Positions 1 through 64,000 of a stretch of 64,000 nt of DNA are shown in pieces. Origin of the DNA: Euglena gracilis. Lineage: Eukaryota. How positions within the stretch are numbered: position 1 is the first letter of the stretch; each line of letters begins with the position of its first letter. Location of the stretch: the NCBI GenBank assembly GCA_039621445.1, contig CP154954.1, positions 33,519,455 to 33,583,454 of the forward strand, read 5' to 3'. Position numbers and translations under genes: made by a program. The notes below the pieces were generated by a model that did no database searches, was not told where the DNA came from, and saw nothing but the letters and a program-made list of their open reading frames with translations.

Positions 1-199
1 TAAACTTTAAACGTTCAAGTTTAAACTTTAGACTGTCAAGTTAAATTTGGAAATGAGGAAACTCAAAAGTGGAGAAAAGTTTGCTGGCATCCCCAACAAC
101 GGTTCAGAGGGGAAATTAACTAAGGCTTTGCATTGGTGTTCCAGTTGGCTGTCCCCTCTAAGATTTGCCAGCCATCTCACCAACCTTTTTTGAAAAAGG

Positions 200-8578
<8,379 letters not shown>

Positions 8579-8587
8579 ACTGCTGAC

Positions 8588-8612
8588 CTGCAGTGAGGGG
8601 GGGGCAGCAGAT
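8588..8612 (-). promoter_or_regulatory. Probable SL trans-splice acceptor (pyrimidine tract + CAG) just upstream of the KRI1 ATG
   Basis: The minus strand reads ...ctgccccccctcactgcAG|gtcagcagtATG. Euglenid mRNAs are trans-spliced. Confidence 0.5.
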
Positions 8613-8967
8613 GCCCGCTGAGCCTTTGAAATCATGTCGCGTGCCGCACGTGGAGGTCAGACACAGGCAACAAACAGGGGGGGGGGCTTCTGCCTGCACT
8701 CCATTTTGGCAAGGTCTGCTCTGAATACTCTGGCACAAGGCAATGGTGTGGGGGAGGTGAAGGGCCAGTTTCTTTGAGAGAGTGCCAAATGGTCGGATGA
8801 TGGAATGGAGGCCCGTTTGAAGCCTGACAAAGCAGCGGAACGCAATCTTTGCACACAGTTTTTGCACAATGTGGTGGACGGGCTGCAGTACGCAGTGATG
8901 CTGACGAGGTACGCGGGGGGGGGGGGGAAGGGACGGTGGCCCAGGCTGCAGCCAGGACCAGCGAGGC

Positions 8968-11357
8968 TCAGGGGGCGGCCAGCAGGGAGGGGAGGGGGAA
9001 CACCGCAAGGGGGCGGCCCACGCAGCCTGCGGAGCCGCCCCACAGCCGGTCGTCAAACTGCACTTCCAGTGCGCGGCCCCACCGCCCGGCGGCGCGGCGC
9101 AGCACATGCAGCAGCCGCGCCTCGACGTACGCCCACAGGTCCCGCGGTGTGTAGCCGTCCTTCACGGAGCGCGCCACCGTGACGAGCACCGGCGGGTCCG
9201 GCCAGGCCCCCGCCGGGGCATATGAGGAGGTCGGTGGTCAATAAATGCAATATTTGACCAAAAAATTGGAGCCTGGAAAAAGGAGGGGATCCCCAACCAC
9301 CAACGTAGGGATGGGGATGGACGATCAACCACCCATCCCCTCCCACAGGAGGGGTCAGTTTGGGTGTGTTACAGGGAGGTCTTATTGATGCATCTTTTTT
9401 CTTGGGCAACCAACGCCCACAAAATTCATCATTTTTCGGGTTCCCAAAAAAACACGACAAAAATTCCTTCGGCACTTCACTCCATGTGTAAATTCTTGTA
9501 AAGTTTGTGTGAAAGTTGGTCTTAATGGAGATTTCGTGATTTTGGGTCTCAAAATACCAAAATATCAGCCATCTCAGCGTCTTTTGTGGAGTCATGGCAC
9601 AAAGTGGGGCCCCCATACCCCATACCCCCCCCATACCCACCATACCCGAATTTTTTTGCCCTGAACCATGTTTTTGGTCTTCCGGACACGGAAAACCTGT
9701 TTCTCAGCCGAAAATGCCCGTTTCTCGACCCCCCGGCACCCGTTTCGTGGCAGAAACGGAAGGCATTTGCGTCAAAAAAGGGCAAAAAAGAGTCGAAAAA
9801 TCGAAAAAATTTCTCGTCCGAAACGATGTTTTTTTTGGCCTCCCGGACCCGGAAAAACTACATTCGAGCCGAAAATGAGCGTTTTCTGGCCCCCCAGCGC
9901 CCCTTTTTTGACCCGAAACCCATGGTGTTTGGGTCAAAAACGGGACAAAAAAGTCAGAAAAATCGAAAAATAATTTTTCGTCTGAAACGATTTTTTTTGG
10001 CCTCCCGGAACCGGAAAACCTGGTTTTGAGCCGGAAATGAGAGTTTTCGACCGCGCGACGTGTGAAACTGTTCGAGTGCCCGGGGGGGGGCTCCCGCCCC
10101 CCCCCCTGGACCCCCCCCCCGGCAAAAAACATAAACCTTATCCTTGTCTACCGACTTTTTTGTGGCCAAATCGCGCGACGTATGCAACTGTTCGAGTGCC
10201 CGGGGAGGGGGGGGGCTCCCGCCCCCCCCAGACCCCCCCGGCAAAAAAACAAACCTCATCCTTGTCTACCGACTTTTTTGTGGCCAAAGCGCGCGACGTA
10301 TGCAACTGTTCGAGTGCCTGGGGGCCATAAACCTAATCAGAAACATCCCCAAACCCTTCCCCCCCATACCCCCATACCCCCATACCCCCATACCCCCCAT
10401 ACCCCCCCATACCCCAGCTATGGGGGCCCCACTTTGTGCCATATGTGCTTTTGTGCCTCCCAAAATAAGCCGCCCCCCCCCCCCACCCCCAAATTGGGCC
10501 TCCCCAAAAGCAGACCCCCCAGACCGACCGAGCACACATCCAAAATAACACTCCCAGAGTTAAGCCCCCCCCCCCCCGAGAGCCGGGGACAGTGAAAAAC
10601 CAGGGGACGGCCAAACTTTCCGAAATCCTCAATTTTGGTGTTTCCAAGATTCCGCTGGGGAGCCCCTGAGGCGGCCTGGGGGTGTCACGTTCTGGAGGAG
10701 CCACTCCAGGGCCTGCAGCTGCTGTGCCACGGCGAGGCGGTCGCTGGAGTGCAGCGCCACCCGGGCCTGGTCTCGGTCCGCGGCACCGTGACACCTGGAG
10801 GGACCCACGTGCCAACTCGTTAGAACAGGTCCTTTCTGGCGCCAAAATGTCCAAACAAATGCAGGGGCCCAGATTTATATGCATTGCAAGCATCCACACT
10901 GCCCAGTCGGGACAACAAATCACCGTGGGGTTTCCGTCGGCGCAAGCTCCCCCCAAAAATGGTGCACGAGGGGTCGCGCTGCACACCCGCACTGCTGAAG
11001 CCGACACACACCACCAGGAAGCCCGAGCCCTCCCGGTCCCGGCAGAAGCCGTAGGCCCGCAGCAGCCGCCGCTGGCCCAGCACATGCCACTGCTCACTCC
11101 CCTCTCTCCACTAAGGCTTCTCGTCTATTTACGGCGGTAACAATTTTGAGCGGCCAGACAGCTGACCCAGGTGTCGTTTGTTGCTCTCCATCAGGTGAGC
11201 AACCCAATCTCCACGTCACTCTCAATCTTCAATAAATTCCCAGACCCATCAGGTGAGTCCACTCGGTCGAGCTGAAAAAAGAAAGCACTTCGGCTACTTC
11301 TTCAAAATGAAAAAAAATAACTTCTGCTGCCTTCGGCGCTGTGGCCGCTGTGTGTGT

Positions 11358-11421
<64 letters not shown>

Positions 11422-12140
11422 CTGTGGTGGGTCCTGGCGCAAATACCAATTTGTCCTAAAAAAAAAACTATTTCAGTCACCCCATGGGGATGGGGTGACC
11501 GTTAAGCAATGGCATGGCCCTGAGTCACGTTCTGCCGCAGGTACTGGACGAACGCGGCCAGCTGGGCATGGAGCCGGTCCGGGTGGGCAGGACCAGGGCG
11601 CTGCTCAAGGACCCCCGGCCTGGGGGAGGTCCAGCTCACAGGCCTGGGCTGGCTGGAAAAAGGCCGCTCACTGACCCCCCCCCCCCCCATAGGGATCCCA
11701 GGGCTGGAATTTTGACTGAGGTGGAAAAACTGGGTGCCAAAAAATGCCCCCCCCCAAAAAACTGCCAACCCGTGAAAAAAAAAGATTCCTTGACGCTATA
11801 TTTGCCCTGGCCAGCCCTTTTCCAACCTATTTTCACCCATTTTTTTAACCCATTTTTTTGCAACTCCGAACGCCAGTAATCTGTCACCGCCCAGCTGCCC
11901 TTTGGGTGGCTGCAAAAGAAATAAAAACTCGATGGGGGAGGGAGTCCGAGACTGGAAGAAGGCTGCTGCCTGGCTGGCTGGCTGGACGCCCCCCCAGGGA
12001 TGCCCTTGGGGTGCCCTTCGGCTTTGGCAACACCCTGGGTAGGACAGGGCTGGATGTCGGCCGCTCTCGCAGCCGCTGCACGTCACGCAAGAGAGAATCT
12101 GCCAGAGAATTTAAAACATCGCGAACAGGGCAGAGAGGTA

Positions 12141-12198
<58 letters not shown>

Positions 12199-15100
12199 CA
12201 GAGGTGTATAACTTGCTCCAATTGTGCAGGGTCATTCTTGGTCATTCTTGGCCATTTGGGTGATGCTGGGAATTTTTTTGCCATCTTTGTGGCAAATGTG
12301 GTTCATTGGGGAGTTCATTTGTGATAGCTTTGGTCATCTCAAGGTTTTGGGGAGTCATTCTGTACTGGAGAAGATGCAACTGCGGAGTAGAGACAGGTGC
12401 TTGGATGGCCGCCTCCACCCCGGTGCCTGGCAGCTGACCAGCAGCCGGCGAGACGGGAGGCGGCCAGTGCCCGCTGCAGCAGGAGGGGCAGGGCAGCCCA
12501 GTCGTACCGAACGGCGTCGTCGGACACCAGCACGGTGTGGACGGCGCTGGGCATCCGGAGGCACCGCGGCACGAGGGAGGGGGGGGCGGGCGACCACGGG
12601 AGCCACAGCTTGAGGCGCGGCAAATTAACGCATACTTTGCATCTGCCCCCAGGCCACCAAGGCAACCCGCTACAGACTTCTTGGGTACCCACAACAGCAA
12701 CCCAAGCACGAATAGGGTCGGCCAGGGAGGCTTCGGAACTCGCCGGTCCTGTCCTGATGGGGAACGATGGGGGATCCCAGGCGGCGGTTGACAGCACGCT
12801 GCGCCCGGGGCGGACAGCACTTCGTCCATCGCCTGCTCCTCGGCCTCGGTGGAGGGGCACAGCGCCGCCTCCAGCAGCCGGTTGATCTCCGCGACGGGAA
12901 GCCGGCCCCTGCCTGGGCCGCAGCCGAATACCCAAAACCGCCAAAGCTTCCGAGACATTTGGTGAGTTCTCAGCGTTTTCAAAGTGTATCATTTCAGGTT
13001 TGTGTGGCGTTTGCCGTGCTTGGTTGCCATGTTTGCACTTCTCAGCCGCAGGGGGAACAGCATTGTGGAGCCCTTTTGGCATCCCTCTTCCTTCGTCCAG
13101 AGAAACCCAAAAAGGGAAATATGCACAAATTAATTTTTTTTTGGTGACATAAAATGACAAAAGGCGAGGGATCACCCACACAAAAATGCTGAATGTTTGG
13201 CCCTAGCCTCACCTAGGAGTACTTTTTGAGCCAAAGACCCCTATGTAGTTTTCATGCGCTTTAAAGATTAAAAAAAAACATAAAATGCCATGACTTTTTC
13301 TTGAGATAAATGTGTTGAAATACCCTTTAAAAACCAAAAAATTGAAGAAGGAGAATTTCTTCGACTAAGCCAGACTGTACACATTTCTGCTGGAAAAGAC
13401 TCAGAAAAAATTACCTCCGTGACAATTTCCATCCTGCAACATTACTTCATGCACACTGTGGATGTTTTGAGCAATACTTTCCACATTTTTACTCAAAAAA
13501 AAAAACAGAAGCACAATGCATTGCATCGTTTTTCACGGCCAAGAAATCCAGAAATCCAGAAATTCAATGCAAAAAAAAACAGCTGACAAGGGATTTAAAA
13601 TCTTGAAAAGCCTTTTTTTTATTTAAAAAAAAGCTTGATTCTTAAGGGATTATTTTTTCCCCCAGGGTTGTCCCTAATTGTGCCCAGTGCCCAAAAAAAG
13701 ACACAACCCCCAAGCCACAAAAACCACAGCCTTGATAAATGCGCAGCCTCGGCGGTCCAAAGCTGCGTCTCCAAAAAGCGCCCCTTGCACTAATTAAGGA
13801 CCGCCGGCATGCGATGGCAAGGTCAGGCAGAGCCCAGGGCAGGGATGCCCGCGTCCTGCAGCTGCAGGTACGGTGCCTCCACCCCGAAGAAGTCCTCGTC
13901 GATGTCCAGAATGTAGCGCTCCCCCTCCCCCAGCGGCAGCCGGAACGCTCCAGGGCACACCCCTGCTCGGCATTCAACGGTGAAGGAATGTCTCAAAAAA
14001 AGAGCTGGTGGCAACAGGTCAGGATGAAAAGCGAGTCGGGGTCTCCCTTCCATGCATCGAGATTCGCCAAACTGTGGCGGATGTGACAAAGTGTCGTATC
14101 TCAAGGAACAGCAAACACCAAAATACAGTTCAAAAATTGAAAATTCAACCTTATCCTCCCACCCTTCTTTGGGGATTTTGAAGCCATGCCCATCATCAAA
14201 ACTGACACAAACAAAGCACACAAAAGCAACGAGCACCAGAGTGTTCCTGTGGGAAGGGGCAGGGTGGTCACGTTGAGGGTCCATGGCACGTTGGGGGTGC
14301 ACGCATCGTCGCCGATCGCGCAGGGACGACAGCATCGGCAGATGAGAAAGGAGGAAAGCCGGTACAGAAAATGGGAGCCCTCCTCCTGACCAACCAACCA
14401 GAATTTGCGCGGAAAAGGAAATGCCCCAAGATTTGAAGCTTGCACATGAGGTGCTACATGCTGTAAACGCATAGACCATAAGACATGTATGACATGTGCA
14501 TGTAGACAGGCATGTCACCACTCTAACTCAGCACTGTCTATTGGGCACGGGCGTTGGGCCAAGCGCCATCGCCCACGTGGGACCTCATCCCCCACGCTGT
14601 TCATCGCAAGGCAGTCGGAGAGCGAGCCGTTGGGCGGTGCCACGGTGCACACGCACGGGCGGTGGTGCAGTGGCTTGGTGGTCCCATAATGCCCCCAAGC
14701 GCCAACGTCCCCCCCGCCTTGGCTCCATTCTGGGAAAATGAGATCGGGCTTGGTTGCTGAGCCCGATAAGATGCCCGCATTCAGAGATTGAAGCATCAAT
14801 AAAAATGGTTTGATTGCAATTTGGTGCAAACCCACTCACCCCCAGGGACTGAAATCAAAAAGGGGTGACAGAAAGCATCAGCTTTCTCCTCATGGACGCC
14901 CAGAACCCAATATCAAACTTCCACATTGAACTCAGTTCAGAAAAGATACCTCCTCCATCTGATTATGCAATCAGACTTCACATTTGCAAAAAGTCACAAG
15001 GCAGTTGGCCCCTGGCTGCCTCTGGCTACGCCTCGGCCGGCGGGGGCGGCCGCCGTCGTCCCCCGGCCCCCCCGGCCACCACGCCGCCGGCAGCCACGCT

Positions 15101-18100
15101 GGCCACACCCAGACGAGACGGCGGACCCACCCGGTGAGGGCCGCCGCCACAATGAAGTCGTCGTTGCTGCGTGCCAGCGACTCTCCGCGCCCGGCCGCCC
15201 GCAACGCCCGGGGCATAGGCAACAGGGCACGACCTCAGTGCAACACACCACACCATCCATGCATCAGATGGACGTGCTAAAGCCTAAAAGAGCACACCAA
15301 GCAAAAGCGCGCCGGAGTGTGTGGGAGTGCCCTCCAAAACCCGTGGTTGGCAATTCTGGAGGTGAAGAAAGCATTTTGTCCACCACCCGAAATGGATTTA
15401 AAACAGAGCTCGGAAGAAGAAGAGTTCACAGCACTCGGCAACGGTGGCAGGACAAAGGCGGGCGAGCGGCTCAGCAGTCCTTTGAGCCGTCCCTTGCGTC
15501 ATCTGGGCGGGGTTGGCCATGACACCATTGCTCGCATTGTAACCCCTTTCGGGTGTCCCTCTTTGGCACCAGTCATTAACCTTTGTGTCCTTTCTGGTTT
15601 CTCCAGCAAGCCCGGAACGTGGCCAATGGAATTTCGCGTGCGCCCTCCCTCCACAAGGGTCTGGTAAACCCCCACAATAAATGCATGGGTGAACACTGTT
15701 CATGAACAAATCTTTTTTCAAATTCAATTTTCGGGCCCTAAATTGCCAAAATGGGCAACGTGGCCCAATTCCCTCACAGTGGTAAAAAAAAAATGCAGCA
15801 GAATCAAGCTGGGGGGGGGGGCATTTTTAGGGAGGAAGTTTCGGACCCCCTGCACCCATTAGGGGGTGTCCGCAATTAGGACGGTCCGCATTTTGCAGGC
15901 TGTTTTCCCAATTTGAAGCAAATTTGAGAAAACTCATAAATAAAAAATGCATATGATTCCTCATTTCAAACTTGAACACTCTCCCTTTCCACCTAATCAC
16001 TGGATTGGTGCAGATTTGTATCGCAGGATGTTAACTCCATGTAGCAATTTTACCACCAGAAGCTGTGTTTTTTTAATTTTCGCTTTCTAATTATTGCTCT
16101 TTTGATGATGTGATCTTCTTATCCCGGTAACTTGTTCATGTGGCATGCAACTAGTGTTTTTTGTGTGTATTTTGATTTTTTGTGTTCTTTTTTTTCTTCA
16201 AGGGTCCAGATACAGGGGCTTCATTTGGGCCGTCAGGTCGTCATTTGATGCAAATTACTTCAGGAGCTCTCCGAGGATGTTAACCCCTCCTCCCACTTAT
16301 AATCCCCCCACTTATAAGCTCTCAGGTCAACCAACCAAAGACGACTTATAAAAGAAGATTTACGAGAAACTGTAAAGCAACGTTGTATACAATTTCCCCC
16401 AAACTTCATTTGAAACTTTCCCGGATCAGTGGAACCCACCTATGAACCCCCCAAGGTTATAGGATCAGGTTTTGCGGGTCAGCCGAAGGGGGGGGGGGGT
16501 TAAAAAGTGGGGGGGGGGGTAAGTCAAGGAATTTTTGGTCAAAATCTGACCTCCAAAATGATCCCCACCCCCCAAATTTGCAATTTTTGGCGAAATCTGT
16601 CAACAATGACATTTTTGATCGTGGTGGGTCTCATAGGAATTGTCAAGAAACATTTCTTGTGCCATTTTGCGGACAAAAAAATCGTCCGTGGAGTTTTTCA
16701 GGGGGTGGGTGGCTTTGCTTGGCAGCCATCAGGGGCAACAAGAACGAGAGTGCTCCACCTCCTCGTAAACCTCGCCCACCATTTTGGAACACTCTTTTAC
16801 ATTTTTTTCGGAAACGGCCTGACTCCGTCTTTTTCTCCGCAAAAATTGTCCTCTCTCGACAGTGCTGAAGCAGGCCTTTTCTGCTTTGTTTGTATTGCTT
16901 TTGCTGTCTCCCACTTTTTCTGCGACGATGTTGGTACTGGCCCAAATAATCGACTGCACCTTTCCAGCAGTGGCTCATCCAGAAATTTTGTGTTTGACGC
17001 AAAAAGCCAGGTGTTGCCTTAACAACAATTGCAGATTTCAACCTGGTCCAAACCTGTAAACACCTTTTTGCGAAGCCAGGTTGGAATGAGAAAAACTTCC
17101 GTGCAAAGCGCCGAAAATTTTTTCAAAGGGGGAAAATTGCCACAAAAAAAAGCAATTTTTGGAAGTTTTTGAGTTTTCATCTCAAAATTTTGGCTGAAAA
17201 AAATGCCTCCCAACTAGATTCGGGCTTTTTTCCCCTGTATTCGGGCAACCGGGCCAGCCCAGCTGTTGGTAGGACCCCCCCCCCCCGGACCACCCAACCC
17301 AACCCCACCCAATAAGGGGGGGTCCAGCCAGAACCTTTTTCCAGCCGCCTGGTTGGACCCCCGGGTCCTTCAGATATTCCCCGATTGTGGTGGTGCAGAG
17401 CTGTGGCGGTGTTCACCACAAACAATTGCTGGGGTTGCCTGTGGGGGCGGTTGGTCCCCTCTCACTGGGTGGAGTTGTGATTGAGCCGAATCATCTTCAC
17501 GGGTTCCCGTAAACTGAAGTTGCACAGATCGAAACAAAATCAACTGTAGCAAGGCGGGCATCGGAACCGCGTCACTGCTGATGCACCTACAGCCAATGCC
17601 AGCTAAAGGTACCACCACATATCTTGGGCTGTGGAACAAGTAAACCCCAGGTGGCTTCTAATGCCTCTCCCCATTCTCCTTGCAGTGTTTTGTGATGTTG
17701 GACAGTGGACTTGCGTCCGAAGCTTTGGAGAGTGTGTATTGCGAGTCTGACAGATCAGTCTCTGAGGGGGGTGAGGAAACATGGAGTGTGCACCTCCGAC
17801 AATTGTGCTTGGCTGCACCCATTTAACATGGCATTTCTTACGGTTTCCTATTGGTGGCCAACCAAGAGCTCTCAAGGGGGGTTTCTTATAGACTTATAGG
17901 TGGGGGGGGTTAGGGTGCGCTAGGGTGCCTTGGGGGGAGTGGATATCGTTTCAACTCGGTTTCTGGGTGCATGGGCTGGAAATGGTCAGCGGACCACACT
18001 CAACGAGTCTACATAACTTCCGGTTGCCTGGGTCCTAGAGGAGGAGAGGGAAAACACAAGTTCGGCCTCACCCCAGGGAATTTCAGGTTATTAATCTATC

Positions 18101-20594
18101 GCAACTGCAAAAGCCAGTTTGCTCATTGCACCTTTTCAGCTTGAGGCAAGTCCCTGACGTGCCTCGTCCGATCCCCCACAGTGAAAAGTGGTTTGAATCT
18201 AGAACAGATGATCCTTAATTTTTACAAAATTTCTTTTACAAAATTTTTCTGTCCGATGATCGTTTGAGAATTAAAAAAGAAGAACTGCCCATGGAACTCA
18301 ACCGCTCCTCCCAACTGCAGGGGGCAGTGAACAATGTGTGGGCCTCATTCAGGAATGAGACAGAGGCAGTGCTTGTTGATGGTGCCTGTAAACCAAGCTC
18401 ATATTTACAGTTTTCCACAAACTTATTTTGAGACATGTTTACAGAAAGTCGTAAACTTCCTCCATCGTTCAACCCTTTCTCAGGCCACCCAAACGTTGAG
18501 GGGAACCCGTGAAATATCAGCGGGGTGATTATTCAAGAACAATATTGGGACACCTTGGGATTCTTGGGATTCACATGGCGGGAATCATTTCGGTACAAAA
18601 TTAGAAAAAAACCACATGCATTCGGGGGGGATTTCCAGGTAGGCAGAAGTGTGGGCTGAATTAGATTTTGGGAACATGCTGATTCCAAAATTATGCAATT
18701 TGTTGGCAAAAAAAATTCAAAAATAGCAAAATTTTGACAAAAAGTTTGTCCTTCAGGGAAATCGGGTGCAAAATGTGGAATTCCCAAGTGGAAAAGATTT
18801 CCCAGCAAAATCGAAATTTTTCGGGGGGAAAACACACCCGAAAAAATAAAAAAGACAGAAAGTTTCTTAAAATCCAAAAATCGCCGGAAGAAAACAAAAA
18901 AAAACACGTTTGCATCCTCACCCGCTGCACCTAACAAATTTCAAAGTGACATGAGTGGCGGTCGGAACAGGGGGGTGCACATTAGACAGAGGTTCGATAG
19001 AAGCAAAACTCCACTTGTGGTGACCAAAGCTGTGGCCCAAACAGGGGTGTTCGTTGGAATGGGTGTTTGTTGGGCACGTTTGTTGGGCATATTTGTTGGA
19101 ATGGGTGGGCATGAACTTTGGCCTAATTTAGGCCATAATTTTGGCCAAACGGCAAAATTCTGACACGCAGTCTCTGGACCAAATAAACCAAACTTTAATC
19201 CCAATCCTTGAGTAGGATTGGAATCAACGCAACACAACGATTTCCAGAAACCCCTCTCCCCGCCCGTTAAACTACTGCCCCCCCCCCCCCATGGAACCAT
19301 TGGTTCAAGGCTGCTGAAGCCGAGTTTGTTTTCACATTTTGTGAATTGTGCTCTGGATACAACGAACTCACCACTTACTCGCACAAAAGAATCAATCCTG
19401 TGTCTTCTCTTGAATGTGACTGTTGTGAATTCTTCGACTGACAGAAATACTTTATCCAACGCTTTTTTCGACCCTTCACTTCTTTGCGGCAAAGAATGGC
19501 GTCGCTGGCGGCCACACCAGTGATGTCGCTGGGAAGGCCGAGGTCGGAGTGAGCATCAATGTGCAACACCGTCGAGGGCGAGGGATGCAAGAATGACTGA
19601 ACCGTAGTCGCCGTTGCCACAGCAAGTCATTCCAAAGCCTGGCTGTATGACATTTCAAATGCACAACGTCCAATGTCCAAAATGAATATCTTATGCATAT
19701 GGGTGGGTATACGCACGTGCAAGCAAGTGCGAGTGTGAGTTGAACAGTGTTTGTGTATACATATATCACCGTTTCAAGGACATAACTCCTGCCAAGGATT
19801 CAATTCACCATGTACTCTGAACTCACTGCCCCATATGTTAAGACAGCTGTTGAAAACCATACATGGGTTTTGAGAACCCTCTCCAGGGATGCATGGGAAG
19901 CCCTGGGGGGGGGGGGGTCTGGACCCCCCAAAACGGAGGGGGTCCGGACCCCTTCCTACCACGAAACAGTAAGTGACCGGGGAAACTTTCGGTCAACAGG
20001 CTGGACACCAAGCACAAACCCTGAGTCTTCTTAAAAAAATTTATTTCAAATCTTTATCATTATCATTATCCGGGGCGCAGCACTGAAAGAAAAAATTAAC
20101 TATTTTTAGAAGCTGTCAAGGAAAAGGATGGAGGGCTCAGGACATCCCCTCCCAACATCAAGAGGGGTCTGGACCCTCCCCCCACCACCTTACCGGGGGG
20201 GGGGGGGGGGGGGGGGGCTGGTCAGGACCCCGCACAACATGGCTTCCCAAATATCCCCTTACCAACCTTGCAGCCCAACAGAAAGAAAGAACACCCATCA
20301 TCCACCCCTCGGCCGTGGGCCGGGTGGCGTGCCGCACCCAGTAGCGCACGGCGTGGTGGTGCTCCTCCACCACCGCCACCGCCAGCGGGGCCAGGGGGGC
20401 GGCGGGGCCCGTCACGAGCCGCTGCAGCCCGGGCAGGGCGGAACGAGGAGGCCGCGGCCCCCCACCCACCACTCACGGGGTTTCCGGGATTCCCGTCCGG
20501 CCCTGAGCGCCGGGGCCCGGCCCACAGTGTGCCACAGCGCCGCCGCCGTGAGGGCGAGCGCCGCGAGGAGCAGGACCGGGGCGCGGCGGCCCAT
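8968..20594 (-). CDS. UPF0489 (C5orf22-like, arginase/deacetylase-fold) domain protein, about 15 exons. Better-supported exons: 20594-20509, 20428-20315, 19573-~19513, 15214-~15030, ~13960-13849, 11071-11010, 10794-10682, 9197-8968. Approximate exons near 14720-14550, 14320-14260, 12900-12810, 12570-12450, 12095-12060, 11620-11529
   Basis: Motifs occur in the expected order: AVVEEHHHAVRYW, TVLHIDAHSDL, NDDFIVAAALTGWVRRLVWVWPAW, YILDIDEDFFGV, GFC...VCHG, PVLVTVARSVKDGYTP. The N-terminus is hydrophobic (MGRRAPVLLLAALALTAAALW). Several internal borders are unresolved. Confidence 0.75.
9198..10681 (-). other. Nonconventional intron of the UPF0489 gene, containing a MITE-like element
   Basis: CCCCAGGCCGCC...GGCGGGGGCCTGGCCGG|ACC. 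CAG/CTG pair in the +4/-6 register; joins QNVT-HPPVLVT in frame. Confidence 0.65.
9594..10442. mobile_element. MITE-like element with 24-bp TIRs and internal ~120-bp tandem repeats
   Basis: ATGGCACAAAGTGGGGCCCCCATA at 9594 and its reverse complement ending at 10442. CGCGCGACGT..AACTGTTCGAGTGCC occurs three times (~10052, 10172, 10291). Confidence 0.75.
11349..11420. repeat. (GT)n microsatellite
   Basis: Directly visible. Confidence 0.98.
12142..12196. repeat. (CA)n microsatellite
   Basis: Directly visible. Confidence 0.98.
19574..20314 (-). other. Nonconventional intron of the UPF0489 gene
   Basis: AC|GGCCGAGGGGTG...CATCCCTCGCCCTC|G. A 9-bp stem in the +4/-6 register uses CGA/TCG instead of CAG/CTG; joins RPT-TVLHID. 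Confidence 0.75.
20429..20508 (-). other. 80-nt nonconventional intron of the UPF0489 gene
   Basis: GC|GCTCAGGGCCGGACG...CGTTCCGCCCTGCCCGG|GCTG. Removal puts the signal-peptide frame in frame with VVEEHHH. Confidence 0.7.
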
Positions 20595-21335
20595 GCCGCG
20601 GCCATGCAGCGCGGTGGGGATACTGGGCGGCCGCTGCGGGGGCCAGCCAGCCAAGCGAGGGTGGTGTACCGAGTGGGCATCACCCCTCCCCCCAAACATA
20701 AAGCCACCCAGGTCCCCCCCCAATATGGAGCCAGGCAATGGTGCCATTCAGGAAAAAGCAGACATCTTTGGGTAGATGAACTTTTTTTACCAGACAGCTC
20801 CATTTCCAGATAAAAATTGCACATTTTTGGGGGGAAGTGTTGGAAACCCCTCCCTGAATAGAAGCCCCCCCCCCCCCCCGAATAGGAGGCCCTCCCCATG
20901 GATTGTCTGTCAATTGGGACGGCAAGTGCTTTCTTCAGCCATTGGTTAAATGAGGGTTGGGTGAGTTTACGTTTAATGATCCAATGCATCCACAAGAGTA
21001 AACCCCCTGAATAGAAGCCCCCGGGGACTACTATTCAGAACGTTGGTTGAAATGTAGACCCACAAAGAAATTTCTTCGATAATGCTCGGACCCCCTGGTT
21101 TTCGACCGCTTTTCCGAATAGTGACCCCCCCCCCCCGAATAAAAATTGGAATTTGACTGAAGTTGAAGGACGCCAGCTATAGCCCACCTAGCAAAGTTTG
21201 ATCCCCCCAAATATGAAGCCCCCCCCCCCCCAATTTCAGCCCCCTCTGAGGGTCTTGAAATCCCACTCATATATAAAGCCGGGAGGGCTTTATATTTGGG
21301 TGGTTAACTGTGTCACTGTGTGGTTTGGGCTCCCG

Positions 21336-21630
21336 GATCTGGCCTGGGGGGGGGTGTAGTGGGCCAACCTTAGGTCGGCCCACGGTCACCAAAGGTCGTT
21401 ATGGGTATTTCCTACTCAGTTTTTTTTTGCATTGTAGCGCCGCAGGCAACTGTTCGGCGGCCCTAAAATAAGAAAATACCTTGTGTGTGCAACTCCTTTT
21501 GTTTGTATGTCGCGCTAATTTGCCCGGGTGAACGCTTTTTGACATCGACCAAGGGCGACCTTTGGCGACCTTTGGCGACCGTGGGCCGACCTAAGGTCGG
21601 CCCACTACCCCCCCCCCCCCAGGCCAGATC
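21336..21630. mobile_element. MITE-like element with ~65-bp TIRs
   Basis: GATCTGGCCTG(G)nTAGTGGGCCAACCTTAGGTCGGCCCACGGTC.CCAAAGGTCG at the left end and its near-perfect reverse complement at the right end. Confidence 0.75.
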
Positions 21631-23233
21631 TACCCCCCCCCCCCCTGTGGTTTGTGCTGACCTCCGGGGGGTCTGGGGTCAGCAGACCCCACCCTGTTGT
21701 TTGGGGGGGGGGGCATATTTTGAAAGGGGAGGACAACAGGTAGAGATCACTTGGCAAGGACCAATTAATTGCCATAGGCAGGTGGCCAAAGCAAAGAAGC
21801 CATCCAAAATCCAAAACAAACAAGAAAAGCCGGATTAACGTCATCTTTTCTGGGTCCTAATCCAACAAAAGACTCCAATTTTTGTGGGAAACTGTAAGGC
21901 ACCCTGCAGCAATCTACAAAAGCTACATCCCGACCTTGATACTTGGCACATATGGAAATCGCAATATCCAAGAGCTTTGTAACCCTGAGCAGTTGACTCT
22001 CGGGGGCTTGGCAGATGTGATGCTGCAAATTAAATTGCTGTGGGCATCCATGGTAAAGAAAGCGGACCTGAAATTAAAAAAAAAATAATCCTGGGACATT
22101 GAACTATACACAGGAATTACTTGTGAAATCGGCGTTCGTCGGCAAGCACAGGTTGAAATCAGGGGGAAATTGATTTCCACCATCCTTGGACCATCGCTCA
22201 TCCATCAAAAACAAATTTCGACTTCCCATTTTCGACCCCCATGTTGGACAGAGCTTTGAAGAGAACCCCAAAGATATCGAACGGACCACGAGCGGCTCAG
22301 TCTTGCCTCCAGCATTTCAGCTGCGACTCAGTCTCAGCATCGGCGAGGTTAGCGGCGCACAGTCGTGAAGGAGTAGCGAGTCACCTGTGGCACTCCATAT
22401 GAAAGTGACTGCATTGTATGCTATCATTAAGGAAGCATGGGATGCCTCCGCTTTCCAGGCCAAATCATCAAAGCTTTCAAATGCCAGTGGGGAACGCACA
22501 CCTCGCGTTTCTATTGCGGTCAACATCACATGCGCTGTGTGGCATCGCTCATGAAAACCCTCGGGTGCATGGCGACATGCTTGGAACAACCAGAGGCGAC
22601 GACGATTTGGAAGCATGCGAAAAGGAGGGGCCAAAGGCTCCTGGTCTGCGGTAGGTACAGTCCTGCCCAGCCAGACACTGCCCGGAGCGGCCAAGAAACA
22701 ACCGTCGCCGCCCTGCGCGAGTCATCCGAGAGGGAAAGGTGGGGGCATCTGCTCCTTTGCATCGGCTGAGGGTCACCGGTAAGGCACGGCAGTGTTCCAG
22801 GAATGTGCCGTTGACGCAGGTGTGAGTCAACGACACGGTGTGGCAACCTCAGAGCGCTGCAATTGAAAATGGCAGACAATGTCCCGGAAACGTGCCATTT
22901 ACACGAGATGTGGGTCAACAACACAACGGTGTGCAGATGGTTGTCCGCAATATTGAGCGGGGCCATTCCCCACCAAAATGAGCGAACCATCCCCAACATG
23001 CAAGATGTTCTGCGGGAAAATGTGGAGTAGGGAAATGGCTTGGCTCTTTGCCAGCTTCTGCCATAATGGTGAGGAAACGTGAAATGCGCATCAAATAATG
23101 AGAGGGAAAGAGGTGTCTGACCCCCCCCTCTGGTATTGCTAGGTACAAAGCAGCCCTGAAGGCACTCGTGGTGCTGTCTGCCGCCAGAGAAAAAAAATGC
23201 AAAAATCACAGAAAGGAGGAGATGCTTTGTGAC

Positions 23234-26200
23234 CTACGACGACCGAGGCTTGAGGTCAAGCAACAGGGTATCCGCATCCAGCATCACGCGGTTCTTGCCA
23301 TTGCTCAGAAGGATAGCGATGTCTCGGGCTGCTTCGATTTGTCGCAGCTGCATGAACCTGGAAAAATAAAAAATGAATAATGAAGCGATTTGATGCTCTT
23401 CTGTCAGGGCGGTCCTTGAGCAAAAAAAAATCTGTCCTAATACACTTCAGCTGAAAAATAAGGATTTTGGCTGGGAAATTTTTTGAAAAAAAAATTGCTT
23501 TGAAAAATGAACCCAAAATCTTAGGCGGCCTAACTTGCACTTAAGGTTTTGATTTTTAGCTTGCGCTTTGGCGCAAATTTTCAAACTTATTGAGACCCGG
23601 CGGTAGAACCCACCCTTTGGACCCTCTAGTTCCGCGGAGACCCTCTACGGTGGCGTGTGCATCATTTTCCGATGTTGGGACCTGGGGAACAGGCCCAATT
23701 TTGGTGTTTTTCAGCCTGTGCAGCATTTTAAAAAAGGTTCAAAACCCTGGGTTTGACCGCCGGGACACGTGAATTTCACCCAAAAAGTGCCAAAACCCCC
23801 ATTGCGAGTCCCTCGTTTTTGAAGCCTCTACTGTGCTCCCCTGATGGTGCTACACAGTCCGGGTGTAATTTGGCCCTTTTTGTTGCTTTTTTTTTGGGAT
23901 CTGCGATGCGTCCGTTAAGGGTTGCCTGCTGAGGCGTCCAGAGGGTGGACTCTGCATGCACGTGAAAAGTTGGGGAAAAAAATGGCATATCACAGAGTTG
24001 TGATCCCTGGGTGCTTGAAGTGCGAGGAACGGTACAGTGGGAACCGCCCAGGCGGGCGGTGTTGGGGGGATGGAGGGCAAGCCCATGGACCTGTCCCAAC
24101 GTCTGGTGAGCAACTTCAGGCCCCACACTGCCGGGCACAGAAGGCAAGGTAAAAAATTTGCGCTTAAGCGCAATTTAAAACAGAAGCCCCCTGAGCTTAT
24201 GGGAGTCCCTCTGATGTGTTATGGTGTGTTGGGGCCCCTCTCTGAACGGCCAGTGTGCGGACTTGGTGAGGAAATACCTTGCGCCGAAGCGCAAAGCATC
24301 ATGCAGAAAACGAGAAATGCAAACACACGGTTGACGTGTAATCTGAATGATCAAATAGTGCATTACGTAGGCATGTCCATTGCGCTTCGGCGCAATGTAT
24401 TTCCTCACCAAGTCCGCACACTGGCCGTTCAGAGAGGGCCCCCAACACACCGTAACACATCAGAGGGACTCCCATAAGCTCAGGGGGCTTCTGCTTTACC
24501 TTGCGCTTAAGCGCAGATTTTTAACTTGCGCTTAAGCGCAAATTAAAAATTTGCGCTTAAGCGCAGTGTCCTTTCAAAAAGCAGATGCATTTGAATGTGT
24601 TCGTGCTGTGTGAGAAGGTGGGCGATAGAGGAGAATGATGAGGGGGGTTTGAACGCTGCTGTGCCAGAAGCTCGGTTGGTGCTTTTCAACTATTCAGGCA
24701 CTGGGGAGGGAGTGGCTGTTCCAATAAGACAAATCGTGGGCGGTGGGCTGTGGAGCCTTAGTGACCTTGCACTCGGTGCACAAAGTAGGGTTTTTGGGAT
24801 GTTGACAGAAAGACACGTTTTGGCTGAACCATGTCCTCCATCTGCCCGGTGTGATGTGGCTGTCTGGTGGGTTGCAATTACCAAAAAAAAAAGTGTGTCA
24901 ACATGTCTTCCCTTCTCCGCCGTTGTTAATGGACCATTTCGATTTCTCAATCCATTCGCCCATCCCCAAAGTTGTGTGCTTCAAATCCTGGGTGAGGAAA
25001 AGGGGGTGACGAGCTTCTTTAAAGCACCTTTTCGGCGTGCAAAAAATGTTTCCTCGGCTGTGACTCCCAGGGTTCATCTGGTGCCTGTTATTTTCCAAAC
25101 AGGTATTCTCCGACTTTCAAAAGTCGGCGAAAAAGAAGGGCCCCTCAGGCATGCTTACAGTGCGGCTAAAAATTACAGAAGACAGAAATTTTGGCAAAAT
25201 ATCCAAATTTTGCCATAATTTTTTTTCTCGTAATTTTCTCTCTCCGTCGGTTTCCGACGCCCTCTTGGGAAGCCACAAGCACAATGCTGGGACGGCCATG
25301 CTTTGACTCCTCAGAGTCAGTGACACACTGTGTCTTCGTGGCCAGCAAAACAACTCTCACACACAAACTCGTCACAGCGAACGCATTTACGGGCTGTTTG
25401 TGTGCGACATTCACAAGGATGTGTGGACTCAGCACGAAGGGACGCTTTGAGGCGGGGCGGTTCTGCAAATAAAAAAAAAACTCCACTGTCACAGCACATT
25501 CAATGAAAAATCCATAGAGAAAAATGACCTCTTTCGTCGCCCATCCACCCACTAAACCTCGAGCGATTGCAGCCACTGGGGGACAGAAAAATACGTTGAA
25601 CACGCAACCAGGAGAAAAATGTCGCTCACCTGTGCTGGAGGTCAATCCTTCATGGGGACCAGACACCTCAGCCATTTCGGAATCTGTCAGAATGCGCTTG
25701 TGGCCACGTTTTTCACACTCGTAATATGAACCATTGTCCTTCCAAATTTCCCTCTGCTGATTAAAAGAAGGAATTTTTAGTTTTCCTTTTTCTCCTCGTT
25801 AGCCATGAATTCACATGCCGTCCCATGTGTTGTGTTGGTTGGATGAGGTTGCACCTTCCAAGGCAAAACCTCATGTTTGGACAGACGGTTACACAAAAAT
25901 TATCACAGATTGGGCATGCCAACATGGGATTCGAGGAGCTATTGATCGCCACGCCAAGAGTGAGTTCAAAGAGGTTGTCCTTCCTTGGAGTACAGTTAAT
26001 CGCTGGTTGAAGGGAAGAAAGAAATTTTTCTGGAAAAAAATCAGATTTTGCCAAAATTAATTTTTCAAAAATAAAAATTTTGCCAAAAATTTTTTTCTCG
26101 TAATTTTTTTTGCCGTAATTTTTGTCTTCCGTAATTTTTAGCCACACTGTAACTACGAGGTAAGTGGGAGGAATCTCTGGCACTGGAAGTTGGGCTCACA

Positions 26201-29200
26201 ACGTACAGGACAAGACACGTCTGGATATCAAGTAGTTGGTGGTTGCTTTCACACACCAGGGGGTTGGCTTCCTGTCCCAGGCAAGGTTTCCCTCCACCTG
26301 AGCTCTGTCCGCTCTGGTGATGAGATGCTCCCAGGACTGCTTTCTCTACTGGCAGTGATAAAAATAGAAAATAAAAATTGATGGCTGTTGCGCCATAGCG
26401 CAATGGGTAGGCTTTTGCAAAATGAAAATTTAAGAGTTATATTGCGCCAAAGCGCAATAGAAATATATTTTTAAAATTGTAAAAGCAACGTGGCTCTTGC
26501 GCCGACGCGCAATGTTGACCAATTTTAAGGCAACGTGACTGAGAGTAGGCTGCCATCCACCTGCACTACATTTTTCTGCTCTATCCCCTCTGGTGTTCTT
26601 ACTCCACCAGGGCCGTTTTCTCCCTGCGTTGTGAGATAAGTTTTAACCAGTTATATTGCGCTTCGGCCATGTTGTTTTTGCAATTTTAAAAATTGTATTT
26701 CTGCTTGCGCTTTGGCGCAATATACCTATTAAATTTCCATTCTTCATGAGCCTACCCATTTCGCTTTGGCGCAATGGAAACACACGTTTACACATATATT
26801 GTTATCATTGTGCAAGTGTGGCAATGGTCACCCACATGTTGAAATACAAAAAGTAAAAAATTGCGCCAAAGCGCAAATGGTTTTATTTTTTTGTAATGAA
26901 AAAAAATTGCGCCAAAGCGCAAATGCACAATGGAGTCCCCTTGTTTCATCACCCGGCGCTTTGTGTTCATGCACACTGGGCCCCGGGAACGCTGTGACAG
27001 TAGACCGTGGAGTTCCAAGTCGTTGCTTTCGTCCCCAGGCCCTGGGGTGCAGGGAGACACTATCTTCAGACTGTCCTGAGTCTCAGGCCACGGTGTTTGA
27101 AAACAGACTTTTTTTAGATTTGCGCGTCGGCGCAAATTTACAGTCCCTTTCAAAGCTAAGTGCGAGTTAGGCCACCTAAGAAAATACATCATTTTTGATG
27201 GAAAACAACATTTCCCCCAAAAAAATCTCCAAAATTTTCGGGTTGAAAATTGTTAGTTATCAGGAGGGGGATCAAAAAAATGCAGGTCAAAAAAATGGGA
27301 CCAAATTTTGGAGCATTCGAATTTTACTGAGAGTTTTTCTCTTTGGAAACTTTTTGGATTTTCAATGGCATTTTTTTTGCTTCAAAAACCTCTCAAAATC
27401 AAAATATGAGAAATGTTGAAATTTTAGAAGATGTGAAAAAAATGGGGTTTGGGGGGGTTTTAGGGGACCCCCTATACGGGTCCCAAAATAGGTCAAAGTT
27501 TTGTTGCAACCTTGCACAACATTTTTGGTAATTTTTTTGGAGTCAAATTTGAACCCCGTAAAATTGTTCTCAAAATTTCAAAGTTTCAAAGTCAAAAATT
27601 TTAAGTTGAACTTCCTTGAATTGAATTAATTGCTACCCACATGCTATAACGAGAGTAAGTGTTGGCCAGTTTTAACCGTATATGCAATGTGTGCAACTCA
27701 CCAACATATAACATTTACTTCTCTTGAGGGTTTGATGTTTTCAATGAATGCAGTGTAATTTCCTATTCAGATTGTTCAGTGGTATTCTTCTTCTGATATA
27801 ACCCCCCCAAATACAAAAACCCCCGGTTTTGTATTTGGGCGGAAATTTCACGACCCCCGTGGGGGTTTTATATTTGGGGGGGGGGGTATATTTTTTTTTC
27901 GGTCGGAAAAATCAACTTTTTGGCAGGACCAGCAGTCACTTTTTCGGTCCAAAATCACAAATATGTCCACCCTTGGGGGTCCAAAAATTTCACTTTTCGG
28001 GCGAAGGAGCAATTTTCACACTTTTGGGTAAAAACTGCTCCCAAATCTGCCAAAAATCACAATTTCAGGAGAGATTTTGTCATTTTTTTTCCTTCCGGCG
28101 CTTTGCGCCTGAGGTGGGGTTTTATATTCGGGCGGGGTTTCAAGGTCCTCAGGGGGTTTTAATATTTGGGCGAGGTTTTGCATTTGGGGGGGGGTTATAT
28201 TTGGGGGGGGTTAGTGATCTGTTCAAAAATTATTTCGTTGGGGTTGAGGAAGCGGAAAACCGCTTCTTTGCATTCTCCTGTTTTTTTTTTCACGCGGTTT
28301 CCCCCATCATCTCCAAATGACCCAGTACTTCAATCGCAGACAGAGGACCAAAAAGGTCTGTATATTCTTCCTCTTCCGTTTACAGAGCGTCAGAATTTTT
28401 GGGCAATTTACACAATGTGCAAGGGAGGGGGTTGGTCAATGACTAAGTGATTGTTTGGGCTGGTTGCCAACTTCCAGGGGAAGAGGGGAGAGGTATGTAA
28501 TGGTCTTTTCGGGGCAGGCCACGGCAGAATGGGAAGTCCTGGTGGAGGGGTGGACCCCCCAACCGGGAGGTGGGGGGGGTCGACCCTGCTTTTGAAAAAT
28601 GAACCCAAAATACATGATTTTGTGATGGAAAACCGCAAAGCAGAGAACACCAAGAGGCCATCAACAAGGCATCAAGAGGCAATCAACAGCAATGGGCCCA
28701 GCCAGGTGCTCAGGATCTTTTGCCCCGTCGTCAGGATCCGGTGGGATCCGGTGGGATCCGGTGGGATCCGGTGGGATCCGGTGGGATCCGGTGGGGTCCG
28801 GTGGGGTCCGGTGGCTGTCTGATGATAACAGCGACAGGGGGGGGAAGGAACACTAGGGGTCCATGAATGACTTTGTCCCTGCAAAATTAGTGGACCACCT
28901 TTTCTGGAACCCTGCAAAATTATTATTGATTTGCCACTTTTTCTTCAAGCAATTTGACATCAAACAGTGCTGTGATGAATTTAATTAATTTAATACTCCT
29001 CTTCACTGGAGAGCAAAATATTGTGGCGTTTCTTTGCACTTTTTGCCTCCTTCTTTTCCAGAAAGATGCATCGCTTTTCACTTTTGTTTCTTGATGAGGG
29101 CAAAGTTATTTGGACAAATCTTTTTTTGGCATTCCCCTCGGCAAATTGATTTGGGCACGCAAAGCTCTTGGGCTCTGCTAAAAGGCGGGGTTTGGGGGGT

Positions 29201-32200
29201 TGCAGGGAAAGAACCAAAAATTTAACTTCCTTTTTTTGTGGGGTGGGGGTGCGCTGGGGGGTGGGTGCGAAGAAACAAAAGCTTTGTTTATTTTCTTTTT
29301 TTTGCGGGGTGTGGGGGTGAATATGAAAATAAATTCCTCCATTTTGGGCATTAATGTGGGAGAGTGGGGGGAGTGGGGGGGTGAGGGTCAACCGTTCAAA
29401 CCATTTTCTTTTTGTTTCATAGACATAGCCTGCGTACAAAATTGGTCACTTACGAGGAGGATCCGCGGAGGGTCAGGAACCAGCCTCCGGAGAGGCTCAG
29501 GTACCAAGCTCCGCGGAGGCTCAGGAAACCAAAAGTCAGGATTCCAAATTTTCTGGGGGGGGTTCTCCCCTCCCCAGTAGAACGATCGGCTTAAATTGAA
29601 AAAACCACCGACGTATTCTGAATGGCAAACCATCCACAAATGGAAATCCTTTTAACTCCTTTCCAGGAAAGGGCTTGCCATTAGATCAAACAAATTGGGA
29701 CGTTGAATGTTTCCAGGTTTGCATTTTTGGGTGGGGCTTCAATTTCGCCCCTGCATCGAAACAGCCACCTAAATTTTCCACCTCAAAAATAATAATTTTC
29801 GAACAATCAAAATTGGCAATCAATTGCCAGTTTTTTGATGTGTTTTAAAAATGCATGAACTTTTTTTTGCCAAAATAGAATTGGTTGACGTAAATGTGAG
29901 TGTCAATCTGCAGACTTTAGATGGCAAAAAAGCAATACCTTTCGTGTCCTTTTGCATGCACATCTGGAGACCAGATCTGGGAGACCCCAGATCTAAACAC
30001 CTCCTCCAAGTTTAACAAGATTTTACAATGACTTATGACAGCCTTTATTTGCAAAAGGGTCCCATTTTTAACAAAAGGAAGCGTGGGTTTCTTGTCTTCC
30101 CCCTGAAAATGCCCAAAAATGTGTTTCGCCATGTTCACCTTCGGAGCAGGCACAGGAGGGCATGGGAGGAGTGGTCGCATTAAGAAAAATTCCTTCAGCA
30201 CCGAAGCAAAATTATTTAAAAATCCTGACACATATGAAAAAAAAAACCGGAAAAAGTGGGTTGGGATGATGGAGGTGGGGGTGGTCGTCCGCCCCCCACC
30301 CATCACATATAAAGTTTCCAGGCCCAAAGCAGAAGTGCCTTCAGTCCCTGGATCGCTTTACAGTGGGACCCCGCCAGAAATCAAAAAAAAAGCTGCCTTT
30401 CATATTTACCACTCGTAGTAGATGTCAGGTCTCGGTGTGGGGTGAGGAAAATTGTACCTTTGCAGCTGACACTGGGAATGTTCAATTGCAAGTGAATGAG
30501 AAACATGCCTATGGGGGAACCTCAGCAATCAAAAGGAAGAGTTAAAACATATGCCTGTTGGAAGTGAGGCATCCATTGAGTGGACGAGGCATGCCACACA
30601 CTACACACCCCGGGTTCTTCTTGACGGCATCTCCGATCAGCCTAGCTGATTCTGCCTCACCCTCTGCAAGGACAATTGGATGCAGGGTGCTGTCACTGAT
30701 ACAGCATGACAAATACAGGTGCATTTCTCAAAGGACTTCCTCAAGCAAAAAAAAAAACCCGCCCCGCACATTCAGTCAAAACCCCACAGGAACAATGACC
30801 GAGAATATCCACATTTTGGTAAAAACAGATCGACTTCGGGGGGGGGGAGATGATTTCTGGCAATATTGGACCATATCCCATCCACCCAAAACGTCAAAAT
30901 GTGGGTTTTTTGGCCTTATATTTTTTCTAATTTTGACCCCGTTCAATCCCCAAATCGGCTGTTTTTTTTGCCCCTTACACCTGAGGGTGGTCCTGAAGGT
31001 CCTCAACGTAACACAAGGTGCCTGTCCCCCCAAAGACCACCTGAACCTGCAAACTTTCTTCGCCCAAAGACCCAAAAGAAATCAACGAAACCCGGAAGTA
31101 GCCTTCATCTCATATCGAACTTTCAGCCATCCCCCAGAGCCCAGCCCCCCCCCCCCCCGCCAAACTGCCCCGACCCGACCGGACCCTGCCTTTGCTGCGC
31201 TTCTCCTGCACTGCCTGCTCCACCTGGAAGCGAGCCCGCTCCGCCTGCTGCTGCGCCACCTGCTTGGCCTCCACAGCGGAGGAGTACTCGCGCCCAAAGG
31301 TGAGGTGCACGATGGCCACGTCCTGCAGGAGGGGGCGGAAAAAGGGGACATGATGTGCCTGCGAAGAGCCCAACCTACTCCACACTTGCTCCTGGCACTA
31401 CCCGGGACTCAAAGAAGCACCTGAAAAACCTGCTTGGAAACAAAAAAAGCAATACTTCCAAACCTCTTACAAAAACTGAACAGATGTGCGAACTATGAAA
31501 AATAAATGCAGGCTGTATGAGGGCTTTGCACATTTATTGGACGTCACGCAGCTTCCAGCAAGGGGGGCTCTATAATTTTGGTTCCGGCTTATGTCATAGA
31601 CGTCATTGCATCTTGTTCTTCATCCCTCACCTCTTAAATCCCACATGAATCAGGCATTTGTGGGGAGGGGGAAAGTCAAAAAAATGCCTTCTTAGCCAAA
31701 AATACTTCCTTCCTTTGGGAAATTATGCAATAGCTTGCCGCAACTCCGTTGAAAGGCTTCCCATCCTTCTGTTTGGGTGGACTGGGGAGGAGTGCTTGTG
31801 TGGTGAATGCTTTTTGTTCAAGATGGGGTGCTCCTGTTTGAACACTGCTCCTGTAGAGGCCCTGTCTTATTAGCTGGGATTAAACCAATTCGACATGGCA
31901 CTACTTTAAATGCCTGCAGCTATTTCCTGTTGATTTCTAACAAACAATTGGCCAAAAGGTAAAGCACACACCTCCACCATCACGTTGAACTGCTTGCAGC
32001 GGTTCACGAGATGCGTACTGATCTCAGCACTGACATCCTGCCGGCGCGTCAGCAACTCCGAAACATTGTACTGTGCCAGGACAGACTTCATGACCTCGTT
32101 TCCTGTGAAGCCATAACACGCAATCCGAAACATCATCATATAGCCTGTGGGAAACTCTCAGAGACAAACCACTGGTGAAACTGAATTGAAACATATCATG

Positions 32201-35200
32201 GAAGGTGCTGGATGGTTGCAGTGGGGCGCGGCTGTGCTCGAAAGCCTGGTGTGGGGGGGGGTCTGACCCCCCACCCAGGAGGTGGGAAGGAGTGGGTCAA
32301 CCCCCCCCCACCACGCACTGCCCAAGGAAAACTTTGAATTAAACACCGGCACCCCTCGAAATACGGGAAGGCCTGCTGGGGGGGCAGCCCGCCCATAGAA
32401 TTTTGGGGATTCTTGTACAACCCTGGGCTGGGGGCAGGGTATTAAGTGAGAGAAGGGGGAAGGGGGGGTCCCGGACCCCCCTCCCCGGGCAGCGGGGTGG
32501 TCCAGCACCCCCGTCCCCCCCCCAAAGATAAAACCCCCCTGAGGACCTTGAAACCCCGCCCGAATATAAAACCCCCCCTCTGGCGCGACCGGAAAGTCGA
32601 CAAAATCTCTCCTGAAATTGCGATTTTTGGCAGATTTGGGTGCAATTTTTACCAAAAACGTTTGAAAATTGCTCCTTCGACCAAAAAGGGAAAATTTTTG
32701 ACCCCCCAGGTGGACATATTTGTGATTTTGGACCGAAAAAGTGACTACTGTGTCCCGCCAAAAAGTTGATTTATCCGATTGAATATAAACCCCCCCAAAT
32801 ATAAAACCCCCTGTGGGGTCTTGAAATTTCCGCCCAAATATAAAACCGGGGGCTTTATATTTGGGGGGGGGGTTAATTTTTTCTCCGGGGAAGAAAAAAA
32901 TTTGGTTGTATGGGGGGTCCCCAGACCCCACCCCCTCTAGGGAGGGGGTTGGCCCCCCCTCCATATAAACCCCCCCCCAAATAACACACCCCCCCGGTGT
33001 GTTATTTGGGCACCCGAACTGGGGCCCCAGGGGGGGGTGTGTTATTTGGGGGGGGGGTGTTATTTTTACATGGAAAACCAAAGGAAAACAGGGGGGGGGG
33101 TGTTATTTGGGCGCTCGAAATCGGTACCCGAGGGGGGGTGTGTTATTTGGGGGGGGGGGGGGTTATTTGGGGGGGGGTGTTATTTGGGGGGGGGGGGGGT
33201 TATTTGGGGGGGTGTGTTATTTGGGGGGGGGGTTTACAAAGCCAACGCTCACTTAATGCCCTGGCTGGGGGGGGGGAAGCTGGCTGCCAAGCTGGATCAG
33301 GCTAGCTGAAACTCCCCAAAAACCACAAATTCAGTTGTGAAACAATCCAGCAGCCATAGCTATGTTTGGGCACACCTCAAGGTAAACCCAGAGAATTTTG
33401 GGAATTTTTGGTGACATCTGGCTGCAGTGAGCTGGACCCAAATTGCGACTGGGAGTTGAGTGAGACTGGTTGGAGATCAGTGGTGGATTGGGGTTGAGTC
33501 CATTTTGGCCACCCTTGTCCAGAGTCTAAAAAGGTATTACCAAACGAGTTCTAGGAACTTTTGCAGTGAGGTTAAAGCGTAGACAAAAATTACAGTGCCA
33601 AAACATATGATAAAAGGCATTATGGTTAAAAAAAAACAATTTCATTCATTTTGGTGAAACGGTGTTTTTTTGAAAAATAGAATGGTAAAATTCAATATCC
33701 AACCAGTTTTAGCTCTGTTCTGCTATGTGTCAAGATGTTTTGTCCTTTCTTTTCATTGAAGAGTCAAATTAGGCAACTTTGCCTAAAAAAATGCCTGAGA
33801 AGTCAATATTTGTTGCCATGCATGCATTTTCTGTCGTTTTGGGGCAATTTTTAGACCATTTTCCAGTTACTGTTAATCACTTTGTCTGGGGCTTCGTGGA
33901 AGAGGGGTGTGAGAGCTGACACCGATCAAAAAGCACAATAAAAACAACCTGAATATTTGTCCACCCTGTAAACAGAAGAACTGGGCAAAGGAATCAACAA
34001 CAAAAAAACACACATTGAATCACCTGGTGAAGCAAGAAAGAATTATTATAAATCCTCTCTCAAAAAGCTTACCATCCTCAAATGTAAAGCCCCCCAGGGG
34101 GTTTAAGGGGTTTGGTTCGACGCCTAAATACCAGGCTTTTGCTTAAGGACCCCCCAGGGGGGGTACTGGCTAGCCAATCGGCTAGACACTGGAAAAAGTG
34201 GACTAGCTAGACCCCCCTCCCCCCGGGGGGTCCGGGCTCCCCTGGACTTGAAAATGAGGTTTTTAACAGGTTTTTGGCTGATTTTGCTCCAAAAATTCCC
34301 AAAAATGGCCAAAAACGGGCATTTTTGGCCATTTTTGGGGGTCCCAAAAAAATTTTTGGCGCTTCGCGCCGGTCACTGGAAAAAAATTTTCCACTAGCTA
34401 GCCCTGCTAGCAGACCCCCCGGGGGGGGGGGGTCTGCTAGAAAACCCACTAGCCAAATTTGGACTAGCTGCAGTCCAGCCCCCCCAGGGGGGGTACTGCA
34501 ATCCCTTCAAAAGCCTGCTAAATACCAGGTTTTGTGTAGAGCTCTTTACTTGCCTAATGGTGGCATGGAGCAGCAGATGCTTGGGAGACATGGTTGCCCG
34601 GCGGCCCGGCGGCCTGGCGCAGCGTTCAGTTGCAGGGGAATCAAAATAACATTACAAATGGCTTTTTAAAGAATTGGCCAGATATATATTTTGAAGGTTT
34701 CCAATTTTGTAACCCAAAAAAAGATCAAAACGGGGCAAGGTGCGATCCCCACCCCCTGCATATAGGCCGCCTGGACCAGCTAGGCGTCTGGCCACAAACA
34801 TATGCCATTTTGGGGTCAAAAAATCGAACATTTCAAAATATCTTAAAATGGTGGAGACCCAAAGAAATAACTGGGGCCTTCCATCACCCTGTACAGGCTC
34901 CAGGACCAAAATATTCAATGCAAAAATGCAAAAAAGCGTAGAAAAAAGTGCAAAGCAATGCAAAAAATTCAATTTGCATGTAAATTCCTTCAGGAGCTCG
35001 GCGGGGTTGTACACTTTTCTGCTAGAGGACTTTTTTCCATCTCACTTTTCACCTCCTCGGGGGAAAATTTGTCACTTTGCAACAGCATTTTCCTATGCAA
35101 CACAGTGCATATTCTGGACAATTATTTGCGCTTTTCTAACCCATAAAAACATCAGCAAAACAATGTCTTGCAAATTTTTTCAAAAATGCCAAAAAAACAC

Positions 35201-38200
35201 TGCAAAGTGCCGCACCAAAAGCAAATATGGTGCAAAGGTGCAAAATCGCACGGTGGTTTACCCAGTGGTTCACTGCTGTTGACGTGAAATCGGTCCAGAA
35301 ATTATGTAATATGCAACTTCCAGTTCCTTGTAATAGAGCAGTTTGCAAAAAAAAAAAAAAACCATCGTAAAGGTAAATGTGCAAAAAATTGTAAAAAATG
35401 CGACTTTTCACAAATTTTCCAACCATGCAATTTTTTCAAGAAATGCTTGCTTATCCCCCCCCCTGGTACTGTACGGGGTGTCAGAGGTCCTAACGCTTCA
35501 TTTTTAGGTCCACAGTTATTTCCTTTGATTTGCCCATCCTGTAGATATTTTGAAATTTCCATTTTCGAGATATCTTTGAAACATCGATTTTCGACACCCC
35601 AAACCAGCCCAAAATGGACTCGAAAATGGGCCAAAGTTGGCCGAAGAATGGCCGTAACTCGGGCTACATCAAGAGTTGGGAAAAAAATAAAAGATGGTTG
35701 GATAGGGCATTCCGAGGGCTTCATCTTTTGGTCGTCGGACATTTCCTTCATCTTCCTTTCCTTCAAAATAGTTTGAAAAATTGATTTTAGACCCAAAAAA
35801 GGCCTAAAAACTCCCCCAAATGGCTGTTTTGGGCAAAAAAAAAAGCGGGCCAGAACACAAACCAGGCATGTCCGTATGGAATGCTTTCAATTTTGGTCAA
35901 TATCCATTTTGGAACGATGGTTTTCCAAAATCGCGACATTGGCTGATTCTTTTGATTTGGCATTGGAAATAGATGCCTTTTCATCCAATGCACATGCCCG
36001 TTTGCCACGTCATTGGTCACAACACTCGGCAGCTAAAACAGCATCCAGGGGCGATAAAGGGTCTCTGGGGCACATTTGTTTTGGCAGACACTTTCCGAAA
36101 TGCAATGTGAATTTTCTTGAATTATTTCCGAAAAAAAAGCTTTTGACCGAAAATAACACCCCAGCCAAATGGCAGAGTCAAAATTGGGGGGGGGGGGTTA
36201 ATCCTACCCAGTTTGGACCCCTTGTCGGCTGAATAACCCGAGCCTGGCAGGGAGTTGGGGGGTCAAACAGAGGTGATTCAGAAAGCCAGGATCCAGGCGC
36301 CCGCAAAAAATTCAGGGAATGGGTCCAAGGTCATGGTGATAATCCGCTGTTTTCATTACCTGCCCAGGGGTGGGGGTTCTTCACCCCCCCCCCTTTCCCT
36401 GGTGGTGAGCTTCGCTAACTCTGAAGAAATAAAACCTCAAGCTACATAGCCCCCACCCCAAATGTGAAGCCCGCGGGATGATACCATTCAGGGAAAAAAA
36501 CAGAAATTTTTGGGTGGATAAAACAGTATTCCAGCAGAACTCCATGCTGCACAAAAAATGCACATTTCGGTACGCGATAAGAGATATGCAACCCAAAATT
36601 CTGACATATTGGCATTTTACCGCATTTGAAGACCGCCAAAATGTTGTAGGCCACCCAGAAAAGTTTTTCCCCTCACATGGCCCCAAGGGTCTTCACACCG
36701 AAATTCACACCGGGGGGGCTTTTGTATTTGGCGTGTTTGCTTCAGTTGAAAGAAAACACTATTTGACCTTTCTTGCTTGACACTTTGACACTTTGTGGTA
36801 AACAGATGATGTGGCAATGTGTTCCAAGCGCCAGCATGATGCAAAGCAGGTCAGTTTTTTTGAGCTACTTCGCAATAGCACACCCACGGACGGCAAGAGG
36901 CGCTGGGCGTAATTTGTCCCAAGTGTGCGATAGAGCTGTGTAAGGTCATTGCCAGGGCGGTACAAAACTCGGAGTGTGAGATCAGGTCAAAGATGCTGTT
37001 CGGCCAACCCAAAAGCAGAAATATTCTCCAGACCTATCATCGATGTCAACAAGAATGGAACGATCTCAGACATGAGCACAGTTCCCATTGAGGTATGAGG
37101 ATGGGGGGTCCCGTGGGCTAGCTGGAAAAAGGTGCTGGCTGGAAAAAAGGTGTTGGTTAAGTGGGGGTTCCGGGGGGGGGGGGGGGGGCTGGTGGCTGGA
37201 CCTGGCGGGTAGCAAAAAAATGGGTTGGGATATTTCAGCCAAAGATTGGAGAAAACCATGGCCATTTTGAACAAGACATCGCGCAGTGACCTCCCTGGGT
37301 CCACCTCAGAGGCTGGAAAAAAAAATGGGCTGGCTGAAAAAAATTGGGCTGGCTGGAAAAAGGCAATCCCCCCCTTGCCCCCCCCCATAGGGGTCCCCCA
37401 GCTAGAAGTGGGCCCGACCCGGGGTCAAATTGGGTTCCAAAAAAAATCGAAAAGCCAAAAAAATGCCCAAAAAACTGCCAATTATGCAAAAAATGGATTT
37501 TTTTTTGACCCCAAATATGCACTAGCTAGCTCAAATCCGACCCGTTTCTGCCCAATTTCCCTCGAAAGTCAAAAATCTGTTACTGTCCAGCCGCACAAAG
37601 GGCGGCTGGAAAAAAATCAAAACTCGTCGACGGGGCGAAAACGACTGCTGGCTGGAAAAAAGCTGCTGGCTGGCTGGACTCCCCCCCCCCAGGGGGATGG
37701 GTCCACTTCGTTTCGGCAAATGACACCCTGTTACTGTTTTGAACCATTCTTGCAAAAATTTTGGCGCGTTGCGCCAAAAATATTTTTGTTCCAGCCCAGC
37801 TTCACTAAGCTGGTCCCAACCATGCTTGTGCTTACCGACCGGGGGGGGAGGGTGGGTGCTATAGGGTGCCTGCCCCTAGTGGGCACACCCCACCCGGGGG
37901 GGGGGGGGGGGCCGGGGGGCCCAGAAAATTTTCATTAAAAATGGCCTTTTCTGGGCCCCCGGCGCCTTTGGCGTCGGGGTCGGAGGGGGGTGCCTGCTGT
38001 GGGCAGGCACCCCCCCAAAACCCCACCCTGCCCTGCCTGTGGGTGGGTGCTATGGGGTGCCTGCCCCTAGCACCCACCCACCCACCGTGGGGTGGGCACC
38101 CGACTAAGCACAAGCCTCCTCCCAACTTTCAGTGGCCCCCAGGATTCCACAGCCCGGCTAGGAGCTGCTGACAAGTTTTTGGAACTTTTTGACAGAATTT

Positions 38201-39767
38201 TTGAAAAAATGTTCAAAATTTATTCGAAAAATTTGACAGCACTTGCGAGACACTTTGACAAACTTCTGCAAAAAATTGACACAGAAATTGAAACGTTGGT
38301 GTGGCGTTTTGTGCGATAGGGCAGTTTCAGGGACTAAAAAAAATTCAAATAAAATGCCATTTTTTCAAAAACCATGCAAAAAAACATGTCAAAAACTTTC
38401 AAAAAAACCCTGTGAAAACGCTCAGGAATTCTGTTAAATTTTTTTCATCAGTTCTGTCATTTCTTTGCGAGAATTAGTCAATTCATTCCAAGGATAGAGG
38501 GCGCCGGCTGCAAGGAATTGGTTCCACATCAACTTTTCAGGGGGGTGAAATTGAACGCAAAAGGGTTAATTTAAACGTTGCCAGAGGGAGAATAAAACAA
38601 CAAAAAAACCGCAGGGGTTTTTGGGGCAGCCTGCAAAAAGTTCACTCCCTTGCTGGAAAAAAATTTAACGCAGCCAAATTGGGAAAAGATATCAGTGGTG
38701 TTACCACATTCGCGATTCCCAGCAAAGAGCACCTTTTGTGACCATTTGCAAGTCACGACTTCCAGAGGCAGATGATATTTCGGAAGGTCGTGTCCGGCAG
38801 TCATAAATTATCGGCCACTCCACAAATGGGAGCTTGAAATTCATCCCAGGTGAATACACACGGTTCTGTGGAACAACCAATGAAAATTTGCATATAATGA
38901 TGTTCCTCAAAAAATTCCTCCAATAAAGTAAAGCCCCAGAGTCAACTCTCAGGAAAAAAATACCCTCTTGATTTTTTATGAAAAAAAATATGCTAAAAAT
39001 GGATCAAATATCACACAGGTGCGCAAGGGAAAATGGAAACCTCGACCAAATATGGACAGTAAGTGTGGCCCCGCTGACGGTCTTAAACCCCCCCCCCCCC
39101 CGCTGACGTTGTAGATTCCTCCCGAATCCAGAACCGAGGTCCATATTTTTCTAAGGCTCCTTGCTCCCAAAGTCTTGGCCCCAACAAAAACATTTGCAGT
39201 GCAGGCCCGAGAGCCCAAAACGCTGTCCGTTTATTTGCGTGGATTCTGTTCTCCTCCTTCTCTTCTTCATTGCTTGAATGTTTTCTTTGAATGCTGAGTT
39301 TTGTCCGAACAGGACAAAAGTTTTGGTTTATGAGTGCCTTTACGAGGATGGATTTCTCCAGCTTCTTTCATGAGCAAGTCCCCCCGCCCCCAAGGTGCTA
39401 TGAGCAGGCAGGGGGGTTGGGCACTCTCGACCCGGGGGGGAGGGGGGGTTGGGTTTGGGGTGGGCATTTTTTCTTGAAACCATGTATTGAAGCTCTGGCT
39501 TCACGCCCGAACTGGTGTCCAGAACGCCGGTTCGGGCGGAAAGACAGTGTCCAGGGGACCCAAAATAAAAAGTGCCAAAAAGTGTCCAAAATGGTTTTTA
39601 GACACGTGGCAATCATATCTGAGCAGTTTTTGGGGGGGTATTTAGCCAGAAATTGGGGTATTTTGTGCAACAATTTCATTTGGTCAAATTTGGGGGATTT
39701 CTGAAATAGAATATATATATATATATACCATGGTATGTGTGGTATACGCGCTATATGTGCTGTATGG

Positions 39768-39817
<50 letters not shown>

Positions 39818-42800
39818 GTGCAGCACGGCTGAAATCTAAGGCCATATGCTGAAAGCCCTTGAGAAGGGCTATTGATCAAGGGGCAACATGGCAGGTGAAC
39901 AGTGGATTTGGAATTTGCCAAAAAGGTCGGAACATGCGATCGGCGATTTTCAGGGCGCTGTGCAGTGTGGCTGAGTTCTGAGGGTACCAAATGAAAGCTC
40001 ATGGGGAGAGCTTTCGATTGATATGCTGTATGGCACCTGAGGTGTGGGATTTCACAAATTAAGATGTCAAATTTTGGAATACACGATCGCTGAAAATAAG
40101 CGCTGTGTGCATTATTGCTGAATCCTGTGGCCATCTGTCAAAAGCCCTTGAGAAGGGCTTTCGATTGATGGGTAACATGGCATCACATTTGTGAAAACTT
40201 CAATCGGCTGATCGACATCGCCATTCCCCCAAAGGAGGTCAAAAATGCTCAAAAAGGTTCAAAAAATGGGTATTTAGGGCGAAATTGGCCGTGATTCCTT
40301 GAACGCCGGTTCGGGCGTGAAGCCGTGTTTCTGCCGCCCAAACCGGCGTTCTGAAACACGGCTTCACGCCCGAACCGGCGTTCTGAACACAGTTTTCGTA
40401 TCAGAAGCCATTTTCGGGCCGGCAACTTCGACGCCGTGCGATGTGGTATAGCACTGCCCAATGGGCACTGCTATACACATCGCACAGCACTGAAGGTGCC
40501 GGAACCTGAAATGGCCATTTTCAAGGGAATATTGACTGGGTCAGACACGGGACCCAAAGTCGCATACATTTCAAATATTGGTGCTCCCAAAGCCTTTGTG
40601 GGGGTGTGGGGGGGTGGAACCCTTTCTTATGTGCTTTCTGTATTGAGGTCACTCAAAAAATTTGCAAAAAAAAATCCGAAAAATTGGCTTTGGTTATTGT
40701 CCGGGGGGAGGGAGGTCAAGCCACCCCCCGGGGACAGCAAAAAGTTTTCACGCTTTAGAACATTTTTCAAAATCGAAAAATGAAATGTCCACAAAAAATG
40801 GGAAGGGGAGAGTGAGGGTTAATGGGGGGGAGGGGGACGCGCCCCCCCCCCCCCAGACCGCGACCAGGAACAAGAATTTGGAAAACCGAATTTTCATAAT
40901 GATCTGGAAAAAAATGATAATCAAACTTTTATTCACTGTGAAGCAGAGTTGACATTTGTTTTGCCAACTCCCGCCAAATAGACAAATATCCCATTGGGCT
41001 TGCGCTAAAAAAAATACTCCATTTTAATGCTAATTTTGTGTGTAGCTCGAGTTACGCCCTTAGAATGCCCCCCCAAAAACGCGCATGATAAAACAGGGTC
41101 CATCTGCAAGCAAGAAAATCTGTATTTTGGAAATAACTCCCCAAGGCTGCCAAAGCATCAAACGGGCCAAATAAGAGAAACCCGTCCAACAGCCTGTCTA
41201 ACAGCACCCAGCTTTCCCAGTGACGTGACACCCCAAATGGCCACTCTTGAGGGGGGGACACTTTTGGAGGGGGGGTCCTTCGGCGCTTTTGGTGCCGAAG
41301 GAAAATGGACAGTTGAGGGGGGGGGGGTAAACAAAAACTTGCCAAAATTTTTCGTCACTTGGGGGGACTTTTGGGGGGGGTGAGGGTACTCCCAAAACAA
41401 CAATGTAGGCTTCCCGCAATGTCGTTTTCACCCATTTTGCCGAAAAAAATCAATTTCACCAAAATTTCTTAAAAATGACGGGGAACCAAAAGAAAGTTTT
41501 TGAACATTTTTTTCCCTTGAAAAATTGCCGTCCCGACCCAAAAATGACCAGAAAAGTGACGCATTTTTTTGAATCATTTAACATGTGAAATCACATTTCT
41601 TTGAAAAAAAAGGCCAAAATGTGGCCTGCGCCGGGCACCCCAGCCACCCCCCCCCCCAAAATTGGCGCCCCTCACCCCCCCTCTGCCTAGTCTCCTTTAC
41701 ATGAAGAGTGAAAATCACCCAGGGGGAAAGTCGGACCCCCCTCTTTGGGTCACCAGTGTTTTGTTTGGGTGGGCAAGCAACAAACGTAACCCTAACCCTG
41801 ACCCTGACCCAAACCCCAATCCTCAAACTGTACAGGGGGCCCCGGCTTCACGACCGAATCGGGGTTCAGAACCCCAGGTTGAGCGTGAAGCCGGGGTGTT
41901 GTCAAAAAAGATAAGCTGAAATTTAAAAATGTGTTCAGCCTGCCAAATGCCTGCCCTGAAATTTATGGTCATGAACACGTTTTCCATTAGGGCATCTGTG
42001 GCAGTGACGCGTTTTCCATTATGGCATCTGTGGCAATGGCACGTTTTCCATTAGGGCATTTGTGGAAATCACGTGTAAGACGGAAAATCGTCCGAAAATG
42101 CATTCGGACAAATTTCGACGATCATATCTCTTACTGTGAAAATTGTTCAGGTACAAACTCACCCCTCATCCGAAAGCTCTGCTCATCAAACAACTAGTGA
42201 CAACCACCAAATTCAGCCACGCCGCCTGGTACTGTTGTTTCCTGTCACTGGGAAATCCTAATTTCACAAATCTTGTACCTCCGTGGACCCCAGATTTCCT
42301 CAATTCGAATAGAAAAATCGTTTCTGTATGGTTCGTTAAGCATTTTAAACCAAGCAGCACCCAAAACCACCACAAATTTCGACTCAGATTCTGGCCGATC
42401 TGACGATCTCGGGCTGCTTGCAACGTTTGGGTACCAAGTTACCCATCGATTGAAAGCTCTTTTCAACAGATGGCCAGTGGTGGTCATCAATTTTTTCCAC
42501 GCTTCACGGTGCTCACAAAGTTTGCGGTGGGTTTAGTCATGGGGGAGGGGTAACACGTTTTCCATGAGGGCATCTGTGCAATGACACGTTTTCCATTAGG
42601 GCATCTGTGGCAAGGCACGTTTTCCATTAGAGCGCTTTTTTTTCGGACCGAATTTCACGTTTTCGCGTTTTTCTCCCTTGGCGTGAATCATGACCACAAT
42701 CAGGGCAGGCATTTGGCGGGCTCTGAAAACGTTTTTAAACAAATTGTGGCTGAGCCCAGATTTCAGCCTGAAAACGTGTTCAGCAGGAGGGCCCCCGAAG

Positions 42801-45800
42801 GGGGCCCCTGAACACGTTTTCAGGCTGAAATCTGGGCTCAGCCACAATTTGTGTGTAGAAAAATGGACAAAAATTGGTAAAGGATGACTTCAAATGGGCA
42901 AAAAAATGTAGCCTCCACCAACAATGACGAAAGCGTGACGAAAACCGGGTCATGTTGTTAAACCAATTTTGAGCGGCAGCCAAATTTGGTGTGCCAGTTC
43001 CAAATTTTGGGTGGCAAATTCCGAATTCAGCATTTGACACTTGATGGGCAAATTCCGAATTTCCAGTGTTTAGATTATTCTAGGCTGCATCGAGGTCGAT
43101 GGCCTTCTTCCCTTACCTCACCCATACCTTATCTCCACAAAGCAATGAAAAACTGTTGGAAAACCAATGTTTTCGGGTCATTCTTTTGGTGGTCAGAATT
43201 TTTTGTGGCCCGTTAGGCAAAGGGGGGAGGGGAGTCGGGGGAGGGAGGAGTTTCGGCAAACGGCGCACCGAGTCTTTGGCGGGAAAAAATTGGACAACAA
43301 CCAAAACTGCCCCAAAATCGCCAGCATGAAACTACCCTCCCCCAACGGCACTTGTGGGCTCCGGCCGGGGGGTACAATTGCAATTGGGGGGGGGGGCTCG
43401 GCGGGGTTGCTCAATTACACGACCGAACAATTAATCGGGGCGAACGATTAATCGATTATTATTCGATTATTATTCGATTAATTAAGAAAAAGGCGCCCTC
43501 CCGGGCTTTGGGGCGACGGCAGTACAGTTGGGGTTTTTTGGGGACCCCCCCCTCCCCCCCCTGTACAGTTGGGATTTTTGGGACCCCCCCCCAGTGCCGA
43601 ACGGTCCGAGACATGTGAAAATTTTGACACCAAAAATGGCCTTTTTGGACCAAAAAAAGGCCCTAAAATTTTTTTCTGGCGCCTTCGGCGCCGGTTTTTG
43701 GCCAATTTTGGGGGGGGTTGGCAGTACAGTTGGGACCCCAGGACCCCCCCCCCTGTGTTGAGACAGTACAGCAAAAAGTGTCAAAAAATGCAAAAAAAAC
43801 TGACCTCGGGACCCCCCCTCCCCCCCCCCCCGCCAAAGCTCCTTTCTTAGGGCCTTTGGCCCACGGCTGCCCAGCCCCACAAACTGTGGTGCTGACCCGC
43901 CTTTGACCTTTGTAAACTCCTTTTTTTTCTGGCACGGGGTTTTCTTTTCAGGCGGGTCCCCGGCCACTCCAGTTCTCCGGGTTTTTTTGGATGGTCTTTT
44001 TTGTCAGAGCTTCTTTTTTTCAGAATGGAGCTGTTTATTTTTTGACAGAGCTTCTTTTTTTTTATAGAATGGAGCTGTTGGAAAAGCTTTGCTGATGTGA
44101 TAGAAATGTATGATGCAAACTGGGTCAGGGTTGGGGTTGGGGTTAGGGTTTGGGCCAGGGAGTGGGAAACGGTGGACTGGGGGGGGGGTCCTGGGTGGTC
44201 GGCCGACTAGTCGGCCGACCACCCAATTGGTCGGCCGACTAGGCCTGGTCGGCAGCTAGTCGGCGAGACAGGGGGGGGGGTCCTGGGTGGTCGGCCGACT
44301 AGTCGGCCGACCACCCACTCTAATGTAGTTACGGGCCAGTTTCGCCGACTTTTAAGCCCCCCCCCTGAGAAAAAATTTTGTCCAAATCACCCCAAAACCA
44401 GTCAAAACCCACCCAAATGGCTCCAGAACCCCCCAATCGGGGGTCAATATGCAAAAAAATTGGGGGAAAATGTCCATTTTGGGCCACTTTTGGCAAAAGA
44501 ACACCTCTATCCGTTGTATATAAGTCAATATAAGTCAAATTTTGCACAAAAGGACTTAGCCCTCCAAGTATATTGCCAACATAGAAGGGATTTTGTTATT
44601 TGAGGGGGGTGGGGTGGGGGGGGGGGGCGGAACTCCCGCCGCCTATGCCAAAGTGAGCCACAAAAACGACTTAACCCCGGAGTATGTTGCCAACATAGAA
44701 GGGATTTTGTTATTTGAGGGGGGGGGTGCGGGGGGCGGAGCCCCCCCCGCCTATGCCAAAGTGAGCCACAAAAACGACTTAGCCCCTGAGTATGTTGCCA
44801 ACATAGAAGGGATTTTGTTATTTGAGGGGGGGGGGTGCGGGGGGGGGCGGAGCCCCCCCCCGCCTATGCCAAAGTGAGCCACAAAAACGACTTAACCCCG
44901 GAGTATGTTGCCAACATAGAAGGGATTTTGTTATTTGAGGGGGGGGGGGGGGGTGCGGGGGGGGCGGAGCCCCCCCCCCCGCCTATGCCAAAGTGAGCCA
45001 CAAAAACGACTTCGCCCCGGAGTATGTTGCCAACATAGAAGGGATTTTGTTATTTGAGGGGGGGGGTGCGGGGGGGGCGGAGCCCCCCCCGCCTATGCCA
45101 AAGTGAGCCACAAAAACGACTTAGCCCCTGAGTATGTTGCCAACATAGAAGGGATTTTGTTATCTGGGCTCGGGTGGGGGTGGAGGGGGGAGTTTTCAGC
45201 CTGTCCTGATGCAGAATGCTTGCATTTCTAAAGGATTTTCATGTAATCCCTGTTTCGTCATTGGTTTTTTACCCCTCCGGACCCCATCAAGGGCCCACCG
45301 ACCCCCCACCGACCAAAAATTTCCATCTGAGGGTGTTCCTGTTGGTGTAAGGCACTTATATTGGCCCCATCCGGACCATTTCCGGGTGGTTTGGACCCGC
45401 CACAGACCATTTTTATGCCCACCGACTAGCCACCGACTAGTTTGCATACAATTTTCTTCATAAAAAGTCGGCGAGACTGGCCCGTAACTACATTAGAGTG
45501 GGTGGTCGGCCGACTAGTCGGCCGACCACCCAGGACCCCCCCCCCCAGTCTACCGCCTAGGACCGGGCCAGGGTTCGGATTAGGGTTTGGTACAGGGTTA
45601 GGGTTTCGGGTTAGGGTTGGGGTTAGGGTTCAGGTTACGTTTAAGGTTTAGGGTTTGGTTTAGGGTTAGGGTTCGGGTTACGTTCAAGGTTAGGGTTAGG
45701 TTTAGGGTTTCGGGTTAGGGTTGGGGTTGGGCTCCGGGTTAGACGACCAAGGGCGAAGGCGCCATCCGACAATCGGTGTCTGATTGCGGATGCTCACAAA

Positions 45801-48800
45801 ACGGTCCGGCAGCGAAGGGATTTTGTTATTGGGGGGGGGGGAGGTGCGGGGGGGGGGGGGGGGGGGGGGCCCGCACCCCCCCCCCCCCGGCTAGACGACC
45901 AAGGGCGCTGAAGGCGCCTGCGACAATGGGTGTCTGATTGCGCATGCACACAAAACGGTCCGGCAGAAAAGGGATTTTGTCATTGGGGGCGGGGGGGGGG
46001 GGGGGGGGGGGGGGGGGGCGGCAACCCCCCCCCCCCCGCTAGACGACCAAGGGCGCCGAAGGCGCCCTCTGACAATGCGTGTCTGATTGCGCATGCACAC
46101 AAAACGGTCCGGCACCAAAGGGATTTTGTTATTGGGGGGCGGGGGGGTGCGGCGGGGGGGGGCGGCAGCCCCCCCCCCCCCCCCTAGATGACCAAAGGGA
46201 TTTTGTTATTGGGGGGGCGGGGGGGGGCGGGGGGTGGCAGCCCCCCCCCCGCTAGACGACCAAGGGCGCTGAAGGCGCACTCCGACAATGGGTGTCTGAT
46301 TGCGCATGCTCACAAAACGGTCCGGCAGCAAAGGGATTTTGTTACCACCTCCCCCCCCCTAATTCAAACCCCCCTCTAATAATTGACCAAACGCCCCAGG
46401 AAAATTTTTTCAACCCCCTAATTGACTGCCCGGGGGGATTCTGTGCTGAAGCACCCCCTATTTGACGGTGCGACCCCTTTTTGGGCATTCCCCCCCCCCC
46501 CAAGTTTTTGCATATTCACCCCCGATTGGGGTGTTCTCAAGCCATTTAAGTGGGTTTTTACTGGTTTTGGGGTGATTTGGATAAACGTTTTTTTTCAGGG
46601 GGGGCTTAAATCTCCAGAAGCGGGGGGGTAGTGCGGAATATTGTGGGTCGGCCCGACCTGGTCGGCCCGACCAACACAGGTCGATAAGCACCCACAGGTC
46701 GGGCCGGTCAGGTCGGCCCGACCCGCAATTTGGTAACCCACGATTTTCCGCACGGAGCCCCTTCACTCCCAAGTTTCACAGAACTGGATCAAAAAGAAGA
46801 TATTACCCAAAATTTTTTGCAAATGGACCCCGAATGGGAGTTTCTGGGGCATTTGGGTGGGTTTCGAGTCATTTGAATGAAATTTTTTTGGAGGGGGGGG
46901 GTTAAAAACTTTTTTAGAGGGGGGGGTGGACTAAAAATGGTGGTCGGGCCGACTAGTCGGCCCGACCAATGGTCGCTAGTGACTATTCGCTAGAAAATGG
47001 TCGCTAGCGACCATGGTCGGTGGCGACTACCATTCCCCCCCCCCCTAAACGACCCCCCCCCCTAAATGACCCTCCGGGGTCCCGGCCCAGACAATGGAAA
47101 TTTTTTCAAGAAAAAAGTCTTCAAAAACGACCGATTTTTTTGAGATTTTCAGAATCGTGAGTTTTCCTTCTAGTGGAAATGATGCCAGAGAACACAAATT
47201 TCACAAAAAAATTCCGAAAAAAGGGGTGGGGGGTGTCCGACACCCTTTTTTTCCGACCCCCCCTAAGTGACCCCCCCCCCGCCTAAGTTACCCTCCGGGG
47301 TCTGGGCCGGGACAAGAGGGGGGTCATTTAGGGGAGATCAGGCGGTGACTTTGGGTTTTTCGGGCGGGACCCCCCCTCCCCCCCCCTCTTCATTGGAAAT
47401 ACATGGCGGTGACCTTCACCGGTGAACTTCACCGGTGAAGTTTCTCCATTGAAATTCCTTTAGGGGCGAAGCCCCCAACCCCCCCCCCACCCCTGCCTAA
47501 CCTCCAGGGGGGGTGATGGTAGTCGCTACCGACCACCAAAAAGTCCATCACCAATTTCTCGCTCGGGGCCCCTGGCATTGAGGCAATCTGCCCCAAAAAT
47601 CATGTCATGAAAAAAACTTTAGAGGGGATATTCCCCCCGTGACCCCCCCCCCGACCCGGCCTAAGACCCTTTTCGGCCAATTTTTTTTCTGAAAAATAAC
47701 TTGGCCGTTGATGCCTAATTTGACAAAATATTCAGGTAGATTCAGAATTTTGAGGCATAAACTTTGCAAAATTTGGAATGGTGATGGGGACAAGGCAGTA
47801 CAGTTGGTCAAACCTTGGGACCCCCCCTCCCCCCCCTGTACAGTTCCAACCCCCCCTCCCGGGACCCCCCCCCTCCCCCCCCCACTTCCAACCCCCCCGA
47901 GACAGATGAAAATATTTTAAAAACGGCTTGTTTTTTTTTAAACAAAAAAAACATACTTTTTTAAAGGGGTGGTGCGGGTCGCGGGGGGGGGGTCATGGGG
48001 GGGTCACGAAGGGGGGGTCGCGGGGTCAAATAAGGGGGGGGTCAAATAAGGGGGGGTCAAAATTCCTTTAGAAATAGGGCAAAAAAAATTTCGGCGCCTT
48101 CGGCGCATGAAAAAAAATTTTCCCGGACCCAAATGCTCAATTAAGGGGGGGGTCAAAATTCCGTTTTGGGTGGGGAAATGCACCAGTTTTGGGCACTTCT
48201 TTCAGGGGAAAAGATTTTTGGCCACTTTTGGGTGTGAAAGTGCACTGGGCGGACAAGGATACAAGAAAGTTCCTTGTTTTTTTTAAAAAAAATGCTTTTA
48301 AAAAAGAATGGCAAAAGATCGATTCTCGGGTCACGGGGGGGTCATACAGGTGTAACTGGGGGGGCGGCACGGGGGAGTACCCCCTAAGAAAAAATATGTT
48401 TTTTTAAAAAAAACAAAAAAAACCTCATGGGGGTTTGGGGGAATTTTTTTGAAACTTTTTTTTTAAAAAAAGTCTTTTTTCACCTCTACAGCCTCGTAGT
48501 CCATTAAAGGTGCCGGATGAAGGGTCTGGAAAAACTAAAAATACGTCACTTTTGATGACCAAAAAAATGACCTTAAAACCTTTTCCTCAAAAAATGGCCA
48601 TTTTGCAAGGAAAAAGGTCAATTTTTGCTTTTCTAAAAAAGAAAACATGTTTTTGTGTGGTTTTTTCGGAAAAAAACATATTTTTTGTTCTTTGTTGAAG
48701 AACAAAAAAAAACATCAACCCTGGCTCAATTCCGCATGGTGTGCCAAGGGGGAGTGATTGAAGCTGCTTCCTGCCTTTCTGCTAAGTGTTAAAGTGAAAA

Positions 48801-49992
48801 TACTGGCTACCACTCTTTTTACAAAACACAAATATTTTGCAAAATGCATCTGAATTTCGCAAAATCCACCATTGCCAACCTCAATTGGACGAAAAATGTC
48901 GCAACTGTCTCGGGGGTAGGCAGTACAGTTGTGATTTTCTGGGGACCCCCCCCCCTGTACAGCTTCCAACCCCCCCCCTCGGACCCCCCCTCCCCCCCCT
49001 GTGCCTTGTCTCCGATGCCTAATTTGGTGTCAAAATACCAATTTTAAGTTGGGGGATTCCTAATTTGGAGCCTAAAAAGGATTTCTCCCCCAAAAATCAT
49101 TTTCGGTGATTCCTATTTTTAGCCACCGAAAATGTGGTGTTTCCCCGTGCCCCCCCCCCCCCCCCGGTGACCCGAACCACTCCCGAAAAATTTTTCTCAA
49201 AAATGGCGGTTTCGCAAGGAAAAAGGTCAAATTTTTGCTTTTCAAAAAAACATGTTTTTTTTGGCGCTTTTTTAAAAAAAAGTTTTTTTTTGTTGTTGTT
49301 TTTTTGTAAAAAAAAAAAAAAAAAAAAAACCGTCAATCCTGCCCCCCCCCCCAGTTCCTAGCATTCAGGCAATCTATTCAGCCTTCAACCCCTACCTCGC
49401 CGTCCCAAATGACACACAATCCATGGGAGAGGATTCCATTCGGGGGGGGGGGGGGCACTATTCGGAACGTTGGTCGAAAACCGAGGGGGGGGCTTTATTG
49501 GGGGGGGGTAGGGCGCCTACAAAAATTTTTTGTGGGGGTGGAGAACGTCTGTTTTTGCCCAAAGAAAATGCCCGGACACCCTCGCCCCCCCCCCAAAGGC
49601 ATACCTCCAAACCGTCGGAACCCGAAACGGCCACTCCAGGGGGCCGGACACTTTGGGGGGTGAAATTTTGGCCTTCAGGGAGGTGAACCAAAATTTGACA
49701 GAAAACTTTGTCCACTTTGCGGGGGGGTGAGGGTCTCACAATTACAAGTAACTTTATCTTCATCAAAGTAAACAAACATTCTTAACCTTTGGCATACCCC
49801 AAGGCCAGAGAAGGCATTGAAGACGATTGCCTTGTGTCCTCCTTCCACGAAGAAGAAGGAATTTGCAAGGCAAGCTGCAACGCCAATTCCTGCTACAGCC
49901 TTCGCAATGGCACCACCTCCGGCAGGAGGCTTCTTGGAGAAGGACTCGGTGGCCCACTTCTGCAAATCTTTCAACTTCTTCTGAGGGTCCAT
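23234..49992 (-). CDS. PHB2: Prohibitin-2 (SPFH/band-7), 291 aa. Exons: 49992-49798, 38865-38740, 36983-36884, 32102-31972, 31322-31192, 30677-30609, 23357-23234
   Basis: The spliced protein reads MDPQKK...[49 protein letters not shown]...[18 protein letters not shown]...[30 protein letters not shown]...[59 protein letters not shown]...[17 protein letters not shown]...[12 protein letters not shown]...*. The N-terminal extension and C-terminus fit PHB2 better than PHB1. Introns 1, 3, 4 and 6 are GT-AG. Confidence 0.93.
24181..24493. repeat. Long inverted repeat: ~115-bp near-perfect arms with an ~85-bp spacer
   Basis: CAGAAGCCCCCTGAGCTTATGGGAGTCCC...TTGCGCCGAAGCGCAA is mirrored at 24380-24493. 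Confidence 0.92.
25158..26149. mobile_element. Tc1/mariner (pogo-like) non-autonomous element nested in the larger element; TA TSD; HTH-like ORF remnant at 25815-26060
   Basis: TA|CAGTGCGGCTAAAAATTAC.GAAGACA.AAATT...AATTTTTGTCTTCCGTAATTTTTAGCCACACTG|TA. The peptide [14 protein letters not shown]...[11 protein letters not shown] resembles pogo N-terminal DNA-binding helices (inference). Confidence 0.7.
27799..28213 (+). mobile_element. MITE-like dispersed repeat, copy 1
   Basis: The ends AACCCCCCCAAATA...TATTTGGGGGGGTT are inverted repeats, and an inverted homolog lies at 32520-32875. Confidence 0.7.
28734..28814. repeat. 10-bp minisatellite (GGATCCGGTG) x8
   Basis: Directly visible; the last two units are GGGTCCGGTG. 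Confidence 0.95.
30678..31191 (-). other. Nonconventional intron (PHB2 intron 5)
   Basis: AA|AGGCAGGGT...ACCCTGCATCC|A. CAG at +4..+6 pairs with CTG at -8..-6; restores EKRSKIVLAEGE. Confidence 0.9.
32520..32875 (-). mobile_element. MITE-like dispersed repeat, copy 2 (inverted relative to copy 1)
   Basis: The reverse complement shares long blocks with 27800-28170, e.g. GTCACTTTTTCGGTCCAAAATCACAAATATGTCCACC. Confidence 0.75.
32968..33233. repeat. G-tract/GTTATTTG tandem repeats with one inverted terminal copy
   Basis: About 9 copies of GTTATTT(G)n; the inverted copy CCCCCCAAATAACAC is at ~32972. Confidence 0.85.
34132..34517. mobile_element. hAT-type MITE with a perfect 8-bp TSD
   Basis: CTAAATAC|CAGGCTTTTG...CAAAAGCCTG|CTAAATAC, with internal GCTAG motifs. 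An 8-bp TSD and CAGG ends are typical of hAT elements. Confidence 0.88.
36984..38739 (-). other. Nonconventional intron (PHB2 intron 2)
   Basis: GTC|ACAAAAGGTGCT...AGCATCTTTGACCT|GAT. A 9-bp stem in the +4/-6 register with A+5/T-7 and Y|R borders; the conserved protein fixes the junction. Confidence 0.9.
39712..39815. repeat. (TA)n and (CA)n microsatellites
   Basis: Directly visible. Confidence 0.95.
41920..42740. mobile_element. TIR element with subterminal ~30-bp tandem repeats (ACGTTTTCCATTAGGGCATCTGTGGCA)
   Basis: GCCAAATGCCTGCCCTGA..TGGTCATGA versus TCATGACCA..TCAGGGCAGGCATTTGGC. Repeat clusters at ~41975-42065 and ~42555-42630. Confidence 0.6.
42739..42852. repeat. Near-perfect 114-bp palindrome (45-bp perfect arms)
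   Basis: ACAAATTGTGGCTGAGCCCAGATTTCAGCCTGAAAACGTGTTCAG and its exact reverse complement, with an inner GGGCCCCC-GAA-GGGGGCCC hairpin. Confidence 0.95.
44544..45163. repeat. ~110-120-bp minisatellite, about 5.5 units
   Basis: Six copies of GCCAACATAGAAGGGATTTTGTTAT; units differ mainly in G/C run length. Confidence 0.95.
45570..45741 (+). repeat. Degenerate interstitial telomere-like (TTAGGG)n tract; shorter tracts at 44122-44152 (+) and 41787-41819 (-)
   Basis: Runs such as GGTTAGGGTTAGGGTTCGGGTTA. Confidence 0.8.
45741..46344. repeat. ~150-bp minisatellite, about 4 units
   Basis: AGACGACCAAGGGCG...GTGTCTGATTGCG.ATGC.CACAAAACGGTCCGGCA...AGGGATTTTGT is repeated. Confidence 0.92.
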
Positions 49993-50011
49993 TGTGCGGA
50001 TGGGTGGAGAA

Positions 50012-50027
50012 CTAAAAGAGAAGGAAT
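50012..50027 (-). promoter_or_regulatory. Probable SL trans-splice acceptor of PHB2
   Basis: The minus strand reads ttccttctcttttAG|ttctccacccatccgcacaATG. Confidence 0.65.
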
Positions 50028-50414
50028 CACTTGGGGTTTTAAACCAAGGGGTTTAGGAAATCGAAGACATTAGGTTTAAAGCTTTCTGGATAAAGCCCTC
50101 AAATTTTCACCATGTTTGGAGGTAGTTACTGTGAGAGGAAGAAAGCCTCACAAAAGGAGCAAAATTTCACCCGGATGGTAACTCGGATGGTGACACAAAG
50201 AGTTAGGGGAAAATAAGTCGTGGTTGGATAGGGCATTCCAAGGGCTTATTTTGCTTCATTGTCGAGATATTATGGAAAAATCAACCCAACCACAACCCCA
50301 AACCGGGCAGTTTTGGGCCACAAAGCGCGCTGGAAAACATGAGAGAAGGAAGAGATGGAAAGAAATCAGAACAGTGAGCACCCTGCAAAGGAATCAATGC
50401 CATGAAGTCCTCTT

Positions 50415-51985
50415 TTGGGCGCATTCCGTGAGGCGCTCTGGCTTCTCTCCCCCTTTTTTTCTCTTCCCACGTTCCCTTCTCTCCGCACGTTTGCTTCCGC
50501 GAACGGAATTCAAAAGCATAACGCGCTCTTTCTGCGGGACTCCGGGACTCACAGTGTGCAAGTGATCTCCGACTCCATCCGGAGTGCTGCCTGTGACATT
50601 GTGGGGGCACCCCTGTCTGCCTTGCATTGGAAACAAATCACCTTGCCGTGCAATAAGACAGGGTGGGGCATCACAGACCCCCAGTTGGAAAGACCAGCTG
50701 CCCGTTTGGCTGCTTGCGTGGGTTTTTCCCAACGAGCGCCAGGCTTCAATATCCCTCCGCCCTGGCGCTTGCTCCCGCTACCAGATACCATCCCCGTCGC
50801 CAAACTGGCTCGTGACACTTTGGGCCCACACAGCGAACCATTGGCTTCCTGGATCGCCAACCCTTCTTCCTTGGCCTGTTCCACCCCAGATCACTCCACT
50901 CAATCGTGGTGGGCCGAACGTTTCCACGCCGTGCGCGTGGCAACTTTGGAGGAGGGTGCACCTCTTCGGGACATTGCCAGGCTTCGTTGCCAATCCTCTG
51001 CCTTCCTTCAAAATTGGATGACCGTCTTACCATCCAGGTCGGTGAATACCGTCCTGGCTCCGGACGAATACAGACTGCTTCTACGCTTCTGGACTGGCTT
51101 ACCCCTGATCCCAACAACGGACATGCTCCTGTGCCCCCTGTGTGCTGAGGCAGTCGATCCATTTGGCGATCACCTCCTGGCTTGCAGAAGGAATGGCATA
51201 ACAGAAAGGCACAACTGTGTTCGTGACGCCATTTTTGACCTGTGCCAGCGCTCCGGCATCACTCTTCGCAAAGAACAGGGATGCGAGGGTGGCACCCGTG
51301 ACGCTGATCTCCTTCTCCTGGGGTGGAACAAAGGGAAGCATCTCGCTGTGGATGTCACCATTGAACACCCGCTGGCCCCATCACGGTGGCCTCTGAACTT
51401 GACCCGAGTTCAGCGCACTTTACCAGACGCTGAAATGCACAAGAGAACACAAGCTGAAGAACGGTGCGCCCGCCACCAGTGGGAGTACATCGGGGCTGCA
51501 TTTAACCCCTGGGGTTGCACAGGACCGGCAGCCTCCAAACTGCTACGCGATGTCTTACGCCTCGCGACCAATTCATATTCTGGAACAGCCAAACAACGAA
51601 AACTTCAGGAATTGACCGAAAACCTGGCCATCACCCTGGCCCGTGCAGTTGCACGGCAGCTGCGGTTGGCCGAAAGAGCCACAGATCGTATGATCCTGAA
51701 CTCATAAGGTGAAAATGCTCCTCGTTGCACCAGCTTTCCGGAGCCACAAAGCCGGAGAACACCACCGCGCATGCACACTTCACACCTCTCCACCCATCAT
51801 CACTCTCTGCTTGGGCTTTGCCCTTGCTCTCACCGCTCGACCCACGCTCCTTCGTTGTATATAGCCTCGCACCCTCGAACACTCAAATCCAGTAGGCTGT
51901 GCCACTGGTCGGTGGATTCGGTTCGCCCCACCACCGTTTCCAAAAGCCGCAAAGAGGAAACCGCCAGACAAGAAAACGATATGGA
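50415..51985 (+). mobile_element. CRE-clade non-LTR retrotransposon, family A, 5'-truncated (ORF to 51707: thumb, CCHC zinc knuckle, restriction-like endonuclease)
   Basis: Motifs ITLPCNKTGWGITDP, CPLCAEAVDPFGDHLLAC, RHNCVRD, RDADLLL, AVDVTI, AEMHK are co-linear with the family B C-terminus but strongly diverged. Confidence 0.88.
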
Positions 51986-52007
51986 TCTGAGTGTCTATTT
52001 TTTTTCG
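51986..52007 (+). other. Genomic copy of the Euglena spliced-leader exon (nt 5-26)
   Basis: TCTGAGTGTCTATTTTTTTTCG matches 22/22 nt of the E. gracilis SL as I recall it (ACTTTCTGAGTGTCTATTTTTTTTCG). It is followed by element sequence, not by the SL RNA intron. Confidence 0.9.
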
Positions 52008-54042
52008 TCTGCATAAATAAATAAAAAAAGAAGTTTTTTCGTCTGCATAACCACCATGGCTGCAAAGGGGCCGGATGGCCCTCCAGAAGACCCCAAGACT
52101 CAAGACAATACACCCCTTGTCAATCAAGCTGCTACCACAACCAACCCTTCAAGTACACCTACTTCTGCAGTGGACACTGGACAGTTGGAGCTGCTGGCCA
52201 AGATGTTGTTGCCGCTGTTGGTGCCTGTGCTAACCACTGCTGTGGCACAACGACTCACTGCTGACCGCCCTGTACATAGTGACAGAGAAAGTCAAGACAG
52301 CAGCTCACAGAGAAGGAAGAGGACGTGGCAAGAGAGGGAAGAGCATGAAGAGTACCTACAGAGAAGGTTTGGAAGAGATTACAAGCCCCCATGGCAGAGA
52401 GGTCGACCCAGTTATCATATATCTCAACAGAGTTCTCCTCAGCCCCAGCTCCATCAGCAAGTGAGTCTGGGGCCCCACTGTACAGCAAGCCCAGCAGTGG
52501 GCATTCAACAGTCAGGCCCATCAGTGGGCATTCCAATGAACAGCCCATTCCAATGCCCACCAGTGGGTAGAAGTCAAGTATGTCCATCTGTCACATCAAT
52601 CATACAAATGTACATTCCATCACAGACCAACCTTTGGGGTGAACCCCAGCAATCTCAGCAACCACTGCAATCAAACTGGAGCAGAGAAGATGACCAGAGG
52701 AAGAATTGGACCAGAGAAGAAGAGCAGAGAAGGAGAGAGGCTGAACTCTTCAGAAGCCTCAGAGCCTTTCTCAGCACAGGCCAGAGTACTCAAGTCCCCC
52801 CCCTCCCAACACCATTACACAACCCTGGCCTGCCAGCACCCTTAATCCCACATGTGGTACTGGCATCACCATCAGCCTTTGCTTTTCTGCCTGCAGCTTA
52901 CCCTTTTGTCTCACAAAATCCCCCCCAAAGAGGGGACAACTCAACACAATATGTTCACCTAGTAAAACAAATGGATCAAGAATTTCATCCCAAGGCAACT
53001 CCAAATCAAAATGAGTTGGCAAAACAACCCCCCCAACCCAAAAGAGGAGGATCATCAACCCCAGCCCAATGCAACTCCAAAAAATCTCAGCACCCCCCCC
53101 AATATCAGCCCCCCCTGCAAGAGGGGGGGGGCCAGGCCCACCGTTTCGCATTTTTAAAATTCCAACAAAACCCACCACGTTTGATGGCACACAGTGGGCC
53201 AAACTGGGCACAGTGATCCTGCAGGAGGAACCCAGCCCCTTTCAATGGCAAGACCCCCCCCAGGCAACAGATTTACCAGCCTCCCCACCCAACACCCCCC
53301 TTGAAGGGGTCCCAGTTTGGGAAACACCAGAGTTTCGGTCCCTCAGGGAAGAATTTTTTTGGAGAAGGCGCATGAGACAGCAAGCAGGAGGCATTTTATT
53401 TCACGAGATGGTCGCCAGAAAACTGGCCAACATTCAGGAAAAGTGGGTCGACATCGGCAGAACAGTGGACATTCGGCAGTCACAAAAAATGGTGCACACA
53501 GACATGAAACTCACGTTGCCACTGGCAGCGCCAAACGTTGTGCAATCGCCCCCCCCACCAAAAAAGTACTTATCCTGGAACGGATCAGAATCGCCCAGAT
53601 TCTTCATCAATACCGACCAGAGGAACAACGTGAGGAAGGAGTGGACATGTCGCACATAGAAAAAGTACGCCGAGCTATCGCACAAAAAATCAAACAAAAA
53701 GTGCCTGCAGCAGAAGCAGTCTGCCCCCCGAGGACAAAGAAGAGGCTGACACCCTCCCGAGAACCAACCCTGCCCATTGCCTGGCGATACTGCCCAAGAA
53801 TTTGGCAGATGGAAGACATGCCCAGACCGTTACAGTTTGCGTGTGAGGTTGGATTGGCTGATCGTCTTTCCCCGTCTGTATGGACCGCCAGCGATCTTGA
53901 TGACTCAAATGACTCCCTGTCGGACTATTACTCTTGTGCTGCCACAAAAAAATTCCGCATGGCAGAAACAGTCGGCAACATACACCTCTGCTCTGCAAGC
54001 CCACACGGGGGGAAGAATCCGGAAGACGCATATCTGAAGACG

Positions 54043-54096
54043 GGGCGAGGTGATTCCCTGACAACAATGGGTGATGTGGAAACCAATCCAGGCCCG
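54043..54096 (+). other. 2A/StopGo-like peptide 1: GRGDSLTTMGDVETNPGP
   Basis: Matches the D(V/I)ExNPGP consensus and resembles T2A (EGRGSLLTCGDVEENPGP). Confidence 0.85.
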
Positions 54097-54451
54097 CTGA
54101 CGGCAGTTAATGGCCCCTGTGGTGAAGTCATGGATCTATTGGACCAACTTGTTGCCATGAACATGACTGATTTCTTTCGGATCAAGGCCGAACTACCGTT
54201 GCGGAAAGGCCTCGATGGCTCCTCCCAATCACTTCTTCCCAAAGCTACATACTGACTGAAATGCACTTTGTGTGACATTGAAACCATCACTGCCTCGGCA
54301 GGTTGGTGCTTGCACCACAGGGAAACCTGCCCTGTTTTATTCAGCCACAGTATTTCCATCTATTGAGATAGCAAAAGTACACTCTGTAACAAGCCGAGGA
54401 TACACCGTAGAACAAACCCGGGAAAAGTTTTCAGCAGGACACCAGCCGACT

Positions 54452-54505
54452 GGAAGGGGGGAACGAATCACCACCCATGGTGACGTCCAAACACAACCAG
54501 GACCC
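54452..54505 (+). other. Variant 2A-like peptide 2: GRGERITTHGDVQTQPGP (also 61784-61837 in B2)
   Basis: Same GRG-x6-GDV-xxx-PGP scaffold with E>Q and N>Q substitutions. Confidence 0.65.
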
Positions 54506-55142
54506 ATCTACTTCCGTCTGGCCACCATGGAAAGACCGACAATCCCTGTCTCCAGGGGACTTCAAGAAAACTTCGTTCGGCACAGATTGCTGGCGAGCCT
54601 TCAAGAGGTGGATGCAGAACTTCAAACGTTCCGAGACGCCTTCCCTTCCGATGTCCTGGTTGAGGACACTACCGTCTATGAGCTCACCGAATGTTGGGAA
54701 GTTTTGAGAGGAGTTCTGTTTGTGCTCATAGGGCTATGGCCACATCGACCACCACGTCACGACTCCCCATCGAGTGTGCATGCCATTATGTGGTTGCTGA
54801 CTTGTTTATGGTCCGAAGTATGCAACATCGGCGAGGCCTTTCACCTCTACCTGCCCCCTATTCACCTAATGACACTACCAACGTTCTCCGGCCGAGAGGC
54901 ACTTTCCCCAGAGTACCCCCAACGGAGCCCTCCTCGTCCGACCTCTCCCCATTGAATGTGCACACCGTTGATATCCTGGACATCATGGCCTTCTTACGTC
55001 CGACAAGATCAGCAGTTTTTTTGTTGACCGTCATGTCCGGAGGGCACGACGGACAGCACAAAGACAACCAAACTACCAACGAGGTGACCAACACGGTGAC
55101 ATAAGCCCTAACGACGCTGTCATAGCCGAGACGCCCACACAC

Positions 55143-55187
55143 CAAGATGTCACACTTTGTGGTGACGTTCAGCTCGAGCCGGGACCT
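55143..55187 (+). other. Variant 2A-like peptide 3: QDVTLCGDVQLEPGP (also ending at 62519 in B2); not shown in the ORF track
   Basis: Found by manual translation; in B1 it is in frame with peptide 4 with no intervening stop. Confidence 0.6.
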
Positions 55188-55379
55188 ATTCACCGGATAA
55201 CCCCACGTGAAGGACCCCTATCCCTGCGACCTAGCACCCGGCCCCATTGCCGACGACCGACTTGCCCTCTGGCCCCAGGGCCTTCTAAGTTGTCAAATGT
55301 GGCCCCAGGGCACGCCAACCATGTACGGCAACTGATTGACCAGGAAAAAACGCGGTATGGGTACAGTCCCCCCTGGTGT

Positions 55380-55433
55380 GGCAGGGGCAAAAGCCTTGCC
55401 AGTTGTGGCGACATTGAAAGCAACCCAGGTCCC
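55380..55433 (+). other. 2A/StopGo-like peptide 4: GRGKSLASCGDIESNPGP (also 62710-62763 in B2)
   Basis: Canonical GDIESNPGP at the start of the frame that runs into the RT. Confidence 0.88.
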
Positions 55434-58400
55434 ACAAAAACCCGCCCTCCCCAGCAGGAGGACGTTGAAATGGCCTCAGCCGCACAGACCTCTGCTGTGC
55501 CGCCGACGGAGCGACCACTCCTTGGATCTTGGTTTCCAATGCACTCGACGCCGCTGTTCTCGCCTACTTTGTCCCAGGCTATAATGCCGTTTCCCAGTTT
55601 GAACGGGGGCCCCGGGTGTGCGCCGCAGGGCCAGGGGATGATTGAGAATTTTGTGCCGTCCTCACCACAAGGGCAAGAGCAAGAGTGCCTAAATGGTCGA
55701 AGGCCGCAGCCCCCCGTGGCCCCAGCACCAGCGCAATCCTCGACGAACGCTGATACGCTGCAAGTCACTCCCTTCTCGCAACCTTGCCCACCACTGCAGC
55801 CATCTTGGGAAGAAATTTCCCAAGACAGTCGAGGCACGTTGGTCCATATCCCACGGTGAGCGTTGCGAAACGTTGGGCTCGCCTTTTGCAGCACCCTCAG
55901 TCGCTTTGTGTCCAAGCCAGGATGGGAGACCCTACACGCACTTTGGTGCTTCCCAAAAGCTGTGCTTGCTCCATTGAAGCGCAGCGGGAAAAGCCATTGG
56001 GCTGCAGTTGGACGGAAAATTACTGAGAGAGCCAATGCCTACCTCAACCGGTCCACAGAAGATTCGTGGGATGAGACTCGCCAAATTCGCGATGCGCAAA
56101 ACCCAAAGAAGAGAACACGAAGTCAGACAAAAAATTTCGATGCAGAAAGCCAAGAAAGATTGTGCAACCGTGTTCAAAGCCTTGTCAGCCATGGGGCGGT
56201 CAGTAAAGCCTGCCGCATGCTGACTTCTGATGGAATCCAAGATGCAGATGACCCGCTAATCTTGGAACGGTTGGCTGCCTTGCACCCTCCTGAACCCCAA
56301 CCTGGAAGGCAAAATCTGCCTCCGGACTTCCCTCGCCTCGAATTCGATCTCAGTGAAGATGCAACCAGGGAGCGCCTAATTGAAATACGGAAAGCAGTCA
56401 TGTCATTCCCGAAGGAGTCCTCACCGGGACCGTTTGGACTTCGTCCAGATCGTCTCAAAGACATGCTCTCTGATCCCCTGGGGACACAATCTGAACAACT
56501 CCTCACAATTTTGGACCAATTCATCCGAACATGTTTGACAAACGGAATTGACAACTCAGTGGCATGGATTTTCGCTGGTGCCCGTTTGACTCCTCTTCGA
56601 AAACCCTGCAATCCAAGCGAAAACCTTGATGAGCTTGGCAATGCCAACCCCATTCCTGACCCAAAGAAGGATGGCGCGCGACCAATTGCAGCTGGGGAAT
56701 GCCTGCGCCGATTGGTGGGCAAATATTTGATGAGGCACCCCAAAATCAGGGACCGCCTTAAAGAACTGCAGCCACTACAATGCGGTGTAGGGGTCCAGGG
56801 GGCATGTGAACTCATTGCTATGGGACTGCAGCAAGAAGTAAATCACCTGCACAGGCAACAGGACAGCACCTAGGCTTTGTTACAGGTAGATTTCAGCAAT
56901 GCTTTTAATTGCGTAAAAAGAAAGACAGTCCTTGCTGAAGTGGCTAAACGCTGCCCGGAGGCGTACGTTTGGTTCGAGAGTTGCTACGTCGAACACAGCC
57001 CGCTCTTTTGTGGGTCATCACACCTTCGGAGTGCCTCTGGCGTACAACAAGGGGACCCTTGTGGCCCAGCCGGATTCGCCTTGGCGCTGCAATCTCTCGT
57101 CGAGTCCTTGCAAGACGTGGTGCCACTCCAATTGTGGTATTTGGATGATGGACACATCCTGGGAACCCTCCCACAATTACATGCAGCAATTACAGAGATT
57201 CAACGACAGGGGACGCTACTAGGCATACACCTCAACGCAAAAAAATGCCGCCTGTGGGGCCCTGCAGCAACAGAAGCCAATCGTGCTGAAATGCCGCAAA
57301 ACAGCCCACTTCGTGCAGTCCCAATCGTGAACTACTCCCCCGATTCTGGTATACGGGCCCTGGGATCCCGGTATGCTATCCACAAAGTGGAGGTTTTGCG
57401 GGGGAAGTGTGGGCTGAACGTGCAACAAGTGTGCAAAAGCTTGCCGGGCCCTTTTGAACCTGCCGCAAGCCCATATTCAGTTCTGCCTCTTACGAACCTG
57501 CCTAGATGCATGCAAAGTTAATGACCTCCTGCGTGCAACAGAACTGGGGCAGGCAAATGACGCATGTGCTTTGTTGACCAAAGAAATCAGGAACACAATG
57601 AGCAACATTGTTGGATCCCCCATCGATGACAACCAATGGGCTCAGGCCACCCTACCTGTGCGTCATGGCGGACTCGGAATTCGGGACCCATCACGGGAAC
57701 GTCTCCCAGCACGGATATCCGGCATTGTGATGTTTGTCAGCAATGGCAGACGCACCCTGGGCCTGGCAGACCGAGGAGTACCGAAAGACACTGCGGAGTG
57801 CCTGTCTTCTGCCAACTCCATCCTCGAAGGAACTCCCCCAACGCACACATGGGCCGCGGATGTATCACTCTTGAACGAAGCCCAAAGCCCTCACATTCAA
57901 CAGAAGTGGTGGGGTGAATGCTTTGCGAAACAACGGCAAAAGGTATTATCCTCCAACCTTCACGGTCAAGACGCCGTCCGGTTCGCAAGCCAACAGCGGC
58001 CCCACGCAATGGCCTGGGCTTCTGTCACACCATCCTCTGGACTGAAAACATTGGTTGCTTCTGCCGAATTCAAAGGATTTCTAAAGTGGTCACTGGGAGC
58101 AGCAGTTTGCCCACCAACGGGATCAACGTGCCCACGCTGCACCAAGCCAATGGACAACCTGGGTAATCACCTTGTATGCTGCAGCTCAAATGGCATCACG
58201 CGGCGACATGGTGCAATCCAGGACTTTGTGTTCCAACTGGCACATGATGCTGGGTTTACAGCAAAAAAAGAACAAGGAGGTCTAGAGAGAACACGCCCGG
58301 GCGATGTGCTCATCAGCAGACTTGACGCCAATGGTCCTGGAGCAGTGGATATCACAGTGAGACACACAGCAGCACCGTACAGACCGTTGCGTGACGCAGC

Positions 58401-58734
58401 TGAACTAACTGAATGGTATGAACGCCAAGAGAAAGAAAAACATTCAAAATATGACGCCACCTGTGGGAGGATGGGATGGACCTGCATTCCATTTGTTGTT
58501 GACTGCTATGGCAGCCTAGGCCAAGAAGCGCTATCCTTAATGTCAACACTGATGAAGCTTCTCCTCGGTCAACAAGATGCATGGTCAAAACGCAAAACTG
58601 AGGCCGACACATGGCAACTTCTATCAATCACTGTTGCGCGAGAGATCGCGCGACAAGTAATCTGGGGACGGTATGCAGGCAACGACACAGATCCAGACGT
58701 AACCAACACCATACACCAGCCGTATTGTCTGTAA
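55431..58734 (+). pseudogene. RT-CCHC-RLE coding region of B1, with premature stops at 55857-55859 and 56871-56873 and a frameshift near 57360-57450
   Basis: The TGA at 55857 is GGA in B2. The TAG before ALLQVDFSNAF is plausibly a mutated TGG. Confidence 0.85.
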
Positions 58735-59372
58735 AGAAGACCACTACGACCCCTAGACCCAGAACAAACAATTGTCCTTAAACCATTCATAACTTGTCAA
58801 AAAAGTAAACAACGGTACCCAACCATCGGCAACCTGTGTCCCACATTGACAAGAGAAGTGGCTGTCAATTGGCTTGAGGAACAGTGGTGGAGCCATCTGG
58901 AACGGTGGATCCCACCACCCATTGCCCATATGAGACGGAGTAAGCAATTTGACCACAGGGCCGAAGGCTCCATGACACACCAACCGTACGCATAACCAAC
59001 CACAAGACTAAAAACACGTCCAAACCCTTACCGCACTGAAAACAGAGCCTTCCCTACGCCAACTCCCCTAAACCCAAACCTAAACTTGTCGCTGCCACAA
59101 CCTCAACACTCAACAGTCCCCGTGGCCGTTCTATTGAACCTTCCCTGCCGCTGTACACTTTCCTCTCACACTCGCTATCTCCCCTCCGTACTGTGCCCCT
59201 CACCGCCCTTCTATTTCACCTTCGACTCTCGCCCCTCGCACCCTGAGAACTTGGTATGTGCATTACTCTCACCCGCACAGGACTTCGGCTCGGAGTGATC
59301 CTCCTAGGCCGCTGAAGACAGGTCGGAGAGTTCCAATTTCCAAAAAAAAATTCTCATAAGACACTCATAAGG

Positions 59373-59397
59373 CTTTCTGAATGTCTATTTTTTTTCG
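59373..59397 (+). other. Genomic copy of the spliced-leader exon (nt 2-26, one mismatch)
   Basis: CTTTCTGAATGTCTATTTTTTTTCG followed by TCTGCATAATCACCATGG. Confidence 0.9.
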
Positions 59398-62300
59398 TCT
59401 GCATAATCACCATGGCTGCAAAGTGGCCGGATGGGCCTCTAGAAGACCCCAAGGCTCAAGACAATACACCCCTTGTCAACCAAGCTGCTACCACAACCAA
59501 CCCTTCAAGTACACCTACTGTTGTAGTGGACACTGGACAGTTGGAGCTGCTGGCCAAGATGTTGTTACCGCTGTTGGTGCCTGTGCTAACCACTGCTGTG
59601 GCACAACGACTCATTGCTGACCGCCCTGTACATAGTGACAGAGAAAGTCAACACAGCAGCTCACAGAGAAAGAAGAGGACATGGCAAGAGAGGGAAGAGG
59701 ATGAAGAGTACCTACAGAGAAGGTTTGGAAGAGATTACAAGCCCCCATGGCAGAGAGGTCGACCCAGTTATCATATATCTCAACAGAGTTCTCCACAGCC
59801 CCAGCTCCATCAGCAAGTGAGTCTGGGGCCCCACTGTACAGCAAGCCCATCAGTGGGCATTCCACAGTCAAGCCCATCAGTGGGCATTCCAGTGAACAAC
59901 CCATTCCAATGCCCACCAGTGGGCAGAAATCAAGTATGTCCATCTGTCACATCAATCATACAAATGTACAATCCATCACAGACCAACCTTTGGGGTGAAC
60001 CCCAGCAATCTCAGCAACCACTGCAATCAAACTGGAGCAGAGAAGATGACCAGAGGAAGAATTGGATCAGAGAAGAGGAGCAGAGAAGGAGAGAGGCTGA
60101 ACTCTTCAGAAGCCTCAGAGCCTTTTTCAGCACAGGCCAGAGTTCAGAAGTACCCCCCAACACCATTACACAACCCTAGCCTGCCAGCACCCTTAATCCC
60201 AGATGTGGTACTGGCATCACAATCAGCCTTCCAATGTGCTCTTCTGCCTGCAGCTTTCCCTTTGTCTTTTGTCTCACAAAGTCCCCCCCAAAGAGGGGAC
60301 AACTCAACACAATACCTTCACCCAGTAAACAAGTGGATCAAGAATTTCATCCCAAGGCAACTCCGTATCAAAGGGAGTCTGCAAAACAACCCCCCCCCAC
60401 CCAAAAGAGGAGGATCATCAACCCCAGCCAAATGCAACCCCAAAAGATCTCAGCACCAGCCCCCCAATATCAGCCCCCCTGCAAGAGGGGGGGGGGGCTA
60501 GGCCCACCATTTCGCATTTTTAAAATTCCAACAAAACCCACCATGTTTGATGGCACACAGTGGGCAAAACTGGGCACAGTGATCCTGCAGGAGGAACCCA
60601 GCCCCTTTCAATGGCAAGACCCCCCCCAGGCAACAGATTTACCAGCCTCCCCACCCAACACCCCCCTTGAAGGGGTCCCAGTTTGGGAAACACCAGAGTT
60701 TCGGTCCTTCAGGGAAGAATTTTTTTGGAGAAGGCGCATGAGACAGCAAGCAGGAGGCATTTTATTTCACGAGATGGTCGCCAGAAAACTGGCCAACATT
60801 CAGGAAAAGTGGGTCGACATTGGCAGAACAGTGGACATTCGGCAGTCACAAAAATTGGTGCACACAGACATGAAACTCACGTTGCCACTGGCAGCGCCAA
60901 ACGTTGTGCAATCGCCCCCCCCCCCCCACCAAAAAAGAACCTCATCCTGGAACGGATCAGAATCGCCCAGATTCTTCATCAACACCGACCAGACGAACAA
61001 CGTGAAGAGGGAGTGGACATGTTGCACATAGAAAAAGTACGCCGAGCTATCGCACAAAAAATCAAACAAAAAGTGCCTGCAGCAGAAGCAGTCCGCCCCC
61101 CGAGGCCAAAGAAGAGGCTGACACCCTCCCGAGAGCCAACCCTGCCCATTGCCTGGCGATACTGCCCAAGAATTTGGCAGATGGATGACATGCCCAGACC
61201 GTTACAGTTTGCGTGTGAGGTGGGATTGGCTGATCGTCTTTCCCCGTCTGTATGGACCGCCAGCGATCTTGATGACTCAAATGACTCCCTGTCGGACTAT
61301 TACTCTTGTGCTGCCACAAAAAAATTCCACATGGCAGAAACAGTCGGCAACATACACCTCTGCTCTGCAGGCCCACACAGGGGGAAGAAGCCGGAAGACG
61401 CATTTTCATCCAGGTCCATCAAATGCCGCCGACGGCATTTGATGGACCCTGTGGTGAAGTCATGGATCTATTGGACCAACTTGTTGCCATGAACATGACT
61501 GATTTCTTTCGGATCAAGGCCGAACTACCGTTGCGGAAAGGCCCCGATGGCTCCTCCCAATCACTTCTTCCCAAAGCTACATACTGACTGAAATGCACTT
61601 TGTGTGACATTGAAACCATCACTGCCTCGGCAGGTTGGTGCTTGCACCACAGGGAAACCTGCCCTGTTTTTTTCAGCCACAGTATTTCCATCTACTGAGA
61701 TAGCAAAAGTACACTCTGTAACAAGCCGAGGATACACCGTAGAACAAACCCGGGAAAAGTTTTCAGAAGGACACCAGCCGACAGGTAGGGGGGAACGAAT
61801 CACCACCCATGGTGACGTCCAAACACAACCAGGACCCATCTACTTCCGTCTGGCCACCATGGAAAGACCGACAATCCCTGTCTCCAGGGGACTTCAAGAA
61901 AACTTCGTTCGGCACAGACTGCTGGCGAGCCTTCAAGAGGTGGATGCAGAACTTCAAACGTTCCGAGACGCCTTCCCTTCCGATGTCCTGGTTGAGGACA
62001 CTACCGTCTATGAGCTCACCGAATGTTGGGAAGTTTTGAGAGGAGTTCTGTTTGTGCTCATAGGGCTATGGCCACATCGACCACCACGTCACGACTCCCC
62101 ATCGAGTGTGCATGCCATTATGCGGTTGCTGACTTGTTTATGGTCCGAAGTATGCAACATCGGCGAGGCCTTTCATTTCTACCTGCCCCCCAATCACCTA
62201 ATGACACTACCCAACGTTCTCCGGCCGAGAGCACTTTCCCCAGAGTACCTCCAACGGAGCCCTCCTCGTCCGACCTCTCCCCATTGAATGTACACACCGT

Positions 62301-64000
62301 TGATATCCTGGACATCATGGCCTTGTTACGTCCGACAAGATCAGCAGTTTTTTTGTTGACCGTCACGTCCGGAGGGCACGACGGACAGCACAAAGACAAC
62401 CAAACTGCCAACGCGGTGACCAACAAGGTGACATAAGCCCTAACCACGCTGTCAAAACCGAGAGGCCCACACACCAAGATGTCACACTTTGTGGTGACGT
62501 TCAGCTTGAGCCAGGACCTATTCACCGGATAACCCCACGTGAAGGACCCCTATCCCTGCGACCTAGCACCCGGCCCCATTGCGGACGACCAACTTGCACT
62601 ATGGCCTCAGGGCCTTCTAAGTTGTCAAATGTGGCCCCAGGGCACGCCAACCACGTACGGCAACCGATTAACCAGGAAAACGCGGTATGGGTACAGTCCC
62701 CCCTGGTGTGGCAGGGGCAAAAGCCTTGCCAGTTGTGGCGACATTGAAAGCAACCCAGGTCCCACAGAAACCCGCCCTCCCCAGCAGGAGGACGTTGAAA
62801 TGGCCTCAGCCGCACAGACCTCTGCTGTGGCTGACGGAGCTACCGCTCCTTGGATCTTGGTTTCCAATGCACTCGACGCCGCTGTTCTCGCCTACTTTGT
62901 CCCAAGCTATAATGCCGTTTCCCAGTTTGAACGGGGGCCCCGGGGCACCCGCAGCTGAACAAATCATGGTCATTGACGAACTAGAGTCCCGGGTGCGCTC
63001 AGCGATTTCCGAAATTCACGGGTGTGCGCCGCAGGGCCAGGGGATGATTGAGAATTTTGTGCCGTCCTCACCACAAGGGCAAGAGCAACAGTGCCAAAAT
63101 GGTCGAAGGCCGCAGCACCCCGTGGCTGTAGCACCAGCGCAATCCTCGACGAACGCTGATACGCTGCAAGTCACTCCCTTCTCGCAACCTTGCCCACCAC
63201 TGCAGCCATCTTGGGAAGAAATTTCCCAAGACACGCGGGGCACGTTGGTCCATATCCCACGGGGAGCGTTGCGAAACGTTGGGCTCGCCTTTTGCAGCAC
63301 CCTCAGTCGCTTTGTATCAAAACCAGGATGGGAAACCCTACACACACTTTGGTGCTTCCCAAAAGCTGTGCTTGCTCCACTGAAGCGGAGCGGGAAAAGC
63401 CATTGGGCTGCAGTTGGACAGAAAATTACTGAGAGAGCCAATGCCTACCTCAACCGGTTCACAGAAGATTCGTGGGATGAGACTCGCCAAATTCGCGATG
63501 CACAAAACCCAAAGAAGAGAACACGAAGTCAGACAAAAAATTTCGATGCAGAAAGCCAAGAAAGATTGTGCAACCGTGTTCAAAGCCTTGTCAGCCATGG
63601 GGCGGTCAGTAAAGCCTGCCGCATGCCAACTTCTGATGGAATCCAAGATGCAGATGACCCGCTAATCTTGGAACGGTTGGCTGCCTTGCACCCTCCTGAA
63701 CCCCAACCTGGAAGGCAAAATCTGCCTCCGGACTTCCCTCGCCTCGAATTCGATCTCAGTGAAGATGCAACCAGGGAGCGCCTAATTGAAATACGGAAAG
63801 CAGTCATGTCTTTCCCGAAGGAGTCCTCACCAGGACCGTCTGGACTTCGTCCAGATCATCTTAAAGACGTACTCTCTGATCCCCTGGGGACACAATCAGA
63901 ACAACTCCTCACAATTTTGGACCAATTCGTCCGAACATGTTTGACAAACGGAATTCACAACTCTGCGGCATGGGTTTTCGCTGGTGCCCGTTTGACTCCT
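59373..64000 (+). mobile_element. CRE-clade non-LTR retrotransposon, family B copy 2 (B2), runs off the right edge
   Basis: Co-linear and highly similar to B1 from the SL through the start of the RT, with private indels. Confidence 0.93.

Follow-up and report, generated by a model that had tools for sequence, protein, structure and literature searches.

Spliced-leader sequences at the 5' ends of R2-like retrotransposon copies in a head-to-tail array of Euglena gracilis

Two neighbouring copies of a retrotransposon in the genome of Euglena gracilis, which we call B1 and B2, carry at their 5' ends the 26-nt spliced leader (SL) of this organism, and both lie head to tail behind a fragment of a related element, A. 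How did a leader sequence come to be part of the DNA of a mobile element, and what chained the copies together? The explanation that we favour, and consider somewhat probable as a whole, is that trans-spliced element mRNA was copied into DNA and that the array was made by the retrotransposition machinery. In open-access papers and preprints, we met no earlier description of Euglena retrotransposon copies that carry an SL.

Anatomy of the array and its spliced leaders

The stretch of DNA that was analysed (64,000 nucleotides, hereafter the window) contains the elements in the order A, B1, B2. B1 (52034–56594 and on) and B2 (59390–64000) are direct repeats about 7.37 kb apart, with 94.9–96.9% identity, in agreement with the head-to-tail array proposed in a preliminary description of the locus. 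That description viewed the elements in a trypanosomatid frame, which had to be abandoned: the host is a euglenid, because the leader is that of E. gracilis, as printed in PMC6242988. The SL relic of B1 (51986–52007, + strand) comprises SL positions 5–26 without mismatches, and that of B2 (59373–59397, +) positions 2–26 with a single mismatch (G10>A at 59381). Accordingly, the 22-mer at 51986–52007 is found again at 59376–59397 with one mismatch, and GTCTATTTTTTTTCG occurs exactly twice in the 64-kb window, at 51993–52007 and 59383–59397 on the + strand, a frequency of two or more matches that was reached in none of 100 shuffles.

In both copies the last base of the SL exon is fused to the same 9-mer, TCTGCATAA, which bears out the earlier claim that the SL is joined exactly at its exon 3' end. 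The string TTTTTCGTCTGCATAA is present at three positions, 52001, 59391 and 52035, the last of these being a duplicated junction. This duplication lies in the 5' UTR of B1 (52008–52055, +), which consists of TCTGCATAA, a 17-nt A-rich insert (52017–52033), a second copy of the 8-nt SL end with TCTGCATAA behind it (52034–52050), and CCACC. The ATG of B1 (52056) stands 14 nt past the second junction copy and that of B2 (59398–64000, +), which has a 14-nt 5' UTR, stands at 59412, 14 nt past the SL end, so that the Kozak ATG reported earlier at this distance is present in both. Homology between B1 and B2 starts within the first 5 nt of the SL, and the sequences upstream of the two leaders, an A tail and a B tail, are unrelated.

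No SL RNA intron follows either SL and no SL gene lies within the window. Genuine euglenid SL RNA genes run on into GTAT, as seen in 9 of 22 metagenome SL matches (21 loci), and TCTGCATAA followed the SL in none of these 22. Rfam matched neither 5S nor any other family in the 64-kb window, where no tRNA was found either. The earlier statement that no SL RNA intron or 5S gene is nearby therefore holds, given the lack of a GTAT continuation and the empty Rfam result.

Each SL had also been placed right behind the 3' end of another element, and this was only partly correct: the leaders do stand behind A and B 3' ends, but do not abut them, as A-rich spacers lie between. Spacer 1 (51939–51985, +; 47 nt, 22/47 A) separates the A 3' end from the SL of B1, and spacer 2 (59313–59372, +; 60 nt, 25/60 A) separates the B1 3' end from the SL of B2; such spacers thus stand after both element 3' ends (A and B1) in the window, the 3' end of the array being outside it. 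Spacer 1 has no second match in the window, and its place is taken at other loci by 0–17 different letters.

The family A fragment (50540–51938, +) retains only the C-terminal part of the coding region, with linker, CCHC motif and restriction-like endonuclease (RLE), and the 3' UTR, with a stop at 51705–51707; profile A1 matches the ORF at 50406–51704. Its edges were placed with public contigs (Logan) from X1 and X12, two DNA runs under two organism labels. The 5' edge lies at approximately 50540–50569, where unique contigs give way to repeated ones (X12), and the 3' boundary at 51937–51940, as judged from 86 loose contig ends and several joints. The RLE regions of A and B share approximately 30% amino acid identity (tblastn), and by sequence comparison A is a 5'-truncated relative of B. 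In the window, truncation thus affects the 5'-most member of the array, whereas B1, further inside, has its full length; the array adjoins unique DNA beside a host ORF.

Family B as an R2-like element

The polyprotein region of B1 (52056–58734, +) is decayed, with in-frame stops at 55857–55859 and 56871–56873, frame changes near 57365 and 57439, and more frame changes in its 5' half. Four 2A-like motifs (54073–55433, +) start at 54073 (DVETNPGP), 54482 (DVQTQPGP), 55164 (DVQLEPGP) and 55410 (DIESNPGP). The polyprotein region of B2, also decayed and cut by the end of the window inside the reverse transcriptase (RT) region, has three such motifs, at 61814, 62496 and 62740, and the intact relatives P0121, P0122 and P0124 have three canonical NPGP sites each. 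The RT region of B1 (55860–57518, +) matches Pfam RVT_1 (E 9e-11), and searches of the PDB with the family profile gave R2 proteins (E 1.8e-20 to 3.6e-17) ahead of L1 ORF2p (3.4e-9).

Downstream of the RT, a CCHC zinc knuckle and RLE core (58129–58350, +) were identified by motif and by alignment to R2, the string being C-x2-C-x9-H-x3-C-x7-RHG-x19-E-x7-RPGD-x14-D; a regular expression for this string matched B1 as well as 4 of 8 long relatives. The RLE region of B aligns collinearly with that of R2, and when its AF2 model (pLDDT 89.8) was compared with the PDB by Foldseek, ranks 1–7 were all R2 proteins (E 9e-6 to 1e-3, TMq 0.51–0.61), followed by Prp8 and Holliday-junction resolvases. Pfam detected no N-terminal apurinic/apyrimidinic (AP)-type endonuclease in nine pieces of the window, in which B1 is decayed, or in three intact relatives. 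The 3' UTR of B1 (58735–59312, +) extends to the family 3' boundary at 59312, the point from which three joints depart. We classify family B as an autonomous R2-like non-LTR retrotransposon whose polyprotein carries 2A-like sites and has a CCHC zinc knuckle and RLE after the RT; it combines the features of the RLE-type (R2-like) group, namely a non-LTR RT, a C-terminal CCHC motif with a PD-(D/E)xK RLE, and no AP-type endonuclease.

SLACS, CZAR and CRE insert site-specifically within the exon of the SL RNA gene. Family B resembles these elements (SLACS, CZAR, CRE1 and CRE2) and NeSL-1 in the order of RT, CCHC and RLE and in its physical link to SL sequence, and it shares a euglenozoan host with SLACS, CZAR and CRE. 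However, SLACS, CZAR, CRE and NeSL-1 are described as lying inside SL RNA genes and being flanked on either side by sequence of the SL gene (PMC4640811), whereas here a whole SL exon stands at the element 5' end with no intron, at loci other than SL gene arrays, and the element 3' ends are followed by no second piece of SL. Compared with the pattern given for the CRE/SLACS endonuclease, C[X1-3]C[X7-8]H[X3-4]C[X9-10]RHD/N.X19-33.E.X9-21.R/KPD.X12-14.D/E (PMC12857005), B1 has the order and the catalytic residues, with four spacings or residues outside it. The CRE identity given to these elements in the preliminary description was not upheld, as no test places A or B in the CRE clade.

Origin of the leaders and of the array

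B1 and B2 probably derive from element mRNA that had received the SL by trans-splicing and was reverse transcribed almost as far as the cap, with daughter copies starting at SL positions 1–5. Such copying, which had been proposed before, is the simplest origin, because the SL 3' junction is exact, no SL RNA intron follows and homology between the copies starts inside the SL. At its 5' end each element contains the SL exon in DNA form, up to the splice junction, and in dinoflagellates a DNA-encoded 5' SL is described as the mark of a copied trans-spliced mRNA (PMC12014239, PMC5585692). We infer that the source RNA was trans-spliced: B mRNA would have no 5' end of its own making, and SL trans-splicing would set and cap its 5' end directly before TCTGCATAA, 14 nt ahead of the start codon. 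The mature mRNA would then be the template that the RT copies almost to the cap in target-primed reverse transcription, and the resulting full-length daughters would begin at SL positions 1–5 and contain the leader through position 26. The junction of the tagged copies, TTTTTTTTCG followed directly by TCTGCATAA, presents CG and not the canonical AG acceptor; an SL-less source copy with AG at this point was not found.

The arrangement of an A or B 3' end, 0–60 nt and an SL recurs at other loci with differing A-rich spacers, which extends beyond this array the earlier observation of linkage behind A or B 3' ends. Our counts rest on the 15 best-supported of 48 joints, together with 12 of the 47 strings that lie between joined parts, and are lower bounds and not a census. 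The A 3' end (51937–51940) leads to the SL start at 59373 in at least seven contigs of X1 and at least two of X12, and among the joints listed it leads (from 51914, 51938 or 51940) to the SL at 51986 through three different fillers of 13–17 nt, one of which restores SL positions 1–4. The B 3' end (59312) enters an SL in at least three contigs, at 51986 with 30 and 37 letters between and at 59375 with 0. The joints listed also lead from the A 3' end, in the same orientation, to 5'-truncated B lacking the SL at 52236, 56733 (X1 and X12), 58129, 58643 and 59282, and to truncated A, again without SL, at 51672. Mostly, however, A 3' ends are joined to unrelated DNA: in 86 X1 contigs they run into sequence absent from the window. 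Since A 3' ends also join SL-less truncated B and A, the SL is unnecessary for head-to-tail linkage.

We tentatively propose that the order A, spacer, SL-B1, spacer, SL-B2 was made by the retrotransposition machinery through RT template jumping, an activity described for R2 RT in vitro and in vivo (PMC3414825). An RT which had reached the 5' end of the B template, or had fallen off earlier, would switch to a further A or B RNA at its A-rich 3' tail and resume copying there, and several elements would be laid down in one event; this order of events is again one that we infer. One R2 template-jump junction is described with three non-templated nucleotides (PMC3414825), and because the spacers here are longer, 30–60 nt, they would have to represent acceptor RNA tails. 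A close alternative to jumping, if a less probable one, is repeated insertion beside element tails. In neither case is the SL a target, and both fit better than the self-seeding of the preliminary description, in which SL DNA would be the recognition site of the A and B endonuclease and each tagged copy a landing site, just upstream of its SL, for the next element. Self-seeding could draw on the 13 of 19 distinct joints listed which leave an A or B 3' end and enter the SL start (positions 1–5) through varied spacers, and on related RLE elements described as targeting SL exons (PMC4640811), but the other 6 of the 19 lead in the same orientation to truncated B or A without SL, the 86 X1 contigs enter other DNA, and no element tail precedes a genuine SL RNA gene among the contigs listed. 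We regard it as unlikely.

There is a small chance that the SL relic acts as a portable 5'-end module, which may also be a preferred landing site; its U8 tract with the non-canonical CG acceptor, or an initiator role, would re-mature downstream copies in read-through arrays. In that event the SL-tagged copies would be self-sufficient, and their arrays would propagate themselves away from the SL gene locus. In a related reading, the captured SL would now be a functional, heritable part of the element, either as an initiator or internal promoter element, with transcripts beginning at SL +1, or as a polypyrimidine tract and non-canonical acceptor (the U8-CG end) by which array read-through is re-spliced to the same mRNA. 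This would account for the absent AG at the junction, and for dinoflagellate relic SLs a non-canonical acceptor has been proposed (PMC12014239) and high conservation where a promoter is expected has been described (PMC5585692). However, the relics here are 5'-incomplete to an unequal extent, starting at positions 5 and 2, so that an RT stopping near the modified cap fits better than a conserved functional module, which we consider doubtful.

A local DNA event, in which a single SL-B unit was doubled by tandem duplication or unequal crossing-over, or else an assembly chimera, is suggested by the adjoining position and 95–97% likeness of B1 and B2, and is nevertheless very improbable, given that the two relics do not begin at the same SL position and have unrelated sequence in front of them, and that the same junction type, with other spacers, is present in contigs of two DNA runs under two organism labels. 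Site-specific insertion of B at the exon-intron border of SL RNA genes, the SL being leftover target, has its precedent in SL-gene-specific RLE elements (PMC4640811) and is contradicted by the absence of an SL intron after both elements and of any 5S or SL gene in the window, and by upstream sequences which differ by locus and are element tails, unlike the conserved ...ACACTTTCT context of real SL genes, leaving it scarcely credible.

Related systems and implications

The dinoflagellate retrogenes described in PMC12014239 and PMC5585692 are host genes mobilised in trans, often with stacked, truncated relic SLs from repeated recycling, whereas here the retrotransposon's own mRNA is the one tagged, with one near-complete SL per copy and the copies chained head to tail. 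The 5' chimeras of R2 with snU12 or tRNA, and L1-U6 chimeras, which arise through RT template jumping, are comparable in that an R2-like enzyme is at work and the 3' end of a second RNA is joined to the element 5' end; R2 template-jump chimeras are described as full-length element copies with few extra nucleotides at the joint (PMC3414825). Unlike in those chimeras, the partner in the window and in the joints listed would be a second retrotransposon RNA, from A or B, instead of a small RNA of the cell; the spacers are A-rich and reach 60 nt, and linkage is frequent. MoTeR, FoTeR and Cnl1, described as CRE-related telomeric RLE elements in head-to-tail arrays (PMC12857005), likewise accumulate in tandem at a single type of site, but their arrays lie at chromosome ends with telomere repeats between the elements, and those described here have heterogeneous A-rich spacers and unique DNA alongside.

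R2-like elements are promoterless and must borrow a 5' end, for which R2 uses a ribozyme on a host co-transcript. The R2 relative described here appears to use SL trans-splicing instead, with the proof left in every full-length copy. A testable question that follows is how copies whose junction has no AG acceptor can give rise to the same mRNA again. The SL is a ready-made marker of full-length retrotransposition events in a euglenid genome that is very rich in repeats, and the SL-tagged copies are a natural record of RT behaviour at the template 5' end.

Spliced-leader relics and their origin

Two copies of the family B retrotransposon, B1 (from 51986) and B2 (from 59373 to the window end), lie head to tail on the + strand, and each begins with a relic, that is, a DNA copy, of the 26-nt spliced leader (SL). 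The relic of B1 (51986–52007, +) comprises SL positions 5–26 and that of B2 (59373–59397, +) positions 2–26, with a G>A change at SL position 10 (59381); the 22-mer at 51986–52007 is found again at 59376–59397 with one mismatch. The sequence GTCTATTTTTTTTCG has only two sites in the window, 51993–52007 and 59383–59397, against 0.03 expected by chance, and two or more matches occurred in none of 100 shuffles of the window. The 26-nt Euglena gracilis SL printed in the available part of PMC6242988 contains the 22-mer, and the same SL is employed as a primer in the corresponding part of PMC5654406. The leader, and therefore the host, is euglenid and not trypanosomatid.

In both copies the SL is followed directly on its 3' side by TCTGCATAA. 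Metagenome contigs gave 22 matches to an SL 19-mer, at 21 loci; some belong to SL RNA genes, others to transcripts or, by chance, to bacterial sequence. The nine that run on into GTAT..., mostly preceded by a conserved ...ACACTTTCT, are SL RNA genes and set the exon end at ...TTTTTTTTCG, while none of the 22 continues with TCTGCATAA, the B junction. An Rfam scan of the window matched no family, and hence no 5S gene, and a tRNA scan found no tRNA. The SL and the element are thus joined exactly at the trans-splice junction, and these loci are not SL genes. The preliminary description had placed the join precisely there in both copies, with neither SL RNA intron nor 5S gene nearby, and is confirmed on each point, the intron being absent and the exon end fixed by the GTAT-continuing genes. 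The start codon that it located 14 nt past the SL end also holds, at 59412 in B2 and, counted from the second copy of the junction, at 52056 in B1. In viral contigs the 17-nt junction matched 62 loci, with SL sequence ahead in none of them, and these are chance matches.

The junction is present a third time within B1, at 52035–52050, through a local duplication. In this region (52008–52050) the duplicated 17-nt piece joins the final 8 nt of the SL to TCTGCATAA and lies behind a 17-nt insert in which 13 positions are A; it looks like the product of a slip or switch by the reverse transcriptase (RT) close to the template 5' end. Re-splicing at the SL-internal AG was rejected as a source, the order of the pieces being unsuitable. 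A tandem pair of partial SLs was also seen in one public contig.

The simplest reading, and a well supported one, is that each full-length B copy was reverse-transcribed, nearly to the cap, from mature B mRNA bearing a trans-spliced SL, given the exact junction at the exon 3' end, the lack of an intron and the unrelated sequences upstream of the two SLs. The earlier proposal that the element RNA is trans-spliced and copied at about full length is thus well supported. The lack of the first one to four SL bases would be consistent with an RT that halts close to a modified cap. Had the RT jumped onto whole SL RNA, the intron part would accompany the SL, and had B inserted into an SL gene, remnants of that gene would follow the element; neither is present, and both readings were rejected.

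Class and condition of family B

B1 and B2 form direct repeats of 94.9–96.9% identity, about 7.37 kb apart, whose homology begins inside the first five SL bases. The RT of B1 is recognised by Pfam (RVT_1, E 9e-11). The 5' half of B1 matched no Pfam family, and ESM Atlas returned just unnamed RVT_1 clusters, which gave no indication of the clade. Single-sequence PDB searches gave no match for the restriction-like endonuclease (RLE) piece and only E ~0.4 for the RT piece, so that a profile, built from B, the related family A and six long relatives, was required for significant matches. This profile best matched R2 proteins (9nl3, 1.8e-20; 9dou, 3.1e-20), with L1 ORF2p at 3.4e-9, and in a second collinear stretch its CCHC, RH, E, PD and D motifs align with the R2 endonuclease. 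The motif string of B1, C-x2-C-x9-H-x3-C-x7-RHG-x19-E-x7-RPGD-x14-D, and the CRE/SLACS pattern quoted in the available part of PMC12857005 differ in spacing at four places. When an AlphaFold model of the residues encoded by 57922–58731 (25-row alignment, pLDDT 89.8) was searched with Foldseek, ranks 1–7 were all R2 proteins (E 9e-6 to 1e-3), followed by Prp8 and Holliday-junction resolvases. Taken together, the profile matches, the RLE motifs and the Foldseek ranks identify B, at the level of sequence and predicted structure, as an RLE-type, R2-like non-LTR retrotransposon.

B1 is decayed: stops interrupt its coding sequence at 55857 and 56871, and the frame changes near 57365 and again near 57439. 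B2, which is cut by the window end, is likewise broken. Other B copies (8 contigs of public run X1 and 4 of X12) carry an extra base at 57435, the site of a B1 frame change, so this break is private to B1 or its subfamily.

The B polyprotein has four 2A-like motifs (54073–55433 in B1; B2 sites at 61814, 62496 and 62740), two canonical (D[VI]E[TS]NPGP) and two degenerate (DVQTQPGP and DVQLEPGP), the latter identical between B1 and B2. Three intact protein relatives (P0121, P0122 and P0124; 1613–1849 aa) have three canonical sites each. Such sites have been described for APE-type LINEs; here they occur in an element that is of RLE type by its predicted domains. Between the 2A-like sites, the intact relatives carry an SLBP-type RNA-binding domain (PF15247; E 2e-13, 2.6e-20), and P0121 and P0122 also contain a segment that resembles Dam adenine methyltransferases and includes an NPPF motif; its score of 26.4 bits falls below the Pfam cut-off of 28.1. 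Neither domain was detected in B1 with Pfam.

Linkage of elements and formation of arrays

Upstream of B1 lies a 5'-truncated fragment of family A (~50540–51938, +), which retains the C-terminal part only and has ~30% identity to B; no more related pieces were found in window positions 1–50400. Unique contigs of single-copy depth extend to ~50540, so the array adjoins ordinary host DNA. In this DNA, a minus-strand ORF (49675–50052; ATG 49992–49990) points away from the array; it matched no Pfam family, and its designation as prohibitin-like was dropped as a guess without Pfam backing. Upstream of it, a low-complexity tract with long homopolymers (49270–49720; A ~25, C 13, G 15 and others) may reflect assembly homopolymer noise. 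A stretch of ~35 nt (50248–50282), flanked by many loose ends in RNA-type runs X15 (10 + 9 contigs) and X20, is a short piece that is highly repeated or highly expressed. Farther away are tandem-repeat blocks at 44545–45190 (period ~113 bp) and 3359–3572 (~45 bp), and an inverted pair at 27802–28170 and 32521–32869, 84% identical and ~4.4 kb apart.

Positions 50000–64000 were compared with Logan contigs of four public runs, two probably of DNA (under two organism labels), one of RNA by guess (X15) and one metatranscriptome (X20); runs with small shares of contigs (X16–X19) were left out. A and B are highly repeated (10,429 X1 contigs match this interval), the summed contig depth along B not being read as copy number. 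B-like contigs of 90–99% identity occur in X15 and X20, which may include DNA and whose contigs carry no information on starts, strand or expression; neither these contigs nor intervals that lack coverage are taken to bear on transcription. Contigs depart from family A at 51937–51940 and from family B at 59312, leaving A-rich spacers of 47 and 60 nt between the upstream 3' ends and the SLs; the spacers matched only A-runs in the window. The preliminary description, which had each SL directly behind another element's 3' end, was correct as to the upstream 3' ends but not as to their immediate contact.

Among the best 15 of 48 joints and 12 of 47 in-between strings, an A 3' end leads to the SL start at 59373 in at least seven X1 and at least two X12 contigs, and to the SL at 51986 through at least three different fillers of 13–17 nt, SL positions 1–4 being restored by one of them. 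A B 3' end leads to an SL in at least three contigs, with 0, 30 and 37 letters intervening. Such varied joints at other loci show that the linkage of 3' end, spacer, SL and B recurs and arose independently, which counts against an assembly chimera, a concern voiced earlier, or one local duplication. Among the joints listed, A 3' ends are also connected with B at 52236, 58129, 58643, 59282 and, in both X1 and X12, 56733, as well as with A at 51672, all of these downstream partners being 5'-truncated, without SL and in the same orientation, and at least 86 X1 contigs run from an A 3' end into sequence absent from the stretch. Head-to-tail linkage thus has no need of an SL, which is absent after most A copies.

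R2 RT has been reported, in the available part of PMC3414825, to switch templates both in vitro and in vivo, leaving one RNA at its 5' end and resuming at the 3' end of a second. In family B, an RT that has finished or aborted a B cDNA might likewise jump to the A-rich tail of a further A or B RNA. This would explain why the elements share one orientation, why the A-rich spacers vary, why inner members are full length and downstream partners truncated, and why the 5'-most member in the window is truncated. Serial insertion beside element tails accounts for all the array facts that the jump does, and we consider it a close but somewhat less likely alternative. Less probable still is the self-seeding suggested earlier, in which the endonuclease targets the SL of existing copies, as this accounts for the SL-bearing joints only.

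Relation to known elements and propagation of the family

RLE elements specific for SL genes (SLACS, CZAR, CRE and NeSL) are described in the available part of PMC4640811, and dinoflagellate retrogenes with relic SLs in those of PMC12014239 and PMC5585692. Family B differs from both in that the tagged template is the retrotransposon's own mRNA, that the SL stands at the 5' end and not around the element, and that copies are chained outside SL loci. In the open-access literature, supplements excluded, we found no report of SL-tagged retrotransposon copies in Euglena.

The SL-tagged copies have CG rather than AG ahead of TCTGCATAA, and by canonical rules they could not undergo a second trans-splicing at that site. 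It is possible that the family is supplied by a few SL-less master copies, that the relic SL itself has a function, acting as an initiator or providing its U8 tract together with a non-canonical acceptor, or that some other route regenerates B mRNA.

Follow-up and report, generated by a model that had tools for sequence, protein, structure and literature searches.

The 64,000-nucleotide stretch of Euglena gracilis DNA analyzed here (the window) harbors two tandem, decayed copies of a non-LTR retrotransposon of about 7.4 kb, in which four 2A/StopGo-like motifs precede the reverse transcriptase (RT). Both window copies are dead and are pseudogenes. We consider it probable that they derive from a very abundant euglenid R2-like element whose active members carry an ORF of about 2200 codons with modules split by 2A motifs, and that skipping at motifs 1 and 4 of this ORF would yield three products.

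A first-pass annotation of this DNA had placed four 2A-like motifs within positions 54043-55433, and a six-frame scan recovers all four of them on the + strand with coordinates exactly as claimed. Motif 1 (54043-54096; GRGDSLTTMGDVETNPGP, i.e., GRGDSLTTMGDVETNPG followed by P) has the canonical core GDVETNPGP, and motif 4 (55380-55433; GRGKSLASCGDIESNPGP, i.e., GRGKSLASCGDIESNPG followed by P), a conserved site just upstream of the RT protein, has the canonical core GDIESNPGP. The cores of motif 2 (54452-54505; GRGERITTHGDVQTQPGP) and motif 3 (55143-55187; QDVTLCGDVQLEPGP), both on the + strand like the others, are non-canonical and read GDVQTQPGP (E>Q, N>Q) and GDVQLEPGP (E>Q, N>E), respectively. 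The class A core D-(V/I)-E-x-N-P-G/P is found in motifs 1 and 4 and is absent from motifs 2 and 3. Motif 2 keeps a GRG lead-in, which we take to resemble that of the Thosea asigna virus T2A, and motifs 2 and 3 both keep G-D-V and P-G-P.

In copy 1, the motifs are spread over three frames (1, 2, 3 and 3 in the six-frame scan), because frameshifts and stop codons break this copy. The family majority was taken from contigs of three DNA sequencing runs, and we describe the best 40 of 450 substitutions and 12 of 33 indels by which it differs from copy 1. At the very sites where copy 1 is broken, these include A>G at 54255 (TGA to TGG, Trp), T>G at 55857 (TGA to GGA, Gly), one nucleotide missing at 54339, an additional C behind 53568 that joins frame 2 to frame 1, an additional C behind 54877, two nucleotides fewer at 55017-55022, and an additional G behind 57435. 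Together with the 2-nt difference at 55017-55022, the majority changes result in one open frame of 1302 codons (52966-56870) that contains the four motifs and runs into the RT. Thus, at the level of the family the motifs lie in the coding frame of the RT, as had been proposed, although copy 1 itself is broken. None of the best-supported differences (again the best 40 of 450 substitutions and 12 of 33 indels) falls inside a motif, and none among them repairs the breaks of copy 1 near 53094-53154, at the TAG at 56871-56873 or near 57365. In run X15, the RNA nature of which is a guess, depth is low and 29 of 30 bins have coverage; we take it as no evidence of expression.

Homology searches identified eight longer homologs. 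The metagenomic relatives P0032 (1736 aa), P0033 (1849 aa) and P0035 (1613 aa) are uninterrupted ORFs with three canonical 2A sites each, all in-frame, of the form G-D-(V/I)-E-x-NPGP and located upstream of the RT, while P0036 and P0037 have one 2A site each. The multi-2A layout is conserved in divergent intact relatives (three sites in each of P0032, P0033 and P0035). In tblastn comparisons, motif 1 aligns with the first 2A of P0032 and motif 4 with the last 2A of P0032, P0033 and P0036. The pattern [DG][VI]xxNPGP is present upstream of the RT in 11 of 179 relatives; where 150 aa or more precede the RT homology (32 relatives), at least one site is seen in 10, at least two in 6 and three in 3. 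P0042, a close relative with a 247-aa N-terminal extension, has no 2A. A quick maximum-likelihood tree groups the C-terminal piece from the window with its relatives in a ten-member group (SH-aLRT 99), where a 2A is seen in seven of the eight members with an informative N-terminus. The 2A label changes 6 times on this tree as against a mean of 8.4 for shuffled labels, with 12 of 500 shuffles being as low, which is a weak signal. In the relatives, the 2A sites fall between an SLBP-type RNA-binding domain, a zinc-finger module, a Dam-like module and the RT, and any one element has 2A cassettes of a single sequence class, either GRG...L..GD(V/I)ExNPGP or W.RDL..DGD(V/I)ExNPGP depending on the element. 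When metagenome contigs were scanned with the C-terminal alignment, 228 stretches fitted the pattern, but none could be confirmed.

Could the motifs have arisen by chance, or do they belong to a captured RNA-virus fragment foreign to the coding sequence of the retrotransposon? The resemblance of their cores to insect-virus 2As is all that speaks for this, and we regard it as scarcely credible. The pattern D[VI]xx[NQE]PGP occurs four times in copy 1 and seven times in the whole window, with no occurrence outside the two element copies; set against the four in one element, 1000 dinucleotide-preserving shuffles of the element gave four occurrences in total and at most one per shuffle (about 0.004 per element). 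The motifs lie in the RT frame in the intact relatives and in the family majority, and no viral domains were found in a Pfam scan of the window ORF pieces.

For the ABPV and DCV 2As, which have the same core as motif 1 (GDVETNPGP), cleavage is given as about 94-95%, the core of motif 4 (GDIESNPGP) is listed among viral 2As, and viral 2As with cores identical to those of motifs 1 and 4 show about 90-99% cleavage, according to the accessible text of PMC8623073. For P2A and F2A, the available portion of a deep mutational scan reports that substitutions at D12, E14 and N16 are all inactivating, with the exception of E14H in P2A (bioRxiv 10.64898/2026.09.24.754024). Motifs 2 and 3 are changed at two of these essential positions (E and N) and are therefore probably inactive relics, judging from their residues. 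The first-pass annotation had proposed up to five products from strong and leaky sites; with E and N both changed, motifs 2 and 3 are probably relics, and therefore three products are likelier than five.

We judge it quite unlikely that each of the four sites works, two of them strongly and two leakily, to give up to five graded products, though several observations are compatible with this. Motifs 2 and 3 retain G-D-V and P-G-P; motifs 2, 3 and 4 are residue-identical in copies 1 and 2, and the three nucleotide differences between the copies in the regions of motifs 2 and 3 (two of them inside motif 3) are all synonymous. Motif 2 is homologous to the second 2A of P0032, which is canonical, and aligns with it. 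Also, some non-canonical 'class X' cores stay active, but the clustered active class X motifs all keep NPGP in the part of the work available (bioRxiv 10.64898/2026.09.24.754024), and near-total intolerance to substitution at E and N in the P2A/F2A scan stands against function of motifs 2 and 3, each of which is substituted at both. Furthermore, tblastn against the relatives found no counterpart of motif 3.

The domain organization described in the first-pass annotation, viz., a Q/P-rich N-terminus, a zinc-finger-like stretch, a helical module (a low-confidence prediction) and a C-terminal RT-CCHC-nuclease, could be recognized in full; all coordinates that follow are on the + strand. Product 1 (about 679 codons, 52056-54093) extends from an ATG in CACCATGG context to the G of the NPG of motif 1. 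It is rich in P, Q and S (13.5% P and 12.2% Q in the N-terminal ORF), matched no family in Pfam, and is broken in copy 1 by frameshifts near 53090-53160 and at 53568; its AKQPP region is in a single frame throughout in copy 2. Product 2 (about 136 codons, 54094-54502) is a zinc-finger-like module with a C-x2-C-x12-HH-x3-C pattern at 54262-54330. It is homologous to residues 190-339 of P0032 (31-40% identity in tblastn; BLASTP E-value of 5e-7), and in copy 1 its frame is stopped at 54253-54255 (TGA) and shifted by 1 nt at 54339. Product 3 (about 227 codons, 54503-55184), broken in copy 1 at 54877 and around 55018, is predicted to be helical by AF2 run on the single sequence, with three long helices at low confidence (mean pLDDT of 62). 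This product has no Pfam match, no usable ESM Atlas match and no detectable relatives, and an ORF with motifs 3 and 4 used as homolog query had no match among 599 candidates. We considered whether module 3 (RDAF ... LW.H.PP) could be a decayed Dam-like domain; an HMM of the Dam-like modules from five relatives matched the window solely at the 2A ends and BLASTP likewise gave nothing else, and the idea was dropped as unsupported. An HMM of the SLBP-type domain of the relatives gave nothing in either copy (best domain E-value of 0.61). Product 4 (about 82 codons, 55185-55430) is a short linker-like module. Between copies 1 and 2, pN/pS is 0.62 overall, 0.26 in the N-terminal part of the RT and 0.33 in module 3.

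Product 5 (about 1100 codons, 55431-58734) is the RT-CCHC-RLE protein, where RLE denotes the restriction-like endonuclease. It contains a non-LTR-type reverse transcriptase (Pfam RVT_1, E-value of 1.1e-10) with the RT core at 56880-57257; the CCHC and nuclease motifs lie at about 58129-58440. Two stop codons (TGA at 55857-55859 and TAG at 56871-56873) and two shifts of 1 nt (near 57365 and near 57435) break this product in copy 1, and it shares 45-53% identity with P0032. A profile built from the relatives runs collinearly with R2 structures (PDB identifiers 9nl3, 9dou and 8gh6) over about 700 positions with E-values of 4.5e-37 and 8.1e-37, and aligns with the R2 chain 9nl3_A through the CCHC, RHN, E, PD, D-V-T and K motifs. 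In this profile search, R2 proteins are the best solved relatives, followed by LINE-1 ORF2p, which matches in its RT part only; a phmmer search of the PDB with P0032 alone gave nothing, and only the profile search reached R2. The residues C238, C241, H251, C255, R263, H264, E285, P294, D296, D311 and K341 are invariant in the window ORF and nine relatives. An ESM Atlas search with the RT protein gave just unnamed RVT_1 clusters, and no APE domain (Exo_endo_phos or another endonuclease family) was found in the nine window ORF pieces and eleven long relatives scanned. Thus, comparison of the protein sequences and profiles supports the classification of the element as an RLE-type (R2-like) non-LTR retrotransposon.

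The first 22-25 nt of both window copies, and of many other copies, are spliced leader (SL). The 22 nt at the 5' end of copy 1 (51986-52007) match nt 5-26 of the Euglena gracilis SL without a difference, and in copy 2 positions 59373-59397 match nt 2-26 at 24 of 25 nt, with reference to the SL sequence as quoted in the accessible text of PMC6242988. The SL directly precedes the 5' UTR, which in copy 1 is short and has a small internal duplication (52008-52055); the ATG of copy 2 is at 59412. In contigs of the sequencing runs, CTT or ACTT is found immediately before 51986, completing the SL. Upstream of the SL lies the 3' end of another element followed by variable filler. The 3' UTR of copy 1 (58735-59314) ends with the conserved 3' end of the family at 59312-59314, a variable filler with an A-run (59315-59372) lies between copies 1 and 2, and the run contigs contain joints from 59312-59314 to 51986 with at least eight different fillers at the same junction. 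The SL as the first nucleotides of the element after variable filler is as expected for the cDNA of a trans-spliced mRNA. Copy 2 (59373-64000), which is 95-97% identical to copy 1 and is cut at the window end, has motifs 2, 3 and 4 at 61784-61837, 62475-62519 and 62710-62763, respectively; its motif 1 was destroyed near 61403-61426 by a deletion of about 40 nt and local divergence. A search of the window against Rfam found no match.

The element had been labeled 'RLE-type (CRE)' in the first-pass annotation. RLE-type is borne out by the R2-collinear CCHC and PD-(D/E)XK motifs, but CRE is not, as the hallmark of CRE elements is insertion inside the SL exon of SL RNA genes, and no remainder of an SL gene was seen after the element 3' end at the copies and junctions examined.

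On this evidence, active members of the family and clade have a single ORF of about 2200 codons, presumably on one SL-bearing mRNA, in which accessory modules upstream of the RT-CCHC-nuclease are set apart by 2A/StopGo motifs. The ribosome likely skips the Gly-Pro bond at motif 1 (GDVETNPG/P) and motif 4 (GDIESNPG/P), which would release a P/Q-rich N-terminal protein of about 680 aa, a middle protein of about 445 aa and an RT-nuclease of about 1100 aa. The middle protein would comprise the zinc-finger-like module, the helical module and the short linker, which would not be separated, since the essential E and N are gone from motifs 2 and 3. The element may in this way have gained ORF1-like accessory proteins without a second cistron, and internal trans-splicing would be avoided, since it severs the RNA that also templates reverse transcription. 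2A sites can also reduce the amount of RT made downstream compared with that of the products upstream.

The motifs could instead act mainly as translational attenuators that keep the RT-nuclease low through stalling, drop-off or lowered abundance, or could be conserved relics with no present role, which we think improbable. In the accessible text of a recent preprint, most tested retrotransposon 2A-like peptides reduce protein abundance rather than skip, with 70% of the ORF1p-associated and 59% of the ORF2p-associated peptides assigned to the 'reduced abundance' class (bioRxiv 10.64898/2026.06.17.732966), and termination at a 2A without re-initiation is a possible outcome according to the part available of a Ryan-lab review (PMC3894237). 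However, motifs 1 and 4 share their cores exactly with efficiently separating viral 2As, and the sites of the relatives are located exactly between recognizable domains, a placement that is predicted by separation and not by mere attenuation. The two roles, separation and attenuation, are not mutually exclusive.

A broader version of the polyprotein reading extends it to a clade of RLE LINEs from euglenids and metagenomic microbial eukaryotes with a picornavirus-like polyprotein strategy, for and against which we see about equal grounds. An element of this clade would carry three to four internally duplicated StopGo cassettes and would make four kinds of product from one SL-capped mRNA, the leader of which is copied into each insertion: an ORF1-like RNA-binding protein (SLBP-type in the relatives), a zinc-finger protein, a Dam-like methyltransferase-like module and the RT-nuclease. 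If true, these would be the first 'ancient' single-ORF LINEs to gain accessory proteins by recoding and not by a second ORF.

2A/StopGo has so far been regarded as mainly viral and as sporadic in APE-type LINEs, usually with one N-terminal site; here, several 2A sites appear to split a single ORF into modules in a high-copy family of LINEs with a restriction-like endonuclease, and in a wider clade of such LINEs. This bears on how 'ancient' single-ORF LINEs gain ORF1-like helpers, on how a retrotransposon fares under obligatory trans-splicing, where one leader-capped mRNA would be both message and intact template, and on the spread of 2A cassettes, given the one sequence class per element. With canonical and degenerate 2As naturally paired in the same context, the family also lends itself to working out sequence rules on a non-opisthokont ribosome, and the SLBP-type and Dam-like modules of the relatives link it to recent work on adenine-methyltransferase-carrying retrotransposons.

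Among known systems, R2 has the same order of RT, linker, CCHC and PD-(D/E)XK-type nuclease with RHN, E, PD, D-V-T and K. R2 contains its N-terminal zinc-finger and Myb DNA-binding domains in one polypeptide, whereas in the present element 2A motifs mark off the zinc-finger-like module as a unit of its own; R2 is not known to have a 2A. Unlike R2, no rDNA target is seen here, and the likeness is that of the RT-nuclease profile and not a clade placement. The CRE, SLACS and CZAR elements of trypanosomatids share with this element the RLE type, a euglenozoan host and an association with the SL, but they interrupt the SL exon, whereas here the complete SL forms the first 22-25 nt of the element itself.

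The APE-type LINEs with 2A, such as L1Tc/ingi of trypanosomes and Rex1, CR1, L2 and Crack of animals, are likewise non-LTR elements with an in-frame D(V/I)ExNPGP upstream of the enzymatic protein (Odon et al. 2013, accessible text of PMC3708506), and in both cases the hosts include trans-splicing euglenozoans. They have an APE endonuclease, and their 2A lies N-terminally in ORF2p or ORF1p, as far as the accessible descriptions go, whereas here the nuclease is C-terminal and restriction-like. Their hallmark of an N-terminal APE downstream of the 2A is absent here, and three to four sites instead part several accessory modules. The available portions of the 2013 papers (including PMC3708506) describe 'ancient' REL-endo elements as single-ORF without ORF1 and 2As in APE-type clades only. 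In a preprint of September 2026, 2A is reported for 580 contigs that contain an RT, of which about 79% are non-LTR-like, and its accessible text does not describe RLE-type or multi-module elements (bioRxiv 10.64898/2026.09.24.754024). The earlier remark that no multi-2A RLE-type element is known agrees with our literature searches, which found none in the passages covered. The maximum of three 2A instances per eukaryotic gene given in the accessible text of Rao et al. 2025 (PMC12338488) compares with four motifs here, two of which are degenerate. A parallel in partitioning is offered by picornavirus-like multi-2A(NPGP) polyproteins, which, in the part available of PMC11512398, show the same division of one ORF by repeated cassettes of one class, there in an RNA virus and here in a chromosomal retrotransposon.

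A six-frame scan of the window recovered four 2A/StopGo-like peptides exactly where the first-pass annotation had placed them, namely the 2A motifs 1 (GRGDSLTTMGDVETNPGP, 54043-54096) and 4 (GRGKSLASCGDIESNPGP, 55380-55433) and, between them, the 2A-like motifs 2 (GRGERITTHGDVQTQPGP, 54452-54505) and 3 (QDVTLCGDVQLEPGP, 55143-55187). Self-comparison of the window shows that they belong to one element present as two head-to-tail copies with 94.9-96.9% identity (copy 1, 51986 to ~59314; copy 2, 59373 to the window end). The relaxed pattern D[VI]xx[NQE]PGP occurs four times in copy 1 and seven times in the window, with no occurrence in the window outside the two copies, and 1000 dinucleotide-preserving shuffles of the element gave only four matches in total and at most one per shuffle. 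The four-motif observation is real and not a product of chance. Copy 2 retains motifs 2, 3 and 4 with residues identical to those of copy 1, motif 1 having been lost through a ~40-nt deletion, and all three nucleotide differences between the copies within the motif regions are synonymous.

Copy 1 is a pseudogene, with about six frame changes along the coding path and in-frame stops at 54253-54255 (TGA), 55857-55859 (TGA) and 56871-56873 (TAG). The motifs hence do not share one coding frame in copy 1 itself, but a shared frame is borne out by the intact ORFs of relatives and by the variants of the family, which we read from public-run contigs aligned to copy 1, taking majority letters from three DNA runs. 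Copies of the family are very numerous (run X1 alone yields 5071 contigs that match copy 1), and in all three DNA runs the majority departs from copy 1 at the very positions of its defects. For example, 54255 A>G converts TGA to TGG, restoring a Trp before CxxC that is also found in the homologous proteins P0032 and P0033, and 55857 T>G converts TGA to GGA (Gly; compare HIPRGA in relatives). One base is missing at 54339, a C is added behind 53568 and behind 54877 and a G behind 57435, while at 55017-55022 divergence in the contigs of two runs removes two bases. Applied alone to copy 1, the reported variants open one uninterrupted frame from 52966 to 56870 (1302 codons), which takes in all four motifs and reaches into the reverse transcriptase (RT). 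No difference inside a motif is found among the best-supported rows (40 of 450 for substitutions, 12 of 33 for indels), and these rows supply no matching variant for three breaks (near 53094-53154, the TAG at 56871-56873 and near 57365). Closest to a motif among those listed is 55437 A>G, by which the residue two positions past motif 4 becomes the one that copy 2 has. Comparison of the two copies gives an overall pN/pS of 0.62 (108.5 nonsynonymous against 54.5 synonymous differences); the ratio is 0.26 over the N-terminal part of the RT, 0.33 over the module that follows motif 2 and ~1 over the opening part of the N-terminal protein.

Pfam RVT_1 was matched by one of nine window ORF pieces (E 1.1e-10), the other eight matching no Pfam family. 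A profile built from 19 relatives for structure searches found R2 proteins as its best solved matches (9nl3_A, E 4.5e-37; R2Tg, 9dou_A, E 8.1e-37), and the alignment spans ~700 positions through RT, CCHC and then the RHN, E, PD, D-V-T and K residues of the restriction-like endonuclease, an order common to the R2 proteins and the relatives' profile. LINE-1 ORF2p was matched over the RT part only (~1e-14). The CCHC and nuclease residues are invariant across the window C-terminal ORF and nine relatives, and a domain scan of the window ORF pieces and eleven long relatives found no APE domain. Thus, on sequence grounds, the element is an RLE-type, R2-like non-LTR retrotransposon, and the RLE assignment made at first pass stands, its narrower CRE label being putative.

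Searches of metagenome and genome collections with the C-terminal ORF returned 31 near-length and 8 longer homologues (24-57% identity), none with an informative name. The three longest close homologues are uninterrupted ORFs (P0032, 1736 aa; P0033, 1849 aa; P0035, 1613 aa), and upstream of the RT each carries three canonical G-D-(V/I)-E-x-NPGP sites. A single site is present in P0037 and in P0036, where a C2H2 zinc finger follows it. With P0034 as query, an exhaustive representative search gave 11,109 proteins at E <= 0.001, and among the 179 relatives collected, which include the best 150 of these 11,109, a strict 2A motif lies upstream of the RT in 11; a further NPGP, the twelfth, lies C-terminally in P0006 and does not resemble a 2A. 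Of the 32 relatives whose RT homology is preceded by 150 aa or more, at least one motif is present in 10, at least two in 6 and three in 3. In a quick maximum-likelihood tree of 39 rows, restricted to those with at least 650 query positions covered and an N-terminal extension of at least 100 aa, together with P0034 and the window piece, the window C-terminal piece falls in a 10-row group (SH-aLRT 99), where seven of the eight rows with an informative N-terminus have 2A, P0042 being the exception. A label-clustering test on this tree is weak (6 changes versus a shuffled mean of 8.4; 12 of 500 shuffles as low).

In alignments, motifs 1, 2 and 4 pair with the first, second and last 2A of P0032, respectively, while motif 3 has no counterpart in the aligned relatives. 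The cassettes of any single element belong to one sequence class, GRG...L..GD(V/I)ExNPGP in the window, P0032, P0033 and P0046 and W.RDL..DGD(V/I)ExNPGP in P0035 and P0104, which suggests that cassettes spread via duplication inside elements. The cassette of P0163, SRAVI..LL..G(I/V)HPNPGP, occurs in a different part of the tree from the window group and may be an independent acquisition.

The modules described at first pass could be found in their order: a P/Q/S-rich N-terminal protein (~679 aa), a zinc-finger-like module (~136 aa) with a C-x2-C-x12-HH-x3-C stretch also seen in P0032 and less exactly in P0033, a module of ~227 aa after motif 2 for which three long helices are predicted with low confidence, a short piece of 82 aa and the RT-nuclease (~1100 aa). 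The units between 2A sites of relatives contain two recognisable domains, viz., an SLBP-type (histone-hairpin) RNA-binding domain (P0035, E 2.6e-20; P0033, E 2e-13; weak in P0032) and, directly before the last 2A, a Dam-like (adenine-methyltransferase-like) domain, above the Pfam cutoff in P0043 and P0049 and just under it in P0032, P0033 and P0046. Neither is detectable in the window's family by sequence or profile comparison.

Motif 1 and motif 4 have cores (GDVETNPGP and GDIESNPGP, respectively) identical to those of viral 2As tabulated in PMC8623073, where cleavage for GDVETNPGP is given as ~94-95%. Motifs 2 and 3 each have both Glu and Asn changed. According to a deep mutational scan of P2A and F2A (bioRxiv 10.64898/2026.09.24.754024), D12, E14 and N16 tolerate no substitution except E14H in P2A, and the clustered active non-canonical variants it describes all keep NPGP. 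Producing these changes takes three or more nucleotide substitutions in each of motifs 2 and 3, and both copies share them; hence they look like an older feature of the family rather than recent decay. Judged by their residues, sites 1 and 4 are probably active and sites 2 and 3 probably relics, which would give three products; the up to five envisaged at first pass are an overstatement as far as sites 2 and 3 are concerned.

Both copies begin with the Euglena gracilis spliced leader (SL; reference sequence from the introduction of PMC6242988), followed directly by a 5' UTR and an ATG (context CACCATGG). In copy 1, 51986-52007 matches SL positions 5-26 at 22/22 nt and the ATG lies at 52056, past a small duplication; in copy 2, 59373-59397 matches positions 2-26 at 24/25 nt, with one mismatch, and the ATG lies at 59412, 17 nt past the leader. 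Other family copies in the run contigs have CTT or ACTT in front, completing the leader, and its presence at the 5' end of both copies suggests a trans-spliced mRNA as the template for retrotransposition. The leader also marks the host as a euglenid. At 59312-59372 the family 3' end (59312-59314) is joined to the leader of the next copy, and such junctions in the run contigs have at least eight different short fillers, most with an A-run. These junctions fit reverse transcription with end-to-end template jumping, or else insertion that recurs beside existing copies.

Upstream of copy 1, at 50538-51707, a second RLE-type family is represented by a 5'-truncated 3' part that has CCHC and nuclease motifs of its own; the C-terminal ORF there shares 40% identity with P0036, and no 2A is present in the fragment. 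Elsewhere in the window, an interstitial degenerate TTAGGG-like telomeric array (45570-45728) lies between 113-bp and 149-bp tandem repeats (44548-45163 and 45740-46195) with long homopolymer runs of G or C, and a (TCTG)n microsatellite of ~54 units (3359-3572) creates long spurious ORFs on both strands.

The family combines one long ORF, canonical 2A at module borders, an RLE-type enzyme and a 5' spliced leader. We propose that the template RNA is the leader-capped, trans-spliced mRNA, full-length cDNA of which would bring the leader into every new copy. Translation would start at the leader-proximal ATG, and StopGo at sites 1 and 4 would separate the products, sparing a second cistron and also avoiding internal trans-splicing, by which the template would be cut. 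The 2A sites may additionally reduce the amount of RT. In a 2026 preprint (bioRxiv 10.64898/2026.06.17.732966), ORF2p-like as well as ORF1p-like proteins, among them those of Dualen/RandI elements, carry 2A-like peptides, many of which are reported to lower protein abundance.

At the level of family and clade the first-pass interpretation is largely right, and the element is of clear interest for recoding and retrotransposon research. Our literature searches found no paper combining 'restriction-like endonuclease' with '2A-like', though survey supplements may list such elements, none combining 'Euglena' with 'NPGP', an unrelated match only for 'SLBP' with 'non-LTR retrotransposon', nothing for RLE clade names with '2A-like' beyond APE-type 2A papers and 2025-2026 surveys and preprints, and no description of an SLBP-type or Dam-like domain in RLE-type LINEs. 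A preprint on adenine methyltransferases in retrotransposons (bioRxiv 10.64898/2026.05.21.726589) mentions, in its accessible text, unusual Euglena elements and not 2A. A further 2026 preprint counts 580 RT-containing contigs with 2A, of which ~79% are non-LTR-like, and describes their sites as 'distributed' along ORFs, and Rao et al. 2025 (PMC12338488) give a maximum of three 2A instances per eukaryotic gene. In the accounts of Odon et al. 2013 (PMC3708506) and the companion review (PMC3894237), 2As are found in APE-type clades, and REL-endo elements are single-ORF elements without ORF1. Whereas 2A is known from APE-type LINEs, the window element has no detectable APE domain and carries its 2A together with a restriction-like endonuclease.
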